Positions 1 through 64,000 of a DNA stretch of 64,000 nt are shown here, one piece after another (position 1 is the first letter of the stretch; each line of letters begins with the position of its first letter). The stretch lies in assembly GCA_043778145.1 (NCBI GenBank), contig JAYWGR010000002.1, positions 28,519 to 92,518 on the forward strand. The letters run 5' to 3'. The stretch comes from Rhizobacter sp. (lineage in GTDB: Bacteria > Pseudomonadota > Gammaproteobacteria > Burkholderiales > Burkholderiaceae_C). The notes under the pieces were generated by a model. It searched no databases and was not told where the DNA came from. It saw only the letters and a program-made list of their open reading frames with translations. The translations under genes and the position numbers were made by a program.

Positions 1-957
1 CCGCAGTACGCCATCATCGCGAGCTGCGACGTGGCAGCCGCGATGATGGAGGCGCCCGGCGGGCCAGCGCTGGTGGAGGAAAGCATCGCTGAGGCGCTCG
101 ACTTCCGCCGTGCCATGCGCAAGGTCGACAAAGAGTACGGCAAGGACTGGTGGTTCAAAGTCTGGGGCCCTGCCAACCTCGCAACCGACGGCATCGGCAA
201 GAGCTCCGATTGGGTGTTGAAGGCCGGCGACAAGTGGCACGGCTTCGGCGATCTGGCCGAAGGCTTCAACCTGCTCGACCCGATCAAGAGCACGATCATC
301 ACGCCCGGGCTCGACATGTCGGGCAAGTTCGCCAAGACCGGCATCCCGGCGGCGATCGTCACCAAGTTCCTTGCTGAGCATGGCGTGGTGGTCGAGAAGA
401 CGGGGCTCTACTCGTTTTTCATCATGTTCACGATCGGCATCACCAAAGGCCGCTGGAACACCTTGCTCACCGCGCTGCAGCAGTTCAAGGACGACTACGA
501 CCGCAACCAACCGCTCTGGCGCATCCTGCCGGAGTTCGTGGCCGCGCACCCGCGCTATGAGCGCATGGGCCTGCGTGACTTGAGTCAGGCCATTCACGAG
601 AAATACGCCAAGGGCGACATCGCGCGGCTGACGACCGAGATGTATTTGTCAGACCTGCAACCGGCGATGAAGCCGAGCGATGCGTTCGCTTGCATCGCCC
701 ATCGGCGCACTGAACGCGTTGGAATCGATGCGCTCGAAGGGCGCATCACGACCTCGCTGCTGACGCCTTACCCACCGGGCATTCCGCTGCTGATTCCCGG
801 TGAGCGCTTCAACAAGCGAATCGTTGACTATCTGAAGTTCACGCGCGAATTCAACGCCGCGTTCCCGGGCTTCGATACCGATGTGCACGGCTTGGTGGAG
901 GCCGAGGATAAGACAGGCGCGAACGCCTACTACGTGGACTGCGTCGGGCTCGACTGA
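1..957 (+). CDS. Orn/Lys/Arg decarboxylase family (PLP-dependent), C-terminal portion; the gene begins upstream of the window
   Basis: The ORF translation (…DKEYGKDWWFKVWGP…LDPIKSTIITPGLDMSGKFAKTGIPAAIVTKFLAEHGVVVEKTGLYSFFIMF…GANAYYVDCVGLD) matches the C-terminal domain of inducible lysine/arginine/ornithine decarboxylases. The frame is open to position 1. Confidence 0.7.
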   Translation, partial: PQYAIIASCDVAAAMMEAPGGPALVEESIAEALDFRRAMRKVDKEYGKDWWFKVWGPANLATDGIGKSSDWVLKAGDKWHGFGDLAEGFNLLDPIKSTIITPGLDMSGKFAKTGIPAAIVTKFLAEHGVVVEKTGLYSFFIMFTIGITKGRWNTLLTALQQFKDDYDRNQPLWRILPEFVAAHPRYERMGLRDLSQAIHEKYAKGDIARLTTEMYLSDLQPAMKPSDAFACIAHRRTERVGIDALEGRITTSLLTPYPPGIPLLIPGERFNKRIVDYLKFTREFNAAFPGFDTDVHGLVEAEDKTGANAYYVDCVGLD

Positions 958-959
958 GC

Positions 960-1928
960 CTACAGCGCCCGCGCCGCACCGAGCAGCGCGGGCGATACCT
1001 TTGCGTGGATCACGTACACCGGGATTGCTGCGAGATATTCGCTGAATCGGCCTTTGGCCTCGAAGCATTCGCGAAACCGCGAGCTCTCGAAAGCCGAGCC
1101 AAGCCGCGGCACGATGCCGCCGCCGATATAGACACCGCCACGCGCGCCAAGTGTCAACGCCAGGTTGCCGGCAACGCTGCCGAGAAACGCGCAGAACAAG
1201 TCCAACACCTCCACGCAAGACGGATCGGTGCCGGCGAGCGCTCGTTCGCTGATTTCAGCAGCCGTCAACGGCGTGGCCATGCGCAAGCCATCAACGCTGC
1301 AGATCGCATGGTGCAAGGCTTCGAGGCCCTGGCCAGAGACGGCTCGCTCTGCCGATGCGTGGCCAAATCGGTCGTGCAGCACCTGCAGCACAGCCGCTTC
1401 GCGCGCGTTGCTCGCCGCCAACGTCACATGCCCGCCTTCGCCTTGCAACGCTGCCCAGCGGCCGGGCTCGGTGCTCGGCACGAGCCCCGATACGCCCAGC
1501 CCAGTCCCGGGGCCAATCAACCCGAGCGGTGTGCCCGCAACGGGCTCACCGCCGCCCAGTTGGCGCAAATCGCCCGCCGGGAGATCGGGGAGCGCCAATG
1601 CCAGCGCCGTGAAGTCGTTGATCACGACGAAGCGCTCGAACCCCAGCTCGTGGCGCACCGCGTCGATCGAGAAAGACCAGTGGCTGTTCGTCAGGCTCAC
1701 CGCATCGCCGGTGATTGGCGTGGCCACGCCAATCGCACACCAGGGCGGCGCCGGTCGGTCGATGAGCTTGAGGTAGGCGCTCATCGCGTCGGCCAGGCTC
1801 GCATGGTCCGCCACTGCCAACGTTTGCAGGTCGCCGGGCGCAGTGCCGGCACCCTCTTGCCATGCAAAGCGGGCGTTCGTTCCGCCGATGTCGGCCAAAA
1901 GTCTGGGCAGCGGGGCGGATGGGTTCAC
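960..1928 (-). CDS. glk: glucokinase
   Basis: N-terminal ADIGGTNARFA motif and ROK/glucokinase-like length (322 aa). Confidence 0.85.
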   Translation of the reverse strand: MNPSAPLPRLLADIGGTNARFAWQEGAGTAPGDLQTLAVADHASLADAMSAYLKLIDRPAPPWCAIGVATPITGDAVSLTNSHWSFSIDAVRHELGFERFVVINDFTALALALPDLPAGDLRQLGGGEPVAGTPLGLIGPGTGLGVSGLVPSTEPGRWAALQGEGGHVTLAASNAREAAVLQVLHDRFGHASAERAVSGQGLEALHHAICSVDGLRMATPLTAAEISERALAGTDPSCVEVLDLFCAFLGSVAGNLALTLGARGGVYIGGGIVPRLGSAFESSRFRECFEAKGRFSEYLAAIPVYVIHAKVSPALLGAARAL

Positions 1929-1995
1929 GGCGGTCCTGAATGTTGGTGAATGGCGAGTCGAGGTGTTGTCGATGGACCGTCAGCCGCCGTGCGGG

Positions 1996-2781
1996 TCAAG
2001 CATCGCCAATGCCGGCAGCGGTGGATTGGCTGAAGCCGCCGTCGACATACGTGATTTCTGATGTCACTCCGGCAGCGAGGTCCGACAGCAAGAAGGCCGC
2101 GACGTTGCCCACATCGTCGATCGTCACGTTGCGCCCGAGCGGCGCGTGCGCCGAGGCCTCGATCATCTTGCCGATGCCTTTGATGCCCGAGGCAGCGAGC
2201 GTCTTGATCGGCCCGGCAGAAATCGCGTTGACACGCACGCCTTTGGGGCCAAGCGCCGCGGCAAGGTAGCGCACGCTCGCCTCGAGCGAGGCCTTCGCCA
2301 AACCCATGGTGTTGTAGTTCGGCATGCTGCGCAGCGCGCCGAGGTAGGTGAGCGTCAAGAGCGCTGCGCCGGGCCGCAGATGCGGCAGCGCGACCTTCGC
2401 CAGGGCAGGGAAGCTGTAGCTCGAAATATCGTGCGCGATGCGAAAGTTCTCGCGGGTCAGGCCTTCGAGAAAGTCGCCGGCGATGGCTTCTTTCGGAGCA
2501 AAACCGATCGAATGCACAAAGCCGTCGAACTGCGGCCAGGCCCGGGTGAGGCTGGCAAACATGGCGTCGATTTGCGCGTCGCTCGTCACATCGCAATCGA
2601 ACACGAGCTCTGAGCCGAATTCGGCGGCGAATCCGATGGCGCGGTCTTTGAAGCGGTCGCCCTGGTAGTTGAAAGCGAGTTCGGCGCCCTCGCGATGGCA
2701 CGCTCGTGCGATGCCGTATGCGATTGAGCGATTGGAGAGCAAGCCCGTGATCAGCAGGCGCTTGCCGGCAAGAAAGCCCAT
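1996..2781 (-). CDS. fabI: enoyl-[acyl-carrier-protein] reductase (NADH), FabI
   Basis: Starts [13 protein letters not shown]…SIAYGIA. SDR-family FabI signature, 261 aa. Confidence 0.9.
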
Positions 2782-2843
2782 GGTGGAATCCGATAGTTGT
2801 CAGCAGCCGGATTCTGGCACGCAAGCCACACACGCAAGCTCGC

Positions 2844-2888
2844 TTGACAGCCTTGACGCTTGCCGGTATCGACCTCTGGCGCTACAAT
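2844..2888 (+). promoter_or_regulatory. candidate sigma70-like promoter elements (TTGACA/TTGACG … TACAAT) in the fabI/rimP divergent intergenic region
   Basis: TTGACA at 2844-2849, TTGACG at 2853-2858 and TACAAT at 2883-2888. The spacing is non-canonical, so this is only tentative. Confidence 0.2.
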
Positions 2889-3040
2889 CTACGTTTTGCT
2901 AGAAAGCTGCGTGGGCGGATTCTTCCGGCCCATTTTTTTTGGCTGAACGCTTTACCTGCAACGCGCTTTGCGAACAATTGGCTGCCATCTGCAGCATGTG
3001 AGCAGCGCCGAGTGGGTTGCGACTAGGAAGCTTGGATTTG

Positions 3041-3697
3041 ATGAATTGGCAGAGTGCGGTAGAGCGCACCGTGACGGGATTGGGTTACGACTTGGTTGAC
3101 GCCGAAAAAAGCGCCGGTGGTTTGCTGCGCGTCTACATCGACCATCCTGCACTGGCGCATGCTGCTGCCGAGAGGTTCATCACCGTGGACGATTGTGAGC
3201 GTGTCACGCGCCAACTTCAGCATGTGCTGGAAGTTGATTCCGTGCCATATGAACGCCTTGAGGTTTCGTCGCCTGGCCTAGACCGCCCATTGCGCAAGGC
3301 TGAAGATTACGCACGCTTTGTTGGCGAGCAAATTGAGCTGACGCTGAAAGTGCCGTTTCAGGGTCGGAAAAAATACGTTGGCGAATTGCTTGCGCAGCTG
3401 GAAGGTGGCGGTTGGCGTTTGCTGCTCACACCGGCTGTGGTCACGCGAGCTGGTAAAGCTTCGAAGCCGTCCAAAGGTGCGGCAGCAGGGAAAGCACCCG
3501 AAAAAACAGCCCAGAAAGCAAGCGAGGCGCCAGTCGATCAGGCACTCGATTTTTTGCTCGAAGAGGTCAAAGAGGCGCGCTTGGTGCCGGTGGTCGATTT
3601 CAAGGGGCGACCGGCATCACAGCCTGTCGATCCGGAAAGCGCCCCGAGCACTGAAATGCGCTCGGTGGATGAGGTTGAAGGAGATTCGATTCAATGA
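3041..3697 (+). CDS. rimP: ribosome maturation factor RimP, with a K/A-rich C-terminal extension
   Basis: Carries the conserved …[12 protein letters not shown]…YARFVGE… RimP core. It lies immediately upstream of nusA, and its stop overlaps the nusA start in an ATGA. An alternative TTG start lies at 3017. Confidence 0.8.
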
Positions 3698-5172
3698 ACC
3701 GCGATTTGCTTGATTTTGTGGATGCCATCGCACGCGAAAAGAGCGTCGATCTGGAAGTCGTGTTCGCGGCAGTTGAGGCAGCGCTTGCGTCGGCCTCGAA
3801 GAAGCTGCACGGCGGCGAGGTCGACATGCGTGTGTCGATCGACCGCGACAGCGGCGACTACGAAACCTTCCGCCGTTGGCATGTGGTACCGAATGAAGCC
3901 GGGCTGCAGTTGCCCGACTCCGAAATCCTGCACTTCGAAGCGCTCGAGCAAATTCCAGACATCGAAGTCGATGACTACATCGAAGAATCGGTGGAGTCGG
4001 TGTCGATCGGTCGTATTGGCGCGCAAGCAGCCAAGCAAGTCATCCTGCAAAAGATTCGCGATGCGGAGCGCGAGCAGCTGCTCAATGATTTCCTTGCCCG
4101 CGGCGAAAAGATCTTCGTTGGCACGGTCAAGCGCCTCGACAAGGGCGACATCATCGTCGAGCAAGGCCGCATCGAGGGTCGCCTGCGCCGCAGCGAGATG
4201 ATCCCGAAAGAAAACCTTCGTTCGGGCGACCGTGTGCGGGCCTACATCGCTGAAGTTGACACGACCTTGCGCGGGCCGCAGATCCTTCTGTCGCGCAGTG
4301 CACCTGGCTTCATGGTCGAGCTGTTTGCGCAAGAAGTGCCCGAGATCGAACAAGGTTTGCTAGAGATCAAATCGTGCGCCCGTGATCCTGGTTCACGCGC
4401 CAAGATTGCCGTCGTGTCACACGACAAACGCGTCGACCCGATCGGCACCTGCGTCGGCGTACGCGGTTCGCGCGTCAATGCGGTCACGAACGAAATCGCT
4501 GGCGAGCGCGTCGATATCGTGCTCTGGTCCGAAGATCCGGCGCAGTTCGTCATCGGTGCGTTGGCGCCAGCAAATGTGCAGTCGATCGTCGTCGACGAAG
4601 AGCGCCATGCGATGGACGTCGTTGTCGACGAAGAAAACCTCGCGATCGCGATCGGCCGAGGCGGCCAAAATGTGCGCTTGGCGTCGGAGATGACTGGCTG
4701 GCGCATCAATATCATGACGGCGGAAGAGTCGGCAACGAAGCAGGCATCCGAGTCCGATCACGTGCGCAAGCTCTTCATCGAGAAGCTCGACGTCGACGCT
4801 GAAGTCGCCGATATCCTGATCGCAGAAGGCTTTGCGAGCTTGGAGGAGGTGGCCTACGTCCCCATGCAGGAAATGCTTGAGATCGAGAGCTTCGACGAAG
4901 ACACCGTCAATGAACTCCGCACCCGCGCCAAGGATGCGTTGCTGACGATGGAAATCGCCAAGGAAGAAGGCGTGGGCGACGTTTCGCAAGACCTGCGGGA
5001 TTTCGACGGCCTGACGCCAGACTTGATCGCCAAGCTAGGCGCAGGCGGCATTCACACCCGCGATGACTTGGCCGATTTGGCAGTCGATGAACTGACCGAC
5101 ATGACCGGCGTCGATGACGAGCAGGCCAAGGCCTTGATCATGAAGGCGCGTGAACATTGGTTCACGACCTGA
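3694..5172 (+). CDS. nusA: transcription termination/antitermination factor NusA
   Basis: N-terminal [18 protein letters not shown]… Has S1 and KH regions plus acidic C-terminal repeats. Sits in the canonical rimP-nusA-infB order. Confidence 0.95.
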
Positions 5173-5244
5173 TCGCTGCAATCTGACCGCCAGTCCGACA
5201 GCAGCGCACCCGAACACATAAGACACACGCAAGGAACGCAATCC

Positions 5245-8097
5245 ATGGCCTCGACCACCGTCGCCCAACTCGCTGCCGAGCTCAATCGCTCGGCCGCAGT
5301 ACTGCTTGAGCAGTTGCAGTCGGCCGGAGTCCGCAAGGCGTCTACCGATGACGCGCTGACCGAGTCGGACAAGGAGCGCCTGCTCGACCACCTGCGCTCG
5401 GCGCATGGAACGGCACCCGGCGCAGAGCGCAAAAAGATCACGCTGACACGCAAGTCCACCAGCGAAATCAAGCAGGCCGACTCATCCGGCAAGGCGCGCA
5501 CGATTCAAGTCGAGGTGCGTAAGAAGCGCACCTTCATCAAGCGCGACGACGCGCCGGCCGATCAAACGGCACCGGAGCCTGAGGTCGACCAAGAAGAACT
5601 TCGTCGTCGTGAGGAAGAGGCGCAAGCCCAAGCGGAAGCGCTGCGCTTGCAAGAGGTTGCGTTGGCTGAGGCGCGCCGTGAGCGTGAGGCGGCAGAGGCA
5701 CGCGAACGCGAGGCGGCGGAAGTGCGAGCACGTGAAGCTGCCGAGAAGGCCGCGGCTGACGCAGCTGCAGCGGCTCTGGCCGCCGCTGCGGCGGCGCCAG
5801 TCAAGGCTGCTTCCGTGACAGACAGCGACGCCAAGCCAGCCGCGGTACCCACCGCGCCTGTGGCTGCAGCGCCGGTCGAACCGCCCAAGCCGTCCGTTCG
5901 GGTGATCAAGGCTGCCGACGTTGCCAACGAAGAAACGCAGCGGGCCGCCGATTTGGCCAAGCGCCGCAAGGCCGCTGAAGACGAAGCTGCGGCCATCCGC
6001 GACATGATGTCCGGCAAGAAGAAGCCGCTGACCGTGCCGAAGAAGATCGAGGAGGTCAAGCCGGCCGCCGTGGAGATCAAAGGCACGATCCACAAGAAGG
6101 TTGGGGCGCCAGGCACCGCAACGACGACCGCCGTGGCCAAGCCTGGCGACAAGAAGGCCGTCAAGTCGGAGAAGCTTTCATCGAGCTGGGCCGACGACGC
6201 GAAGAAGCGCACGGCGCTCAAGCCAGGTGCGCGTGCACCGGCCGGTGCGAATCGCCCAGGCTGGCGCGCTCCGCGCACTGGGCGGCGAGGCGACCGCAAT
6301 GACGGTGCGCCCTCCAGCTTCGTGGCACCTGCAGAAGCACAGGTGCAAGAAGTGCACGTGCCAGAAACCATCAGCGTGGCCGATTTGGCTCACAAGATGT
6401 CGGTCAAGGCTTCAGAGGTCATCAAGCAGTTGATGAAGCTCGGCCAGATGGTCACGATCAATCAGCAGCTCGATCAAGAGACGGCCATGATCGTGGTCGA
6501 AGAAATGGGCCACACCGCTTTCGCGGCCAAGCTCGATGACCCGGACGCATTCCTCGAAGAAGAGGCCACTGACGCCAATCACGAAATGCTGCCGCGCGCA
6601 CCGGTCGTCACTGTGATGGGCCACGTCGACCACGGCAAGACCTCGCTGCTCGACTACATCCGCCGGGCCCGCGTTGCTGCGGGTGAGGCTGGCGGCATCA
6701 CGCAGCACATTGGCGCCTACCACGTCGATACGCCGGGCGGCATGATCACCTTCCTCGACACGCCGGGCCACGCTGCGTTTACCGCGATGCGTGCTCGGGG
6801 TGCCAAAGCAACCGACATCGTCATCTTGGTCGTTGCCGCTGACGACGGTGTGATGCCGCAAACCAAGGAAGCGATCAGCCACGCCCGGGCGGCCGGTGTG
6901 CCGATCGTCGTCGCGATGAACAAGATGGACAAGCCCGACGCGAACATCGAGCGGCTGAAGTCTGAACTGGTGGCAGAGCAAGTCGTGCCGGAAGATTTCG
7001 GCGGCGATTCGCCTTTCGTGCCCGTTTCGGCGCGCACCGGCGCCGGTATCGACACGCTGCTCGAACAAGTGCTGCTGCAGGCCGAAGTGCTCGAATTGAA
7101 GGCGCCAAAAGTCGCGCTCGCCAAGGGCTTGGTGATTGAAGCCCAGCTCGACAAGGGCCGCGGCCCGGTGGCGACCATCCTCGTCCAGAGCGGCACGCTG
7201 AAGCGCGGTGATGTGGTGCTTGCGGGATCGAGCTATGGCCGTGTGCGCGCCATGCTTGATGAAGACGGAAAAGCCATTACCGAAGCCGGCCCGTCGATCC
7301 CGGTTGAGATTCAAGGCCTGACCGAAGTGCCGCAAGCCGGTGACGAGTTCATGGTGTTGTCAGACGAGCGGCGTGCGCGTGAGATTGCGACTTTCCGCCA
7401 AGGCAAGTACCGTGACGTGAAGCTGGCGCGCCGCCAGGCCGCAAACCTCGAAAACTTGATGGACCAGATGGGCCAGGGCGCAACGCAGACGCTCGCCTTG
7501 ATCATCAAGGCCGATGTCCAGGGTTCGCAGGAAGCGCTGGCTCAATCGCTGCTCAAGCTCTCGACGGCCGAGGTCAAGGTGCAGATCGTGCACGCTGCAG
7601 TTGGCGGCATCTCCGACAGCGATGTGAACCTCGCGATCGCATCGAAAGCGATCATCGTTGGCTTCAACGTTCGTGCCGATGCGGGCTCGCGCAAGCTGGC
7701 GGAGAACAACGGCGTCGAGATTCGCTACTACAACATCATTTACGACGCGGTCGACGAGATCAAAGCAGCGATGACCGGCATGCTGGCGCCGGAACAACGC
7801 GAAGAGACGATCGGCACCGCCGAGATTCGTACCGTGTTCGTCGCATCGAAGATCGGCACCGTGGCCGGCTCGATGGTCACCGCTGGCCTGGTGCGGCGTG
7901 GCGCACGCTTCCGCCTGCTGCGCGAGAACGTGGTCATCTACACCGGCGAGATTGAATCGGTTCGTCGCCTCAAGGATGATGTGCGTGAAGTGGCTGCTGG
8001 CTTCGAATGCGGTATCAAGCTCAAGAACTACAACGACATCAAAGAAGGCGACCAGCTCGAGTTCTACGAAGTCAAGGAAGTGGCTCGAACCCTCTAA
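5245..8097 (+). CDS. infB: translation initiation factor IF-2
   Basis: A low-complexity E/A/R-rich N-terminal region is followed by a GTPase domain ([29 protein letters not shown]) and a conserved C-terminus. 950 aa. Confidence 0.95.
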
Positions 8098-8116
8098 GGC
8101 GTTCTCGTCTCGCAAC

Positions 8117-8152
8117 GGGCCCCGCCTCTTTGAGAAGAGGGCGGGGCCCGCT
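8117..8152 (+). terminator. GC-rich hairpin (GGGCCCCGCCTCT…AGAGGGCGGGGCCC) followed by GCTGTTT, between infB and rbfA
   Basis: A near-perfect inverted repeat of 13-14 bp with a short loop and a weak U-tract. This could be an intra-operon attenuator or processing site rather than a full terminator. Confidence 0.45.
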
Positions 8153-8167
8153 GTTTAGGAACACACC

Positions 8168-8533
8168 ATGCGACACAAACGAGCCATCCCGAACCGCGGT
8201 TTCCGCATCGCTGACCAGATCCAGCGCGATGTGGCCGAGCTGATCCGCGACCTGAAGGACCCGCGCATCGGCATGGTCACCTTGCATGCGGTCGAGGTCA
8301 CAGCCGACTACGTACACGCGACGATCTTCTTCTCGGTGCTGATCGGTGACCCCACCGAGTGCGAGATTGCGTTGAACGAAGCGGCTGGTTTCATCCGAAA
8401 CAGCCTCTTCAAACGACTGCAAATCCACACCGTGCCGACCTTGCATTTCAAGTTCGATCGCACTACCGAACGCGCTGCCGAACTCAACGCGCTGATCGTC
8501 AAAGCCAACGCGACGCGCGCCAAAGAAGACTGA
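8168..8533 (+). CDS. rbfA: ribosome-binding factor A
   Basis: 121 aa with a KH-like RbfA sequence (…[14 protein letters not shown]…). Position is directly after infB. Confidence 0.9.
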
Positions 8534-8552
8534 TCGAAGAAGACTGATTCCA

Positions 8553-9508
8553 GTGCTGCAACGAACCCGCATCCAGCGGCGCGCCGTCCACGGCGTGCTC
8601 TTGCTCGACAAGCCCTTGGGCTTGACGAGCAACGATGCATTGCAGAAGGCGAAATGGCTTTATCGCGCTGAAAAGGCTGGGCACACCGGCACGCTCGATC
8701 CGCTCGCGACGGGTCTTTTGCCACTGTGTTTTGGTGCTGCAACGAAGTTCTCGCAAGTCAGCTTGGATGCTGACAAAACCTACCGTGCCGAATTGAAGTT
8801 AGGCATCACCACCACAACGGCCGATGCCGAAGGTGAGGTGCTGCAAGAGCGAGTCGTTAACGTCACGCGCGCTCAGATGGAAGCGGCTTGCGCACGCTTC
8901 AGCGGCCCGATTTCGCAAGTCCCGCCGATGCACTCTGCGTTGAAGCACGAGGGCAGGGCGCTCTACGATTACGCCCGTGCCGGCATCACGATAGACCGCG
9001 AGCCTCGCGCCGTGACGATTCACGCCATCGCCATCGTCAGCGGCGAAGATGCCTGCTGGACGATCGATGTGACCTGCAGCAAGGGCACCTACATTCGCAC
9101 GCTGGCCGAAGACATTGGAGAGGCGCTCGGCTGCGGCGCTCACCTTGCCGGGTTGCGCCGCACCGCGAGCGGCCCGCTTGACCTGAGCCGCGCGGTGACG
9201 ATCGAACAACTCCACGCGATGACCGATGCCGAGCGCGACGCAGCGTTGCTGCCCGCCGATGCGCTGGTCGCTGATTGGCCCATCGTGCGCTTGGGCACGG
9301 AAGACGCAGGGCGCTTTCTAGGCGGGCTGCGTCGCCGCTTGGGGATGCCCGATGCACCGCATGTGCGCGTGTATGGGCCCGAAGCCAACGCGTTTCTCGG
9401 TGGCGGTCACATCACCGCCGGCGAACTGATTTCAACAAGGCTCCTGAGCCCGGTGGAGGTGCAAGGCCTTCTGCAAACAGGCTCTGTGCCGCAAGAGAGA
9501 GTTTCAAC

Positions 9509-9512
<4 letters not shown>
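8553..9512 (+). CDS. truB: tRNA pseudouridine(55) synthase TruB
   Basis: Carries the HGVLLLDKPLGLTSNDAL…GHTGTLDPLATG catalytic motif (Asp in GTLDP). Its stop overlaps the typA start. Confidence 0.9.
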
Positions 9513-11326
<1,814 letters not shown>

Positions 11327-11328
11327 CC

Positions 11329-12240
11329 ATGACGACGACGCCTGACTTGCCCGAGCAGCCCGCGTTGGCGCAGCCGGTTTCATCAGCCGAAGCGGCGGTG
11401 CATGCGTCGGCTGGCGCTGAAACACCTTCGGCCCAATCGCCATCACCTGATGCGCCTGCGGCCGATTCGCTCACAGCTTCCTCGGCAGCCGGCGATGCCG
11501 TCGCAGGTGAACTGGTTGCAACTGAGCAGGTTGACGCTGAAGTGGCATCAAGCGAACCAGGCGCTCACGAGCCAGTGTCTTCGCTTGCCGCCAAGCCACC
11601 GGAAGCGACGCCTGCCGAGACGGCCGCGGAGCTCCGAAAGCGCTTTCCAGGCTTGTTCGGCCACGGCGCCAAGCCATTGAAGCTGCGCATTCAGGCTGAC
11701 ATTCAGGAGCGGGCGCCCGGCGTGTTCACCAAGCAGGCGCTTTCGGCGTTCTTGCGTCGTCACACTGGCAGCACAAGTTACCTCATGGCGCTCAGCAAGG
11801 CGCGCGAGCGCTTTGACCTCGATGGCGCGCCGGCTGCTGAACTCGCGGCCGAGCACCGCGATGCGGCCATCGCCGAGCTGGCCCGCCGCCGTGAGAACCA
11901 GGTTTCGCGGCACGAGCTCGAGCGCCAGCAGCGCTTCAACCGCGCCGGCTTGTTGCGCGACTTTCAGAACACCACGCTGACGGCTCCTAACTTCTGCGCG
12001 CTCAAAGGCGTGGCGGTTGAAGAGCTCGATGGCTTGCTTGAGCTGGCCCGCCGTGAGGCGGAAGAAGACCGGGCGCAACGTGCAGCGATGCCCATGAACC
12101 AGCGGCCGGCCTCCCGCCCGGAACATCGCGCCGATCAACGCCATGATCCGCGCCCCGATCAACGCCCCAGCGGGCGCACCGATCGTCGGCCGCCACAGCG
12201 CCCGCCAACGGCGCGCCGCGACGGCCCCAAACCTCGCTAA
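11329..12240 (+). CDS. ProQ/FinO-family RNA-binding protein with a long low-complexity N-terminal region and an Arg/Pro-rich C-terminal tail
   Basis: The central segment (…KPLKLRIQADIQERAPGVFTKQALSAFLRRHTGSTSYLMAL…) resembles the ProQ/FinO N-terminal domain. The flanks are A/P/S-rich and R/P-rich. Confidence 0.6.
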   Translation: MTTTPDLPEQPALAQPVSSAEAAVHASAGAETPSAQSPSPDAPAADSLTASSAAGDAVAGELVATEQVDAEVASSEPGAHEPVSSLAAKPPEATPAETAAELRKRFPGLFGHGAKPLKLRIQADIQERAPGVFTKQALSAFLRRHTGSTSYLMALSKARERFDLDGAPAAELAAEHRDAAIAELARRRENQVSRHELERQQRFNRAGLLRDFQNTTLTAPNFCALKGVAVEELDGLLELARREAEEDRAQRAAMPMNQRPASRPEHRADQRHDPRPDQRPSGRTDRRPPQRPPTARRDGPKPR

Positions 12241-12247
12241 CGGTTAA

Positions 12248-12267
12248 GCGGAGCGTCATCGCTCCGC
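12248..12267 (+). terminator. short hairpin GCGGAGCG-tcat-CGCTCCGC just after the ProQ-like gene stop
   Basis: A perfect 8-bp inverted repeat. No U-tract follows. Confidence 0.25.
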
Positions 12268-12544
12268 GGGCTGCACTGGCTGTCGCAGGCATCCCGATGC
12301 TGCGCTGCAGCTCAGGGAATTTCCCGGGCGTGGCCGGATTGACGATGCCGTATCGCCCGCCTAGGCTTGCACGAGTCGGGATGGTTACTTGCGGGTAACG
12401 CCCCGTCGCTCTGGGCTCGCAAACGCTGCTCAAAGCGTCCACGTTGAGGCTTGGCGCGTGCCTTGATTGCGCCGTACCTGTGTTGCGTTCTTCGTGTTCG
12501 GCTACCGCCGCGCGCTGTGAACGTGATCATGGAGCGCGCTGAGT

Positions 12545-14821
12545 ATGGTGGCTACCAAGGCTCTCGATTCCCCATGGCGCAGCGGCGAAGCGCGCCAACA
12601 GGATCGCCACGCCAAGAAGGATGCCGTGTTGCTCACCGCGGCACGGCTCTTCTCTGCGAAGGGCTTCCAAAGCACCTCGCTCGATGACATCGCGGCCAGC
12701 CTCAAGGTCAGCAAGCCGACGCTCTACCACTACATCGACAGCAAGGAGCAAATCCTCTTCGAGTGCGTGCAGCGTGGCCTGGCTGACTTGCGCGCAGGCA
12801 TTCGGGCGGCCGCTGAGCGAGGCTTGCAAACGCGCGGCAGCTTGCGGGTGGCGATGGAGAACTACGCCGAGCTGGTGACCAGCGACTTCGGCATGTGCGT
12901 GATCCGGGTCGGCGAAGACCCGCTCTCTGACGCCAAGCGCCACGAGCTGCGCGCATTGAAGCGCGAGATTGACGCCGAGTTCCGCACGCTGATCGAGCAA
13001 GGCATGGCCGAGGGATGGATCGTGCGCGGCGATGCACACGTGGCGGCCTACACCGTCGTGGGTGCGCTGAGCGGTATTGGCCGTTGGTACCTGCCTGAGC
13101 GGCATGGCGCACAAAGCCTGGCTGATGCGGTGCAGCATTGCATCGAGATGCTGATGCGCGGCGTGCTCGGCGAGCCCACGGCCGATGCAAAACTTGCGCG
13201 CGCCAGCGAGCACGCATCAGCGGCCGGACCGATGGCGATTCGCCGTGAGACGCATTTCGACAACCGCATCGTGCGCTGTTTCGCCGAGCGGCCTGCGTCG
13301 CTGGCGGCGATGCTGGAGCGCGTCGTTCGCGAGCGGCCCCATGCCGAAGCCTTGGTCGCCGGTGATATTCGCCTCAGCTGGCGCGAGCTGCATCACGCAG
13401 CCCGAAAGTGCGCAGGCGGCCTCGCGTCACGGGGCGTGCATGCCGGTGACCGAGTCGCTGTCTTTCTCGGCAACGGCACCGAGTTCGTCATCACAACTTT
13501 GGCCTGCGCATGGCTCGGCGCGGTGCTCGTGCCGATCAGCGCACGCTCGCGCACGCCGGAGCTCGCGCATGCATTGCAAGATGCCGAGGCTGCGGCGATC
13601 GTCTGCGCAGCCGACTTGCTGCCCTTGCTTCCGGAGCGAGCTAGCTTGCCCGCGTTGCGCCTCGTGTGCAGCACTGGCGCAGCGCAAGCGGGTGTCGAGA
13701 GTTTCGCGGCGCTGATGCAATCGGCACCGCACCTCGAGCCGCACCGGGCCGGCGAAGACGAGCTCGCCGTGTTGCTCTACACCTCGGGCACCACTGGCAA
13801 GCCGAAAGGCGCAATGCTCAGCCACTTGAACATCGTCCATTCGCTGATGCACTACCGCGCGGTGATGGGCCTCACGGCAGACGAGCGCAGCATCGTTGCC
13901 GTGCCTTTGAGCCACGTCACCGGCCTGGTTGCGCAACTCTTCGTTGCCTTGCACTGCGGCTCGTGCCTCGTGCTGATGGCGCAGTTCAAGGCGGCCGATT
14001 TCGTCAAGCTCGCGGCCGCCGAGCACATGACCCACACGATCATGGTCCCCGCCATGTACAACCTTTGCCTGCTGCAAGTCGACCTTGCTGCGCACGACTT
14101 GAGCGCCTGGCGCATCGGTGCTTTCGGCGGTGCTTCAATGCCCACCGCCACCATCGAGAGCATGGCCGCACAACTGCCCGGCCTCACGCTGATCAACGCC
14201 TACGGCGCCACCGAAACCTGCTCGCCCGCAACCATCATGCCGCCGGGTTTGACGGCAGCTCGTGAAGACAGCGTCGGCCTGCCGGTGCCATGCGGTGAGA
14301 TCTGCATCGTCGATGAGGCCGGCCGCGAATTGCCGCGCGGTGAGATCGGTGAGATCTGGATCGCCGGGCCGATGGTTGTGCGCGGCTACTGGCGCAATGA
14401 AGCAGCCACGGCGAATGAGTTTTGCGGCGGCTACTGGCGCTCCGGCGACATCGGCACACAGGATGCCGAGGGCTTCGTTCGCATCCTCGACCGCAAGAAA
14501 GACGTGATCAATCGCGGTGGCTACAAGGTCTATTGCGCCGCGGTGGAGAGCGTGCTGGCCGAGCACCCGGAAGTGATCGAGGCGGCGTTGATCGGCGTGC
14601 CGTGCGCCGTGCTCGGCGAGCGAGTGCACGCCTTCGTCTGTGTGAGTGCGTTGGGCGAAGGCACACAGGCCGCGGCCCTGAAGGCGCATTGCGCTGCCCG
14701 CACCAGCGACTACGCCGTCCCCGAGACCTGGACGATCGGCACCGAGCCGCTGCCGCGCAACGCGAACGGCAAGGTGATGAAGCGCGAGTTGCGCAGCACG
14801 CTGCACGCCGCGTTGATTTGA
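12545..14821 (+). CDS. single 758-aa ORF encoding an N-terminal TetR-family HTH regulator domain fused in-frame to an AMP-dependent synthetase/ligase (acyl-CoA-synthetase-like) domain
   Basis: Residues ~20-210 carry the TetR signature (…LLTAARLFSAKGFQSTSLDDIAASLKVSKPTLYHYIDSKEQIL…). From the in-frame Met at 13232 (MAIRRETHFDNRIV…) onward there is a complete adenylate-forming enzyme (LLYTSGTTGKPKGAMLSH, …YGATE…, …WRSGDIG…RKKDVINRGGYKV…). No stop codon separates the two parts. Confidence 0.7.
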   Translation: MVATKALDSPWRSGEARQQDRHAKKDAVLLTAARLFSAKGFQSTSLDDIAASLKVSKPTLYHYIDSKEQILFECVQRGLADLRAGIRAAAERGLQTRGSLRVAMENYAELVTSDFGMCVIRVGEDPLSDAKRHELRALKREIDAEFRTLIEQGMAEGWIVRGDAHVAAYTVVGALSGIGRWYLPERHGAQSLADAVQHCIEMLMRGVLGEPTADAKLARASEHASAAGPMAIRRETHFDNRIVRCFAERPASLAAMLERVVRERPHAEALVAGDIRLSWRELHHAARKCAGGLASRGVHAGDRVAVFLGNGTEFVITTLACAWLGAVLVPISARSRTPELAHALQDAEAAAIVCAADLLPLLPERASLPALRLVCSTGAAQAGVESFAALMQSAPHLEPHRAGEDELAVLLYTSGTTGKPKGAMLSHLNIVHSLMHYRAVMGLTADERSIVAVPLSHVTGLVAQLFVALHCGSCLVLMAQFKAADFVKLAAAEHMTHTIMVPAMYNLCLLQVDLAAHDLSAWRIGAFGGASMPTATIESMAAQLPGLTLINAYGATETCSPATIMPPGLTAAREDSVGLPVPCGEICIVDEAGRELPRGEIGEIWIAGPMVVRGYWRNEAATANEFCGGYWRSGDIGTQDAEGFVRILDRKKDVINRGGYKVYCAAVESVLAEHPEVIEAALIGVPCAVLGERVHAFVCVSALGEGTQAAALKAHCAARTSDYAVPETWTIGTEPLPRNANGKVMKRELRSTLHAALI

Positions 14822-14853
14822 GCTGAGGTTTGTCGATGCGCCTCGATATCTTG

Positions 14854-14960
14854 CCCCCTCGCCCTTTTTGGGGAGATGGCTGGGGAGAGGGGCGATTGGC
14901 GACACGCCGGCGCTTGGGGGGCCCTCACCCCAACCCTCTCCCAGGGGGAGAGGGAGAGGA
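14854..14960. repeat. G/C-rich palindromic intergenic repeat, copy A (…GGGGAGATGGCTGGGGAGAGGGGCG…GCCCTCACCCCAACCCTCTCCCAGGGGGAGAGGGAGAGG)
   Basis: Shares the core GCCC(C)TCACCCCAACCCTC(T/C)CCC…GAGGGAGG and an upstream reverse-complementary arm with the copies at 17066-17179 and 22037-22149. Confidence 0.8.
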
Positions 14961-14990
14961 AGCCGAATCGAGAGCGAAAAAGGAGCAGGC

Positions 14991-15977
14991 ATGGCTGAAG
15001 TGGCGCGGCACCCTTTGAAGATCACCCAGCAGACGATCGTCTTCACCATCTTCGTGTTGATGTTCGTCGGCTTCGCTGTTCTCCTCCACGGCTTCTTCAC
15101 CGCAAGCAACTTGCTCGGCTTGTTGCAGAACGTGGCCATCCTCGGCATCCTCGGTTTGGCGATGGCCTTGATCGTGATCGGCCGCGGTATTGATATATCG
15201 ATGGTCGCGGTGCTTGCCGTGCCCGCGGGTCTGCTCTTGCAGCTCGTGCAAGACGGGTATTCGGTCGCTTTCGCGTTCATGGCCGCGGCAGGCATTGCCC
15301 TGCTCTTCGGCCTGCTCAATGGCTGGTTGGTTGCGTACGCCGAAGTGCCGTCACTGTTCACTACGTTGGCCTCGGGCCTCTTCCTCGCCGGCCTCGGCCA
15401 AGTCGCGTTCTTTCGGCTCGACGTGGTGCAGTGGAGCCCGCAGCTCGACGGCTTCGCCTGGCTCGGCCGTGGCAACCTCGGCGGCGTGCCGATGCCGGTG
15501 ATCATGTTCGGCATCGTTGCGGTCATCGTGTCGGTCTTTCTGCGGCGCACTCGCCTCGGCCAATACATCTATGCGATTGGCGACAACCCCACCGGCGCGC
15601 GCACCACCGGCATTCCGACGCGGCCGGTCATCGTGTTGCAGTACGTGCTCGCCGCGTTGATCGGCGCCTTCGCGGGCATGGTGATGGCCGCCTCAGTCAA
15701 CAGCATGCCGACGCGCATCTACAACTCCACCATGATTTACGACGTGATCCTCGTCGTCGTGCTTGGCGGCATTGGTCTCTCGGGCGGGCGCGGTGGTGTC
15801 GTCAACGTCGTGATCGGCACCGCGCTGATCGGCACGCTGCTCAACGGCATGACCATTCTCGATGTGTCGTACTCGGCGCAGAACCTCATCAAGGGCGTGA
15901 TCCTGTTGATCGCGATCCTCATCGATTCGTTTCTCAACCCGCGCAACGAAGAAACCGCTCAGCAGGGAGACATCTGA
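14991..15977 (+). CDS. sugar ABC transporter permease (RbsC/AraH-type, BPD_transp_2)
   Basis: Multi-TM protein with GRGIDISMVAVLA and …DNPTGARTTGIP… motifs typical of ribose/xylose-type permeases. The ATG at 14991 is preceded by AAAAAGGAGCAGG. The upstream part of the track ORF is translated repeat. Confidence 0.85.
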   Translation: MAEVARHPLKITQQTIVFTIFVLMFVGFAVLLHGFFTASNLLGLLQNVAILGILGLAMALIVIGRGIDISMVAVLAVPAGLLLQLVQDGYSVAFAFMAAAGIALLFGLLNGWLVAYAEVPSLFTTLASGLFLAGLGQVAFFRLDVVQWSPQLDGFAWLGRGNLGGVPMPVIMFGIVAVIVSVFLRRTRLGQYIYAIGDNPTGARTTGIPTRPVIVLQYVLAALIGAFAGMVMAASVNSMPTRIYNSTMIYDVILVVVLGGIGLSGGRGGVVNVVIGTALIGTLLNGMTILDVSYSAQNLIKGVILLIAILIDSFLNPRNEETAQQGDI

Positions 15978-16025
15978 CCCAGCGGCCCGCCGCCTTCACC
16001 ACCCGTGATTCCACAGGAGACAAGC

Positions 16026-17054
16026 ATGACAACGACACTCAGCAAACGATCGGTTCAGGCCGTGCTCACCAGCGCCGCATTGCTCGCCGGCATGGCGATC
16101 AGCGTGGCTGCGTTCGCACAAGGCAAAGGCCTCGACGAGCCGTTTCGCGCCACCTACAAAACCACGCTGGCCGGCAAGACAGTGGCATTCGTGCCCGTGG
16201 CGATGGGCTTCGATCTCGCGCAAGGTTGGTTTGAAGGCTTGAAGAAAGAGCTCGAACCGCTGGGCGTCAAGGTCATCTCGCGCGACCCGAACTGGAACAC
16301 GAGCGCAGGCGCGCAAGCGATCACCACGCTGATCAGCGAAAAGCCCGATGTGATCGTCGTCCACAACCCCGATGTGCAGACCTACGCCAAGCTGCTGCAA
16401 AAGGCCGAGGAGCAGGGCGTGCAGGTGGTGCAGATCAACATGCGGTCGAACTACCCGTCGGTTGTGTTCGTCGGTGCTGATTGGGTGGATGTGGGCGAGA
16501 AGGTCACCACCGCTGTCGTTGATTCATGCAAGGGCAAGTCGAACAAAGTCGCGATCGTGCAGGGCGCGCTCTCGGCCGCGGCGAGTGCCTACACGCTAAA
16601 AGGAGTGGAGAACGTGCTGGCCAAGCACCCGGAGGTGAAGGTCGTCTCAAGCCAAGCCGCCGATTGGGATGCTGCCAAGGCCAAGGGCATCACGCAGACC
16701 GTGCTGAAACAAAACCCCGACCTGTGCGGAATCATCGGCTTCTGGGACGGCATGGACATCGGCACCGCAGCCGCCATCAAAGAAGCGGGCTTGACCGGCA
16801 AAGTCTTCCTTGCAACTTCCGGTGGCGGCGAACAGAAGGGCGCGTGCGAGCAGGTCAAGTCCGGTGCGTTCGACTATGACCTCAGCTACGACGTGCCGAC
16901 CCAAGCCAGCAACATGGCCGCCTCGATCAAGTGGCTGCTGCAGAACAAGGGCAAGACGGGCACCGCCAAGGGCTCGATCTACACGACGCTGATACCGATC
17001 ACGAAGGCCAACGCAGGGACCGAAGGCACCTGCTGGAAGCTGACGAAGGGTTGA
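16026..17054 (+). CDS. sugar ABC transporter periplasmic substrate-binding protein (periplasmic-binding-protein type I, ribose/xylose-like)
   Basis: The signal peptide (…AALLAGMAISVAAFAQG) is followed by a periplasmic-binding-protein fold (…VAFVPVAMGFDLAQGW…VIVVHNPD…). An RBS, AGGAGACAAGC, precedes the ATG at 16026. Confidence 0.85.
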   Translation: MTTTLSKRSVQAVLTSAALLAGMAISVAAFAQGKGLDEPFRATYKTTLAGKTVAFVPVAMGFDLAQGWFEGLKKELEPLGVKVISRDPNWNTSAGAQAITTLISEKPDVIVVHNPDVQTYAKLLQKAEEQGVQVVQINMRSNYPSVVFVGADWVDVGEKVTTAVVDSCKGKSNKVAIVQGALSAAASAYTLKGVENVLAKHPEVKVVSSQAADWDAAKAKGITQTVLKQNPDLCGIIGFWDGMDIGTAAAIKEAGLTGKVFLATSGGGEQKGACEQVKSGAFDYDLSYDVPTQASNMAASIKWLLQNKGKTGTAKGSIYTTLIPITKANAGTEGTCWKLTKG

Positions 17055-17065
17055 GCGTTGATCTC

Positions 17066-17179
17066 TCTTTCTCCCTCTCCCTCTGGGAGAGGGCAGGGGT
17101 GAGGGCGAGCGTGCCGCTGAAAGCTAAGCGCAGCGGCCTGCCCCTCACCCCAACCCTCCCCCAGAGGGGCGAGGGAGGT
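17066..17179. repeat. G/C-rich palindromic intergenic repeat, copy B (CTCCCTCTCCCTCTGGGAGAGGGCAGGGGTGAGGGCGAG … GCCCCTCACCCCAACCCTCCCCCAGAGGGGCGAGGGAGG)
   Basis: The two arms are mutual reverse complements and each is internally palindromic. It is located between the binding-protein gene and the second permease. Confidence 0.8.
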
Positions 17180-17203
17180 CATCACGCTGGACGAGGAGTG
17201 CCT

Positions 17204-19414
17204 GTGAATGAAACTTTGAGCCCACCGCGTGTGGCCGCGGCAAGCGCCGCGGTGCAATCACCCGCTGCCGCAGCACGCCAGCAAGTCGAAGAGTCGCTGA
17301 CGGACACGCTCACCCGCCTGCGCTACCGCTACTGGCCTGACCACGCGCTCGGCGAGATCCTCGCCAAGCGCTGGATGGAGACGGCCATTCCGGTCATCGT
17401 GCTGCTGATCGTGGCCTTTGCCTTGTCGCGCGCGATACCGAACTTCCTCACCGCCGCAGCGCTCTCTGACACCGGCCGCCAGGCTGGTGAGATCGGCTTC
17501 ATCGTGCTCGGCATGGCACTCGTGATGATCGTGGGCGGCATCGATCTCTCGGTCGGCTCGCAGTTCGCGTTGACCAACTTGTGCGCGCTCTACTGCATGC
17601 ATGTGCTCAAGTGGCCGGTGCCTGCGGCAGTCGCCGCCACACTGGTTTGCGGCGCGGTGCTCGGCGCGGTCAACGGGGTGCTGATCGGCTACTTTCGGCT
17701 GCGCGCGTTCCTCACCACACTCATCACGCTGATCATCTACCGCGCGCTCTACGACCTGCTCACGGCTGACGTGGCTACCGCCATCGCCGGCAGCACGCCT
17801 GAATCGAAGGTGTGGGATTTCATCGGCAGCGGCGAGTGGCTCGGCGTGCCGGCGGTCGTCTATGCATATGCGGTGGTGGCGCTCTTCGGCCACATCTTCC
17901 TCACGCGGCTGCGGCCGGGCTGGCACGTCACCGCCATCGGCGGCTCGCGGCGCTCGGCCTACAACACCGGCATTGCAGTGCGCCGCACGGTGACGATGTG
18001 CTATGTGGCCAGCGGCGTGTTGACCTCGCTCGGCGGAATCTTCTTCGCGTCGCGCCTGGCCACAGCTGGCGGCGACATCGGCGTAGGCCTGGAGGTCACG
18101 GTGCTGACGGCGGCCGTGCTCGGCGGCATCAGCCTCGGCGGCGGCAAAGGCTCGGTGATGAAGGCGCTCGTCGGCACGCTGATCGTGCTGCTGATCATCA
18201 ATGGCTTGACGACCATGTCGCTCGACGGTGGCTACAACCGCATGGTGCTTGCCGCGATTTTGTTGCTCGCCGCGATGGTCGACATTCGCTGGCTCAAGAA
18301 CCGCCACCGCATCGTCAGCAAGGTCTACGTGAGCCCGACTTATCACGCGATGCCGCCTGCGCCATCGACTGCGCCCGACTGCGGCACGCCCTGGGCCTTG
18401 AACGACCGGTTGCGGCCGGCCACACCGATTGGCCTCGGCCGAATCGAAGGCCCGGAGGACGTGATCCTCGACCGCAACGACAACCTCTACGCCGGCTCGC
18501 GCCACGGCGACATCATTCGCTTCTTCGCGCCCGACTACCACCGCATGGAGATCTTTGCCCACATTGGCGGCACGCCACTCGGCATGGCCTTCGACCGCAA
18601 AGACAACCTCTATGTTTGCATCGGCGGCATGGGGCTCTACCGCGTCAGCCCGGAGCGCAAGGTAGAGAAGGTGACTGATGAGACCAACCGCAGCTACTCC
18701 TCCATCAACGACGACAGCCGCCTGCGCCTGGCCGATGACCTCGACATCACCGACGACGGCCGCATCTTCTTCTCGGAAGCCACCGTGCGCTTCGAGATGC
18801 ACGAGTGGGCAACCGATGGGCTAGAGGCCCGCGGCAACGGCCGCATCATTTGCTACGACACCAACACCGGCAAGACGCACACTGTCATCCGCGATTTGAA
18901 GTTCCCGAACGGCGTGTGCATCGCCAGCGACGGGCAATCGTTCTTGTTTGCCGAGACCTGGAACTGCAGCGTCAAACGCTATTGGTTTGACGGCCCGAAG
19001 AAAGGCACGCTGGAGCTCGTGCTGGAGAACCTGCCGGGCTTTCCGGACAACATCAACAACTCGTCTGACGGGAACTACTGGATGTCGCTCGTCGGCATGC
19101 GTTGCCCGGCGCTCGATCTGGCCTGGAAGATGCCCGGCTTTCGCAAGCGCATGGCCAAGCGCGTGCCGCGTGATGAGTGGCTCTTCCCGAACATCAACAC
19201 CGGCTGCGTGCTCAAGTTCAACGAGCGCGGCGAGGTGCTCGAGACGATGTGGGACTTGGGCGGCGAGAACCACCCGATGATCACCTCGATGCGCGAGCAC
19301 CGCGGCTACCTTTACCTCGGCGGCATCATGAACAACCGCGTCGGCAGGTTGAAGTTGGAAGGCGTTGACCCCGACTTCATCCAGTACGACCGGCGATGGG
19401 GGAGGGCCGCCTGA
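17204..19414 (+). CDS. ABC transporter permease (RbsC-type) fused at its C-terminus to a strictosidine-synthase-like / SMP-30-gluconolactonase-like beta-propeller domain
   Basis: A GTG at 17204 (GAGGAG upstream) begins a ~350-aa polytopic permease (…MIVGGIDLSVGSQFAL…). It is followed without any stop by ~370 aa carrying the SSL hallmarks (GRIEGPEDVILDRNDNLYAGSRHGDIIRF…, …NLPGFPDNINNSSDGNYWMSLVG…). Confidence 0.7.
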   Translation: MNETLSPPRVAAASAAVQSPAAAARQQVEESLTDTLTRLRYRYWPDHALGEILAKRWMETAIPVIVLLIVAFALSRAIPNFLTAAALSDTGRQAGEIGFIVLGMALVMIVGGIDLSVGSQFALTNLCALYCMHVLKWPVPAAVAATLVCGAVLGAVNGVLIGYFRLRAFLTTLITLIIYRALYDLLTADVATAIAGSTPESKVWDFIGSGEWLGVPAVVYAYAVVALFGHIFLTRLRPGWHVTAIGGSRRSAYNTGIAVRRTVTMCYVASGVLTSLGGIFFASRLATAGGDIGVGLEVTVLTAAVLGGISLGGGKGSVMKALVGTLIVLLIINGLTTMSLDGGYNRMVLAAILLLAAMVDIRWLKNRHRIVSKVYVSPTYHAMPPAPSTAPDCGTPWALNDRLRPATPIGLGRIEGPEDVILDRNDNLYAGSRHGDIIRFFAPDYHRMEIFAHIGGTPLGMAFDRKDNLYVCIGGMGLYRVSPERKVEKVTDETNRSYSSINDDSRLRLADDLDITDDGRIFFSEATVRFEMHEWATDGLEARGNGRIICYDTNTGKTHTVIRDLKFPNGVCIASDGQSFLFAETWNCSVKRYWFDGPKKGTLELVLENLPGFPDNINNSSDGNYWMSLVGMRCPALDLAWKMPGFRKRMAKRVPRDEWLFPNINTGCVLKFNERGEVLETMWDLGGENHPMITSMREHRGYLYLGGIMNNRVGRLKLEGVDPDFIQYDRRWGRAA

Positions 19415-20508
19415 TGGGCGCATTGGCTGAATGGAAGGACCGCCTGCTCGGCCGCGGTGACGCCGCCATCACCGTGCCAGTGTTCGATGGCGCGTTGAAG
19501 TCCAACAGCGTGCTGGAAGACGCAGCGGTGTTCGCCACGCTGCCCGAGGCCGATGACCTCGCGACCGATGGCAGGTCGCTCTTCGTTGCCGATCGCCAGC
19601 GCGTGCTGCGTTATGAAGGCAACGCCGCAGTCGAAGTGCAGCGCTTTGACAAACCGATCACGGCCATTGCATGCTTGGCTGAAGGCGGCATCGCCGTGGC
19701 GCTCGATGGGCGCGAGGTTCGCATCACAGGCGGCCCGAATGACGGCCGGCATTGGGAGGCCGTGGCCGGCCAGCCGCTGAACGCGGTCAACGCATTGAGC
19801 GCCACCGCCGATGGCCGGCTGATCGCGACCGATGGCTCGCGCGAGCACGCGGCGGCCGAGTGGAAGCACGACTTGATGAGCCTCGGCCACACCGGCCGCG
19901 CGGTCGAGTTGCGCGTGGCGGACGGCACCGCCCGCGAAATCGCCTCCGGCCTGTCGCATGCGTTCGGCGCTTGCGCGGTTGGCCAAGGCGTGTGGGTGAG
20001 CGAGAGCTGGCGCCACCGTGTGATGGCGCATGGCGAAGGCCGCAAGGCCACTGCCGTGACCGATTCCTTGCCCGGCTACCCGTCGCGCATCACGCCAGCC
20101 GCGGGCGGCGGCTACTGGCTCACCTGCTTCATCTTGCGCACGCAGCTCGTCGAGTTCGTGTTGCGTGAGCCGGCGTTCCGTCAACGCATGTTGAAAGAGA
20201 TCGAGCCGGCTTATTGGATTGCGCCGGCGTTGAACTCGGGCAACACTTTCCTGGAGCCGATGCAAGGGGCGCAGCTGAAGATGATGGGCATCGTCAAACC
20301 CTGGGCACCGCCACGCTCTTACGGCCTCGTCATCCGGCTCGATGCCGAAGGCCGCGTGCGCTATTCGCTGCACAGCCGCTTTGACGGCAAGAACCACGGC
20401 GTGGTGGCAGCCGTCGAATGCGTTGGTGATTTGTATGTGCTCGCCAAGGGGAGCCGGCGCGTCTTGCGTTTGAATGTGGCAGCTGCCGAACGGAGCTTGA
20501 GCGAATGA
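19414..20508 (+). CDS. standalone strictosidine-synthase-like/SMP-30-like beta-propeller protein, paralogous to the domain fused to the preceding permease
   Basis: Shares SLPGYPSRITPAAGGGYWLTCF with NLPGFPDNINNSSDGNYWMSLVG of the upstream fusion. Its ATG overlaps the upstream stop in a TGATG, and its own stop overlaps the ATPase start in an ATGA. Confidence 0.7.
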   Translation: MGALAEWKDRLLGRGDAAITVPVFDGALKSNSVLEDAAVFATLPEADDLATDGRSLFVADRQRVLRYEGNAAVEVQRFDKPITAIACLAEGGIAVALDGREVRITGGPNDGRHWEAVAGQPLNAVNALSATADGRLIATDGSREHAAAEWKHDLMSLGHTGRAVELRVADGTAREIASGLSHAFGACAVGQGVWVSESWRHRVMAHGEGRKATAVTDSLPGYPSRITPAAGGGYWLTCFILRTQLVEFVLREPAFRQRMLKEIEPAYWIAPALNSGNTFLEPMQGAQLKMMGIVKPWAPPRSYGLVIRLDAEGRVRYSLHSRFDGKNHGVVAAVECVGDLYVLAKGSRRVLRLNVAAAERSLSE

Positions 20509-22001
20509 CGACTCCCATCCTTGAACTGCGGCAAGCAGCGAAGAAGTACGCCGGCGTGCCCGCGATTGACGGCGTTGATTTCACGCTGCTGCGCGGCGAG
20601 ATCCATTCGATCATCGGCGAGAACGGCGCGGGCAAATCGACGCTGACCAAGGTGATGGCCGGCGTCGTCAACCTGAGCTCGGGGCAGATGCTGGTCGAGG
20701 GCCGCGAGGTGAACCCACGCACGCCCAACGAGGCCTTGCAACTCGGCGTGGCGATGGTCTTTCAGGAGACGAGCCTCGTGCCGACGATGACCGTCGCACA
20801 AAACCTCTACCTCGGGCAAGAGAGTTACTTCAACCGGCTGCGCGGCATCTACATCGCGGCGCAACAGTTCATGCAGTCGCTGCAGTTCGATGTCGACCCA
20901 ACTGCGCAGGTCAGCCTGCTCGGCGCCGCGAAGAAGCAGATGGTGGAGATTGCGCGCGCGGTGCTGCACAACGCCAAGGTCATCATCTTCGACGAGCCCA
21001 CCGCGAGCCTCACGCCGGAGGAGAAGAAGTACTTCTTCGACCTCGTCTTCAACCTGAAGGCGCGCGGCGTGTCGGTGGTGTTCATATCGCATGCGCTGGA
21101 AGAAGCGCTGCTCGTCTCCGACCGCATCACGATCCTGCGCGACGGCAAGCATGTGGTCACCGACGACAAGGCCAAATTTGACCGCGCGCGCATCGTGCAG
21201 GCGATGGTTGGCCGCGACCTCTCGCAGACGATGTATGGCCAGCGCAAGACCACGGTGCGGCCACAGGGCAAGCGGGTGCTCTCGGTGCAAAACCTGCGCA
21301 TGGCGGCGATGGTGAAGAACAACTCGCTCTCGGTTTTTGCGGGGCAAATCACCGGTGTGTTCGGGCTCGTGGGCTCGGGCCGCACCGAGACGTTCAAGGT
21401 CGTTGCCGGCGTCATCAAGAGAGATTTCATGCACGGCGGCGAAGTGCTGCTCAACGACCGGCCGGTGCGCTACTTCGTGCCGGCGCCTGCGGTGCGAGAC
21501 GGCATCGCGTATGTGACCGAAGACCGCAAGATCGAAGGATTCTTCGAGACGAAGTCGATCGCCGACAACATCTACCTCGGCCTGCTCGCCAAGCTGCGCG
21601 GCAAGCGAACGTTGGTGTCAGCCAAGGAGGCGGCCACGAGCGGCGAGCACTGGATCAAGCGGCTGAACATCCGCGCGATCAGCAAGGACGTGAAGGCGAT
21701 CGAGCTCTCGGGCGGCAACCAGCAGAAGGTGGTGATTGCGAAGTCGTTGATTCAGGAGCCGGAGCTCATCATCTTTGACGAGCCGACGCGCGGGGTTGAT
21801 GTCGGCGCCATCGCCGAGATTCATCAGCTCATCAATCAGCTGGCTGATGAGGGCAAAGCGGTGGTGGTGATCTCTTCTTACTTGCCGGAAATCATGTCGA
21901 TCTCAGACCGCATCTTGGTGCAGCGCATGGGCAAGGTGGTCGAGGAGTATTCGGCGCTCGATGCGAGCGAGGAGAAGATCATGTATGCGGCGATTCACTG
22001 A
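20505..22001 (+). CDS. sugar ABC transporter ATP-binding protein with two tandem nucleotide-binding domains (RbsA/MglA-type)
   Basis: Two Walker A-like regions (GENGAGKST; GLVGSGRTE), two LSGG signatures and Walker B (IIFDEPT). 498 aa. Confidence 0.9.
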   Translation: MTTPILELRQAAKKYAGVPAIDGVDFTLLRGEIHSIIGENGAGKSTLTKVMAGVVNLSSGQMLVEGREVNPRTPNEALQLGVAMVFQETSLVPTMTVAQNLYLGQESYFNRLRGIYIAAQQFMQSLQFDVDPTAQVSLLGAAKKQMVEIARAVLHNAKVIIFDEPTASLTPEEKKYFFDLVFNLKARGVSVVFISHALEEALLVSDRITILRDGKHVVTDDKAKFDRARIVQAMVGRDLSQTMYGQRKTTVRPQGKRVLSVQNLRMAAMVKNNSLSVFAGQITGVFGLVGSGRTETFKVVAGVIKRDFMHGGEVLLNDRPVRYFVPAPAVRDGIAYVTEDRKIEGFFETKSIADNIYLGLLAKLRGKRTLVSAKEAATSGEHWIKRLNIRAISKDVKAIELSGGNQQKVVIAKSLIQEPELIIFDEPTRGVDVGAIAEIHQLINQLADEGKAVVVISSYLPEIMSISDRILVQRMGKVVEEYSALDASEEKIMYAAIH

Positions 22002-22036
22002 GTGATGGACGCCCATTCATCAGCCTCAGGGCAATG

Positions 22037-22149
22037 CCCTCTCCCACTCGGAGCGGGCGGGGGAGAGGGCGGGGGTGAAGGCCCGGAGTACGCGTCGGCG
22101 CTCATCGACGCCCCTCACCCCAACCCTCTCCCCGGAGGGGCGAGGGAGG
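22037..22149. repeat. G/C-rich palindromic intergenic repeat, copy C (CCCTCTCCCACTCGGAGCGGGCGGGGGAGAGGGCGGGGGTGAAGGC … GCCCCTCACCCCAACCCTCTCCCCGGAGGGGCGAGGGAGG)
   Basis: Same family as copies A and B. Its 3' end (GAGGGAGG) sits 6 nt before the ATG at 22155 and can act as the Shine-Dalgarno sequence. Confidence 0.8.
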
Positions 22150-22154
22150 AAGAC

Positions 22155-22766
22155 ATGACCACCCAGCCGATCGAGTTCTACTTCGACTTCATCTCAGGCT
22201 ACGGGTACTTCGCCAGCCTGCGCATCGAGGCGATCGCCGCAAGGCACGGCCGACGAGTCGAGTGGCGCCCAATGCTGATCGGCGTTGCCGTGATGAAGGT
22301 GATGGGCTTGAAGCCACTTCTCGAGACGCCGCTCAAAGGCGACTACGTGATCCGTGATGCCGAGCGCTACCAGCGCCGCCACGGCCTTGTGCTCAAGCGC
22401 AAAGTGCAAGACCCGATGATGGACCCGCGCCCCGCAGCCCGCGCGTTCTGCTGGGCCAAGCGCCACCACGCCGATCAAGCCGCGCCACTGGCCAAGGCAA
22501 TCTTCGACAGCTACTGGCGCCTCGGCAACGACCTGGCCGATCCCGATCAGCTCGCAGCCGTGGCATCAGCCGTCGGGCTCGATCCCGGCGCGCTGCGCGA
22601 CGGCATCGCCAGTGAAGAGTCGCGCATCGACTTGCGCGAGAGCGTCGAAGCTGCGCTCGCTCGCGGCGTGTTCGGCTCGCCCTTTGTCATCGTCGACGGC
22701 GAGCCGTTCTGGGGCTCTGATCGGCTCGAGATGCTCGACGACTGGCTGAGCCAAAGCGGCTGGTGA
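22155..22766 (+). CDS. 2-hydroxychromene-2-carboxylate isomerase family protein (DsbA-like thioredoxin fold)
   Basis: Starts MTTQPIEFYFDFISGYGYFAS and ends …GSPFVIVDGEPFWGSDRLEMLDDWL. This is the typical HCCA isomerase / DsbA-like start and C-terminal motif. The track ORF starting at 22002 is extended by translated repeat. Confidence 0.75.
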   Translation: MTTQPIEFYFDFISGYGYFASLRIEAIAARHGRRVEWRPMLIGVAVMKVMGLKPLLETPLKGDYVIRDAERYQRRHGLVLKRKVQDPMMDPRPAARAFCWAKRHHADQAAPLAKAIFDSYWRLGNDLADPDQLAAVASAVGLDPGALRDGIASEESRIDLRESVEAALARGVFGSPFVIVDGEPFWGSDRLEMLDDWLSQSGW

Positions 22767-22790
22767 CACGTCAACCCGGAGAAGACAAAC

Positions 22791-24029
22791 ATGACCACAT
22801 CGCCCGCACCCGATGCGCTGCGCCCGCGGCCGCTTGAGGGCATCACCATCGTCGATGTGAGCCGCGTCGTCGCCGGGCCGTATTGCGCGCAAATGCTGGC
22901 CGACCTGGGCGCAACAGTCATCAAGGTCGAGCACCCGAGCGACCCCGATTACGTGCGCAGCTTTCCGCCGCGCGTGATGGATGCCGATCATGTTGACAGC
23001 GGCAGCGGCTACTTCGCGCAATACAACCGGCACAAGCTCGGCGTGAGCCTCGATCTGAAGCACCCTGACGGCAAGGCGCTCTTCATCGAGATGGCAGCCA
23101 AGGCCGATGTGGTGATCGAGAACTTTCGCCCCGGCACGATGGCCAAGCTCGGGCTTGACTATGCGGCGCTTGCCCAGATCAACCCGCGGCTGATCTACTG
23201 CGCAATCAGCGGCTATGGGCAGACGGGGCCGCATTCCAAGCGCCCGTCTTACGACAGCACCGCGCAAGCCGCGGGCGGCCTGTGGTCGATGAACGGCAGC
23301 CCGGGCGAGCCGGCCCCGCGCGTGGGCAGCATCATTGGCGACCTGGCCGCGTCGTTCTACGCAGCGATCGGCATTCTTGCGGCGCTGCGCGAAGCGGCCC
23401 AAAGTGGTCTAGGCCAGTTGGTGGATATCTCGCAGCAAGACTCGGTCGTCACGTTGACTGAAAGCGCAATCGTCAACTACACGGTGGCCGGCATCGTGGC
23501 CAAACCGCTGGGCAACGAGCACCCGTTCGCACGACCATATGGTCAATACGCCTGCAAGGACGGGCACGTCTTCTTCGGCTCCTACACCGACAAGCTCTGG
23601 CGCGACTCGTGCGTCATCTTCGGCGAACCCGAACTCGCCCACGACCCCGAGATCGACACGATGACCAAGCGCTTTGACGCCGCGACCTACGAACGCCGCG
23701 TCAAGCCCATCATCGCGCGGTGGTTCAGTCAGCGCACGCAGGCCGAGTTGGAGGCAATGGCGGGCGACCGCATTGCGCTCACGCCGGTCAAGCGGATCGA
23801 TGCCGTCGTGGCCGATCCGCACCTCGCCGCGCGCGAGATGTTTGTGCCGGTGCAGCTCGGCGCGGCCTCGGTGCAAGTGTTCGGCTCGCCGATCAAGCTC
23901 TCGGCCACGCCAGCGCGTGCGGCTGGCGCCGCGCCTGCATTGGGCGAGCACAACCGGCAGGTCTACCTCGATTGGCTCGGCATGCCGGCTCTGCGTTATC
24001 AGGCCTTGCGTGACAAAGGCGTGGTCTGA
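22791..24029 (+). CDS. CoA-transferase family III (CaiB/BaiF-type) protein
   Basis: …LEGITIVDVSRVVAGPYCAQMLADLGATVIKVE… signature, with the conserved Asp region (…GSIIGDLAAS…). Confidence 0.85.
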   Translation: MTTSPAPDALRPRPLEGITIVDVSRVVAGPYCAQMLADLGATVIKVEHPSDPDYVRSFPPRVMDADHVDSGSGYFAQYNRHKLGVSLDLKHPDGKALFIEMAAKADVVIENFRPGTMAKLGLDYAALAQINPRLIYCAISGYGQTGPHSKRPSYDSTAQAAGGLWSMNGSPGEPAPRVGSIIGDLAASFYAAIGILAALREAAQSGLGQLVDISQQDSVVTLTESAIVNYTVAGIVAKPLGNEHPFARPYGQYACKDGHVFFGSYTDKLWRDSCVIFGEPELAHDPEIDTMTKRFDAATYERRVKPIIARWFSQRTQAELEAMAGDRIALTPVKRIDAVVADPHLAAREMFVPVQLGAASVQVFGSPIKLSATPARAAGAAPALGEHNRQVYLDWLGMPALRYQALRDKGVV

Positions 24030-24049
24030 ATCGTGCGCTGCAACGCCCG

Positions 24050-25417
24050 CTAGGTGCTCAGCCATCGCCAAGCCAGACCGGCCACGCCAGCGCCAATCAC
24101 GACCGGGATCACGCCGGTCTTGAGCCGAAAGAGCGCAATGGCCGCCGCGATGCCGATCACGGCAGATGGCCACTCGAAGCGCCCCGTCAAGCCCTGCGGC
24201 CACAGCACATGGCCAGCAAAGAAGACGGCGAGGTTGACGATCACACCCACCACGGCCGCGGTGATGGCTGACAGCGGCGCGGTGAACTTCAGGTTGCCAT
24301 GCGTCGTCTCGATGAACGGGCCGCCGAGCAAGATGAACATGAACGAAGGAAGAAAGGTGAAGAAGGTGACCACCGTGGCTGCTGTGGCGCCGGCCAGCGC
24401 CAGCGCATCGGCACCGAAGAGCATCTTCGTCCAGCCGCCCACGAAGCCAACGAAGGCAACCACCATGATCAGCGGCCCTGGCGTGGTTTCGCCCAGCGCG
24501 AGGCCGTCGATCATTTGCGGCGCCGTGAGCCAGTGGTGTTGCTCCACAGCGCCTTGGTAGACATACGGCAGCACGGCATAGGCGCCGCCGAAGGTCAGCA
24601 GCGCGGCCTTGGTGAAGAACCAGCCCATCTGCGTGAGCACTGCGCCTGGGCCAAACACGAACGCCAAGGCGCCGATGGCCAGCAGCCACAGCAGCACAAA
24701 CGCGGCCAGCACACGGTTGAAGCGGGGCCAGCTGAAACGCGCGTGGGTCGGTGTGGGCGTGTCGTCATCGATCAATGCGGGCCCAAGCTGCGCGCTTGCC
24801 TTGCCATGCCCACCACCCAGCGCAAACGATGACGGCGCAACGCGCCCGCCAACGATGCCGATCGCCGCAGCCATCAACACGATCAGCGGAAAGGGCGCGT
24901 GCCACGCGAAGATCGCGATGAACGCGGCCAGGGCAATGCCCCAAGCCCAAGCGTTCTTCAAGGCCCGCGAGCCGATGCGCCAAGCCGCGGCGGCAACGAT
25001 CGCCGTCACCGCAGGCTTGATGCCGTAGAGAACTGCCGCCACCGCCGGCACCGCTCCGAATGCGAGGTAGACACACGAGAGCACCATCAAGATCAGCAGC
25101 GACGGCAGCACAAAGAAGCCGCCGGCCACAAGGCCACCGGCCGTGCGGTGCATCAGCCAGCCGATGTAGGTCGCCAGCTGTTGCGCCTCTGGGCCTGGCA
25201 ACACCATGCAGTAGTTGAGCGCATGCAGAAAGCGCTTCTCCGAGATCCAGCGCCGCCGCTCGACCAGCTCTTGGTGCATCAACGCGATCTGCCCGGCCGG
25301 GCCGCCGAAGCTGATGAAGCCGAGCTTCAGCCAGAACGCGAAGGCCTGCCCAAAGCTCACGGGGGCAGGGCGGTCGGGCGGTGGCGGTGTGGTGGAGTCG
25401 ATCGGCTCGTTGTTCAT
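24050..25417 (-). CDS. chrA: chromate efflux transporter ChrA (two-CHR-domain form)
   Basis: …FGQAFAFWLKLGFISFGGPAGQIALMHQELVERRRWISEKRFLHALNYCMVLPGPEAQQLATYIGW… and a second CHR repeat in the C-terminal half. Start chosen at MNNEP (25417), which has a GAGG RBS. Confidence 0.85.
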   Translation of the reverse strand: MNNEPIDSTTPPPPDRPAPVSFGQAFAFWLKLGFISFGGPAGQIALMHQELVERRRWISEKRFLHALNYCMVLPGPEAQQLATYIGWLMHRTAGGLVAGGFFVLPSLLILMVLSCVYLAFGAVPAVAAVLYGIKPAVTAIVAAAAWRIGSRALKNAWAWGIALAAFIAIFAWHAPFPLIVLMAAAIGIVGGRVAPSSFALGGGHGKASAQLGPALIDDDTPTPTHARFSWPRFNRVLAAFVLLWLLAIGALAFVFGPGAVLTQMGWFFTKAALLTFGGAYAVLPYVYQGAVEQHHWLTAPQMIDGLALGETTPGPLIMVVAFVGFVGGWTKMLFGADALALAGATAATVVTFFTFLPSFMFILLGGPFIETTHGNLKFTAPLSAITAAVVGVIVNLAVFFAGHVLWPQGLTGRFEWPSAVIGIAAAIALFRLKTGVIPVVIGAGVAGLAWRWLST

Positions 25418-25485
25418 GTTGGATTGGCCCTCGGCTTTCGATTGCTGGCCGCTCAAACTGTGCAGCCGCTTCGCGGTGAAGCGGA

Positions 25486-26388
25486 TCAGGCCGCCGCGGC
25501 AAAAACCCGGCTGCGAGCCGCTTGGGTGATCGCAACGACGCACGGGTGCTTGATTCGCCGCTCGACCGACACAGCAAAGAACTCTTCGACAAGATCGTCA
25601 GTTCGCCCCAGCACCTTCACGCCGTACTGCTCGCAAGTCTCTTTCTCGATCACGGTGGGCGACATGAACACACCTCGCCCTTCGCGGCCAAAGGCTTTCA
25701 TCAGCGCAGCGTCGTCGAACTCGCCCACGGTGCGCGGGTGGATGCCGCGGTCGGCGAACCAGATCGTCATGCGCTGGCGCATGGCCGAACTTGCGCCTTG
25801 GACGAGCATCGGAGCGCCGTCGAGGCTGGCCGGGAAGGCGCCTTTGAGCGTCTTGCGCAAGGCGGCCGTGCAAAAGAAGCTCATCGCCGTCGTGCCCAAC
25901 GGGTGGTTGAATGCTTTGACATTCATCTGCCGATTCATCGGCTCATCGGCAATCACGAGATCAAGCCGCTGGATGGCGAGCTGGCCGAGCAAATCGGCAA
26001 ACTTGCCTTCATGGCAAACGAGGCGCACTTGCTGCGCAAGCTCAAGCGCCGGTTCGAGCAGACGGTAGGCCACGGCCTTGGGCACAGCATCGGCCAGGCC
26101 GACACGGAAGTCGAGCACCTGCCCGCCGGAGCGGGCGCGGTGGATGGCGGCTTCCATCTCGGCGCCGAGCGCGAAGATTTGGTCTGCGTAGCCGAGTGCG
26201 GTGCGGCCTTCTTCGGTCAGCTCCAGCCTGCGGCCGCTCTTGCGGAAGAGCGCGCAGCCGAGCCGCTCTTCAAGCAGCTTGATCTGGCCTGACAAGGTTT
26301 GCGGTGTGATGTTCAGCTGCTCGCCCGCACGCATCACGCCGCCTGCGCGCGCGGTCGCCCAAAAGTAGTGAAGGTGCTTGAAGTTCAT
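25486..26388 (-). CDS. LysR-family transcriptional regulator
   Basis: The N-terminal HTH (MNFKHLHYFWATARAGGVMRAGEQLNITPQTLSGQIKLLEERLGCALF) is followed by a LysR substrate-binding domain. It lies upstream of, and co-directional with, chrA, and divergent from the BI-1 gene. Confidence 0.85.
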   Translation of the reverse strand: MNFKHLHYFWATARAGGVMRAGEQLNITPQTLSGQIKLLEERLGCALFRKSGRRLELTEEGRTALGYADQIFALGAEMEAAIHRARSGGQVLDFRVGLADAVPKAVAYRLLEPALELAQQVRLVCHEGKFADLLGQLAIQRLDLVIADEPMNRQMNVKAFNHPLGTTAMSFFCTAALRKTLKGAFPASLDGAPMLVQGASSAMRQRMTIWFADRGIHPRTVGEFDDAALMKAFGREGRGVFMSPTVIEKETCEQYGVKVLGRTDDLVEEFFAVSVERRIKHPCVVAITQAARSRVFAAAA

Positions 26389-26502
26389 GAGGTGGCAACT
26401 CGGCAAGTATTCGGTTTTCGCGATGTTAATCCTCATGAAATACGAATTTACGCGAAGTGTGTCCGCGCCTAAGCTCAAGCCATCATCTTCACCGGAGGTC
26501 TC

Positions 26503-27200
26503 TCATGAACACAAGCGTGCAATCACTCGACCAACCGTTTGGCGGCGTCGCGTCAGTCGATCAACGCAACCGCGTCTTGCGCAATACCTATTGGCTGCTG
26601 GCTTTGTCGATGCTGCCCACGGTGCTCGGCGCCTACATCGGCGTGGCCACGGGCATGGCGAGCGCCATGTCTCCCGGCATCAGCTTGGTCGTGTTCCTTG
26701 CTGGCGCGTTCGGCTTCATGTATGCGATCGAGAAGACGAAGAATTCGTCGGCCGGCGTCCCGGTGCTTCTCGGCTTCACCTTCTTCATGGGCTTGATGCT
26801 CTCGCGCCTTGTCGGCCAAGTGCTGGGCTTGGCCAATGGCGCAAGCCTCGTGATGACTGCCTTTGCCGGCACGGGCGCCATCTTCCTTGGCATGGCCACT
26901 TTGTCGTCGGTGATCAAGCGCGATTTGTCGGCCATGGGCAAGTGGCTTTTCATTGGCGCGGTGATGTTGTTGGTGGCGGGCCTTGCGAACTTCTTCATTC
27001 AGTCGAGTGCGCTGATGATTGCTTTGTCGGTCATGGCGATCGGCATCTTCTCGGCCTTCATCCTGTACGATTTGAAGCGCGTGCAAGATGGCTTGGAAAC
27101 CAACTACATCACTGCCACGCTCGGCGTCTACTTGAGCATCTACAACGTCTTCCAATCGCTGCTCGCCGTTTTCGGCTTGACGGCCGGCCGCGACGAATGA
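26503..27200 (+). CDS. Bax-inhibitor-1/YccA-family membrane protein (FtsH-modulator-like)
   Basis: 7-TM protein ~232 aa with the characteristic N-terminal …RVLRNTYWLLALSML… and C-terminal …ILYDLKRVQDG… …YNVFQSLL… motifs. GGAGG RBS. Confidence 0.8.
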
Positions 27201-27210
27201 GTGCCTGAAC

Positions 27211-28215
27211 ATTTCGACGAACCTTCATCCCCCGCTTGACCGCTCAGCCGCCGCGCCCATCACGGGCGCGCCGGCCACCGATCATGCGCCGCTGTTCATC
27301 GTCATCAACGCGGGCTCGGGCAGCGGCGATGCGCGCGAGACCCAAGCCCGCATCGAAGCCGCATGCCAGAAGGCAGGGCGCAAGCTGACCCTCTTCATCG
27401 CCGAGCGGCCCAACCGCATCGGCCAGCTCGCTGCCAGCGCGGTGCAAGCGGCAAGGGCGGCGAATGGCATCGTCGTTGCGGCCGGTGGCGACGGCACGAT
27501 CAACACCGTGGCCCAAGCCGCGCTCGGCAGTGGCTGCGCCTTCGGCGTGCTGCCGCAAGGCACGTTCAACTACTTCAGCCGTGTGCACGGCATCTCATCA
27601 GAGCCTGACGTTGCCTTGCGCCAATTGCTCAGCGAGCAAGCGCGGCCGGTGCAGGTGGGGCTCGTCAACGACCGGGTGTTTCTCGTCAACGCGAGTTTGG
27701 GGCTCTATCCGAAGTTGCTCGAAGACCGCGAGGCCTACAAGAAGCAGTACGGGCGCAGCCGGCTCGTTGCATTTGGTGCCGGGCTCATGACCTTGATGGG
27801 CGCACACCGCCGTTGGCACTTGGCGGTCGATGCTGACGGCCAGCACCGCGAACTCCACACGACCACGCTTTTCGTTGGCAACAACGCCTTGCAGATGCAG
27901 CAGATCGGCGTGCCCGAAGGCGAAGCGATCGACCGCGGCATGCTGGTGGCCATCGCGTTGCGGCCAGTTGGCCGGCTGGCGATGGCCTGGCTGCTGCTGC
28001 GCGGTGCCGTGGGCAAGCTGGGCGACGCCGAGCGCGTGGTGAGCTTGCCCGTGCAAACGCTCAAGGTGGCCAGCACGCGCGGTCACCGCCGCGTGAAGGT
28101 CGCAACCGATGGCGAGGTTGCCTGGATGCGCATGCCGCTGCAGTTCAGCGTGGCGGCCGAGCCGCTCTGGCTCGTGAAGCCGCCGGAAGAAGCCGGGCTG
28201 GGCGAGACGGCGTGA
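27211..28215 (+). CDS. diacylglycerol-kinase catalytic-domain lipid kinase (YegS/BmrU-like); 5' end uncertain, with no canonical start codon upstream of the conserved Gly-rich motif
   Basis: In-frame translation from 27181 gives …APLFIVINAGSGSGDARE…GIVVAAGGDGTINTV…, the DAGK_cat N-terminal nucleotide-binding motifs. The first in-frame ATG/GTG/TTG is only at 27442, after these motifs. An upstream in-frame TGA lies at 27178. Confidence 0.55.
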   Translation: MSTNLHPPLDRSAAAPITGAPATDHAPLFIVINAGSGSGDARETQARIEAACQKAGRKLTLFIAERPNRIGQLAASAVQAARAANGIVVAAGGDGTINTVAQAALGSGCAFGVLPQGTFNYFSRVHGISSEPDVALRQLLSEQARPVQVGLVNDRVFLVNASLGLYPKLLEDREAYKKQYGRSRLVAFGAGLMTLMGAHRRWHLAVDADGQHRELHTTTLFVGNNALQMQQIGVPEGEAIDRGMLVAIALRPVGRLAMAWLLLRGAVGKLGDAERVVSLPVQTLKVASTRGHRRVKVATDGEVAWMRMPLQFSVAAEPLWLVKPPEEAGLGETA

Positions 28216-28270
28216 ATGCGCCCGGCCACCCTAGCGCGACCCTTGATCTGCGCAGCACGAAGGCCATTGC

Positions 28271-29095
28271 GTGACCACGCTGCTGCACATCTCTGACCCG
28301 CACTTCGGCACCGAACGCGCCGAGGTTGTTGAAGCGCTAGAGCGCTTGGCCGCCGAGTTGCGGCCCGATGTGTTGCTGCTCACTGGCGACATCACGCAGC
28401 GCGCAACCGCAGCGCAATTCATGGCGGCGCGGGCGTTTGTTGATCGCCTCGGCGTGCCGGTCTGTTTGGCGATCCCCGGCAATCACGACATTCCCTTGTT
28501 CAACCTCGGCTTGCGTTTGTTCAAGCCTTACGCGCGTTTCGCTGAAGCATTCGGTGCGGCGCTGGAGCCAGAGTTCGAATCCGATGATGTGCTCGTGATT
28601 GCCGTGAAGACGACTCGGCGCTGGCGCCATGAGAACGGGGAAGTCTCGCGAGCGCAGGTCGCCCGTGTGGTGCGCCGGCTGGCTGCCGCCAAGCCTGAGG
28701 CCTTGCGGCTTGTGCTCGTTCATCAGCCTGTGGCCGTGACCGAAGCGGAGGACAACCACAACTTGCTGCGCGGCCATCAACGCGCGGTCAAAAGCTGGGC
28801 TGCCGCCGGTGCCGACATCGTGCTCGGTGGCCACATCCACCTGCCTTTCGTGCTGCCGCTCGAAGACGCTTCGCGGCGCTTGTGGGCCGTGCAGGCCGGC
28901 ACGGCGGTGTCGTCGCGCGTGCGCCGCGGTGCCGACAACTCGGTCAACGTGATCCGCACGCTCACCGGCATGGGCGCGCGCGTTTGCATGGTCGAGCGCT
29001 GGGATCATCAGTCAGCCACGCAGCGCTTCGAGCGCGTCGAGCGCCAAGCATTGGCGCTGCAACCACTCAGCGCTGCGGCCCATGGCACCGGCTGA
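28271..29095 (+). CDS. calcineurin-like metallophosphoesterase
   Basis: MTTLLHISDPHFG…DVLLLTGDITQ…AIPGNHD…GGHIHLP metallophosphatase motifs (D-X-H, GD, GNHD, GH). Confidence 0.75.
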   Translation: MTTLLHISDPHFGTERAEVVEALERLAAELRPDVLLLTGDITQRATAAQFMAARAFVDRLGVPVCLAIPGNHDIPLFNLGLRLFKPYARFAEAFGAALEPEFESDDVLVIAVKTTRRWRHENGEVSRAQVARVVRRLAAAKPEALRLVLVHQPVAVTEAEDNHNLLRGHQRAVKSWAAAGADIVLGGHIHLPFVLPLEDASRRLWAVQAGTAVSSRVRRGADNSVNVIRTLTGMGARVCMVERWDHQSATQRFERVERQALALQPLSAAAHGTG

Positions 29096-29915
29096 CTGGT
29101 TGTTGACGCTGGCTCAGGCCGCTGGCGCGCATGCCGTGGCGGCCTACGGCTTGGGCTTGGGCATCGTGCTTGCGGCCACCATGGTCGGCTGGTCGGCGTT
29201 GCGCATGCCGGTGTGGGCCCGCGTGCGCGAGCGGGCCGAGGAGCGGGTGTCGCTGCCGTTGGCTTTGGTACTGCGCGGCGCCATGGGGCTGGCCGTGATC
29301 GTGACCGCGGCAGCGCTCTTCGCTGAGATTGCCGAACACATCGGCCCTGATGGCCGCGTCTCACGCGCCGACGATTTGCTCGCCGCCACCTTGCGTGCCG
29401 ATCTCAGCGCCGGCACGCTGCAGCTCTTTGCGGCATTCACCCACGGCGGCGATGTGCTCGTGCTCGCCTTGCTCGGCACTGGCGTTGCGGCAGCGCTTTG
29501 GCTCGCTGGCCGGCGCGCGCTTGCCGCCGGCTGGGTGATGGCCGTTGGCGGCAACGCGCTGCTGAACCCGCTGCTCAAAGGCATCTTCGAGCGAGTGCGG
29601 CCGGTGCACGATCACGGCTTTGCGCGCGAGACGAGCTGGAGCTTTCCGAGTGGCCACAGCTCGGGTGCGATGGTGGCTTACGGCATGCTGGCGTACATCG
29701 CGCTGCGCTTGCTCCCCGCGCGTTGGCACTTGCCGGCCTTGCTCTTGGCGGCGGCGGTGATCTTCACGATCGGCTGCAGCCGCGTCTTGCTGCAAGTGCA
29801 CTACGCGAGCGATGTGGTGGCGGGTTTCGCCTCTGGCCTGGCTTGGCTGACGGTTTGTGTGTCGAGCCTTGAATGGCGCGGCCGCCACGGCCAGCGGGCG
29901 GCCACGCTGGGCTGA
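29082..29915 (+). CDS. PAP2-family lipid-phosphate phosphatase (membrane)
   Basis: Carries the three PAP2 motifs (KGIFERVRP; PSGHS; SRVLLQVHYASDV) within a 6-TM protein. Its start overlaps the end of the metallophosphoesterase gene. Confidence 0.8.
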   Translation: MAPADWLLTLAQAAGAHAVAAYGLGLGIVLAATMVGWSALRMPVWARVRERAEERVSLPLALVLRGAMGLAVIVTAAALFAEIAEHIGPDGRVSRADDLLAATLRADLSAGTLQLFAAFTHGGDVLVLALLGTGVAAALWLAGRRALAAGWVMAVGGNALLNPLLKGIFERVRPVHDHGFARETSWSFPSGHSSGAMVAYGMLAYIALRLLPARWHLPALLLAAAVIFTIGCSRVLLQVHYASDVVAGFASGLAWLTVCVSSLEWRGRHGQRAATLG

Positions 29916-29937
29916 TCGGCCGCATACACTGGCTTTC

Positions 29938-30318
29938 ATGCGTTTGCGCCGTACCCATCGCCTGATCACCACGCTGCTCGCGGGGTTCGCGCTGCTGTTC
30001 TCTCAACTGGTGTTGGCGAACTATGTTTGCCCAGGGCAGGGCAGTGAAGCGATGGCCGAGATGATGGCAAGTGGTGCACCCTGCGATGGGATGGACGCCG
30101 CACAACCCGTGCTTTGCCATCAGCACGCGGCAGGCGCAGCTCAGTCCGCCGAGGCGGCCAAATTGCCAGTGGCGTCGTTGCCGCTGATCGTGCAGGTGCT
30201 GGCGATTCCGCCGGTGCCTGAACTCACAACTGCAGAAGTGCTGCCCCGAGCTGCCCGCGGCCAAGCGCGGCCGCCGCCCGACCCCATCTTTCTCGCCACA
30301 CTCAGACTCCGCGTCTGA
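29938..30318 (+). CDS. small membrane/secreted protein with a Cys/His/Met-rich motif (…VCPGQGSEAMAEMMASGAPCDGMDAAQPVLCHQHAAG…); possible metal-binding accessory protein of the downstream RND efflux operon
   Basis: Has an N-terminal hydrophobic segment (MRLRRTHRLITTLLAGFALLFSQLVLA), clustered Cys, Met and His residues, and a position directly upstream of the cusC-like gene. No family assignment is possible by eye. Confidence 0.45.
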   Translation: MRLRRTHRLITTLLAGFALLFSQLVLANYVCPGQGSEAMAEMMASGAPCDGMDAAQPVLCHQHAAGAAQSAEAAKLPVASLPLIVQVLAIPPVPELTTAEVLPRAARGQARPPPDPIFLATLRLRV

Positions 30319-30402
30319 CCACTCCGCTGACCTCACGGCGCTGCTGCGGCTTGCCCTCTTGCCCGCCAGCCAGCAAACGATTCGCGAGTCTTCGGAGTTC
30401 AC

Positions 30403-31635
30403 ATGTTCAATCGCCATTGGGGCATGGCCGCCGTCGCCATGGCCATGCTGCCCGCGTTGGCCAGCGCGGCATCACTGACCCTCGATCAAGCCATCGACCT
30501 CGCCTTGGCGCGCTCAGAGGCAACGCGCTCGGCGCGCGCCGGTCTCGCCAGTGCGTCAGAGGCCGCGCGCGCCGCCGGTCAGCTGCCCGATCCGACGCTG
30601 CGTGCGGGTGTCGACAACCTGCCGGTGACTGGTGCCGATCGATTGAGCACGGCGCGCGACTCGATGACGATGAAGCGCATCGGCGTGAGTCAAGAGTGGG
30701 TGTCGACCAAGAAGCGCGCCCTTCGCCAAGCCGCTGCTGACGCATTGACCGGCCGCGAAGCCGTGACCGCCGAAGCCGCTGCCGCAGAGGTTCGTTTGCA
30801 AACTGCGCTCGCCTACATCGAGGCCTACTTTGCTGGCGAGATGCTCGAACTGGCCACCGCGTCAGCGCATCACCTGCACGAGGAGTTCGTGGCAGCCACG
30901 GCGCGCTTGGCGTCGTCTGCCGGCAGCAGCCAAGAGGTGCTCGCGGCCAGCAGCGCGCAAGGCATGGCCGATGACGAAGCCGCCGAAGTTCTGCAACAAC
31001 GAAGCGCCGCGCGCGTGAGCCTGGAGCGATGGACCGGCGCACCCGCCAACGAGCTTGCCGCCCCTGCGCCGCGAGGCACTGCCGGCGAAGATGCATTCAT
31101 CGCCAAGCACCCGATGGTCTTGGCCGCGCGGCGCGAGGCCGAGCTCGCCCGGCGAGAAGCCGCCGTGGTGGCCAGCAACCGCCGGCCGAACTGGTCGTGG
31201 GAAGTCTCGTACGGGCAGCGTTCGGGCTACTCCGACATGGTGTCGTTCGGCGTCAGCATTCCGTGGCCGGTATCGAGTGCGGAGCGTCAAGATCGAGAGA
31301 CGGCGTCGAAGCTCGCACTCGTTGACAAGGCCGAAGGCATGCTCGCCGAAGCTGAGCGTGCGGCGCTTGCCGAGTACCGCAGCTTGAGCAGCGACACGCA
31401 GCGGCTGGCCGATCGGATCGAGCGCTACCAGTCGTCAGTCGTCTTGCCGGCGCGGCAGCGCACCTTGGCTGCCATGGCCGGCTACCGCGCGAACCAGCTG
31501 ACGCTCGCTGTGCTGTTCGAAGCGCGCCACGGCGAAGTGGAGGCGCAAAGAAAGCTGGTTTCGCTCAAGCGCGAGCTCGCCAAGAGCCAGGCGCAGCTGG
31601 CCTACAAACCACTCGATCTGCAAGGTGCCCCATGA
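30403..31635 (+). CDS. cusC: outer-membrane efflux protein (TolC/CusC family)
   Basis: A signal peptide is followed by …SLTLDQAIDLALARSEATRSARAGLASASEAARAAGQLPDPTL… OEP repeats. ~410 aa. It is the first gene of a CBA operon. Confidence 0.75.
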   Translation: MFNRHWGMAAVAMAMLPALASAASLTLDQAIDLALARSEATRSARAGLASASEAARAAGQLPDPTLRAGVDNLPVTGADRLSTARDSMTMKRIGVSQEWVSTKKRALRQAAADALTGREAVTAEAAAAEVRLQTALAYIEAYFAGEMLELATASAHHLHEEFVAATARLASSAGSSQEVLAASSAQGMADDEAAEVLQQRSAARVSLERWTGAPANELAAPAPRGTAGEDAFIAKHPMVLAARREAELARREAAVVASNRRPNWSWEVSYGQRSGYSDMVSFGVSIPWPVSSAERQDRETASKLALVDKAEGMLAEAERAALAEYRSLSSDTQRLADRIERYQSSVVLPARQRTLAAMAGYRANQLTLAVLFEARHGEVEAQRKLVSLKRELAKSQAQLAYKPLDLQGAP

Positions 31636-32984
31636 ACCGAACCAACACGATCGCCCTCAGCGTGCTGGCCGCAGCCATGCTGCTTGCCGGCGGCTATTTC
31701 GCCGGGCGGCACACCTCGCAAGCCGAGTCCATGCCCGCTGCTGCGGCTGCCGCATCTACGCCCGCGGAAAAGAAGGTTCTCTACTGGCACGACCCCATGG
31801 TGCCCGGCCAGCGTTTCGACAAACCCGGCAAGTCGCCCTTCATGGACATGCAACTCGTGCCCGTCTACGCAGACGCCGATGCCGATGCGGGTGACACCGG
31901 CTTGAAGATCAGCCCCACGCTGCAGCAAAACCTCGGTATCCGCACTGCGCTGGTCAGGATGACCAACGTGGCGACTTCGTTCGACGCCGTCGGCATGGTG
32001 CAGTTCGATGAGCGCCTGAACGTTGCCGTGCAGACGCGCGTGGCGGGCTACGTGGAGCGGCTTGCGGTGCGTGCGCCGATGGAGCGCGTTCGCGAAGGTC
32101 AGGCGCTGGCCACCATCTACGCACCCGAATGGCTTGGGGCCTTGAACGAGCTGATTGCGTTGAAGCGCGCGGGCGTGACTGACGAGCTGGTGGCCGCTGC
32201 GCGAGAGCGGATGCGCAGCATGTCGATCCCCGAGGCGCTCGTGCGGCAAAGCGAGGCCGCAGGCACGGCTCAAGCGCGGTTCACGCTGTCTGCACCCGTG
32301 AGCGGCGTGGTGGCCGATCTCGGCGTGCGCGAGGGTGTGGCGGTGTCGCCGGGCATGACGCTCTTTCGCATCGCCGGCCTGCAGAAGGTGTGGGCGGTGG
32401 TTGAGGTGCCGGAGGCGCAAGCACTGCGATTGGCGCGCGGCCAGAAGGCCAAGGCCTGGCTGCAAAGCGATGCGTCTCAGGGTTTTGACGGCGCGCTTGC
32501 CGAGATCCTGCCGCAGGTCAGCGCCAGCACGCGAACGCTGCAGGCGCGATTCGAGGTCGACAACCGAAGCGGCAAGCTCGTGCCGGGCATGTTGCTTCGC
32601 GTTCAGGTGGCCGGGCCGAGTTCGCAGCGCATGGTCGTCCCCTCAGAGGCCGTTATTCGCACAGGCAAACGGGCGGTGGTGCTGGTGCGCAAAGAAAGCG
32701 GCACGTTCGAGAGCCGCGATGTGGTGCTTGGCGACGAGGCGGGCGATGACATCGAGGTCACGCAGGGCCTCGCCGTTGGCGAGCAGGTGGTGGCGAGCGG
32801 GCAGTTCCTGATCGATTCGGAGGCGCGATTGCGGTCGGTGACAGGAACGATGTCGGGATCTACGTCGGGGTCGATGTCGGGATCTACGTCGGGATCGATG
32901 TCTGAATCGAAGTCTGGATCGATGGCCGAGCCCGCCGCGTCCATGCCGGCCTCGCCCGTTCCAGCCTCCGGAGGCGGCAAATGA
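31632..32984 (+). CDS. cusB: RND membrane-fusion protein, CusB-like, with a Met/Ser-rich repetitive C-terminal tail
   Basis: The N-terminal …[35 protein letters not shown]… is the CusB-type metal-binding region. Lipoyl and beta-barrel regions follow. C-terminus is (MSGSTSGS)n MSESKSGSM…. Confidence 0.8.
32849..32920 (+). repeat. 3 x 24-bp in-frame tandem repeat (GATGTCGGGATCTACGTCGGGGTC …) encoding the MSGSTSGS repeats of the CusB-like tail
   Basis: Direct reading of 32849-32920. Units 1 and 2 differ at one position; unit 3 has diverged. Confidence 0.8.
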
Positions 32985-35900
32985 TCGCCGCGCTGATCCG
33001 CTGGTCGGTTGCCAACCGCTTGCTCGTTTTGCTGGCGGCGGCATGCCTCATGGCCGTGGGCGTTTGGTCGGTGGCCACCACACCGATCGATGCGCTGCCT
33101 GACATTGGCGACGTGCAAGTGGTGGTGCGCACGCCTTACCCCGGCAAGCCGCCGCAGGTGGTTGAAGACTTGGTCACCTACCCGTTAACGACGACGATGC
33201 TGAGTGTGCCCGGTGCGAAAACCGTGCGCGGCTACAGCGTCTTCGGTGATTCGTTCGTCTACATCTTGTTCGATGACAAAACCGATCCGTATTGGGCGCG
33301 CTCGCGGGTCGTGGAGTACCTGAATCAAGTGCAGAGCAAGCTGCCGCCTGGCGCCACGGCAACCCTCGGGCCCGATGCCACCGGCGTGGGCTGGATCTTC
33401 GAATACGCGCTAATCGACCGCACCGGCAAGAACGATCTCGGCCAACTGCGCGCGCTCAACGACTGGTTTTTGAAGTTCGAGTTGAAGACGATCGCCGATG
33501 TGGCCGAGGTCGCCAGCATCGGCGGCATGGTCAAGCAATACCAAGTCGTGCTCGACCCTGACCGCATGCGCGCACTCGGCATCACGCAAGCCGCGGTGAC
33601 TGACGCGCTGAAGAACGCGAACCAAGCCGCCGGCGGTTCGTCGGTTGACATCGCGGAGGGCGAATACATGGTTCGCGCGCAAGGCTTTTTGACCTCGCTG
33701 GCCGACTTTCGCGTGATCCCGATCTCGGTGAGCGGCGCAACGCCGGTGCTGTTGCGCGATGTCGCGACAGTGCAGATCGGGCCTGCCATGCGCCGCGGCA
33801 TCGCCGAGCTGGACGGGGAGGGCGAGGTGGCGGGCGGCGTCGTCGTCATGCGCACGGGCAAGAACGCGCGGCAGGTGATCGCTGCGGTGAAGGCGCGGCT
33901 CGATGCGCTCAAAGCGAGCCTGCCGCCGGGCGTGGAAGTGATCGAGACCTACGACCGCTCCAAGCTGATCGACCGCGCCATTGGCCACCTCGAATGGAAG
34001 CTTGCGGAGGAGTTCATCGCCGTTGCGCTCGTGTGCCTGCTGTTCTTGTTCCACGTTCGTTCGGCGCTGGTGGCGGTGATTGCGTTGCCGATGGCGATCG
34101 GTGCGGCGTTCATCGTGATGCGCGGGCAGGGCGTCAGCGCGAACATCTTGAGCCTCTCGGGCATTGCCTTGGCCGTGGGTGCAGCGCTTGACGGCGTGGT
34201 TGTGTTGCTTGAGGCCGCACACAAACGCATCGAGGCGTTTGAGTTGGAGCACGCGCGCAAGTCGACCGCAGCGCAGCGCTGGGCGCTGATCACCGAGGCG
34301 TGCATGGAAGTCGGCCCGGCGCTTTTTTTCTCGCTGCTGGTGATCACGCTGTCGTTCCTGCCGGTGTTTGCGCTCGAGGCGCAAGAAGGGCGGCTCTTTG
34401 CACCGCTGGCATTCACCAAGACCTACACGATGGCCGCGGCCGCGGCGCTCTCGGTCACGCTGGTGCCGGTGTTGATGGGCTACCTCGTGCGTGGGCGCAT
34501 ACCGCGCGAAGCGGCGAACCCGTTGAACCGGGCGCTGATGGCCATCTACCGGCCGGTGCTGGAGGTCGTGCTTCGCCTGCCACACGCCACGCTCGCGGTG
34601 GCCGCCGTGGTGCTGGCCATCACCTTGATTCCGGTCATGCGCTTAGGGGGAGAGTTCATGCCGGCGCTGGACGAAGGCGATCTGCTCTACATGCCGTCGG
34701 CGCTGCCGGGGCTTTCTATCTCCAAGGCGGCAGAGTTGCTGCAGCAGACGGATCGGCTCATCAAAACGGTGCCTGAAGTCGAGCGCGTGTTCGGCAAAGC
34801 CGGCCGTGCCGATACAGCCACCGACCCGGCGCCGCTGGAGATGTTCGAGACGACGATTCAGTTCAAGCCGCGCGCACAGTGGCGTGCCGGCATGACGCCC
34901 TCACAGCTGATCGATGAACTCGACCGCGCCGTGAAAGTGCCCGGCCTCTCGAACGTGTGGGTGCCACCGATTCGCAACCGCATCGACATGCTGGCCACGG
35001 GCATCAAGAGCCCCGTGGGCATCAAAGTGGCGGGCGCCGATCTCGTCACCATCGACCGCGTTGCGACGCAGATCGAAGCGGCTGTGAAGGGTGTGCCGGG
35101 TGTGTCTTCAGCGCTGGCCGAAAGGTTGACGGGCGGTAGGTACATCGATGTCGATGTAGACCGCTTGGCGGCAGCGCGGCTCGGGCTCTCGGTGGCCGAT
35201 GTTCAAGCTGTTGTGTCGACGGCCATCGGCGGCGAAACGCTGAGCACGACGGAGGTCGTGCGCGGTCGCGAGCGCTATGCCATCAACGTGCGCTACCCGA
35301 GGGAGTTGCGCGATTCGCTTGAGCGCCTGCAACAGCTGCCGTTCGTGACGGCACGCGGTGCCACTGTGCTTTTGCGAGACGTCGCTCGCGTGAGCATTCA
35401 GGATGGGCCGCCGATGTTGCGCAGTGAAAACGCGCGCTTGTCGGGCTGGGTGTACGTGGACGTTCGCGGCCGCGATCTCCGATCGGTCGTGACCGACATG
35501 CGGGCGGCTGTGGCGCAGCAGGTGGTCATGCCCGCAGGCGTTGCCGTGTCGTGGTCAGGCCAGTTTGAATACCTGGAGCGGGCGACTGAGCGGCTGCGGC
35601 TCGTGGTGCCGTTGACGCTTGTGGTGATCCTGGTGTTGCTGTTTGTGTTGTTCCGTTCCGTGGGCGATGCGGTGCTCGTGATGGCGGCTGTGCCGTTCTC
35701 GCTCGTTGGCGGGTTTTGGCTGGTTTGGGCGTTGGGGCACGCGCTGTCGGTCGCGTCGGCCGTGGGCTTCATCGCGTTGGCCGGTGTGGCGGCCGAATTT
35801 GGCGTGGTGATGTTGGTCTACCTGAAGAGCGCGCATGCACGGCGGCTCGCCGCTGGCGAACCCGACAACAACGAGACGCTGCTGGCAGCGATTCGCGAAG

Positions 35901-36115
35901 GCGCCGTTCAGCGGGTGCGGCCCAAGGCGATGACGGTGGCGATCGTGCTCGCAGGCCTGGTGCCGATGATGTGGGGCACCGGCACGGGCTCCGAGGTCAT
36001 GGCGCGCATCGCCGCGCCGATGGTCGGCGGCATGGTGACGGCGCCGCTCTTGAGCATGCTGGTGATTCCCGCGGCTTGGTACTTGCTGCGGAAGCGCCGG
36101 AGCGCGGCTGGCTGA
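32981..36115 (+). CDS. cusA: heavy-metal efflux RND pump (CusA/CzcA family, HME-RND)
   Basis: 1044 aa. N-terminal [20 protein letters not shown]…, 12-TM architecture with two large periplasmic loops. Its ATGA start overlaps the MFP gene stop. Confidence 0.85.
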
Positions 36116-36140
36116 GCCGGCGATCGGGAGAGTCGCGGAT

Positions 36141-36208
36141 CAGGACAGTTGTTGATCAAGAGAGTTGTTGATCGAGAGAGTTGTTGATCGAGAGAGTCGT
36201 CAATCCAA
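36141..36208. repeat. ~4 tandem copies of a 16-bp unit (GAGAGTTGTTGATCGA / CAGTTGTTGATCAAGA), immediately 3' of the cusA-like gene
   Basis: Direct reading gives caggacagttgttgatcaaga|gagttgttgatcgaga|gagttgttgatcgaga|gagtcgtcaatcc. The units contain the palindromic core TTGATCAA. Confidence 0.7.
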
Positions 36209-36306
36209 CGAGCCGTACAGCTCGCGGATCGATGGCGCCGTCCAGACAATCAAAATTGAGCCACTTGAGTTGACATAATATACATCGTAGCGCATTCATC
36301 GGATCC

Positions 36307-36346
36307 AAAAAAGGCCGCAGCTGGTCATCGAGATCAGGCTGCGGCC
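36307..36346 (-). terminator. rho-independent terminator of the subtilisin gene (minus strand): GGCCGCAGCctgatctcgatgaccaGCTGCGGCC followed by TTTTTT
   Basis: A 9-bp perfect stem with a U-tract on the minus strand (AAAAAA on plus, 36307-36312). It is located 60 nt past the stop at 36409. Confidence 0.6.
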
Positions 36347-36408
36347 TTGGTGGCAAGCGGCTCTTCGGGAGTTCGATCTCCCTAGCGCGCGCTCACCTTA
36401 TGCGCTCA

Positions 36409-38058
36409 TCACTTGCCGCAGCCCAGGGTGTTGATGCGGTCGTAGGCAGACTTGGCTTGCACGAGGCCGAAACCGTAGTGCACGTCGCGGCCCGGATCGC
36501 CCAGGTCTTGCGCGCTCTTGGCGAGCGTGTCGCGAATCTGCGTGGCGGTGCAGCTCGGGAAGTAGCTCCACACCAATGCAGCCACTGCCGAAACGTGCGG
36601 CGTGGCCATCGAGGTGCCATCGAAGTACGCATAGTTGCTGGCCGCCAAGCTCAGCGTGGTCGACTGGCCGAGCTTGGTCTTCATGGCCGCGCCATCGGTG
36701 TCGCTCACGGTGCCTGACGGGATGGTCGTGGCCACACCGCCCAAGGTGCCGCCAAACGAGCCCGGTGCGTTGTTGTAGATCACCGCGCCAACACCGCCGC
36801 TGTTCTGGCAATTCAACACCTTGTCAGAAAACGCGATCGTGCCGCGTGCGATCAAGCATACCTTGCCAGACACCGCGGTGTTGACCGCGTCGCCAAGGCC
36901 GAAATCAGCCAGCGGCGCCGTGACGGCCTTGACCGGCGAGCCGTCGATGCCGAGTGCTGCAAAGCTGGTGCCGCCAACGCTGAGGGAGACGTCAACGCCG
37001 GTACCCATCGGCACTGTCGAGAGCACGCCAACGCCAGGGCCTGACAACTCGACATCGCTGTTGAATTGCGAGAACGATGCGAATGCCTTGTTCGAATCGA
37101 TCGCCGCGACCGACACCACGTTGGCCAGGCCAGCTGGGTACGACACGGCACTGGTGCCCGCATTGCCTGCTGCGGCGATCACCAAAGCGTTGGATGCAAC
37201 CAGCTTGTTGATCGCGCGTTCTTCAGTCTTGCTCGCCGGCCCGCCGAGCGACATGCTGACCACGTTGGCCTTGGCTGTCTTGCAAGCGTTGATGCCTTTG
37301 GTGATGGTCGATGCGCTGGCGCTGCCGCTGGCATCGAACACCTTGGCGATGTAGAGCTTGAGTTGCTTGTTCGGCAAGACGCCGATCACGCCCAAGCTGT
37401 TGTTGATCGCCGAGATCGTGCCGGCCACGTGCGTGCCGTGGTGCGCTTCGTCGGTCGACCAAAGCCCTGAGGTGGTGAGGTTCACGCCGCTGACGGTGTT
37501 GGCGCTCAGGTCTTCATGGGCCAGGTCGTAGCCCGAATCGATGATGCACAGCACGCGGTCGCTCGCCAACGAATCGGGAACTTGGTCGGCCTGAACCATG
37601 CCAATGCCGTACGGAACGGTTTGTGGTGTGAGTGCCACCGAGGCCGCCGCGGCAGCCGTCGCAGCCGTTGCACCAACCATGCCGAACGCATAGCGCGGCA
37701 CGTCTTCTTCGATGTAGTCGACGTGTTTGCTGCGCTGCAGAGCCGCCAGCGCTTTGCGCGGGAGCTCGACCGCGAAGGCGTCAACATCATCGAGATCAAC
37801 CACGACACGCCCACCTGCGGCAGCGGCCGCGGCACGAGCTGCAGCAGCAGCGCCTGGCTTGAACGCGATGATGACCCGCGTTTTGCCCTGAGACCTCAAT
37901 TCGGCAGCTGTCAGTGCTTTGATCGGTGCCTGAGCCGAGGCGTTGGCGCCGGCCGCCAAAGCAGCCACCGCAACGCCAATCGCTGCGGCTGTGCGGACGT
38001 GTGAGTAAAAAGTCATGAGGTTCCTGTGAAAAAAGCCATAGAGGCGGTGACTTTGCAC
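36409..38058 (-). CDS. secreted subtilisin-like serine protease (peptidase S8) with N-terminal propeptide
   Basis: The signal peptide is followed by the catalytic triad motifs (…CIIDSGYD…; …HGTHVAGTI…; …GTSMATPHVSAVAALV…). 549 aa. Confidence 0.85.
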   Translation of the reverse strand: MQSHRLYGFFHRNLMTFYSHVRTAAAIGVAVAALAAGANASAQAPIKALTAAELRSQGKTRVIIAFKPGAAAAARAAAAAAGGRVVVDLDDVDAFAVELPRKALAALQRSKHVDYIEEDVPRYAFGMVGATAATAAAAASVALTPQTVPYGIGMVQADQVPDSLASDRVLCIIDSGYDLAHEDLSANTVSGVNLTTSGLWSTDEAHHGTHVAGTISAINNSLGVIGVLPNKQLKLYIAKVFDASGSASASTITKGINACKTAKANVVSMSLGGPASKTEERAINKLVASNALVIAAAGNAGTSAVSYPAGLANVVSVAAIDSNKAFASFSQFNSDVELSGPGVGVLSTVPMGTGVDVSLSVGGTSFAALGIDGSPVKAVTAPLADFGLGDAVNTAVSGKVCLIARGTIAFSDKVLNCQNSGGVGAVIYNNAPGSFGGTLGGVATTIPSGTVSDTDGAAMKTKLGQSTTLSLAASNYAYFDGTSMATPHVSAVAALVWSYFPSCTATQIRDTLAKSAQDLGDPGRDVHYGFGLVQAKSAYDRINTLGCGK

Positions 38059-38159
38059 AGAACGCCCTGCCCGGTCAACCTTTGATCGTAGGCGTGCCAG
38101 AGTCAGTGACTCACCGGCATCGGTTTCGGCAGCGATATCGAGCCATCAACGGCATGATT

Positions 38160-39119
38160 TCAACGCCGCGCCATCCCGCGCCAGCGATCGAGCCGCCCAG
38201 GCCCGAGTTCAGCACCGAGATAGCTTCGCGCGATGCTCTCCAGCGTGGCCGGTGTGATGCCGAGATCAGCCAAACCGGGCAGCTTGCCGCTCGCAACATT
38301 CGGCGTGCGCATCGAAACCAGGTTGTCACGCGACATCAACGGCTCGCCGGGCAAGCACTCCATGACTGCAGCTTGCAGCCGAGCGAGCCCATCGGGCAAG
38401 CCGATCACCGGCCGTTCATGGCCTGCCCACCGCCCTGCCAGCCTCACCAGTTCAGCGAGCGTGAAGACATCGGGGCCGGCGCACTCATAGGTCTTGCCGA
38501 TGGTCTCGGGGCGATCGATACAGCGAACGATGGCCTCGGCCACATCCTGCACCCACACCGGTTGAAACTGCGCGTCAGCGCCGGCCAATGGCACGACTGG
38601 TGCCACAGCTTGCAGCGACGCAAAGAGGTTCATGAACCTGTCGTACTCACCAAAGATGACCGACGGCCGCAACACGCTCAGGGCCAAGCCCGCCGATGTC
38701 AGCTGCGCCTCGCCCGCAGCTTTGGAGCGCAGGTACTCGCTTGGCTTGGCTGAATCGACACCCAGCGCGCTGACGTGAATCACGCGCTGCACGCCCGCTG
38801 CACGGCAAGCTTTGGCCAGCGTGCGCGGAAGCGTGATGTGCGCGCGCTCGAATGCGCGCGTGTCGCCGTGAAGGATCGCAATCAAGTTGACCACGACGTC
38901 TTGACCCGCGAGCAAGCGGGTCAGCGTGGCTTCGTCGTGAACATCAGCCTCGACGAGCTGCAACGTCGGCAGCGTCTGCAGATGTTTGGCGCGGGCGATG
39001 CGCCGGCTTGGCACCGTGATGCGGCCACCGCCGCCACCGGAGCGCTCGACGAGTTTGTCGCAAAGGCTGCGGCCAACGAAGCCGCTGCCACCCAGGATGA
39101 GAAAGTTGTTGTTGTCCAT
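38160..39119 (-). CDS. NAD(P)-dependent epimerase/dehydratase family protein (NDUFA9/NmrA-like atypical SDR)
   Basis: N-terminal Rossmann motif (ILGGSGFVGRSL) with atypical-SDR features. 319 aa. Confidence 0.75.
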   Translation of the reverse strand: MDNNNFLILGGSGFVGRSLCDKLVERSGGGGGRITVPSRRIARAKHLQTLPTLQLVEADVHDEATLTRLLAGQDVVVNLIAILHGDTRAFERAHITLPRTLAKACRAAGVQRVIHVSALGVDSAKPSEYLRSKAAGEAQLTSAGLALSVLRPSVIFGEYDRFMNLFASLQAVAPVVPLAGADAQFQPVWVQDVAEAIVRCIDRPETIGKTYECAGPDVFTLAELVRLAGRWAGHERPVIGLPDGLARLQAAVMECLPGEPLMSRDNLVSMRTPNVASGKLPGLADLGITPATLESIARSYLGAELGPGRLDRWRGMARR

Positions 39120-39166
39120 GCGCGCCGTTATACCCGCCGACTTCCGTCGGCGCGGCGCGGTGCGCG

Positions 39167-39394
39167 TCAGTCCGCGATTTCTTCGGCGCTCAATTCAACG
39201 CTCAACTCGGCGCTCACGTCGAGCGACGCGTCATCGGGATCGGTGGGCGCCTGGCCGAGGATGGGCTTGTCGAGCGGGCGGCAGATGCGGCTGTGCAGGC
39301 TGCCAAGGCGCTCTGATTCGGCGATCGCCGCAAAGACTGCCTCTGGGTTCATCATCAACGCAAAGGGATTGGCTACGAGCTGTACTTGTTGCAT
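39167..39394 (-). CDS. small conserved-looking hypothetical protein with an acidic C-terminus (75 aa)
   Basis: The ATG at 39394 has a GGAG RBS. Translation is MQQVQLVANPFALMMNPEAVFAAIAESERLGSLHSR…. The longer TTG-initiated track ORF is less likely. Confidence 0.45.
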   Translation of the reverse strand: MQQVQLVANPFALMMNPEAVFAAIAESERLGSLHSRICRPLDKPILGQAPTDPDDASLDVSAELSVELSAEEIAD

Positions 39395-39545
39395 GACGAA
39401 GACTCCGGGTAGGGGGTAACGATGCAACCAACTCTAGGGCGACCGGCATTGGCGCGCAGTCGGGGTTCGGCCAAAGGCGATGTCGGCGCGCTTCCGACAA
39501 ACGCTGTCAGCGCGTCAGGCCGCGCTGAGGTGCAGGCGCCCTGCT

Positions 39546-40211
39546 TCAGCGGCTCCCGGCGTCGAGCTGCTTGGCCAAGCTGGCGCGTTCGGCTTTGCGC
39601 GCGAAGTCTGCGGCGCTCAAGCCGAGCTGATTGCGCAGCTTCGCATCAGCGCCGCCTGCGAGCAGCGCCTTGACGCTGTCTTCGCTGCCGTATTGCGCCG
39701 CCATCATCAGCGGCGTCGTGCCGTTGGGTGAGCCTGCATTGACCGCTGCGCCGCGCCCGAGCAAGAGCACAACGAGCTTGGGCTCGGGGCCGCTGGCCGC
39801 GTAATGCAGCGCTGACCAACCCGGCTGGTTGACCTTGGCGCCGCGATCGAGGAGCAGGCTTGCGGCTTTCAGATCACCCTTGATTGCCGCCAACATCAGG
39901 GCCGATTCACCGGCTGGATTGAGCGCATCGAGCTCGATGCCGGGTTGCTCGGCGAGCGTGCGCAAGACTTTGCTCGATTGCTCGCGCGCTGCGATGAGCA
40001 GGCCCGGCTCGCCCTTGGGATCGCGCGAGTTGGGATCGAAACCGCGCTTGATCAGCGAATCGACTTGGTCGCTGCGGTCATTGCGAACCGCGACGAAAAA
40101 ATCATCGTAGGAGCCGGCGAAAGCTGGCAACGAAGCCAACGCCAAGACGCAGGACAGGCCCAACGCCAGCGCAGCCGTTGCCACTGATTTAACGTGTTGT
40201 GTGAGCGACAT
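39546..40211 (-). CDS. secreted ankyrin-repeat protein
   Basis: The signal peptide (…ALALGLSCVLALASLPAFAG) is followed by 4-5 ankyrin repeats (…GESALMLAAIKGDLKAASLLLDRGAKVN…GWSALHYAA…GTTPLMMAAQYGSEDSVKALLAGGAD…). Confidence 0.8.
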   Translation of the reverse strand: MSLTQHVKSVATAALALGLSCVLALASLPAFAGSYDDFFVAVRNDRSDQVDSLIKRGFDPNSRDPKGEPGLLIAAREQSSKVLRTLAEQPGIELDALNPAGESALMLAAIKGDLKAASLLLDRGAKVNQPGWSALHYAASGPEPKLVVLLLGRGAAVNAGSPNGTTPLMMAAQYGSEDSVKALLAGGADAKLRNQLGLSAADFARKAERASLAKQLDAGSR

Positions 40212-40222
40212 GGCGCCTCTCC

Positions 40223-41014
40223 TCAAACGGTGGTTCTGTTGAACAAACATTCGAAATTGCGTGAGGTCGCCTCGCCGATGGCCTCGACAGTCACGCCCTT
40301 CAACGCTGCAATTTGATGCGCAACATGGGGCACATAGGCGGGGCTGTTGGTCTTGCCACGAAAGGGCACGGGCGCGAGGTAGGGGCTGTCGGTCTCGATC
40401 AAGCAGCGGTCGAGTGGCACGAAGCGGGCAACCTCGCGCAAGTCGGCAGCGGTCTTGAAGGTCAAGATGCCGGAGAAAGAGATGTAGAAGCCGAGATCGA
40501 GCGCAGCGCGCGCCACAGCCTCGGTTTCGGTGAAGCAGTGGAAGACGCCACCGGGGCCATTTGCCGCGTCGGCGCCCTCCTCTGCCAGGAGCCGCAAGGT
40601 GTCGTCAGATGCGCTGCGCGTGTGGATCACCAGAGGCAACCCGCTCGCCTTCGATGCTCTGATGTGCACTCGAAAGCGCTCGCGCTGCCAGGCCATCTCG
40701 TCAATGCTTCGGCCGTTGAGGCGAAAGTAGTCGAGCCCTGTCTCGCCAATGGCAACGACCTTGGGCTTGGCCGCGAGTGCCAGCAAATTGTCGAGGCTGG
40801 GCTCGCGCACGCCTTCGTTGTCCGGGTGAACGCCGGCACTGCACCAAAAGTTCTCGTAGGTGGTGGCCAGCGCATGGACGGCATCGAACTCTTCGAGCGT
40901 GGTGCAAATGCAGAGTGCGCGGTCGACTTGCGCCTCGGCCATCGCTGCTCGAATTTCAGGCAAGCGCGCCGCGAGTTCGGGAAAGCTCAGGTGACAGTGG
41001 GAATCTACAAACAT
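40223..41014 (-). CDS. tatD: TatD-family metal-dependent DNase/hydrolase
   Basis: Starts MFVDSHCHL, has …AIGETGLDY… and 263 aa. TatD/YcfH signature. Confidence 0.85.
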   Translation of the reverse strand: MFVDSHCHLSFPELAARLPEIRAAMAEAQVDRALCICTTLEEFDAVHALATTYENFWCSAGVHPDNEGVREPSLDNLLALAAKPKVVAIGETGLDYFRLNGRSIDEMAWQRERFRVHIRASKASGLPLVIHTRSASDDTLRLLAEEGADAANGPGGVFHCFTETEAVARAALDLGFYISFSGILTFKTAADLREVARFVPLDRCLIETDSPYLAPVPFRGKTNSPAYVPHVAHQIAALKGVTVEAIGEATSRNFECLFNRTTV

Positions 41015-41042
41015 GCGGCCATGGCGCAGAGGCGACTGCGCT

Positions 41043-41438
41043 TCAAATTGTTTGTGTGGGCTTGGCCGAAGCGATCTGGGTGCCGAGCAGTTCCTCGATC
41101 TTGAGTTTCAGGCCGCGCGTTTTTTCGTCGGCCGGAAACCGCACACCCACACCTTGCGTGCGGCCGCCCGAGGCGTTGGGCGGTGTGATCCAGCCGACCT
41201 TGCCGGCCACCGGATAACGCTGAGGATCGTCGGGCAACGAGAGCAGCAAGTAGATGTCTTCGCCGAGCTTGTAGTCGCGTGTGGTCGGCACAAACAGACC
41301 GCCATCGGTGAAGACCGGCATGTAGGCCGCATAGAGCGCGCCCTTCTCGCGAAACACGAGCTGGATCACGCTCGGGCGTGTCGCCGCCACTGCAGTTGGC
41401 AAGCCCGCTGCAGCACTGCGGGCGATGGGTTCATTCAT
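41043..41438 (-). CDS. pilZ: PilZ-domain protein (type IV pilus assembly PilZ-like)
   Basis: 131 aa. Sits in the conserved holB-pilZ-tatD arrangement and carries PilZ-type motifs (…VIQLVFREKGALYAAYMPVF…GGLFV…). Confidence 0.75.
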   Translation of the reverse strand: MNEPIARSAAAGLPTAVAATRPSVIQLVFREKGALYAAYMPVFTDGGLFVPTTRDYKLGEDIYLLLSLPDDPQRYPVAGKVGWITPPNASGGRTQGVGVRFPADEKTRGLKLKIEELLGTQIASAKPTQTI

Positions 41439-42499
41439 GCAGCCGAGTGTATCGAAGCGGTTTTTGGCGAGCGCCCTGGGCCGGCCCTCGGCGCCAAAGC
41501 CACTTTGGCCTGCTGCATGAGCGACTCAACCACCAAGCCGAGATTGAATGGATGCTCGGCGTGGCGGGCAATGCGTTGCAGCTCGCGGTGCCACGCGCCG
41601 AGTGCGTCAGGTGCACCGAAAGCAGTGAGGCTCTTTAGCGGGAAGTAGCGTGGCGCTGCACCCACGGCGAGGCACATCGCGTCGTGGCAAATCTTCTGCA
41701 GCGCATCGACGACACGCGGCAGCGGCCACGCTGCCACCGCGCTGGCATCACCGCGGGCCACGCGCGCCGGCAAGGCGACCCATGAGGCTGCGTCGATGCC
41801 TTGTTGCGTCCACTCGAGGGCTTCGAGCGGTTGCCCGCCTGCCGCTGCGAGCATCACCTCAGCGTTGGCAACGCCTTTTTGGACGAGCCATGCAGTGGCG
41901 ACATCAACTGCCGGCAAGCCCATGGCGATCGCTTGGCAGCGGCTGCGGATCGTCGGCAGCAGGGCCTCGGGCGCGGCGCAGCCGAGCACGAAGCGGGCGT
42001 TGCCGGGCGGCTCTTCGAGCGTCTTGAGCAAGGTGTTGGCAGCAACACCATTCATGCGCTCGGCCGGGTGCAGCACGACCACCTTGCCGCGCCCGCGTGC
42101 CGAAGTGGTCTGCGCGAACACGACCGCTTGCCGCACGGCTTCAACCTTGATCTCCTTGCTCGGCTTGGCTTTGCCTTTGCTCTCGGCTGCAGAGTCGTCG
42201 TTGCCAGATGACTCCCAACCCAGCGCCTCGCGCAGGGCCTCGGGCAGCAGCACGAGCAGGTCAGGATGGGAATGCGCGCTGACGAGCCGGCAACTCGCAC
42301 AAGCGCCACAAGGCCGATCCGTTGACGGCGACTGTGCTGCCTCGCAGAGCCAAGCCTGGGCCAGCGTGAGCCCGAGCTCGAACTGGCCGACGCCTTGCGG
42401 CCCGTGCAGCAGCAAGGCATGAGCGCGCTGCGTTTGGAGCAGGTGTTGGAGCGGCGCGGCAAGCCACGGCAAGGCTTGGGCGGCATTCGGCGTCAGCAT
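41435..42499 (-). CDS. holB: DNA polymerase III subunit delta' (HolB)
   Basis: …[27 protein letters not shown]… has an AAA+-like P-loop lacking the canonical Lys and a Zn-module CGACASC. Start chosen at the second Met, 42499. The stop overlaps the pilZ start in an ATGA. Confidence 0.85.
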
Positions 42500-43110
42500 C
42501 CACGCGCCTCCAGCACGGCGGCAATTTGTTGCCAAACTGCATCGCGATTCTGGGCTGCATCGATTCGCGCGAAACGCTCCGGCGCCGCATCGGCCCGCGC
42601 GCGGTAGGCATCACGCACGCGCTCGAAAAACGGCAAGTCTTGCTGCTCAAAGCGATCAGCCTCGCGAGCCTGCGCGCGGCGCTCGGCGGCCATGTGCGCG
42701 GGCAGATCGAACCAGATCGTCAAATCGGGTTGCAGGCCGGCAAGCACATCAGCCTCGAGCCGAAGCAACCAACCGACATCGACGCCGCGGCCGCCGCCTT
42801 GGTAGGCGAAGGTGGCGTCAGTGAAGCGGTCACACAACACGGTGTCGCCACGCGCGAGCGCGGGGGCGATCAGCGTCTGAAGGTGATCGCGCCGCGCGGC
42901 GAAGACGAGCAGGGTTTCGGTGGTTGAGTCCATGGCTTGGCCAAGGAGCAATGCGCGCAGTTGCTCCGCAAGCGGTGTGCCGCCCGGCTCGCGGGTGGAG
43001 ACGACGCTTCGTCCACCGAACCGCAAATGTGAGGCGATGGCATCGAGGTGCGTGGATTTGCCCGCGCCGTCGATGCCTTCAATGGTGATGAATCGTCCGC
43101 GCAGCGTCAT
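42493..43110 (-). CDS. tmk: thymidylate kinase
   Basis: Starts [21 protein letters not shown]…. [15 protein letters not shown] motifs. 205 aa. The track ORF has a spurious N-terminal extension. Confidence 0.9.
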
Positions 43111-43126
43111 CGGTTCAGGGTGCTCA

Positions 43127-44146
43127 TCAAGGCTTGGCGCGCGCCGGGTTGCGCTGGTACTGGTTGACCGCGCGATTGTGATCGACCAAAGAGTCGCTGA
43201 ACTCGCTGCTGCCATCACCGCGCGCCACGAAGTAGAGCGCCTTCGTCGCCTCTGGCCGCACGGCGGCGACGAGTGCTGCCTTGCCAGGCATGGCGATGGG
43301 CGTGGGCGGCAGGCCAACGCGGGTGTAGGTGTTGTAGGGCGTGTCGGCGAGCAAATCGCGCTTGCGCAGGTTGCCGTCAAACGCATCGCCCAGGCCGTAG
43401 ATCACGCTCGGGTCGGTCTGCAGGGGCATGCCGATGCGCAGGCGGTTGATGAACACGCCAGCGATGCGGCCGCGGTCGCTGGCGGTGCCGGTTTCCTTCT
43501 CGACGATGGACGCAAGCGTGAGCGCTTCTTCCGCGTTTTTCAGCGGCAGATTGGGTGCGCGTTCGGCCCACGCTTCGGCAATGCGCTTGTCCATCGCGCG
43601 GTAAGCGCGCTTGAGTACGGCGAGGTCGGTGCTGCCTTTGCTGTAGGAGTAGGTGTCGGGGTGGAAGCGGCCCTCGGGCGAGATGCCGGGCGCCCCGAGC
43701 GCCGCCATCAGGGATGCGTCGCTCATCGACGCGGTCGTTGGCTTGAGGGCTTCCGCATGCGCGAGTTCAGCGCGGAATTGCTGAAAAGTCCAACCCTCGA
43801 TCAAACGCACGGTGGCCGATGTTTCATCGCCTCGCACCATTTTCTCGAGCAGCTTGATGGGCGTGTCACCGCGGCTCACTTCATAGCTGCCCGCACGAAT
43901 CTTGCGGGCCTGGCCTGACCAGCGGAACCATTCATAGAGCAGCAACGGCGAGGTCTGCACGCCGCCTTGAACCCAAGCTTGCGCGATGTCTCGCGGTGCG
44001 GTGCCCAGCTCGATCGACACCTCAACCGAATCGGTGCTCAAGCGCAGCGGCTGATGCAGCCACGACCAGGCCGCGAATGCGATGCCAGCGGCGATCAGCA
44101 GCAGCCCGATTGCCACCTTGGGCACGGAAAAGCGCCACTGCTTCAT
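43127..44146 (-). CDS. mltG: endolytic murein transglycosylase MltG (YceG family)
   Basis: N-terminal TM segment followed by a YceG domain (…[11 protein letters not shown]…, …ASIVEKETG…, …[10 protein letters not shown]…). Confidence 0.9.
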
Positions 44147-44194
44147 CCGTGATGAGCGCGGCTCTCGCGCCCTGACCCCAATGCGGTAACACCC

Positions 44195-45151
44195 ATGGCG
44201 GCTGATGATAATGGGGCGATGAACCCGCCCTCACCCATCGCCGGAACCGTGCCCCTTGCCCACCTTGGGTTGATCCGCGCCCGCGGCGCCGATGCGCCAA
44301 GCTTCCTGCAAGGCCAATTGACGAACGACGTTGCCTCGCTTACACCCGATCGTGCCCGCCTCGCTGGCTTCTGCTCTGCCAAGGGTCGACTGCAAGCGAG
44401 CTTCGTGGTTTGCCGTTTGGCGGCCGACGAGTTTTTGCTGGTCTGCGCAGCAAGTGTGTTGCCGGCCACGTTGAAACGCTTGTCGATGTTCGTGATGCGC
44501 GCTCAATGCAAACTCAGCGACGCCTCAGCGGAACTCCCGCTGATGGGCATCGCCGGGCCTGCGGTCAATGCCCTGCTTGGCGATGCCGCGGCGTGGTCGG
44601 TGTCTCAGGTCGACGGCGCCGTGCTGATCCGCCTGCCTGATGTTGACGGCGTCCCGCGCGCGTTGCGGCTGGGTACACCGAGTGCCGATCATGGCTTGCA
44701 GGCGATCTCTCTCGACGAGTGGCGCGCACTTGAAGTTCGCAGTGGCTTGGCGCTGATCGACGCGGCAACGGTCGATCACTTTGTGCCGCAGATGCTCAAC
44801 TACGAGCTCGTGGGCGGCGTCGACTTCAAAAAGGGCTGTTACCCGGGGCAGGAAATCGTCGCGCGCAGCCAGTATCGCGGCACGATCAAGCGGCGCATGT
44901 TCTTGTTCGAGACGGATGCCGTCGCTGCGGCGGGGCAAGAGGTATTCCACAGCGCCGATGCCGACCAGCCGGCCGGCATGGTTGTGAATGCGGCGCCGCT
45001 TTTCGTTGGCACCGGCAGCGTGGCGCTCGTGGAGGTCAAGTGGGCCATGCTCGAGGGTGGCTCGCTGCATCTCGTGGCGCCGGGCGGCGCCGTGCTGCGG
45101 CGCGTCGCCCTGCCCTACGACGTACCGCTCGAGGCTGCGCCAGAGCGCTGA
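44195..45151 (+). CDS. ygfZ: folate-binding Fe-S cluster repair/tRNA-modification protein YgfZ (GcvT-like)
   Basis: Conserved C-terminal KGCYPGQEIVARSQYRG motif and N-terminal …HLGLIRARGADAPSFLQGQLTNDV…. Confidence 0.8.
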   Translation: MAADDNGAMNPPSPIAGTVPLAHLGLIRARGADAPSFLQGQLTNDVASLTPDRARLAGFCSAKGRLQASFVVCRLAADEFLLVCAASVLPATLKRLSMFVMRAQCKLSDASAELPLMGIAGPAVNALLGDAAAWSVSQVDGAVLIRLPDVDGVPRALRLGTPSADHGLQAISLDEWRALEVRSGLALIDAATVDHFVPQMLNYELVGGVDFKKGCYPGQEIVARSQYRGTIKRRMFLFETDAVAAAGQEVFHSADADQPAGMVVNAAPLFVGTGSVALVEVKWAMLEGGSLHLVAPGGAVLRRVALPYDVPLEAAPER

Positions 45152-45278
45152 GAGTGCCGCCCCTGACGGGGTGTTGAGGAAACTTCGGGCGGCCGTGAGG
45201 CTCCTCTTCGGGCACGCCACACAGGTTCTGCGGCAACAGTTCACGGGCCCTTTTCGAGTGCTTCCTTCGAGGTCAGCG

Positions 45279-45599
45279 ATGCGCGAAGTGTTCATCTACT
45301 ATCGAATTCCAATGAACCAGATCGAGATGGCACAGCGCGAGATCCGGGCATTTCAAGCCCGCATGGTTGCAATGTTTCCAGGCCTCATCGCTCGCTTGCT
45401 ACAGCGTGCAGATAGCGCCGATGGTGAACACCAAACCTGGATGGAGCACTACCGAATCGATGCTGTTGACTCGACGAGCAGCGAGCCCGGATTGACGCCC
45501 GAGATCCAGGCCCGCATCGAGCATGACGCCACAGCGCAGTTGTCGCGCTGGATCGCCGGCCCCCGGCATACCGAAGTGTTCATCCCATGTGCCTCGTAG
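45279..45599 (+). CDS. hypothetical protein (106 aa), DUF4936-like small cytoplasmic protein
   Basis: Coherent ORF starting MREVFIYYRIPMNQIEMAQREIRAFQARM…. The longer track ORF from 44988 overlaps ygfZ in another frame and is rejected. Confidence 0.45.
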   Translation: MREVFIYYRIPMNQIEMAQREIRAFQARMVAMFPGLIARLLQRADSADGEHQTWMEHYRIDAVDSTSSEPGLTPEIQARIEHDATAQLSRWIAGPRHTEVFIPCAS

Positions 45600-46495
45600 C
45601 TCTGGCTCTCGCTCAATCGCGCCGCTTTCCGCTGGTCATTGCCGCGAATCGGGACGAGTTCTTCGATCGCCCTGCCGCGCGTCTGTCGTGGTGGACGCCG
45701 CCTTGCGGAGAAGCCGCGATCCTCAGCGGCCGCGATCTCGATTCCGGCGGCACCTGGATGGGCCTGACAGCGCACGGCCGATTGGGCGTGATCACCAACA
45801 TCCGTGAGTCGGCTGCGGCAGATCCCGAAGCGCCCTCGCGCGGCCACATCATCACCGACTGGCTGCGGGCCAAAGGCCAGCATGATCGCTTCTGGATGCG
45901 CACTGCACTCTCCGGCTACAAAGGCTTCAACCTGATTGCAGCTGATTTCGCGAGCGGCCAATGCTTTTGGGCATCCAATCGCGGCGCCTTGCCGCAACGG
46001 CTTGAGCCGGGCCTCTACGGCATCTCGAATGCCGCCCTTGACACGCCCTGGCCCAAGGTGCGGGCATTGAAATCTCGTTTGCACACAGCGCTCAACAGCG
46101 CCCACGCCGTCGACGATCTGGCAACGCGCCTTTTCGCGGCGCTGGCCGACCGCAACGCTCCCGCAGATGCCGATCTGCCCTCCACCGGCGTTCCGCTCGA
46201 ACTCGAACGCGCCCTTGCGTCCGCATTCGTCCACACCGCCGATGGCCGCTACGGCACCCGCTGCTCCACAGTGCTCATCACGGAAGCGATTGGCCGCCAT
46301 CAGCTCACTCACGTGATCGAGCGCAGCTTTGCGCCCGATGGCAGCGCCACCCTGCAGCGCAGCGCGCAACTGCGCGGCTGGCCACTGCAAAACTTCGATG
46401 GGAGCATCTCGCCGGCGTTGATGCTGGAGACGAGCCCAGTCTCCGAAATCGATCTCAGCGGAGAAACGCTGAGCGAGCTCGGTTTGACCGCTTGA
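45587..46495 (+). CDS. NRDE-family protein (TANGO2-like, DUF833)
   Basis: Starts MCLVALAL…PLVIAANRDEFFDRP…GGTWMG…GVITNIRE. Confidence 0.75.
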   Translation: MCLVALALAQSRRFPLVIAANRDEFFDRPAARLSWWTPPCGEAAILSGRDLDSGGTWMGLTAHGRLGVITNIRESAAADPEAPSRGHIITDWLRAKGQHDRFWMRTALSGYKGFNLIAADFASGQCFWASNRGALPQRLEPGLYGISNAALDTPWPKVRALKSRLHTALNSAHAVDDLATRLFAALADRNAPADADLPSTGVPLELERALASAFVHTADGRYGTRCSTVLITEAIGRHQLTHVIERSFAPDGSATLQRSAQLRGWPLQNFDGSISPALMLETSPVSEIDLSGETLSELGLTA

Positions 46496-46518
46496 TCGCT
46501 TGACCGCCTGACCGGCGA

Positions 46519-47379
46519 TCAAAGCGCCTTCGTCATCTCGACGTGGGCAATCCCGGCTTCGTCAAACGACGGGCCGTTCTGCACGAAGCCAGCGCGCCGA
46601 TAGAACGCCTCCGCGCTCGTCTGTGCATGGAGCACGGCTTGCAGGTCACCACGTTCCTTGGCGGACTGCAGCAGGGCGTCGAGCACGCGCTGGCCGATGC
46701 CGCTGCCGCGCAAGGTCTGTGACACGGCCATGCGCCCGATCCGCGCGACGCCTGGGGCGTAATCCACCAAACGGCCCGTTGCGAGCGGCAAGCCGAAGCG
46801 ATTGAAAGCGACTGCATGCAGATTGCCTGCATCGGCATCGTCCCACTCAAGTTCGACGGGAATTTGCTGTTCCTCGACGAACACTTGCCGTCGAATCTGT
46901 GCCGCCGGCTCTTGCAATTCAGCCCAGGAGCCCACGCGGACCTTGACCATCGATTTGCCCGCCTCGAACGCAGCAAGCACGTCGCGCAGCGTCTGTGGAA
47001 CCGGGCGCGGCTTCTGCGTCAGCGGATCGGCGAAAACGTAGACGAGTTCGCCTGTGACGAGCAATCGACCCTGCCGATACGCCGCAGCATGAAAGACGAT
47101 CGACGAGTTGCCGACGCGAGCAGATCGCAAGCCGATATCGAGCAGATCGTCATAGCGCGCAGACGCGAGGTACTCCACCGTGGCTTTGCGCACGAAGAGA
47201 TCGCCCTCAAGCTGCGCCATCGTCTCAGCGTACGGCATGGCGAGTGCGCGCCAGTAGCCGGCCATGGCGGTATCGAAATAGGTCAGGTAGTGGCCATTGA
47301 AGACGATCTTTTGCGCGTCGATCTCTGACCAGCGCACGCGCAGGCGCTCAAAAAAACGGTAGTCACTTCGGTTGGTCAT
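46519..47379 (-). CDS. fusion of an acyl-CoA thioesterase (4HBT/YbgC-like hot-dog) N-terminal domain and a GNAT N-acetyltransferase C-terminal domain
   Basis: N-terminal …YRFFERLRVRWSEIDAQKIVFNGHYLTYFDTAMAGYW… is the hot-dog part. C-terminal …RQVFVEEQQIPVELEWDD…ARIGRMAVSQTLRGSGIGQRVLDALLQSAKERG… carries the GNAT motif A. Confidence 0.75.
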   Translation of the reverse strand: MTNRSDYRFFERLRVRWSEIDAQKIVFNGHYLTYFDTAMAGYWRALAMPYAETMAQLEGDLFVRKATVEYLASARYDDLLDIGLRSARVGNSSIVFHAAAYRQGRLLVTGELVYVFADPLTQKPRPVPQTLRDVLAAFEAGKSMVKVRVGSWAELQEPAAQIRRQVFVEEQQIPVELEWDDADAGNLHAVAFNRFGLPLATGRLVDYAPGVARIGRMAVSQTLRGSGIGQRVLDALLQSAKERGDLQAVLHAQTSAEAFYRRAGFVQNGPSFDEAGIAHVEMTKAL

Positions 47380-48311
47380 GTGAATGCTTCTTTCAATGCT
47401 GCGGCAATCAGATCGAGGGCCGCATGAGCCTCGGGCAAGGCTCTGCCCATCTTGATGAAATCGTGGGTCACGCCGCGGTAGAGCTCGAAGTTGATCGGCA
47501 CATTGGCCGCGCGCAGCCGGTCCGCGTAGGCCACACCTTCGTCGACCAGCGGGTCGCATTCAGCCAGCACGATGCAAGCCGGCGCAAGGCCTTCGAGGTC
47601 ATCGGCCAGCAGCGGAGCGAAGCGCCAGTCATTGCGGTCGACCTCGTCAATGTAGTGATCGAAAAACCATTTGATGCCTTCGGCTTCCAGCAGATAGCCA
47701 CTTGCGAAGCGCGCGTGCGAGTCGGTATCGGCATGTGCCGTTGTGCCGGGCGTGATGAGCACTTGCAAGCGAAGCGCAAGGCCAATGTCGCGCGCGTGGA
47801 TGGCGCATACCGCAGCGAGCGTGCCACCGGCGCTGTCGCCGCCAACGGCGAGGCGTGAGGTATCGATCCCAAGGCGGCTGCCCTCGCCGGCCAACCATCG
47901 CATGGCGGCCCAGGCGTCTTCTACCGCGCAGGGGAAGCGGTGCTCGGGCGCAAGCCGATAGTCGATTGCGACCACAGCTGATCCGCTGCGCAAGGCGAGC
48001 TGGCGGCAAAGGCCGTCGTGCGTCTCAAGGCCACCGATCGTGAAGCCGCCGCCGTGCAAGTAGAGCAAGGTGCCGCGCGCCGATTGACCTGATACATAAA
48101 GCCGTGCGGACAGAGGCGTAGCGTCTGCGGCGGGAATGTGCAGGTCTTCCACGCGCGCCACTGCGGCACGTGGCGGCTCGAGGATCTCGGCAGCCGCCAC
48201 GTAGGCGATGCGCGCGTCTTCCACACGCATGGCATAAAACGGTGGGCGCCCGGCGCGCCGGATTTTTTCTAGCACCACCGCCATCTGCGGCGTCAAAGAA
48301 GCCGTTGTCAC
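47376..48311 (-). CDS. alpha/beta-hydrolase (hormone-sensitive-lipase-like esterase/lipase)
   Basis: Oxyanion-hole HGGGF, nucleophile elbow GDSAGG, and a C-terminal …DPLVDEG…HDF… segment. Its stop overlaps the downstream gene start in an ATGA. Confidence 0.8.
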   Translation of the reverse strand: MTTASLTPQMAVVLEKIRRAGRPPFYAMRVEDARIAYVAAAEILEPPRAAVARVEDLHIPAADATPLSARLYVSGQSARGTLLYLHGGGFTIGGLETHDGLCRQLALRSGSAVVAIDYRLAPEHRFPCAVEDAWAAMRWLAGEGSRLGIDTSRLAVGGDSAGGTLAAVCAIHARDIGLALRLQVLITPGTTAHADTDSHARFASGYLLEAEGIKWFFDHYIDEVDRNDWRFAPLLADDLEGLAPACIVLAECDPLVDEGVAYADRLRAANVPINFELYRGVTHDFIKMGRALPEAHAALDLIAAALKEAFT

Positions 48312-48316
48312 GCGGG

Positions 48317-49351
48317 CTAGAAAATCGAATCGCGATCGACGCCGTCACGCAGCATTCGGCGCTTGAGCTTCAACAGCGCCTCTTGCTGAATCTGGCGGAT
48401 GCGCTCGCGAGTCAAGTTCAGGCGATCGGCCAGCACCTCCAGCGTTTCTGGTTCGCGGTCACCGAGGCCGAAGCGGCCAGCAACGATCTCGCGCTCGCGT
48501 TCATTGAGCTGGTCAAGGCCGTGGTGCAACAGCAGTTCGAGCTCGTGCGTGAGCATCTGACTCATCGGGTCCGACGCGCCGTCGTCGGCGACACCGTCCA
48601 TCAGCGACTCGGCGCCCGCATCGCCTTGGCGATCGACCGGCGCATCGAGCGAGGTTGGCTGCTCGGCGAATTTGAGCAAGTCGCTGACTTCCTGTACTGG
48701 CCGGCCAACAGCTGCAGCAACTTCTTCCACGCGCACCGGCCTGTCGCTGTGGCCTGCGCTGGCCGATGCAGCTTCGAGAGCGCGCCGCGCTTTGAGCACC
48801 TGGTTCAATTCGCGCACCACATGCACGGGCAGCCGCACGAGCCGGGCTTGATGCATCAGCCCGCGCTCGATGCTTTGGCGTATCCACCACGAGGCGTAAG
48901 TCGAGAAACGAAAGCCGCGCTCGGGCTCGAACTTGCCGATCGAATGCATCAGGCCAAGATTGCCCTCTTCGATCAAGTCGGTCATCGGCAAGCCGCGGCC
49001 GAGGTAGTTCTTTGCGATGCTCACCACGAGCCGCAGGTTGTGCTCGATCATCGTTTGCCGCGCCGCAAAGTCGCCTTGCCTTGCTCGCACTGCGGTGTCG
49101 AACTCTTGCTGCGGCGTCAGCAGAGGCGCACGGCGAATATCGCGAAGATAAGTCTGCAAAGTGTTGCCGACTTCGCCGTCGCCGGCTGCGAGCTCTACGG
49201 CGATGCGCTCAGGGCGGCCGACGTCATCTGCGTCGTCTGAATCGTGAACGTCTTGTGCGGCGGGTGGGCCGTTGGCGGCACCATCGACCTCGGGCTTCTC
49301 GCCGTCAGCGCCAGGCGCAAGACCATCCAGGGGAATGCGCCGTTTGGCCAT
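48317..49351 (-). CDS. rpoS: RNA polymerase sigma factor RpoS (sigma-38)
   Basis: Sigma-70 regions 1.2-4 (…[19 protein letters not shown]…[34 protein letters not shown]…). It sits directly downstream of nlpD in the classic surE-pcm-nlpD-rpoS arrangement. Confidence 0.8.
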
Positions 49352-49374
49352 GGTCTTTGCGCTGCGTCACCGCG

Positions 49375-50310
49375 TCAGCGCGGTGGGAGCAGCCGAGCCG
49401 GATCGACCGGCTTGCCGAGCTTGCGAATTTCGAAATGCAGTTGAACCTTGTCAGCGTCGGTCGCGCCCATCTCGGCGATCTTCTGGCCGCGCTTGACGTT
49501 TTGGTCTTCCTTGACGAGCAGCAACTGGTTGTGCGCGTAGGCGGTGAGATAGGTGTTGTTGTGCTTCAAGATCACGAGATTGCCGTAGCCGCGCAAGCCC
49601 GATCCGGCATAGACCACCCGCCCATCGGCAGCAGCAAGAACCGGGTCGCCAGCCTTGCCAGCGAAGACGAGGCCCTTGACCTTTCCTTCTTCAAACGGCG
49701 CCGAGACGGGCGCGCTTGCAGGCCAGGACCAATTGACATCGTCATCACCACCCTTAGCGACAACCGGCTCCACGGGCGGCGGTGTTGGCGGCATCGCTTG
49801 CGGAGGCGGCAACACCGGTGTGCCACTCGCTGCGGGCGCCGAGGCCTTTGCCTCCAGCGGGCGCGAATCAACCTTGGCCGTGCCCACACCGCGTGTCGAC
49901 GCTGCGGTCGGATCGGTGCCGGGTGCGACCACGCGCAAGACCTGGCCGACTTCAATGACGTTCGGCTTGTCGAGCGAGTTCCAGCGAACCAAGTCTTTCC
50001 AGTTCTGCCCGTTGTCGAGCCCAATGCGAATCAGCGTATCGCCCGGCTTGACGGTGTAGTAGCCGGGCTTGCCCGCGTTCTCAGCACCCGGCAGTGGCTT
50101 AAGCGGCGCAGCGTCTGACGCGGCCGATGCCGCGGCACTGGCCTGCGGCAATGCAGATCGCGGCACGCCTGCCCGATCTTCAACAGGGGCCCGATTGGGA
50201 GTGCTATTGCATGCTGCCAACACCATCAACAGCACCGTCAATGGCGCCATCATTCCGGTGCGCACCAACGACTTCGCGACACCGTGACTACTCGATCCGA
50301 TCACCAACAT
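49375..50310 (-). CDS. nlpD: NlpD-like lipoprotein (LysM + M23 peptidase domains)
   Basis: Lipobox …LMVLAAC, a LysM segment (YTVKPGDTLIRIGLDNGQNWKDLVRWNSL) and a C-terminal M23 segment (…YGNLVILKHNNTYLTAYAHN…VKRGQKIAEMG…). The start is ambiguous, lying between 50253 and 50328. Confidence 0.75.
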   Translation of the reverse strand: MLVIGSSSHGVAKSLVRTGMMAPLTVLLMVLAACNSTPNRAPVEDRAGVPRSALPQASAAASAASDAAPLKPLPGAENAGKPGYYTVKPGDTLIRIGLDNGQNWKDLVRWNSLDKPNVIEVGQVLRVVAPGTDPTAASTRGVGTAKVDSRPLEAKASAPAASGTPVLPPPQAMPPTPPPVEPVVAKGGDDDVNWSWPASAPVSAPFEEGKVKGLVFAGKAGDPVLAAADGRVVYAGSGLRGYGNLVILKHNNTYLTAYAHNQLLLVKEDQNVKRGQKIAEMGATDADKVQLHFEIRKLGKPVDPARLLPPR

Positions 50311-50324
50311 GCAGGCTTCATCCC

Positions 50325-51116
50325 TCATCCAACGAGCCCTGATTTTAGAGGGACGAAATGCACCGCCTCGTGAACCGTTTGCTGCAAGCCGGCTTCTGTG
50401 CGGTCGATGACCATCAACACTTGCCGGCCCGTTGGCCCATCGCGCACCGGCGAAACGAGCCGGCCGCCGACTGCGAGCTGATCGAACCACGCAGTCGGCA
50501 AGGCATCGCCACCAGCGGCGGCGATGATGCTGTCGTAAGGCGCATTGGGCGCGTGGCCGAGCATGCCGTCGCCGTAGATCAAGCGCAGATTGGTGGGCCG
50601 CAAGCAGGCGAGCAACTCGCGTGCTTTGTCATGCAAAGCTTTCAGGCGCTCGACCGAATACACCTGCTTGGCAAGCACCGCAAGCACCGCAGCTTGATAG
50701 CCGCAGCCGGTGCCGATTTCCAGTGTGCGGCCGAGCGAGCCGCTCGAACGCGCCTGCGCGCTGGCCATCAGCAGCTCGATCATCCGCGCAACGACCGAAG
50801 GCTTCGAAATGGTCTGGCCGTGGCCGATGGGCAAGCTTGTGTCTTCGTAGGCCTGCGTCACCAGCGCGGTATCGATGAAGCGGTGGCGTGGCACCTGGGC
50901 CATGGCGTCGAGCACGGCCGCGTTCATCACGCCGCCCGCACGCAGCCGTTGAACCATGCGCTGACGAACGTCGGCGGAGTCGAGCCCATGGCCGGGTGAT
51001 GAAGGCACCGCAGCCGCTTTGCTCCGCGCAGGTTCAGTGGGTTTGTCGCGCGCTGTTGTGGTGACGCGGTCGAGTTGAAGCGGGAACTTGCGAGCCGGCG
51101 GTGCGGGCGGATTCAT
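50325..51116 (-). CDS. pcm: protein-L-isoaspartate O-methyltransferase with N-terminal extension
   Basis: The methyltransferase core (…[34 protein letters not shown]…) is preceded by a ~60-aa basic/Pro-rich extension. The start chosen is the ATGA overlap with the surE stop. Confidence 0.8.
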
Positions 51117-51868
51117 GTGGCGGCCGTACCCAGCCAGGCGCTCCAATCGGCCAGGGTCGAATGCTCGGTCAGGTCGACTTGCAAAGGTGTGATCGAAACC
51201 TGCCCGTTGGCGGTTGCATGAAAGTCGGTTCCCGGGCCAGCTTCGCGGGCATCGCCTGCGGGGCCGATCCAGTACATCGTGTCACCTCGTGGGCTGGCTT
51301 GGCGAATCAACGGCTCGCTGGCGTGGCGGCGGCCGAGGCGTGTCACCACGCGGGGCAACTGTGCCGCATCGGCCCGGTTCGGAATGTTGACGTTGAGCAG
51401 CCAAGGCGCACGAACGGGCGGCCGGCTGAGCACTTCTTCGATCACCGATCGGGCCACCGCCGCAGCAGCATCGAGCTCGCCCCAGCCGCGATCTGCCTGC
51501 GAGAACGCAATCGCCGGGATGCCGAAAAGATAGCCTTCCATCGCCGCAGCCACGGTGCCGGAGTAGAGCGTGTCATCGCCCATGTTGGCGCCGTTGTTGA
51601 TGCCCGATACCACCAGATCAGGCCGATGACCCAGCACGCCGGTGAGCGCCAGATGCACGCAGTCAGACGGCGTGCCGTTCACATACCGGTAGCCATTGCT
51701 TGCGGTGAAGACCGACAGCGGCCGGTGCAAGGTCAGCGAGTTGGAAGTGCCACTCGCGTTCTGCTCAGGCGCGACCACGTCGAGCTCGCCAAGGCCTTCG
51801 CAAGCCTTGACCAATGCCGCCAATCCGGGGGCGAGATAACCGTCGTCGTTGGCGATGAGGATGCGCAT
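51113..51868 (-). CDS. surE: 5'/3'-nucleotidase SurE
   Basis: Starts [16 protein letters not shown]…[25 protein letters not shown]. 251 aa. Only the C-terminal portion of the 430-aa track ORF is real. Confidence 0.9.
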
Positions 51869-51991
51869 CGAAACATTGTATGGACTCGTTAGCGGAGTCG
51901 GGAGCGGGTCACCATGGAGACTGTCATCGGCCAGTCTGCTGCCTATGATCTTTGCACCGCACCGCCGCAACAACCCTGCAGGAGAACCACC

Positions 51992-52969
51992 ATGCACGCT
52001 TGGCTTTGTGAGAACCCGATCGGCATTGACGCCGTGACCTGGAAAGAGTTGCCAACCCCCGAGCCCCAAGCTGGCGAGGTGCTGATCGCCATTCGTGCTG
52101 CCAGCCTCAACTTTCCTGACCTGTTGATCGTGCAGAACAAGTACCAGATGAAGCCGCCATTGCCCTTCGTGCCGGGCTCGGAGTTTGCGGGCGTGGTGGA
52201 GGCCGTGGGTGCCGGCGTGACGCACGTGAAGCCGGGCGACTCGGTCGCCGCATTCGCGGGCACGGGCGGCTTTGCGACGCATGCTTGCGTCAGCGGTGCA
52301 GCCGTTGTGCCGTTGCCGCTCGGCTTTGACTTTGTCGATGCGGCGGCCTTCGTTCTCACCTACGGCACCACGCACCACGCGCTGCTTGACCGCGGCGCAT
52401 TGCAAGCAGGCGAGACGGTGCTTGTGCTCGGTGCAGCAGGCGGTGTGGGCACCGCTGCGATACAGATCGCCAAAGCGGCCGGCGCAACCGTGATCGCTGC
52501 GGCTTCAAGCGACGAGAAGTGCGCCCTTTGCCGAGAGATAGGCGCTGACGCAACGATCAACTACAGCACCGCTAAGCTGCGCGACGAACTCAAAGCGCTC
52601 ACCGCTGGCAACGGGCCCGACGTCGTCTATGACCCCGTCGGCGGCGATCTCGCTGAACCCGTGTTTCGCTCGATCGCGTGGCGCGGCCGCTATCTGGTGA
52701 TCGGCTTTGCGCAAGGCGGTATTCCCTCGCTGCCGTTGAATCTTCCGTTGCTCAAGGGGGCTTCGCTCGTCGGCGTGTTTTGGGGCGAGTTCGTGCGCCG
52801 CGAGCCCACAGCCAACGCTGCGATGATGAAAGAGCTCGCGCGGCTCTATGCCGCAGGCAAGGTCAAACCGATCATTGACCAGCGCATGCCGATGACCGAA
52901 CTCAAAGCCGCGTTTGCACGAATGGGCAGCCGCCAGGTCAAGGGCAAATTGGTGATGACCAACCTTTAG
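51992..52969 (+). CDS. qor: NADPH:quinone oxidoreductase (zinc-type ADH/MDR superfamily)
   Basis: MDR-family Rossmann motif …[27 protein letters not shown]…. RBS GGAGAAC lies before the ATG at 51992. Confidence 0.8.
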
Positions 52970-52994
52970 CCGCGTGCGGGTGATGGGCGAGTGA

Positions 52995-53060
52995 ACTTGG
53001 ACGCGTTAGGCGAGTCAATGGGCGAGGCAAAAAGCGAGGGAATAGGCGAGGCAATAAGCG
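52995..53060 (+). promoter_or_regulatory. five direct GGCGAG(G) repeats spaced ~11-12 bp apart (helically phased) upstream of the LuxR-type regulator gene
   Basis: The repeats start at 52995, 53018, 53030, 53043 and 53054. The region is AT-richer than the surroundings. Confidence 0.35.
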
Positions 53061-53184
53061 TTTAGCGAAGACTCTTATGACGCCGCCAACTGGGCGCCGA
53101 GTAACTGCAAACGAGCCCGTGGATGAGGCTGCTTTCGATGATGAGTGCGCTACTATCCCCAGCTTCAACTCGGGTCAGCGAAGC

Positions 53185-53943
53185 ATGCCAGTCAAGGTAC
53201 TCATCGTCGAAGATAACCCGGTCGCGCGCAGCTTCTTGACGCGCGTGGTTCGCGAGAGTTTCAGCGACGCGTTGGTCATCACCGAGGCCGGCGATCTGGA
53301 AACCGCTCGCCGCCAGATCGGCCCGCTCATCGAAGGCCAAACGCCCGACGACCCCTACAAGCTCGCGCTCGTTGACCTTGAACTGCCCGACGGCAACGGC
53401 ATGGAATTGCTTGCCGAGATGGTCAACTACCCGGCAACCAAAATCGTCACCACGCTCTATTCAGACGACGACCACCTCTTCCCCGCACTGCAATGCGGTG
53501 CCGACGGCTACTTGCTGAAAGAAGACCGATTCGAAGTTCTCGTTGAAGAGTTGCAAAAGATCGTGCGCGGCCAGCCGCCACTCTCACCAGCCATCGCCCG
53601 CCGGCTCTTAACCCACTTTAGGCAAAGCCCGAGCGTTGCCGGGACCACCACGAGCGGCAGCAGCCCTGCAGCGACGAGTGGGCCGGTGCCGTTGTCTGGC
53701 CTGCAAAGCAGCCGCGTGCCGCTGGGCGGCAAAGGCGCGCCGATCGATCACGAGCGCCTCACCCCGCGCGAAAGCGAAGTGCTGACATACCTCAGCAAAG
53801 GCTTCACGATCAAAGAAATCGCCAGCCTGATGGGCATCAAGTGGTTCACCGTCAACGACCACATCAAGTCGATCTACAAGAAGCTCAACGTATCGAGCCG
53901 CGCTGAAGCAGCCGTTTTGGCGAGCAAGCAAGGCTTGGTCTAG
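53185..53943 (+). CDS. two-component response regulator, NarL/FixJ (LuxR-HTH) family, with a long Ser/Thr/Pro-rich interdomain linker
   Basis: Receiver domain (MPVKVLIVEDNPVAR…LALVDLELPDGNG…) and C-terminal LuxR HTH (…LTPRESEVLTYLSKGFTIKEIASLMGIKWFTVNDHIKSIYKKLNV…). Confidence 0.8.
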   Translation: MPVKVLIVEDNPVARSFLTRVVRESFSDALVITEAGDLETARRQIGPLIEGQTPDDPYKLALVDLELPDGNGMELLAEMVNYPATKIVTTLYSDDDHLFPALQCGADGYLLKEDRFEVLVEELQKIVRGQPPLSPAIARRLLTHFRQSPSVAGTTTSGSSPAATSGPVPLSGLQSSRVPLGGKGAPIDHERLTPRESEVLTYLSKGFTIKEIASLMGIKWFTVNDHIKSIYKKLNVSSRAEAAVLASKQGLV

Positions 53944-53950
53944 CGGCCGA

Positions 53951-56212
53951 ATGCACGAAGAGGCGGCCGGATCAAGCCGCGGCGGTTTCGCCGCCGATTC
54001 ACGATTCGACAACGCGCTCGACGAGCCGAAGCCGCTCGCAGGCTCGGCATCCTCACGTTGGATGGGCTGGCGCTTGCGGCTGTTGGTGGCGCTCTCGTTG
54101 CTCGGCTGCCTGTGCATCATGGCGATGGTGGCGAGCGTTGCCGGTTGGCCGGTGATCGACGCGACTTGGCGCGACGCCGCTGGCAAGGTCGAGCTGGCGA
54201 GCAGCGCCAACGCCGATCTGCAAGCGCTGCGCGGCCACACGCTTGCCGCCATCGGTGGCGCCGCCAACACCAAGGCCGCGCCCACTGTGGCGATTGACGC
54301 CAGCGCGCTGCAGCGTTCCATGCGTTGGCTGATCGACGATGACGAGCGGGCTCACCTCGTCGTACTCCACCGCCAACTCGCAGCCTTGCTCGATGCGCCG
54401 CAGGTGAGCCTGTCTTTCTCTGACGGCACCGTGCATGTGGCCACTCCGCAGCGCAGCGGCCTGGCACGCTTGCCCGTGCTCTTCTGGCTTCTCTCGACGC
54501 TCGTGCTCGGGCTCTATCTGGTGGCGATGGTCGTGGTTCTCGCGCAGCCCTCCGTGCGCAACCTGCTCTACGCGGTGATGGCGTGCTGCCAGGCCGGCAA
54601 CCTCGTGTTCGTCGCGATCGAGATGGCCTTCGAGCTCGGTCAGCCCGCCCTCTTCACGCAGTTCGACATGCCGGTGCGCGCCACGCTCGACCTCGTCACT
54701 GCGGCTGCGATCGTGCATGCCGCGAGCCTGCATCCGCGCCGCCTGCCGGGCTGGGGTTGGATTTCAATGGGCGCGTGGGGTGCTGCGTTGTTGTTGACGG
54801 CGCTCGTCGTCAGTGGTGTGGCGGGCGCTTGGTGGTGGGTGCAGGGCGGCGTGGCCGGCCTCGGGCTGGCGGCGATTGGCCTCTTGAGCTGGTCGTACCG
54901 CATCGAGCCTCACCCTGTTGCCATCATGCTGCGCCGCTTCGGTGTCATTGCGGTGGGCACCTGGATGTTGCTGACAGTGGCCGTGGCAGCCACACCGCAC
55001 TTGACGGACATGCCGCAAAGCATTGCGGCGATCGGCTCGATGGTCTGGTATGTCTTTCTCGGCTCACTGCTGATGCTCGTGCCCTTTCTTGCCAAGTCGC
55101 ACTTGGTGATGCGGGAGTTCTCGCTGCTCGCAGCAATCAGCACCATCGCAACCGCGCTCGATCTTCTTTTTGTCGCTGTGTTCTCGCTCGGCCAATTTGC
55201 CTCGTTGACGCTCTCGCTCTTCATTTCGCTCGCCGTGTATTCCGGCATCCGGCAATGGGTGATGACGCAGTTGCTCGGCACCGGCATGCTGACCACCGAG
55301 CGCATGTTCGAGCAGCTCTACCGCATTGCGCGCGAGGTTGAGCTGCACCCGGAGCGCACGCCGGCCCTGCTCTCGATGCTGCTGCGCCAGTTGTTCGAGC
55401 CCATGGAGGCGCGCATCGTCGACCGCGAAAGCACCTCCACCCGCATCGCGGGCGATGGCTCCACGCTGCTCGTGCCGGTGCCGCACCTCACTGGCGAGAT
55501 CGACCCCACGCGCACCTCGATCATCATGCGATTTGCGCAGCGCGGCCGGCGCCTCTTCACGCCTGACGATGCTCGGCTCACCGACCGCATCGTCGAGCAA
55601 TTGCGCCGCGCGGTGGCCTTCGACCAAGCGGTGGAGCAAGGCCGCAAAGAGGAGCGGCTGCGCATTGCACAAGACTTGCACGATGACATCGGCGCCCGGC
55701 TTTTGACGCTGATGTACAAGGCCCAGTCGCCAGAGATGGAAGACTACTTGCGCCACACGCTGCAGGATCTGAAAACGCTCACGCGCGGCCTCGCAGCATC
55801 GAATCACCGGCTCTCGCACTCAGCCGCCGAATGGAAGGCCGACTTGACGGCGCGGCTCACCGCGGCGCAGATCGAGCTGAAGTGGTCAGTCAACTTTGAT
55901 GACGATGTGCTGCTGACGGTGGTGCATTGGTCGGCGATCACGCGGGTGCTGCGCGAACTGGTGAGCAACGCGATCGCGCATGCGCAGGCCGAGAAGGTGG
56001 CCATCGAGATGGGCCTGCACAAAAACCGCTTCGAGCTGACCGTGACCGACAACGGCGTTGGCCGCAATCCGGGCGAGTGGTCACATGGGCTGGGCTTGGG
56101 GGGCGTGCGCAAGCGCGTGAAGCAGCTTGGCGGCCAGGTCGAGTGGCATGAGGTGTCGCCTCGGGGCATCGGCTGCCGAGTCGTGATTCGAGTGTTCAAC
56201 GGCGCGGTATGA
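53951..56212 (+). CDS. sensor histidine kinase with N-terminal periplasmic domain plus 7-TM region (7TMR-DISM-like) and NarX/UhpB-type HisKA_3 + HATPase core
   Basis: Multiple TM segments between ~aa 170-400. H-box …ERLRIAQDLHDDIGARLLTL…. ATPase region …ELVSNAIAHAQAEKVAIEM…VTDNGVG…GLGLGGVRKRVKQLGG…. Confidence 0.8.
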   Translation: MHEEAAGSSRGGFAADSRFDNALDEPKPLAGSASSRWMGWRLRLLVALSLLGCLCIMAMVASVAGWPVIDATWRDAAGKVELASSANADLQALRGHTLAAIGGAANTKAAPTVAIDASALQRSMRWLIDDDERAHLVVLHRQLAALLDAPQVSLSFSDGTVHVATPQRSGLARLPVLFWLLSTLVLGLYLVAMVVVLAQPSVRNLLYAVMACCQAGNLVFVAIEMAFELGQPALFTQFDMPVRATLDLVTAAAIVHAASLHPRRLPGWGWISMGAWGAALLLTALVVSGVAGAWWWVQGGVAGLGLAAIGLLSWSYRIEPHPVAIMLRRFGVIAVGTWMLLTVAVAATPHLTDMPQSIAAIGSMVWYVFLGSLLMLVPFLAKSHLVMREFSLLAAISTIATALDLLFVAVFSLGQFASLTLSLFISLAVYSGIRQWVMTQLLGTGMLTTERMFEQLYRIAREVELHPERTPALLSMLLRQLFEPMEARIVDRESTSTRIAGDGSTLLVPVPHLTGEIDPTRTSIIMRFAQRGRRLFTPDDARLTDRIVEQLRRAVAFDQAVEQGRKEERLRIAQDLHDDIGARLLTLMYKAQSPEMEDYLRHTLQDLKTLTRGLAASNHRLSHSAAEWKADLTARLTAAQIELKWSVNFDDDVLLTVVHWSAITRVLRELVSNAIAHAQAEKVAIEMGLHKNRFELTVTDNGVGRNPGEWSHGLGLGGVRKRVKQLGGQVEWHEVSPRGIGCRVVIRVFNGAV

Positions 56213-57474
56213 CTGCCCACGTTGACAGCGCGCAGGCAAGCTTGCTGACCACGCCATCGCAGCCGCCTCCAACCGGCGCGATTTTGCTGCTCGCGGCCGC
56301 CGCTTTCGCGAGCGGCTTGTCGCTGCGGCTGACTGATCCGCTGTTGCCCCAATTGGTGGCCGAATTCGGCATCACGCTCGCCCAAGCCTCGCACGTGGTC
56401 ACGGCGTTCTCTGTTGCCTACGGCCTCTCGCAGCTCTTCTTCGGCCCGCTCGGTGACCGCTACGGCAAGTACCGCGTGGTCGCCTGGGCCTGCGGCGCCT
56501 CATCGCTCACGGCCCTGCTCTGCGGCCTCGCACCGGGGTTTGACTCGTTGGTCGGCGCGCGGCTGATGGCGGGCGCCACGGCCGCGGCGATCATTCCGCT
56601 GTCGATGGCATGGATCGGCGATGTCGTGCCGTATGAGATTCGCCAGCCAGTGATCGCCCGCTTCCTCGTCGGGCAAATTCTTGGCATCTCGACCGGCGTG
56701 CTGGTTGGCGGCCTCGCCGCCGATCACCTCGGGCGGCACCTGCCGTTCTTCGCGCTCGCAGCGCTTTTCGCTGGGCTCGGGCTTGCGCTGGCAGCGCTGA
56801 ACAAGCGCCTGCCCGCCAGCGCCACGACAACCTCCACGCACGCCGATGGCCCACTGCTGCGCCGCATGGCGCGCGAGTTCAGCGCGGTGCTCGCCAAGCC
56901 GTGGGCGCGTGTGGTGCTGCTGACGGTATTTTTCGAAGGTGCAGCGCTCTACGGCGCGTTTGCATTCATTGCAACGCACCTGCACCGGGCGTTCGGTCTG
57001 TCGCTGGTGGCGGCCGGCTCGGTGGTGATGCTTTTCGGCCTCGGCGGCGTGCTCTTCGCCGCGATGGCGCAATGGCTGGTGATGCGCCTGGGCGAAGCTG
57101 GTGTGGCGGGCTGGGGCGGCAGCTTGATGGCGCTTTCGTTGTTGGCGATTGCCGTCGGCCCGGCGTGGTGGTGGGCCCTGCCCGCCTGCTTTGTGCTCGG
57201 CTTGGGCTTCTACATGTTCCACAACACGCTGCAGACCAACGCCACGCAGATGGCACCAGAGCGCCGCGGCGCCGCGGTGGCGGCATTCGCATCGGCCTTC
57301 TTCCTTGGGCAATCGGCCGGGGTGGCCTGCGCCGGGCTCATCGTCGGGTGGAGCGGCACGCGTCTGGTGATGGCGCTGGGTGCAGCGGGCTTGCTCGGCT
57401 TGGGGCTTAACTTCAGCCGGCTGCGCCGCGCCTCGCAGCGCGTGACCGTGGCGCCGGCTGCGTCAGCCGATTGA
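56209..57474 (+). CDS. MFS transporter
   Basis: 12-TM protein with MFS motifs (…GPLGDRYGKYRV…). Its start overlaps the kinase stop. Confidence 0.8.
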   Translation: MTAHVDSAQASLLTTPSQPPPTGAILLLAAAAFASGLSLRLTDPLLPQLVAEFGITLAQASHVVTAFSVAYGLSQLFFGPLGDRYGKYRVVAWACGASSLTALLCGLAPGFDSLVGARLMAGATAAAIIPLSMAWIGDVVPYEIRQPVIARFLVGQILGISTGVLVGGLAADHLGRHLPFFALAALFAGLGLALAALNKRLPASATTTSTHADGPLLRRMAREFSAVLAKPWARVVLLTVFFEGAALYGAFAFIATHLHRAFGLSLVAAGSVVMLFGLGGVLFAAMAQWLVMRLGEAGVAGWGGSLMALSLLAIAVGPAWWWALPACFVLGLGFYMFHNTLQTNATQMAPERRGAAVAAFASAFFLGQSAGVACAGLIVGWSGTRLVMALGAAGLLGLGLNFSRLRRASQRVTVAPAASAD

Positions 57475-57480
57475 CTCGCT

Positions 57481-57939
57481 TCAGCCTTGCTTGCCGAACT
57501 TCCGCACCAAGCCTTCAATCGCCAGCACGTAGCCGTGCACGCCAAAGCCGATCACGATGCCGGCCGCGGCTGGCGAGACGAACGAGTAATGCCGAAACGA
57601 CTCGCGCGCATGAACGTTCGAAATGTGGACTTCGATCACCGGCACTTCCGCGCCCTTGATCGCATCGTGCAGCGCGATCGAGGTGTGCGTGTAAGCACCG
57701 GGATTCATCACGACGCCAAGCACGCTGCCCTCTTTCACGCCGCGGCCGGCTTCGTGCAACGCATCGATGAGCACACCTTCGTGGTTGCTCTGCCGGCAAT
57801 CGATCTCGAAGCCCGCTTGGGCTGCGGCTTCGGCACAAAGGCGCTCGACATCGGCCAGCGTGTCGCTGCCATATTGCTCGGGCTCGCGCTGCCCCAGCAG
57901 GTTCAGATTCGGGCCGTTCAGGACGATGATCTTGGGCAT
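57481..57939 (-). CDS. aroQ: 3-dehydroquinate dehydratase type II
   Basis: Starts [24 protein letters not shown]…[12 protein letters not shown]…. 152 aa. The track ORF carries a spurious TTG extension. Confidence 0.9.
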
Positions 57940-57989
57940 GGCGAGTCTCCAGCGAGGTCTGAGGTTTTGGCCGCATTCTCCGCGCTGGT

Positions 57990-59498
57990 TCAACGCATCG
58001 CGGTGGAGTCGCGCTTCCAGGCGGCATCGGTCCAGCGGTTGAATGCACCCAACACGCTCGGCTCCGAGGCTTGCCGCTCGGCAGTCAACGTGTCGAGCTT
58101 CAGCACCTCAAAGCGGCGCAAGGTTCGGCCTTCGGCGATGGCCTCGCGCGCCACCAGCATTTGCTGCCCGCCGGGCACCCAGCCGGCGAACTCGGCATAG
58201 CCGACGCCAGGCGCGGCGGCGTTCGGCGGCAGCACGTTGACCGACCATTCATTCGCGTCTTTTCTGAACACCCACAGCTCGCGCCAGCCATCGACCGGTT
58301 GCACCGCCAACGCCAAGGCTGTTCGTTCGCGGTTTGACGTGCTGGACGCCACCCACGCGATGCCCCAAGTGCAGCGCTGAGCAAGTGCAGCCGAGCCGGG
58401 CTGATGCGAGTCTGTCAGCGAGACGCAGGTTTGGCCGTCGTCAGTTCGCGTCGTCGTGATGGCGAGCCCTGGGCTTGGCGTGGTGAGTGGGGTTGCCGCC
58501 CAGCGCACCGCGTTCACGCGCATCGCGGCTTCGTTGAACCGAACAAGATCGTCGTCGGCAAGATCGGTCTTGGTGACCGCCGCCAGCTCACGAAGCGCAC
58601 GGTCGGCTGCGGCTTGCGCGGCCAATGCATCACCTCGGCGAGCGCGTGCGAATGCAAGGCTGCTCCAGACCGCCGCGCGGCGAGCTGCCACGCGGTTCTT
58701 CCAGTGCGCCGGGAGCGCCGCATCGCCCGCGTTGCTGGCGCGATCAAGCACCTCGGCGCGCCAGTTGTCAGCCTCTTCGCGCACGCGCGGCGTGGCGGCT
58801 GAATCAAGACACTCGGGCCGGGTGAGTGCGAGCGCCGCGCGGGCGCGCTGCTCGCTGTTCGCCTGCTTCATCGCAAGCAAGCGGCGATAGGCCTCGCCGT
58901 CATAGCAAAGCAGCACGCGGCCATCCGCTTCGCGACTTTGAAAGCGCACGCCTTGGCGTGCGGCGATGTCGAGGTGGGCGGTCAATGCGGCTTGGTCTTG
59001 CGCACGCGGCGGCGCACCGGCCGACGCGCGAGCGGCAAGGCGCTCGGCTTGCTGGCCGATCGCATCGAGCAGCTCAGCGCCTGCCGACTCGGCAAGCATC
59101 GAAGCCGGCGCTGCCTGCAGTGCGGCGGAGGCGAGGCCCAGACCGAAGGCTTCGGCGCCAGGCTGATCGCGCACATAGCGCAGCACCGCCATCAGATCGC
59201 GTGCGGCCGCCTCATCGCTGCCAACTGCCATCACCTGGCTCTTGCGCACATAGCCGCCGCGCTCGCGCCCGTGATCCCAGACCTGCAAATAGTCGCCTCG
59301 CTCGCCGCGGAGTTCAAGCGTGTCGCCGCGCCAGAGCGTGGTCAGCACTGGAGCCGTGTCATTGGCCGCCCCGCGCAAGGCTGTGGGGTCTTGCGTGACG
59401 AGCCCTGTGCCGGCTTGGGCCGACACCGTGAAGCACGCTGAAGCAAGCGCAAGCGCCATGGTCGACAGCACCGTGCAGAAAATTTGAGCCATGATCAT
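57990..59498 (-). CDS. hypothetical secreted/periplasmic protein (502 aa), Ala/Arg-rich, with a possible SH3b-like N-terminal segment
   Basis: Signal peptide (…[19 protein letters not shown]). I recognise no family. Codon usage is consistent with the genome. It overlaps the upstream SPFH gene by 4 nt. Confidence 0.5.
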
Positions 59499-60754
59499 TG
59501 CTCCGTGGTTTCGTTGGCCGGGGTGTCGCTGCGGGTGTCGCTGCGGGAGTCGGTGCTCGCTTGCGTGCGCGCATCGCTGCTCGTCTTGATCGCACCAACC
59601 AGCGCGCTGCCGATGAAGCCTCCGGCTTCAGGCGCCGGCGCGATGATCACTTGGATCTTGTCGCTCAAGCGATCAGCCAGCGTCTTCTGGATCAGCAGCG
59701 GGTGCTTGGTGATCAACGCGCCTTCGATCGCCATTTGCTCGGCATTCACTTTGCCGAGCTTGGCCACGCGGTAGGCCTCGGCATCGGCCAGCTTTTCGCG
59801 CGCTTCGGCCTCGCCTTGGGCTTCGATTCGGCGGGCTTGCGCCGAACCTTCGGCCAGCTTGACGCGCGATTGGCGCTCGGCTTCAGCCTCGAGCTGGCGC
59901 TGCTCGATCTGCATTTGCTTGAACGGCAGCACGTGCTTCATCGCCTCTTCTTGCGCTCTGGCCGCGATGACTTGCTCGCGCCCCGCCGCCTCGGCAGCGA
60001 TCTCGCGGCGGGCTTTGTCGGCTGCGGCATCGAGCTCGGTTTCTTTGACGCGTTTGTCCTTCAATTCGAGCGTGTAGCGCATCTTCTCGGTGGCCAAGCC
60101 TTCAGCAAGCAGGCTGTCAAGGCCGCGGCGGTAGTCGGCAGGCAGGTCGACGTTGCCGATCTGCACAGTGCGAAGCACCAAACCCTCGGCGGCGAGCTTG
60201 CCGCGAAGCTCGGTCTCGATCGCTTGCTGAATCTGGGCGCGTTGCGTGGAGAAGATTTCGCGCACCGTGTGCCGCGCCATCACGCCGTAGACCACGCCTT
60301 GCACCGCGGGCTCCACCACATCGGCGGCAATGTCGTCAGGCAGGCCTTTGGTGGCGGCTGATGCGAGCTTGTCGCCGTCGATCGCATAGCGCACGCTGAG
60401 CTCCAGCCCGATCGACAAACCTTCGACCGATTGCGCTGGCGCCGGCCCGCTGGCGTGTGCCATGGCTTCGGCGCGCCAAGTCTGGTCGCGCAGCGAGTAG
60501 TTGCGCAGTTCGTGAATGCCGGGCAGCACGAGCACGTTGCCGTCGCGAAAGCGGCTCAGCTCGCCGCTGAAGAGGTTGGTGCGAATGCCGATTTCACCGC
60601 GGCCGATGTGCTGCATTGGCGGGTGGTTGATGAGCGCCCAGCCCAAGCCTGCAGTGACGGCCACGCCAGCGATCAATGGAATGGCGCGGCTCGGGCGAAG
60701 GCGGCTCAGGCCTTGGCGAACGGCGGCAACGAGAGGTTGGAGATTGAAGTTCAT
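59495..60754 (-). CDS. SPFH/band-7 (prohibitin/HflK-C-like) membrane protein with coiled-coil and Ser/Thr/Asp-rich C-terminal tail
   Basis: An N-terminal TM segment is followed by an SPFH domain (…GEIGIRTNLFSGELSRFRDGNVLVLPG…) and a long E/A/R-rich coiled coil. Confidence 0.85.
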   Translation of the reverse strand: MNFNLQPLVAAVRQGLSRLRPSRAIPLIAGVAVTAGLGWALINHPPMQHIGRGEIGIRTNLFSGELSRFRDGNVLVLPGIHELRNYSLRDQTWRAEAMAHASGPAPAQSVEGLSIGLELSVRYAIDGDKLASAATKGLPDDIAADVVEPAVQGVVYGVMARHTVREIFSTQRAQIQQAIETELRGKLAAEGLVLRTVQIGNVDLPADYRRGLDSLLAEGLATEKMRYTLELKDKRVKETELDAAADKARREIAAEAAGREQVIAARAQEEAMKHVLPFKQMQIEQRQLEAEAERQSRVKLAEGSAQARRIEAQGEAEAREKLADAEAYRVAKLGKVNAEQMAIEGALITKHPLLIQKTLADRLSDKIQVIIAPAPEAGGFIGSALVGAIKTSSDARTQASTDSRSDTRSDTPANETTEQ

Positions 60755-60951
60755 GGCGGCGAATCCTTGGTTTGATTGGGTTTGAGCGTCATTGATCGGG
60801 GTTCAGGCAAGCTCTGCATCGAGCTCGTCCATGGATGCTCATGATTCGCAAATCGCCCGGAAGCGACAACGCAGTCGTCTGGCCAAAGCACGCCCGCCCG
60901 CGGAAGAAAAGCTCACACCGGTGTGCAAAGCGGGCTTCGATAATCCATCGC

Positions 60952-61653
60952 ATGGAAAAAATCGCCGTCATCGAAGACGACCGCCCGACCAGCAATCAGC
61001 TCGCCGGCTGGATACGCGCGGCGCGGCCGGAGCTTCACATCGACCAATGGTTCGACCGCGACAGCGCCGAAGCCGCAGTGCAGCGAGAGCGCTACGCGCT
61101 CGTCGTGCTCGACATCGAGCTCGGCCGCGAGCGCCATGCGGGCGTGGCCATCATCAACGCCATCAACAAGCTGCAGCAAGGCACGCCGGTGCTGGTCGTC
61201 TCGGCGATGCCGGCGGCCGTCTACCGCAGCATCATGAAGGCGCTCGATGCTTGGGATTACCTGCAAAAAACGACCTTCGAAGAAGCCGAGTTCATCGAGA
61301 CCTTTCTCGACATCCTGCGTACCGCTCGCGCCGCGCAGGCCGCCAAAGCGCCAGCAGCCGCACCCGCGGAAGAGCCGCTGCGGCTTGATCCGCTCTGGCA
61401 GCGCAGCCCCACGTGGCGCGGCCAACGCATCAATTTGCCGCTGACCGCACAGCGCATCCTGGCCACGCTCGTGCAGCACAAGGGCCAAGTCGTGAGCTAC
61501 GACGATCTGTTCGACGTCGTCAAAAGCGGCCGCAACCGCGACAACGTGCGCAAACATGTGAGCACGATCCGCGAGGCGTTTCGCGAGGTCGACCCGAGCT
61601 TCGACGCGGTCGAGAACGTGCCGATGCGCGGCTTTCGGTGGGTTGGCGCTTGA
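60952..61653 (+). CDS. response regulator with OmpR/PhoB-type winged-helix output and an atypical receiver domain
   Basis: Receiver residues (IAVIEDD…VVLDIELG…VVSAMP…) are followed by an Ala/Pro linker. Winged helix: …RINLPLTAQRILATLVQHKGQVVSYDDLFDVV…VRKHVSTIREAF…MRGFRW. Confidence 0.75.
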   Translation: MEKIAVIEDDRPTSNQLAGWIRAARPELHIDQWFDRDSAEAAVQRERYALVVLDIELGRERHAGVAIINAINKLQQGTPVLVVSAMPAAVYRSIMKALDAWDYLQKTTFEEAEFIETFLDILRTARAAQAAKAPAAAPAEEPLRLDPLWQRSPTWRGQRINLPLTAQRILATLVQHKGQVVSYDDLFDVVKSGRNRDNVRKHVSTIREAFREVDPSFDAVENVPMRGFRWVGA

Positions 61654-61663
61654 GGCTTGACAC

Positions 61664-63829
61664 GTGAAGCTCGGCGGTCTTGATTTGCCGGATCTGCCGG
61701 CCTTGGCCTTGCCGCGACTGCCGCTCGCGGCCTTTCGCCGGCGCATTGTTTTTCACGGCGTGTTCGTGCTGTTGGCCGTTGCCACCTTGGCGCTGGCCTT
61801 GACGCTGCTCGCCGAAGAAAAACAACGCAGTCGACAGCGCTACGAGGCCGGTTTTCGCCAAACGCTGGCGGCCGTTGCAGCGCAGTTGCGCAGCCCCACG
61901 GGGCAACTCGCTTTGCTCAACGCCGACCCGCCTCGGCAAGCAAATCGGGCCATGGCGCCGCTGGTGCTGCCCTACTCCGCGCTCGACTTTGACGATCCGT
62001 TTAAAGCCCGCCAAGCCGTCGAGACAAGCGGCTGCGCAGTGCGTTGGGCAGATGGCACGCAGCTCTGCGCCGCGGTGGGCAGCAGCGCCTACGCGGGCGG
62101 CTTCATCTACCTCGTTGCCAGCCTGAACTTGCCGCCCGCTCAAGCCCGCGAGCGCGGCCAACTCGATTTGCTGGCGGTTCACCGCGCGCGGATCAGCGTG
62201 TCCTTGCGCGGTGTGGAAGAGCGCTGGACCGCACCTTTCGAAGCCGCTGCCGACGGCCCGGTGCAGCGCGATGCCGGCGGTTTGCGCGGGCGCCTCACTG
62301 GCTTTGCCGGCGCTGACGACACGCTTGCACGCCTTGCTCGGCCAGATCGCGACTTCCGCGGTTGGCTATGGCAAGACGCCGAGTGCGCTGATCGCAGCGC
62401 CGCGTTGCCGGATTGCTTGAGGTCAACGCTGCTCTCGATCCGTGTGCCGATCGAGGCATACCGCGAAGCGCTCTTCCAACGCCCCGCGCCGGTCTGGCCG
62501 CCGCGCGATCTCGCTCAAGTGGCGCTGCGCCTGCAATGGCTCGGGCCGGATGGCGCCACGCTCTTCGACAGCGATTCCCCAGGCGCCGTGGCACCGTTCT
62601 CTTTGGCTGACCTGGCGGCAACCCTGTCAGCCGGCGAGGTCTTGCGCATTGACCGCGTGGATGCCGCAGCGCCCGCAGCGGGTACACAGCCGCTCGCCAT
62701 GGTGCGCGGCCGCGCGCCCGACGCCGAACCCGCTTCGCCCTGGCTCACGCGCCTGATCCTGCGCCTGCCCACCGAGGGCGAGGCTGCCCGGCGGCAAGCC
62801 GAAAGCCTTCAAGCAGACGACAGCATCAACACCGCCGGCCACCGTTATCGCCTCGTGCTGACCGGCGACCTGAAAAGCGTGGACCGCGGCCTGGGCGCAA
62901 CCGCGACGCGCTTGAGTTGGTTCATTGCCGCGATGCTGGCCGCCATAGCGGCCGCGTGGCTGGTGATCGAGCTCGGATTCATGCGGCGCGTGGCGGTGCT
63001 GACAAAGCGCGCGGCTGCACTCTCCTACAACATGCAAGACCCGTTGCTGGAGCGCCGACTCGGCGAGCTCGAAGTGGCCGACCTGCGTGGCCGCGACGAG
63101 CTGGGCATCCTCGCCGGGACCCTCGCCGAGCTGTTGCGCCGTGTGAAAGACGGTGTGCGCCGCGAGCACATCCGCGCTGAACAAGAGCGCGACATGTGGC
63201 AGGCCGTGGGCCACGAGATCATGTCGCCGCTGCAATCATTGATGGTGCTGCACGGCCAACATGCCGACCCGAGCCGGCGCTACGTGCAACGCATGCAACA
63301 GGCGGTGCGGGTGCTCTATGGCACGGCGTCACCAAGTGAGGCGATTGCGTCCGCGCCGTTGCAGCTCGCTGCGATCGACCTGAACGAATTTCTCGCGCAC
63401 GTTTCCGCAAACGCGCCCTTTGCCGGAATCGAGAACGTGCAATACGAGCCCTTGCACGAGGCTGTTCCCGTGCAAGCTGACGAGCACTCGCTTGAAGACG
63501 CCGTCACGCACGTGCTGCGCAACGCCGATCGCCATCGCCAACCAGGCACGGCGATCAACTTGAGCTTGGCTGTTGACGACGCCATGGCACAACTCACCAT
63601 CTCCAACATCGGCGCCCCCATCGAGCCTGCGATGCTGGAGCGCATCTTCGAATACGGCGTGTCTGAGGCGAACGTCAACCCCAACGCCGAGCGACGTGGC
63701 CAGGGCCTTTTTGTGGCGCGAACCTACATGGCCAAGATGGGCGGCACCATCACGGCGCGCAACGATGCCCATCGAGACGATTCAAGTGGCAGCGTGAGCT
63801 TTGTGCTGACGCTGCCGCGCAACTCTTGA
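61664..63829 (+). CDS. sensor histidine kinase with large (~370 aa) periplasmic domain of unrecognised type, HAMP-like linker, HisKA and HATPase_c
   Basis: TM1 …VFVLLAVATLALALTLLA. TM2 …LSWFIAAMLAAIAAAWLVI…. H-box MWQAVGHEIMSPLQSL. ATPase …VLRNADRH…GQGLFVARTYMAKMGG…. Confidence 0.8.
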   Translation: MKLGGLDLPDLPALALPRLPLAAFRRRIVFHGVFVLLAVATLALALTLLAEEKQRSRQRYEAGFRQTLAAVAAQLRSPTGQLALLNADPPRQANRAMAPLVLPYSALDFDDPFKARQAVETSGCAVRWADGTQLCAAVGSSAYAGGFIYLVASLNLPPAQARERGQLDLLAVHRARISVSLRGVEERWTAPFEAAADGPVQRDAGGLRGRLTGFAGADDTLARLARPDRDFRGWLWQDAECADRSAALPDCLRSTLLSIRVPIEAYREALFQRPAPVWPPRDLAQVALRLQWLGPDGATLFDSDSPGAVAPFSLADLAATLSAGEVLRIDRVDAAAPAAGTQPLAMVRGRAPDAEPASPWLTRLILRLPTEGEAARRQAESLQADDSINTAGHRYRLVLTGDLKSVDRGLGATATRLSWFIAAMLAAIAAAWLVIELGFMRRVAVLTKRAAALSYNMQDPLLERRLGELEVADLRGRDELGILAGTLAELLRRVKDGVRREHIRAEQERDMWQAVGHEIMSPLQSLMVLHGQHADPSRRYVQRMQQAVRVLYGTASPSEAIASAPLQLAAIDLNEFLAHVSANAPFAGIENVQYEPLHEAVPVQADEHSLEDAVTHVLRNADRHRQPGTAINLSLAVDDAMAQLTISNIGAPIEPAMLERIFEYGVSEANVNPNAERRGQGLFVARTYMAKMGGTITARNDAHRDDSSGSVSFVLTLPRNS

Positions 63830-63844
63830 AGTACCAGACGCTTG

Positions 63845-63995
63845 GAATCGGACTGGCATGGCAGCCTAGTCAAGCGAGTGCCGCTAGGGACTCATCGACC
63901 GCAAGAGCTATTGGAGAACCTAGTACCGTGCAGGACGCCGACGGTAGACCTGAGGTCAAATTCAGCGCCGCTTGGCGCGGCACCTTTGGGGTGGC
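63845..63995 (+). ncRNA. candidate structured cis-regulatory RNA (ZTP/pfl-riboswitch-like motifs) in the lower-GC tail of the window
   Basis: GGACUGGC near 63850 and ACCGUGCAGGACGCCGACGGUAGACCUGAGGUC near 63925-63957 resemble, by my reading, the two conserved sub-domains of the pfl/ZTP motif (…GACUGGCG… / …ACCG…GGGCGCCGACCGCCUGGGC). No ORF covers this region and the GC content drops. Confidence 0.25.
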
Positions 63996-64000
63996 TGATG

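Follow-up and report, generated by a model that had tools for sequence, protein, structure and literature searches.

A conserved in-frame fusion of a TetR-family regulator with an acyl-CoA ligase, a putative autoregulated repressor

No family of bacterial one-component repressors is larger than that of the TetR regulators, nearly all of which are two-domain proteins of ~200 amino acids. Many of those that control acid catabolism respond to a CoA ester and not to the acid itself, which means that a separate ligase must make the ester first. Examples are PaaR or PaaX, which respond to phenylacetyl-CoA formed by PaaK, and CouR, which responds to p-coumaroyl-CoA; in the paa, mbd and fad regulons the effector thioester is made by the pathway ligase. 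The MbdR system (PMC4424350) runs from acid through CoA ligase to acyl-CoA, release of the repressor and expression of the pathway genes, which is the same logic that we propose below for a fusion protein. In the MbdR, Paa and CouR systems regulator and ligase are separate genes, whereas in the fusion they form one chain, in which the basal level of the inducer-forming enzyme would be tied to the repressor.

Single polypeptides that combine both kinds of activity are already known. BirA, the biotin protein ligase and repressor of the bio operon, resembles the fusion in joining an N-terminal HTH to an adenylate-forming ligase, and in having DNA binding controlled by its own reaction intermediate (PMC6391492). 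However, its folds are unrelated to those of the fusion (winged HTH and class II aaRS-like ligase versus TetR and ANL ligase), and BirA has no separate ligand-binding regulator domain, the adenylate being the co-repressor, whereas the fusion has a complete ligand-sensing TetR domain too. The 'trigger enzymes' PutA, NadR, RbkR and BzdR likewise pair a DNA-binding domain with a metabolic enzyme module, with regulation that tracks the substrate of the enzyme, but differ from the fusion in their DNA-binding families and enzymes. BzdR consists of an HTH and a shikimate-kinase-like domain and senses benzoyl-CoA; its enzyme-like domain is the sensor and, to our knowledge, is not a working pathway enzyme. 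The enzyme module of the fusion, by comparison with BzdR, retains every catalytic motif, and a sensor domain comes on top of it. RbkR has been described as a riboflavin kinase/regulator (PMC5397151) and BzdR as an enzyme-derived transcriptional regulator (PMC3602430). Finally, FadD1 of Pseudomonas aeruginosa is an acyl-CoA ligase for which direct promoter binding and a response to a fatty-acid signal have been reported (PMC12754631). It has no dedicated DNA-binding domain, binding being ascribed to a leucine-zipper-like motif inside the ligase, whereas the fusion carries a canonical TetR module.

The TetR half itself has acyl-CoA-sensing kin in the TetR_C_24 group, namely AibR of Myxococcus xanthus (PDB 5K7F/5K7H/5K7Z), Thermus TTHB023/PfmR and, more distantly, FadR, MbdR and KstR2. 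The AibR group shares with the fusion its DNA-contact residues, a similar 16-bp palindromic operator ahead of the regulator's own operon and a CoA-thioester neighbourhood. The PfmR operon includes a ligase-related gene, acyl-CoA dehydrogenases and a phosphotransferase (PMC7022988), a gene content resembling that of a fused locus in Rhodoferax. AibR-group regulators are, however, stand-alone two-domain proteins of ~190-230 amino acids, whereas the fusion carries a 526-aa enzyme joined covalently behind helix 9.

The fusion adds to a kind of enzyme-repressor that is already known, but full-text literature searches found no paper describing a TetR-acyl-CoA ligase fusion, which bears out, as far as it could be checked, the original prediction that it was undescribed. 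The PDB has no entry spanning both halves, and database names for the family are generic ('AMP-binding protein' or 'acyl-CoA synthetase/AcrR family transcriptional regulator').

The fused gene and its relatives

The gene lies in a 64,000-nucleotide stretch of a Rhizobacter sp. contig, here called the window. It is a complete open reading frame with an ATG start (12545..14821, forward strand) that encodes 758 amino acids, comprising a TetR module, a linker and an acyl-CoA ligase module. The original prediction read this frame as a TetR regulator fused to an adenylate-forming ligase, and the strings it quoted are all present: SKPTLYHYIDSKEQ at residues 56-69, TSGTTGKPKG at residues 413-422 and Met230 at nucleotide 13232. 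Pfam analysis of the two halves agrees with that reading, identifying a complete TetR and a complete AMP-binding ligase through four domains, all of which score above their curated cut-offs. These are TetR_N (PF00440; residues 29-74, nucleotides 12629-12766, 51.7 bits against a cut-off of 24, profile positions 2-47 of 47), TetR_C_24 (PF17932; residues 100-207, nucleotides 12842-13165, 60.9 bits), AMP-binding (PF00501; residues 257-616, 305 bits, with the model matched full-length) and AMP-binding_C (PF13193; residues 667-743, 50.3 bits). The matches are far above chance level.

The same four-domain architecture is present in all 120 of the best database clusters (90%-identity clusters, with 62-100% identity to the 758-aa protein), and in related fused-gene loci the reading frame is open across the TetR/ligase junction in 16 of 16, although their linkers vary in length and sequence. 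Moreover, the identical 758-aa protein is encoded on contigs of at least four independent assemblies or samples. Between close gene pairs, dN/dS is 0.07-0.10 for the TetR half and 0.07-0.11 for the ligase half, compared with 0.65-0.92 for the linker.

These data bear directly on the alternative raised with the original prediction, that a sequencing or assembly error, or recent loss of a stop codon, has run adjacent tetR and ligase genes together. Nothing in support of this was found in the loci, clusters or assemblies compared. The diversity of linker sequences excludes a systematic read error across assemblies, and a linker that drifts while both halves are equally strongly constrained refutes a lost stop. 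An exhaustive search also found no stand-alone TetR closer than 49-52% identity to the TetR half of the fusion, and wherever the TetR half of a related locus is at least 53% identical, tetR and the ligase gene are not separate. We therefore consider the probability of an artefact to be virtually nil. The fusion is a real, conserved bacterial gene with both halves intact and under selection.

The fusion is confined to one narrow, Comamonadaceae-like clade, and TetR relatives at 52% identity or below are stand-alone. A scan of the genome collection with the full-length alignment was dominated by the generic YTSGTTG ligase motif, and the TetR half was used instead to scan metagenomes. As a negative control, a distant TetR was nearby in 2 of 80 generic ligase loci and fused in none. 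One apparent match to residues 25-753 (L038) was rejected as a fusion, being a ligase gene followed by a separate double-TetR gene.

Two modules and a drifting linker

The TetR module (residues 1-211, 12545..13177, forward strand; Pfam) comprises an N-terminal arm with a conserved S9-P10-W11 motif, an HTH and a ligand-binding/dimerisation domain. AlphaFold predicts nine helices between residues 14 and 205, with mean pLDDT values for 10-residue blocks of 80-92 over residues 21-210. In a profile search against solved TetR structures, the best matches to this half were 3vpr (1e-24), which we take to be PfmR, 3dcf (2e-24) and AibR (2.4e-21); MbdR (4uds) is a detectable relative at 1.9e-13. Solved relatives found in this search also include DarR, Mce3R, KstR2 and two fatty acid metabolism regulators, so classed by name (8sv6, 3whb). 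The nearest solved TetRs are for the most part CoA-thioester sensors. The ligand of AibR is isovaleryl-CoA (PMC5389471) and MbdR is paired with 3-methylbenzoyl-CoA (PMC4424350), while DarR is reported to bind c-di-AMP (PMC10636190).

The gene neighbourhoods of relatives point in a similar direction. Stand-alone relatives (L153/L131) have an IcmF-type mutase, a thiolase, an SDR, an ETF-QO and a ligase nearby, and in Rhodoferax the fused locus (L085) lies amid genes for ligases, enoyl-CoA hydratases and an acyl-CoA dehydrogenase. The kin of the TetR half either sense CoA esters or have CoA-ester genes around them.

At the level of residues, the DNA contacts of AibR (Arg14, Ser35, Lys47, Tyr51 and Lys57) correspond to K24, S45, K57, Y61 and K67 of the fusion and are invariant in 81 family members. 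The CoA-contacting loop of AibR between helices 8 and 9, K172-W-F-K175-P, aligns with R180-W181-Y182-R/L183-P184, of which R180, W181 and P184 are invariant in the family. Position 183, which would give the putative loop its second basic side chain, is, however, Leu instead of Arg in the window and in P0002, which weakens the argument from this loop. Trp169 and Tyr171 of AibR align with Gly in the fusion family, and His114 aligns with Glu124.

The ligase module (residues 233-758, 526 aa, 13241..14818, forward strand; Pfam, NCBIfam and motifs) belongs to the ANL superfamily and has an N-domain at residues 257-616 and a C-domain at 667-743. It contains the core motifs A3 (YTSGTTGKPKG, nucleotides 13778-13810), A5 (NAYGATET), A7 (SGD), A8 (RILDRKKDVINRGG) and A10 (PRNANGK, with Lys743 at nucleotides 14771-14773), all of them invariant or at least 90% conserved in alignments of 13 and 81 sequences. 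Foldseek comparison of the module with solved CoA ligases gave target-normalised TM scores of 0.70-0.79. The original prediction called this half FadD-like; an adenylate-forming ligase complete with A10 it is, but the FadD label is too specific. All of the best 25 NCBIfam models fall below their cut-offs, the best being PRK06187 (426.8 bits against 476), and the FadD model PRK08974 scores 241.8 bits against a cut-off of 884; the module lies below the cut-offs for FadD and long-chain ligases and should not be called FadD. A substrate class drawn from NCBIfam was rejected on the same grounds. The closest stand-alone ligases, from Bradyrhizobium spp. (L005 and L008), have 50-52% identity over residues 216/232-753 and belong to the same ligase subfamily but are 543-aa proteins without a TetR module, and in L005 no TetR gene adjoins the ligase gene. 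The Rhodoferax cluster holds a paralogous ligase with 54% identity over the same span. Taken together, sequence, structural model and selection point to a catalytic module and a DNA-binding module in one polypeptide, the former probably competent in view of its intact motifs.

Between the modules lies a flexible A/S/P/G-rich linker of 21 amino acids (residues 212-232, 13178..13240, forward strand; alignment, dN/dS and pLDDT). The junction segment, corresponding to residues 209-236 in the window, is 24-40 amino acids long among family members and cannot be aligned, and AlphaFold gives pLDDT below 50 at residues 214-226. In the model of the whole protein both modules are confident and the tether is disordered, with a pTM of 0.62. 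This gives no sign of a fixed inter-domain interface, and any 'channelling' between the halves would be by proximity only.

The linker holds Met230, the internal Met at nucleotide 13232 to which the original prediction drew attention. It is there in the window, but as a conserved feature it does not stand, since a Met at or near this position occurs in 7 of 13 aligned family members, in the context M-P-x-x-R-R-E, and is missing from the other 6. It could be the relic of an ancestral ligase start from which a separate ligase is also, or mainly, made, with the free ligase catalysing and the full-length protein mainly regulating, and its context does resemble the N-terminus of the closest stand-alone ligase (L005, ...IPPMRLEARF). 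We nevertheless hold this to be very improbable: besides the missing residues, no Shine-Dalgarno-like sequence precedes Met230 in the window (GCGGCCGGACCGATG) and the linker around it evolves almost neutrally. A conserved internal start is thus unsupported.

A disordered, nearly neutral and long linker, together with the pTM of 0.62, offers nothing that points to inter-domain communication, and this favours a reading in which both halves work but are not coupled through the ligase product. The TetR would then respond to some other ligand, be it the acid in free form, a compound taken up by the cell or a CoA ester from another source, and the ligase would be a pathway enzyme fused for co-expression only (a 'Rosetta-stone' fusion). 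Consistent with this, at one locus (L102) a stand-alone TetR relative adjoins a divergent ligase gene as an ordinary regulator-target pair, with a FadB-like gene, BKACE and an acyl-CoA dehydrogenase nearby, and the case made from the CoA loop is the weaker for Leu183 in the window. On the other hand, there is no obvious ligand-independent reason for keeping the halves joined throughout the clade with dN/dS of ~0.1 in both. Known ligands in this TetR subfamily are also mostly CoA thioesters (PMC5389471, PMC4424350), and in the systems of characterised CoA-thioester-sensing relatives the effector is the product of the pathway ligase. On balance we regard the absence of coupling as unlikely, but as an alternative to be taken seriously.

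Predicted operator and operon

Upstream of the fused gene is a perfect 16-bp palindrome, GTTACTTGCGGGTAAC (GTTAC-N6-GTAAC; 12384..12399, no strand assigned; conservation), which is the sole match to this pattern in the 64-kb window, even when two mismatches are allowed. It was found solely by comparing 13 upstream regions, in all of which it occurs with at most two mismatches and at a near-fixed position. A search for inverted repeats upstream of the gene (seed 6, arms no more than 40 nt apart) missed it, as its arms of 5 bp fall short of the 6-base seed. Among 167 loci the exact palindrome occurs once per locus, always directly 5' of the TetR frame in fused-family loci and, in addition, in one locus with a stand-alone TetR (L101). 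We regard it as a conserved predicted operator of the fused gene. It stands 145 nt 5' of the start codon in the window, whereas its centre is just ~30-76 nt upstream in most relatives. The L101 case was set aside as a mosaic: the first 82 residues of its TetR match L092 exactly and then diverge, and its upstream DNA is 86% similar to that of L092 over a 1.1-kb alignment. Its contig, 2.2 kb at 3x coverage, may be chimeric and carries little weight.

A second conserved block, GATGCTGCGCTGCAGCTCAGGGAATTTCCC (12297..12325, no strand assigned; upstream comparison), contains the short palindromes TGC-N5-GCA and AGGG..CCC. It occurs in 10 of the 13 upstream regions, 72-75 nt upstream of the operator (84 nt in the window) and regardless of the upstream gene, and might act as a promoter or as another site for protein binding. 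An RNA element was rejected, there being no Rfam match and no conserved fold, as was a leader peptide, since the reading frames vary in length and stop at different places. A sigma-70 scan of 12100-15100 gave no promoter-like site, with none convincing around the operator; a terminator scan of the same interval gave matches at background level and no terminator-like site in 14821-14991.

Downstream of the fusion gene, on the same strand, are the genes of a CUT2 (monosaccharide)-type ABC importer (14991..22001; Pfam, NCBIfam and gene calls), which are likely to be co-transcribed. They encode a permease (14991-15977), a Peripla_BP_4 binding protein (16026-17054), a permease fused to a strictosidine-synthase-like/SGL beta-propeller (17204-19414), a propeller-like protein of 364-370 amino acids without a Pfam match (19414-20508) and a double ABC ATPase (20505-22001). 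At the end of the cluster (22155..24029, forward strand; Pfam, NCBIfam) are genes for a DSBA-like protein (22155-22766) and a family III CoA-transferase (22791-24029). These last two are less consistently linked to the fusion, the CoA-transferase being present in L086 and absent from L087. A transporter substrate could not be taken from NCBIfam, everything being under cut-off.

Of 12 distinct fused loci, 9 have the fusion gene first and then the importer genes in the same order, with differing genes upstream, and in L086 the stop codon of the fusion overlaps the start of the permease gene (ATGA). The transporter context is lacking in L085, L098 and, in part, L088. The position of the fusion gene in the putative operon is conserved in most family members.

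Proposed function and significance

A TetR fused to a complete acyl-CoA ligase, with a conserved operator and at the head of a transporter operon, suggests that the protein probably makes the very molecule that switches its TetR off. We rate as somewhat better than even the chance that it represses its own gene and that its ligase domain supplies the acyl-CoA effector. A logic like that of BirA or PutA is plausible here, given the conserved operator, the operon position and the CoA-sensor ancestry; DNA binding, catalysis, effector identity, substrate and polarity (induction versus co-repression) of the fusion are all inferred. We envisage that a dimer of the TetR module would sit on the GTTAC-N6-GTAAC operator ahead of its own gene and thereby repress the operon, that is, the fusion gene and then, in most members, the sugar-type ABC importer with its lactonase-like propeller domains. 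The tethered ligase would convert the cognate carboxylic acid, ATP and CoA to an acyl-CoA, and this thioester would enter the TetR ligand pocket, release the protein from DNA and induce the operon. The benefit of fusion may be that the inducer-making enzyme is always where the repressor is, in a 1:1 ratio, with the inducer formed beside its sensor. The sugar-type transporter counts against this mechanism, a sugar being no substrate for a ligase unless first turned into an acid. So do the failure of the sigma-70 scan to find a convincing promoter around the operator, the greater distance from operator to start codon in the window than in most relatives, Leu183 in the putative CoA loop and the fused loci that lack the transporter.

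Polarity could also be reversed, as AibR binds DNA only with its CoA ester (PMC5389471). The product-bound form, carrying acyl-CoA or an enzyme-held acyl-adenylate, would then bind the operator in the style of AibR or BirA, and the activated acid would shut off its own uptake and the synthesis of the ligase as feedback homeostasis. AibR, which matches the family profile with E = 2.4e-21, and BirA, whose own adenylate is the co-repressor (PMC6391492), both lend some support. However, the genes under control are an importer and an activating enzyme, and His114, which drives the unusual switch of AibR, is Glu124 in the fusion. We consider reversed polarity quite improbable.

A closer form of coupling, in which the catalytic cycle of the ligase gates the TetR directly, is doubtful. 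In this case acyl-CoA, an enzyme-held acyl-adenylate or the 140-degree swing of the C-domain would be passed within the chain or dimer to the pocket, and the protein would read the flux through its own active site and not the cellular pool. Such a protein would be a private, insulated 'catalysis-coupled' one-component switch, which might be re-engineered as a carboxylic acid biosensor.

If the halves are uncoupled, the protein would be an ordinary Rosetta-stone fusion and mainly evidence that the TetR and ligase subfamilies work together. In addition, the predicted operator and effector class may provide a handle on the uncharacterised ABC importer and on its permease fused to a lactonase-like propeller. 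If, instead, the ligase does make the effector of its own TetR, the fusion would be a natural answer to the problem of 'who makes the first inducer' and a ready-made scaffold for acid biosensors, combining ligase specificity with a TetR output. It would then join BirA, PutA and a few other enzyme-repressors, built in this case from two very common parts.

A TetR module and a CoA ligase in one reading frame

In the window sequence the fusion gene is a single open reading frame on the + strand (12545..14821) that begins with ATG, encodes 758 amino acids and has no stop codon where the two halves are proposed to join. Pfam identifies four domains in its product, all well over the curated cut-offs; specifically, TetR_N (residues 29-74) and TetR_C_24 (residues 100-207) in the N-terminal half, and a full-length AMP-binding match (residues 257-616, 305 bits) followed by AMP-binding_C (residues 667-743) in the C-terminal half. 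The original prediction, that one frame holds a full TetR regulator and a full adenylate-forming ligase, is thus borne out as written. These sequence comparisons put the N-terminal half in the TetR_C_24 group of TetR-family regulators and classify the C-terminal half as a CoA ligase of the ANL (acyl/aryl-CoA synthetase) superfamily. The earlier label of a FadD-like ligase is over-specific. The C-terminal 500 residues fall among acyl-CoA synthetases in NCBIfam, and because all the NCBIfam models listed for this half score under their own cut-offs, the best being PRK06187 at 426.8 bits against 476, we describe it as an ANL-type CoA ligase and not as FadD.

The alternative raised with the original prediction was that adjacent tetR and fadD-like genes had a lost or mis-sequenced stop codon. 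In 16 related loci that carry the fused gene, nothing interrupts the frame between the beginning of the TetR part and the end of the ligase part (757-992 codons); the two nearest stand-alone relatives end after about 235-243 codons. The best 120 clusters from a collection of 5.8 billion proteins are 62-100% identical to the fusion protein, nearly all are 727-783 aa long and, except for one partial 700-aa entry, they contain the same four Pfam domains, some under the JGI name 'acyl-CoA synthetase .../AcrR family transcriptional regulator'. Moreover, contigs of at least four separate assemblies encode the identical protein. An alignment of 13 sequences has two strongly conserved blocks and, between them, a segment that varies in length and sequence. 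Nei-Gojobori dN/dS for close pairs of fused loci (L089/L090 and L092/L096) is 0.07-0.10 in the TetR half, 0.07-0.11 in the ligase half and 0.65-0.92 in the linker. AlphaFold, using an input alignment of 81 family sequences, models both modules confidently, with nine TetR helices and a pLDDT of 93-99 for the ligase N-domain, and gives residues 214-226 a pLDDT below 50 and the whole model a pTM of only 0.62; the protein is thus predicted to be two folded modules joined by a flexible tether. Open frames, shared architecture, independent assemblies, selection on both halves and the AlphaFold model together refute the reading of two genes with a lost stop, so that the chance of an artefact is negligible and a genuine in-frame fusion is supported.

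When 1.84 billion representatives (clustered at 50% identity) were searched exhaustively with residues 1-245 in HMMER, one full-length fused representative was recovered, the related protein P0101 (770 aa). The other close TetR relatives in that set are at most 49% identical and are either stand-alone (about 200-290 aa), double-TetR (about 400-500 aa) or shorter fragments. Among metagenome loci the TetR is fused in every case at an identity of at least 53%, except for L103, a fragment ended by the contig edge, and in none at 52% or below. This sharp boundary between 52 and 53%, together with the named fused members (Variovorax, Rhodoferax ferrireducens, Ramlibacter and Burkholderiales/Burkholderiaceae MAGs), points to a single fusion event in a Comamonadaceae-like lineage. 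The nearest stand-alone ligases, 50-54% identical, are those of the Bradyrhizobium loci L005 and L008 and a paralog within the Rhodoferax cluster; no TetR gene adjoins the L005 ligase, and in 80 generic ligase loci from named genomes a distant (27%) TetR lies within 8 kb in two and is fused in none.

The TetR module, its putative operator and its likely ligand

The closest solved relatives of the TetR half are 3vpr, 3dcf and AibR of Myxococcus xanthus (5k7f), followed by DarR, proteins named fatty acid metabolism regulator, Mce3R, MbdR and KstR2. Using a HMMER alignment to AibR and the DNA contacts given for it (PMC5389471), we mapped its base-specific contacts Lys47 and Tyr51 to K57 and Y61 of the window protein, and its backbone contacts Arg14, Ser35 and Lys57 to K24, S45 and K67; all five residues are invariant across 81 family sequences. 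Ahead of helix 1, a disordered N-terminal arm carries a Ser-Pro-Trp motif (residues 9-11, nt 12569-12577) whose conservation among the fused proteins is 90% or more; the motif is also found in L101, L102 and the 40-47% stand-alone TetRs, and tblastn matches of stand-alone relatives likewise start at residue 9. The motif looks like a hallmark of this TetR subfamily, and the arm possibly contacts DNA or a partner.

When the regions upstream of 13 fused genes were compared, all 13 proved to contain the palindrome GTTAC-N6-GTAAC with at most two mismatches, and its spacing to the coding start hardly varies. The window copy (GTTACTTGCGGGTAAC, 12384-12399) is perfect and is the sole match in the 64 kb, even with two mismatches allowed; the leader between palindrome and coding start is about 100 nt longer than in relatives. 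Across 167 loci (>1.5 Mb) the exact palindrome occurs once per locus, only directly upstream of a fused-family TetR reading frame, and additionally in L101. A two-mismatch version (GTTACTTGCGAGTAGG) lies in L102 at the start of a divergent ligase gene beside a stand-alone TetR of 52% identity. The palindrome therefore has the look of a putative TetR autoregulatory operator. A conserved AGTCAA hexamer lies 5-6 nt before it. The stand-alone TetR of L101 and the fused gene of L092, compared over L101 1-1224 and L092 723-1864, are identical for the first 82 codons, and the upstream DNA, including the operator, is similar (86% over a 1.1-kb alignment). In L101 the ligand-binding domain is divergent, and an enoyl-CoA hydratase follows. 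Either two paralogs with a common DNA-binding domain and operator have recombined, or the L101 contig is a chimera from an assembly of low coverage (3x).

A second conserved block, with the consensus aTGTTGCrCTGCAGCTmAGGGaAt..CC (window 12297-12325), is at the same position in nine relatives (L086, L087, L088, L089, L090, L091, L092, L096 and L099), a fixed 72-75 nt upstream of the operator (84 nt in the window). It is built of the short palindromes TGC-N5-GCA and AGGG..CCC, and a search for an Rfam match, a conserved RNA fold or a consistent reading frame in it found none. It accompanies the fusion gene whatever the upstream gene, which varies (ProQ in the window, EAL in L086, AraC in L087), and may be a promoter or the site of a second regulator. 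In the window the regulatory region of the fusion is preceded by the gene of a 303-aa ProQ/FinO-domain protein (11329-12240), directly after typA/bipA. This protein has an A/S/P/E-rich N-terminal extension of about 95 residues and a tail that is basic and rich in P/R; the ORF called at this place in L001-L003 is instead one of 198 aa on the minus strand.

As to the ligand, solved TetR relatives with known ligands are mostly CoA-thioester binders; AibR binds isovaleryl-CoA (PMC5389471), and the operon controlled by TTHB023/PfmR encodes acyl-CoA dehydrogenases, a ligase-related gene and a phosphotransferase (PMC7022988). The CoA-contacting loop of AibR, Lys172-Trp-Phe-Lys175-Pro, aligns to R180-W181-Y182-R183-P184 of the fused family, in which R180, W181 and P184 are invariant and residue 183 is Arg in most members and Leu in the window. 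Lastly, stand-alone relatives of 40-52% identity are located among CoA-ester genes, as in L102 (a divergent ligase with a FadB-like gene, BKACE and acyl-CoA dehydrogenase) and L153/L131 (IcmF-type mutase, thiolase, SDR, ETF-QO and ligase). Taken together, these suggest acyl-CoA as the ligand of the TetR pocket; that the same protein senses another ligand is possible, if rather doubtful. The neighbourhood of the stand-alone TetR_C_24 relatives of 40-47% identity is very constant in L105, L107, L113, L131, L137, L151, L153 and L162 (around position 6000), with a 1155-aa IcmF-type fused mutase (B12-binding, MeaB and mutase) divergent from the TetR and, after it, thiolase, SDR, ETF-QO and an acetoacetyl-CoA-synthetase-like ligase. 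These genes probably form a regulon that serves the metabolism of branched or short acyl-CoAs.

The downstream operon

Nine of the 12 distinct fused loci with enough sequence have a common downstream order: a permease, a Peripla_BP_4 binding protein, a second permease fused to a strictosidine-synthase-like/SGL beta-propeller (window 17204-19414), a 364-370-aa protein resembling that propeller (window 19414-20508) and a double ABC ATPase. The transporter is of the monosaccharide (CUT2) type, but all its components score under the NCBIfam equivalog cut-offs. The in-frame permease-propeller fusion (SGL being lactonase-type) is conserved in L086, L087, L089, L090, L092-L097 and L099 and appears to be an uncharacterised permease-enzyme fusion; the protein that follows has 22-31% tblastn similarity to it and no Pfam or NCBIfam match.

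The fusion stop codon overlaps the permease start (ATGA) in L086, and 27 nt separate the genes in L087. The corresponding gap of the window spans 170 nt (14822-14990), and no terminator-like site was found in it; this gap is absent in relatives and is due to REP-like elements. These GC-rich palindromes (CCCTCTCCC-N3-GGGAGAGGG) lie in three intergenic gaps of the operon (14934-14954, 17073-17093 and 22037-22057), three matches against 0.01 expected. A 27-nt inverted repeat (17079-17105/17142-17168) is found at the second, and the elements inflate mechanical ORF calls (for instance an 827-aa ORF from 16931, and an ORF from 14868).

Three loci are exceptions. In L088 the first permease alone remains of the transporter, and in L098 another ligase follows the fusion gene. 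In L085 (Rhodoferax ferrireducens CP000267.1, 1055616-1077949) three enoyl-CoA hydratases precede the fusion gene, and a branched-chain-type ABC transporter, a second ligase, an APH-type kinase and an acyl-CoA dehydrogenase follow it, a ligase, kinase and dehydrogenase set that recalls the Thermus PfmR (TTHB023) operon (PMC7022988). Two branched-chain-type transporters flank the L085 fusion gene, and the locus also holds an NMO-type oxidoreductase and two further ligases, of which one is paralogous to the fused ligase (54%).

Proposed mechanism and significance

What is established is that a TetR module and a ligase module, both intact, are fused, that the fusion is conserved and under selection, that a conserved palindrome lies in front of it, that its place at the head of a transporter operon is conserved and that its sensor domain has its ancestry among CoA-ester regulators. 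We propose that the dimeric TetR module would repress its own operon at the palindrome, that the tethered ligase would convert its cognate acid to the acyl-CoA, and that this ester would free the repressor from DNA; speculatively, the propeller domains might supply the acid by opening a lactone. The fusion would ensure that the inducer-forming enzyme is present whenever the repressor is, and would place inducer production beside its sensor. We lean slightly towards this mechanism as a whole. Function of this kind would resemble that of BirA, in which an HTH is joined to an adenylating ligase whose own intermediate is the regulator, and also that of PutA, NadR and RbkR; a reversed polarity, as in AibR or BirA, is improbable here. 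An extra, free ligase started at Met230 would be compatible with the other readings and is more improbable still. The logic of release by acyl-CoA is also like that found in the catabolism of aromatic and fatty acids, where regulator and ligase are paired as separate proteins.

The FadD1 ligase of P. aeruginosa, which lacks a dedicated DNA-binding domain, is reported to act as a transcription factor (PMC12754631). No paper describing a fusion between TetR and an ANL ligase came up in full-text literature searches, and within that scope the original prediction that it was undescribed stands; no PDB chain covers both halves, with Foldseek matches spanning about 500 columns at a query-normalised TM of about 0.5. 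Public databases already contain the fusion proteins, generically named, enzyme-repressor fusions are known as a kind, and this one, confined to one bacterial lineage, is not categorically new. It is the coupling of ligase to repressor, which we infer, that would, if true, make the fusion remarkable, and it is open to a clear and cheap experimental test.

Follow-up and report, generated by a model that had tools for sequence, protein, structure and literature searches.

Paired BoxC repeats in an ABC-transporter operon of Rhizobacter sp. and their apparent drift as passenger DNA

BoxC and the identity of the three elements

Intercistronic REPs are known from malE-malF and hisJ-hisQ; E. coli has one REP-associated tyrosine transposase (RAYT), which is linked to REP/BIME and is not known to be linked to BoxC, and the REPIN/RAYT concept reportedly comes from Bertels and Rainey. 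Besides the REP elements (Stern et al. 1984), the literature describes BoxC, which was named in 1992 (Bergler et al. 1992), became the PIT element in 2000 (Hoyne et al. 2000), and was then described as the TMECO triplex motif (Holder et al. 2015; PMC4666352) and as a G4/hairpin switch, the HPGQ motif (Kaplan et al. 2016; PMC5100583). It was recovered, again as 'BoxC', in PMC2267715. Earlier catalogues of the family cover Variovorax, with up to 36–37 copies in a genome, Polaromonas JS666, with 69, and Cupriavidus.

The window analyzed here, the whole 64-kb stretch of Rhizobacter sp. DNA, carries three ~110-bp elements (A, B, and C; Table 1), which by sequence are paired copies of this BoxC repeat (PIT element, TMECO triplex motif, HPGQ quadruplex/hairpin motif). 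The published TMECO pattern, CCCTCNCCC-N3-6-GGGNGAGGG-N3-GGGNGAGGG (taken from PMC4666352), is matched exactly by four of the six units, with 0 matches expected by chance, and the other two are degenerate. Units differ from the printed E. coli MG1655 copies at one to three positions, and the right unit of copy C departs from E. coli K-12 MG1655 TMECO no. 23 by 1 nt in 36. A blastn search with copy B matched 4973 of 5426 E. coli genomes at a median of 12 places; in 3189 E. coli genomes a match spanned at least 80% of copy B, covering both units and the spacer, and copy B could be aligned to E. coli paired BoxC elements over 93% of its length. The repeat is, as first annotated, a genuine dispersed palindromic family, and copies of it abound elsewhere; it is the known BoxC/PIT/TMECO family, without the GTAG head that defines REPs, rather than a REP/MITE family of Burkholderiales still lacking a name.

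The Rhizobacter pairs resemble those of E. coli in having the same 33–36-nt unit in inverted type-A/type-B pairs, as in the E. coli description, and in being intergenic, chromosomal, and variable among close relatives. They differ in type-A loop 2, which reads TTG here as opposed to the TTA of most E. coli units (in MG1655, 15 of 23), and in their spacers, 27–33 nt long compared with 16–28 nt in three aligned E. coli pairs. Particular to the Rhizobacter window are the clustering of three pairs in one operon and the location of one pair within what used to be a gene's 5' end.

Architecture and folding

All three copies lie where the first-pass annotation placed them, in one common orientation. 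Each consists of two inverted ~36-nt units, type B (+) on the left and type A (−) on the right, with the spacer between them. One arm is an inverted copy of the other, and each contains its own stem-loop. A profile search of the 64-kb window found exactly six units, every one inside A, B, or C, so that three pairs fall within a 7.3-kb operon and zero in the remaining 57 kb. The 15-mer CTCACCCCAACCCTC occurs exactly three times, and once more with two mismatches on the opposite strand (0.06 expected).

Table 1. Features of the three BoxC pairs and of the DsbA-like gene start
Feature	Position	Strand	Sequence or structure	Evidence
Copy A	14854–14960			
Copy A left BoxC unit, degenerate	14856–14892	+	CCCTCGCCC-TTTTT-GGGGAGATGG-CTG-GGGAGAGGGG	profile E = 6e-5
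Copy A spacer	14893–14920		small internal palindrome GGCG-ACA-CGCC	sequence and fold
Copy A right BoxC unit, canonical	14921–14958	−	loop 2 = TTG	exact TMECO pattern 14922–14954(−); profile E = 1.8e-11
Copy A full palindrome with outer arms	~14839–14977		GCGCCTCGAT ... ATCGAGAGCG	extended fold −75.8 kcal/mol
Copy B	17066–17179			
Copy B left BoxC unit, canonical	17069–17106	+	CCCTCTCCC-TCT-GGGAGAGGG-CAG-GGGTGAGGG; loop 2 = CAG; canonical G4 motif, + strand	exact TMECO pattern 17073–17105(+); profile E = 1.9e-10
Copy B spacer	17107–17138		own 7-bp hairpin GCCGCTG...CAGCGGC	folds
Copy B right BoxC unit, canonical	17139–17178	−	loop 2 = TTG	exact TMECO pattern 17142–17175(−); profile E = 8.4e-10
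Copy B full palindrome with outer arms	~17050–17192			extended fold −98.1 kcal/mol, z = −6.8
Copy C	22037–22149			
Copy C left BoxC unit, degenerate	22037–22082	+	first loop enlarged by 12 nt; loop 2 = CGG; GGGTGAAGG	profile E = 0.011
Copy C spacer	22083–22110		small palindrome GCGTCG...CGACGC	sequence and folds
Copy C right BoxC unit, canonical	22111–22149	−	loop 2 = TTG	exact TMECO pattern 22112–22146(−); profile E = 6.1e-12
Remnant of ancestral-type start region, DsbA-like gene	22005–22036	+	ATG 3 nt past ATPase stop	reading frame shared with 22155 across copy C
Probable present Shine-Dalgarno and start, DsbA-like gene	22145–22157	+	GGAGG at copy C outer end + 5 nt + ATG 22155	

The long, very stable hairpin predicted for every copy holds for B, which folds into a single long hairpin (RNA −86.7 kcal/mol, z = −8.1; DNA −43.3 kcal/mol, z = −6.9), and fails for A and C, which form sets of local hairpins only modestly above shuffles (z = −2.1 and −2.2). 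Pairing of A and B reaches ~12–15 nt past the ends of the copies, and in B it begins at the stop codon of the binding-protein gene (TGA 17052–17054). The 64-kb window has six canonical G4 motifs, and all but one, five in number, lie inside the BoxC units.

That each copy ends just 5' of a start codon is true only approximately: C ends 5 nt before ATG 22155, whereas A and B end 30 nt before ATG 14991 and 24 nt before GTG 17204, each of these two starts having its own Shine-Dalgarno sequence (AAGGAG and GAGGAG). Repeat-derived peptides do inflate three open reading frames (14868–15977, 16931–19414, and 22002–22766). A spurious 59-aa gene is also called on a copy-A homologue in a public metagenome annotation.

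History and drift of the copies

All three copies are present at the same sites on the contigs of the nearest metagenomic relative. No BoxC units were found in 9 orthologous metagenomic loci, and 80 named genomes yielded only 3 units, all weak, in 1.19 Mb around the orthologous gene. The gap between the binding-protein and permease genes measures 150 nt here compared with 75–80 nt in relatives, and that between the ATPase and DsbA-like genes 153 nt compared with 8–10 nt. These sequence comparisons show that a recent ancestor acquired the copies in three permissive gaps of the ABC-transporter/aromatic-CoA operon: the closest relative shares them, and the more distant orthologous operons lack them.

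Compared with the closest relative, 28 of the 310 aligned positions in the repeats (9.0%) have changed, and so have 60 of 521 four-fold degenerate sites (11.5%); the neutral-rate estimate comes from this one pairwise comparison and ~310 nt. Indel events number 7 in the repeats and 2 in ~3400 nt of coding sequence. One of them, a 5-nt deletion in the right unit of copy B in relative L001, removes the long B hairpin from the closest relative. The left unit of copy A is better kept in L001 (profile score 34.3), and the left unit of copy C is canonical, without the 12 nt, in relative L135. Judged by a roughly synonymous substitution rate and frequent indels, the copies are shown to evolve now as unconstrained DNA.

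Copy C lies ahead of a DsbA-like gene (2-hydroxychromene-2-carboxylate isomerase family), whose product has a Pfam DSBA domain from residue 6. The description of all three copies as intergenic does not hold ancestrally for C, since the repeat occupies what is the 5' coding end in orthologues, where only 8–10 nt separate the ATPase stop from the next start. Here, the stretch from the ATPase stop to copy C is 67% identical to the relative, compared with about 93–97% for the flanking genes. As first proposed, the 3' end of copy C supplies a GGAGG 5 nt ahead of ATG 22155; both are kept in the nearest relative (L135), where the gene is called from the corresponding ATG. The start of the gene has probably shifted to ATG 22155, which a GGAGG contributed by the repeat precedes. 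Translation through copy C from ATG 22005, giving the protein a 50-residue N-terminal extension of which 39 residues would be repeat-encoded, seems very improbable to us. Here as in the relative, that frame stays open and runs in phase with 22155, and the sole indel between the two C copies is 12 nt, a multiple of three; yet roughly two in three frames across this G/C-rich repeat are stop-free anyway, the low identity upstream of C fits non-coding DNA, orthologue N-termini are variable and short (9–26 residues before the conserved PI(D/E)FYFDF), and the good GGAGG-N5-ATG is kept at 22155.

Beyond this operon, the divergent, two co-directional, and convergent settings of 125 metagenomic pairs stand at 25:25:25:22, with neighboring genes matching 117 and 121 different Pfam families, in a survey based on rough ORF calls and on a seed pattern to which some non-canonical variants match too. 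ABC components near these pairs are not above control: binding-protein genes lie upstream of 3 of 104, no excess, and permeases downstream of 5 of 118 (control, 3 of 140). Plasmids hold 42 of 52 196 E. coli places; a match occurs in 157 of 72 556 plasmid records, mostly chromids, and in 2 of 50 697 cultured phage records, both partial. BoxC elements thus appear not to reside on mobile replicons.

Origin and possible roles

We consider it likely, with good confidence, that the copies are paired BoxC elements inserted in a recent ancestor and now unconstrained, whose consequences are by-products and not selected functions. In the polycistronic mRNA they would fold into strong stem-loops without a U-tract. 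Copy B sits where relatives have a simple GC hairpin and could likewise act as a 3'-exonuclease barrier; copy C would have split a tight ATPase/DsbA-like junction, with translation most likely proceeding from ATG 22155 via the GGAGG at the outer end of the repeat; and the copies mislead ORF callers. As to how BoxC spreads, we favor a sequence-specific activity, encoded by the host or by the element, that would copy units in trans, because across proteobacterial classes the consensus of the unit hardly varies while individual copies decay. Counting against the passenger view, three pairs in 7.3 kb are more clustered than passive random insertion predicts.

The hairpins, above all B, might instead be selected to shield upstream mRNA from 3'-to-5' exonucleases, giving differential operon expression like the malE-malF REP, with C providing the next ribosome-binding site. 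Position makes an mRNA-stabilizing role plausible for B, which does lie directly after the binding-protein gene, the classic place of a REP, where by analogy a 3' exonuclease block would be expected. Its fold, beginning at the stop codon, is exceptionally stable (−98 kcal/mol, z = −6.8), and the GGAGG and ATG of copy C are kept in the relative. Selection may act on B as a hairpin, given that three of four BoxC-less relatives have another perfect 8–12-bp GC hairpin directly after the binding-protein stop, that the best matches in E. coli (phnD-phnE) and in Variovorax (a binding-protein-to-permease junction) are this paired element in the orientation seen here, and that one unit occurs at the orthologous junction of an unrelated MAG (L173). 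As an account of the copies this is nevertheless rather doubtful. Conservation lends it no support, the copies drifting at about the synonymous rate and a partial deletion of the right arm abolishing the long B hairpin in the closest relative; the folds of A and C hardly surpass those of shuffled sequences; and metagenomic pairs occur in all four flanking-gene configurations, between divergent genes as often as after 3' ends, with no surplus of binding-protein genes upstream. E. coli elements had no terminator or promoter activity in the tests of Hoyne & Maher 2002, as far as these are related in Holder et al. 2015 (PMC4666352).

Tentatively possible is a model in which units on single-stranded DNA form an intrastrand purine-motif triplex or G-quadruplex, stalling replication or repair and making the locus unstable, adaptively or simply mutagenically; Holder et al. 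2015 (PMC4666352) and Kaplan et al. 2016 (PMC5100583) read the motif in this way. The exact match to a motif that forms a triplex in vitro (PMC4666352), the concentration of G4 motifs in the units, the 7 indel events in ~330 nt of repeat, and the poorly conserved segment adjoining C would agree with it. However, substitutions within the repeats do not exceed the synonymous rate, an indel excess is expected for any unconstrained palindromic or low-complexity DNA, and comparison with orthologues ties no operon rearrangement to the repeats. Such non-B DNA is compatible with the passenger explanation. A REPIN-type element, a REP-like doublet moved by a cognate RAYT with the clustering due to local hopping, is improbable. 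Like REP/BIME/REPIN, the copies are short and imperfectly palindromic, frequently form inverted pairs, and lie between cistrons, and a spacer between two inverted short palindromic units that fold together into a long hairpin is REPIN architecture; the 7.3-kb cluster and the lineage-specific loop-2 variant also fit. Yet BoxC units have no GTAG/CTAC head, they showed no RAYT association and no 3'-end bias in the metagenomic sample, and they possess a third G-rich block with triplex/G4 potential that REPs lack. No transposase family recurs among the 222 genes flanking the 125 metagenomic pairs, the genes adjoining A, B, and C are ordinary operon genes, and the copies here are old and decaying rather than recent. 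MITEs (Correia/NEMIS, ERIC) are comparable in being ~110–140 bp long and non-coding, with terminal inverted arms and the ability to donate expression signals to neighbors; unlike them, BoxC copies have no definable target-site duplication, and the arm also stands alone (160 of 198 IMG/VR units lie outside any +/− pair). We know of no parent IS with ends matching BoxC.

As members of an already described family now drifting at about the neutral rate, the elements make an ordinary finding. New here are their sharing with the nearest relative and absence farther out, their apparent near-synonymous drift with indels, and the placement of copy C in what was probably the coding end of a gene.

Identity of the repeats

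The three G/C-rich palindromic repeats in the ABC-transporter operon, copies A (14854–14960), B (17066–17179), and C (22037–22149), lie on one strand, align with one another, and occupy the positions assigned to them in the first-pass annotation. Their core 15-mer, CTCACCCCAACCCTC, occurs in three exact copies and in one further copy with two mismatches on the other strand, against 0.06 expected from shuffles of the window. Each repeat consists of two inverted units of ∼36 nt separated by a 27–33-nt spacer. A unit-profile scan of the 64-kb window recovered six units, every one within A, B, or C and spanning 7.3 kb, with the left arms of A and C being degenerate (unit profile E = 6e-5 and 0.011).

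The strings GGGAGAGGG and GGGGTGAGGG, searched in full texts, pointed to PMC4666352 (Holder et al. 2015) and PMC5100583 (Kaplan et al. 2016). The former describes the TMECO motif of E. coli, 5'-CCCTCNCCC-N3-6-GGGNGAGGG-N3-GGGNGAGGG, and equates it with BoxC of Bergler et al. 1992 and PIT of Hoyne et al. 2000; BoxC is also among the known E. coli stem-loop families recovered in PMC2267715. The window holds four exact matches to the TMECO pattern and 100 shuffles hold none, which, together with the 15-mer counts, rules out chance or low complexity as the source of the repeats. Single window units differ by 1–3 nt from MG1655 table entries, and the right unit of C, CCCTCGCCCCTCCGGGGAGAGGGTTGGGGTGAGGGG, is one position apart from the printed MG1655 TMECO no. 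23.

In a blastn comparison of copy B with 5,426 complete E. coli genomes, 4,973 were matched, at a median of 12 places, and the listed hits had E-values of 2e-9 to 1e-5, with 92–93% of the query aligned at 75–76% identity. Because a match covered at least 80% of B in 3,189 of these genomes, the paired architecture itself is common to both, and an alignment of B with three E. coli pairs keeps both units and their polarity. The five E. coli BoxC pairs always combine a type-A (TTN loop) with a type-B (CNG loop) unit; the same combination recurs here, loop 2 reading CTG, CAG, or CGG in the left units and TTG in the right units of all three copies. A and B sit in gaps between called genes, as BoxC/TMECO does, and C occupies the interval from the ATPase stop to a probable start at 22155, where orthologues have 5' coding sequence. 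Judged by sequence, we assign A, B, and C to BoxC/TMECO pairs with high confidence.

The observation in the first-pass annotation was thus correct and its interpretation holds in part, the family having already been catalogued as BoxC. It dates back to 1992 in the literature, and a survey of 2015 followed it across Proteobacteria, including Comamonadaceae; Table S1 of PMC4666352 gives about 20–69 copies per genome in related genera, with up to 36–37 in Variovorax paradoxus and 69 in Polaromonas JS666, and also lists Cupriavidus. An Rfam scan of the window at gathering thresholds returned no matches and so gave no family for the repeats, and permissive thresholds yielded only sub-threshold, hairpin-driven microRNA look-alikes.

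Operon genes and the probable start of the DsbA-like gene

Gene order around the copies was assigned by Pfam and is listed together with the exact TMECO matches.

Genes around the three repeats and exact TMECO matches (window positions)
Feature	Position	Strand	Basis	Adjacent repeat
Fused TetR/acyl-CoA-synthetase ORF	12545–14821	+	Pfam	copy A next
TMECO match	14922–14954	-	pattern search	
ABC permease	14991–15977		Pfam	after copy A
Periplasmic binding protein	16005–17054		Pfam	copy B next
TMECO match	17073–17105	+	pattern search	
TMECO match	17142–17175	-	pattern search	
Permease (BPD_transp_2) + strictosidine-synthase-like domain	17204–19414	+	Pfam	after copy B
ORF without Pfam match	19396–20508	+		
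ABC ATPase	20505–22001		Pfam	copy C next
TMECO match	22112–22146	-	pattern search	
DsbA-like isomerase	22155–22766		Pfam	after copy C
CoA-transferase	22791–24029		Pfam	

The first ORF (758 aa) joins TetR_N and TetR_C_24 to a complete acyl-CoA synthetase (AMP-binding, AMP-binding_C), an unusual repressor–enzyme fusion. It is also called as one gene in the closest metagenomic relative (contigs L001/L002), and TetR is a separate gene of 217–240 aa at the compared loci L006, L134, and L130, the first two of which have it immediately 5' of the permease. The 736-aa permease carries a strictosidine-synthase-like/SMP-30 beta-propeller, a fusion kept at 729–734 aa in L003, L006, and L134. The 370-aa ORF that follows has a counterpart at the same position, likewise without a Pfam match, in L003, L006, L132, and L134. 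Outside the operon, five tandem 16-nt GATC-containing units (GATCAAGAGAGTTGTT) occupy 36122–36201, in the gap between the convergent ORFs 32981–36115(+) and 36409–38058(-), and the 3' end of ORF 31632–32984 contains, at 32844–32924, 6.8 copies of a 12/24-nt tandem repeat, GGATCGATGTCG.

Three ORFs are inflated by repeat-derived peptides, as had been noticed from the ORF track; examples are SLSLWERAGVRA...LTPTLPQRGEGG and PLPLGAGGGEGGGEG...PHPNPLPGGAREE, and a Pfam search of these peptides found no family. For the closest relative, a 59-aa protein (MRLDLLTPPSPLWGEGWGEG...ALTPTLSQREGG...) is annotated in a public metagenome at L001 3831–4010, wholly on the BoxC pair homologous to A, meaning that a repeat-derived spurious protein is already in databases.

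In orthologues, the DsbA-like gene begins 8–10 nt past the ATPase stop, with 9–26 variable residues before a conserved PI(D/E)FYFDF. An ATG at 22005, 3 nt past the ATPase stop, shares an uninterrupted reading frame across C with ATG 22155, so that the DsbA-like protein could be translated through the repeat. We regard such read-through as unlikely: identity with the relative is only 67% over the stretch from the ATPase stop to C, whereas GGAGG-N5-ATG at 22145–22157 is kept there and the relative's gene is called from that ATG, a comparison from which we infer a start at 22155. The proposal that the outer end of C serves as the Shine-Dalgarno sequence of the isomerase gene gains from the same conservation, its role remaining a probable one. 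Insertion of C would then have separated the ATPase and DsbA-like genes and moved initiation to ATG 22155.

Folding, history, and divergence of the copies

The first-pass annotation predicted a long, very stable hairpin for every copy, and folding bears this out for B but not for A and C. As RNA, B forms one long hairpin (-86.7 kcal/mol, z = -8.1; -43.3 kcal/mol, z = -6.9 as DNA), and with its flanks it reaches -98.1 kcal/mol, pairing from the binding-protein stop codon onward. A and C fold into sets of local hairpins slightly better than shuffles (z about -2). No promoter-like site coincides with any copy, and an intrinsic-terminator role was rejected, since the 12 terminator-like sites in 12000–24500 all fall outside A, B, and C, and no copy has a T-run behind it. 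Earlier experiments, as summed up in PMC4666352, showed a block to DNA polymerase at PIT elements in vitro but found no activity of these elements in vivo, whether as promoter, as terminator, or otherwise.

An exact look-up of the binding protein matched no record; its closest public relatives are Burkholderiales MAGs, and the best GTDB representatives (85–89% identical) belong to Rhizobacter, Caldimonas, and Burkholderiaceae MAGs. In the closest relative (samples ERZ27314334 and ERZ28573637), genes share 93–97% nucleotide identity with the window and A, B, and C occur at the same sites. Nine metagenomic orthologous loci (binding protein 85–91% identical) contain zero units, and three weak ones occur in the 1.19 Mb that surrounds this gene's orthologues in 80 named genomes; orthologous operons more distant than the nearest relative all lack A, B, and C. 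Shared with that relative and absent farther out, the three pairs are insertions older than the split from it. Empty sites occur in relatives at 69–91% protein identity, too diverged to define junctions or a target-site duplication.

In relatives without BoxC, the ATPase/DsbA-like gap measures 8–10 nt and the binding-protein/permease gap 75–80 nt, and three of four folded gaps of the latter kind contain a different, perfect GC hairpin. These post-stop hairpins have 8–12 GC bp and a 3-nt loop (L003 11100–11136, L006 11049–11075, and L132 2733–2759), keeping their position but differing in sequence in each lineage.

When window and closest relative are compared, the repeats show substitutions at 28 of 310 positions in the alignment (9.0%) together with seven indel events; four-fold degenerate sites in the flanking genes differ at 60 of 521 (11.5%), and ∼3,400 coding nt contain two indel events. 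In the relative, a 5-nt loss from the right unit of B abolishes the long hairpin, a 12-nt loop indel sets its left unit of C apart from that of the window, and the changes are non-compensatory. With synonymous-like divergence, indels, and no compensation, the repeats behave as unconstrained DNA, in agreement with an E. coli report that these elements are "mutated or deleted between strains". Individual copies thus appear to decay neutrally, and yet the consensus is near-identical across proteobacterial classes.

Genomic context and possible origin

The best E. coli match of B lies in the phnD–phnE gap and the best Variovorax match in a binding-protein/permease gap, both in the orientation of B, and the orthologous binding-protein/permease junction of an unrelated MAG (L173) contains one unit. 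These positions led us to test a general junction preference on 125 pairs from metagenome contigs, with crude ORF calls and a seed pattern that catches non-canonical variants as well. Gene settings were divergent (25), co-directional (25 + 25), and convergent (22). Upstream genes matched 117 Pfam families and downstream genes 121; binding-protein families accounted for 3 of 104 upstream genes, and ABC permeases for 5 of 118 downstream genes compared with 3 of 140 non-adjacent control genes, leaving the preference unsupported.

At some E. coli loci, two BoxC pairs stand in tandem (four units), as at L127 1377–1595 (E. coli S51, phnD–phnE gap) and L129 1430–1665 (flgH–flgG gap). The phnD–phnE and flgH–flgG pairs have nearly one spacer, (G/C)ATCAGCGCGCACGTT, which suggests that pair and spacer were copied as one piece. 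Many environmental pairs carry an extra small hairpin (e.g. TCGGATTGC...GCAATCC) between GGGAGAGG and GGGTGAGGG (L224 42–91, L233 52–102, and L256 408–458), a composite subfamily that falls outside the published TMECO pattern.

Plasmids carry hardly any BoxC elements: of the 52,196 places at which B matches E. coli, 42 are on plasmids, and 157 of 72,556 plasmid records were matched, the majority being chromids of Azospirillum and Variovorax. The unit seed is present in more than 120 stretches of IMG/VR, in whose contigs most units are solitary, and two of 50,697 cultured phage records match, both partially; the IMG/VR matches are probably host DNA in prophage calls, and we rejected a phage association. 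No recurrent transposase family was found among 222 genes flanking the metagenomic pairs, where single occurrences may hide in summaries, and no RAYT gene lies beside A, B, or C.

Most likely, A, B, and C do little by design and are ancestral insertions in neutral drift. The incidental effects of their hairpins and G-rich blocks would be a strong stem-loop behind the binding-protein cistron, at the place of the simple hairpin of relatives, a DsbA-like gene that is uncoupled and starts elsewhere, and misleading ORFs. The copies resemble REP/BIME/REPIN elements in being short imperfect palindromic units in inverted pairs that can form a long hairpin, and MITEs in their inverted arms. They differ from the former in that the GTAG (CTAC) head is found at neither end of the six units nor in the aligned E. 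coli copies, and in that the metagenomic pairs, within the limits of crude ORF calls, show no 3'-end preference. A REP-like stabilizing role is possible for B alone, the one copy with the long hairpin. The units also have the sequence-level prerequisites for triplexes and G-quadruplexes, and reading them as instability-prone DNA structures would be compatible with the indel-rich evolution of the copies. Canonical G-quadruplex motifs (G3+N1-7, four tracts) number six in the window, at 14850–22155 and 1508, and five of them are inside BoxC units.

Beyond neutral drift at this locus, we tentatively raise the idea, which we hold to be possible rather than probable, that a putative conserved sequence-specific activity copies BoxC pairs in trans, which would make them non-autonomous mobile elements. 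Such copying would explain why copies decay neutrally while the consensus stays within 1–3 nt from a betaproteobacterium to E. coli, as well as their scarcity on plasmids and phages, and local copying could pile up three copies in one operon. As a weaker corollary, some copies, like B, may later have been kept because they serve ABC operons as the hairpin that follows the binding-protein gene.

The main value of these results lies in annotation, as recognizing BoxC units keeps spurious ORFs and gene models with extended 5' ends out of annotations. The locus also neatly illustrates, in a natural setting, what BoxC insertion may do to an operon, with a new intercistronic hairpin, a tight junction lost, and a start codon probably relocated behind a repeat-derived Shine-Dalgarno sequence, and it touches the broader question of the spread of BoxC and the strong conservation of its consensus.
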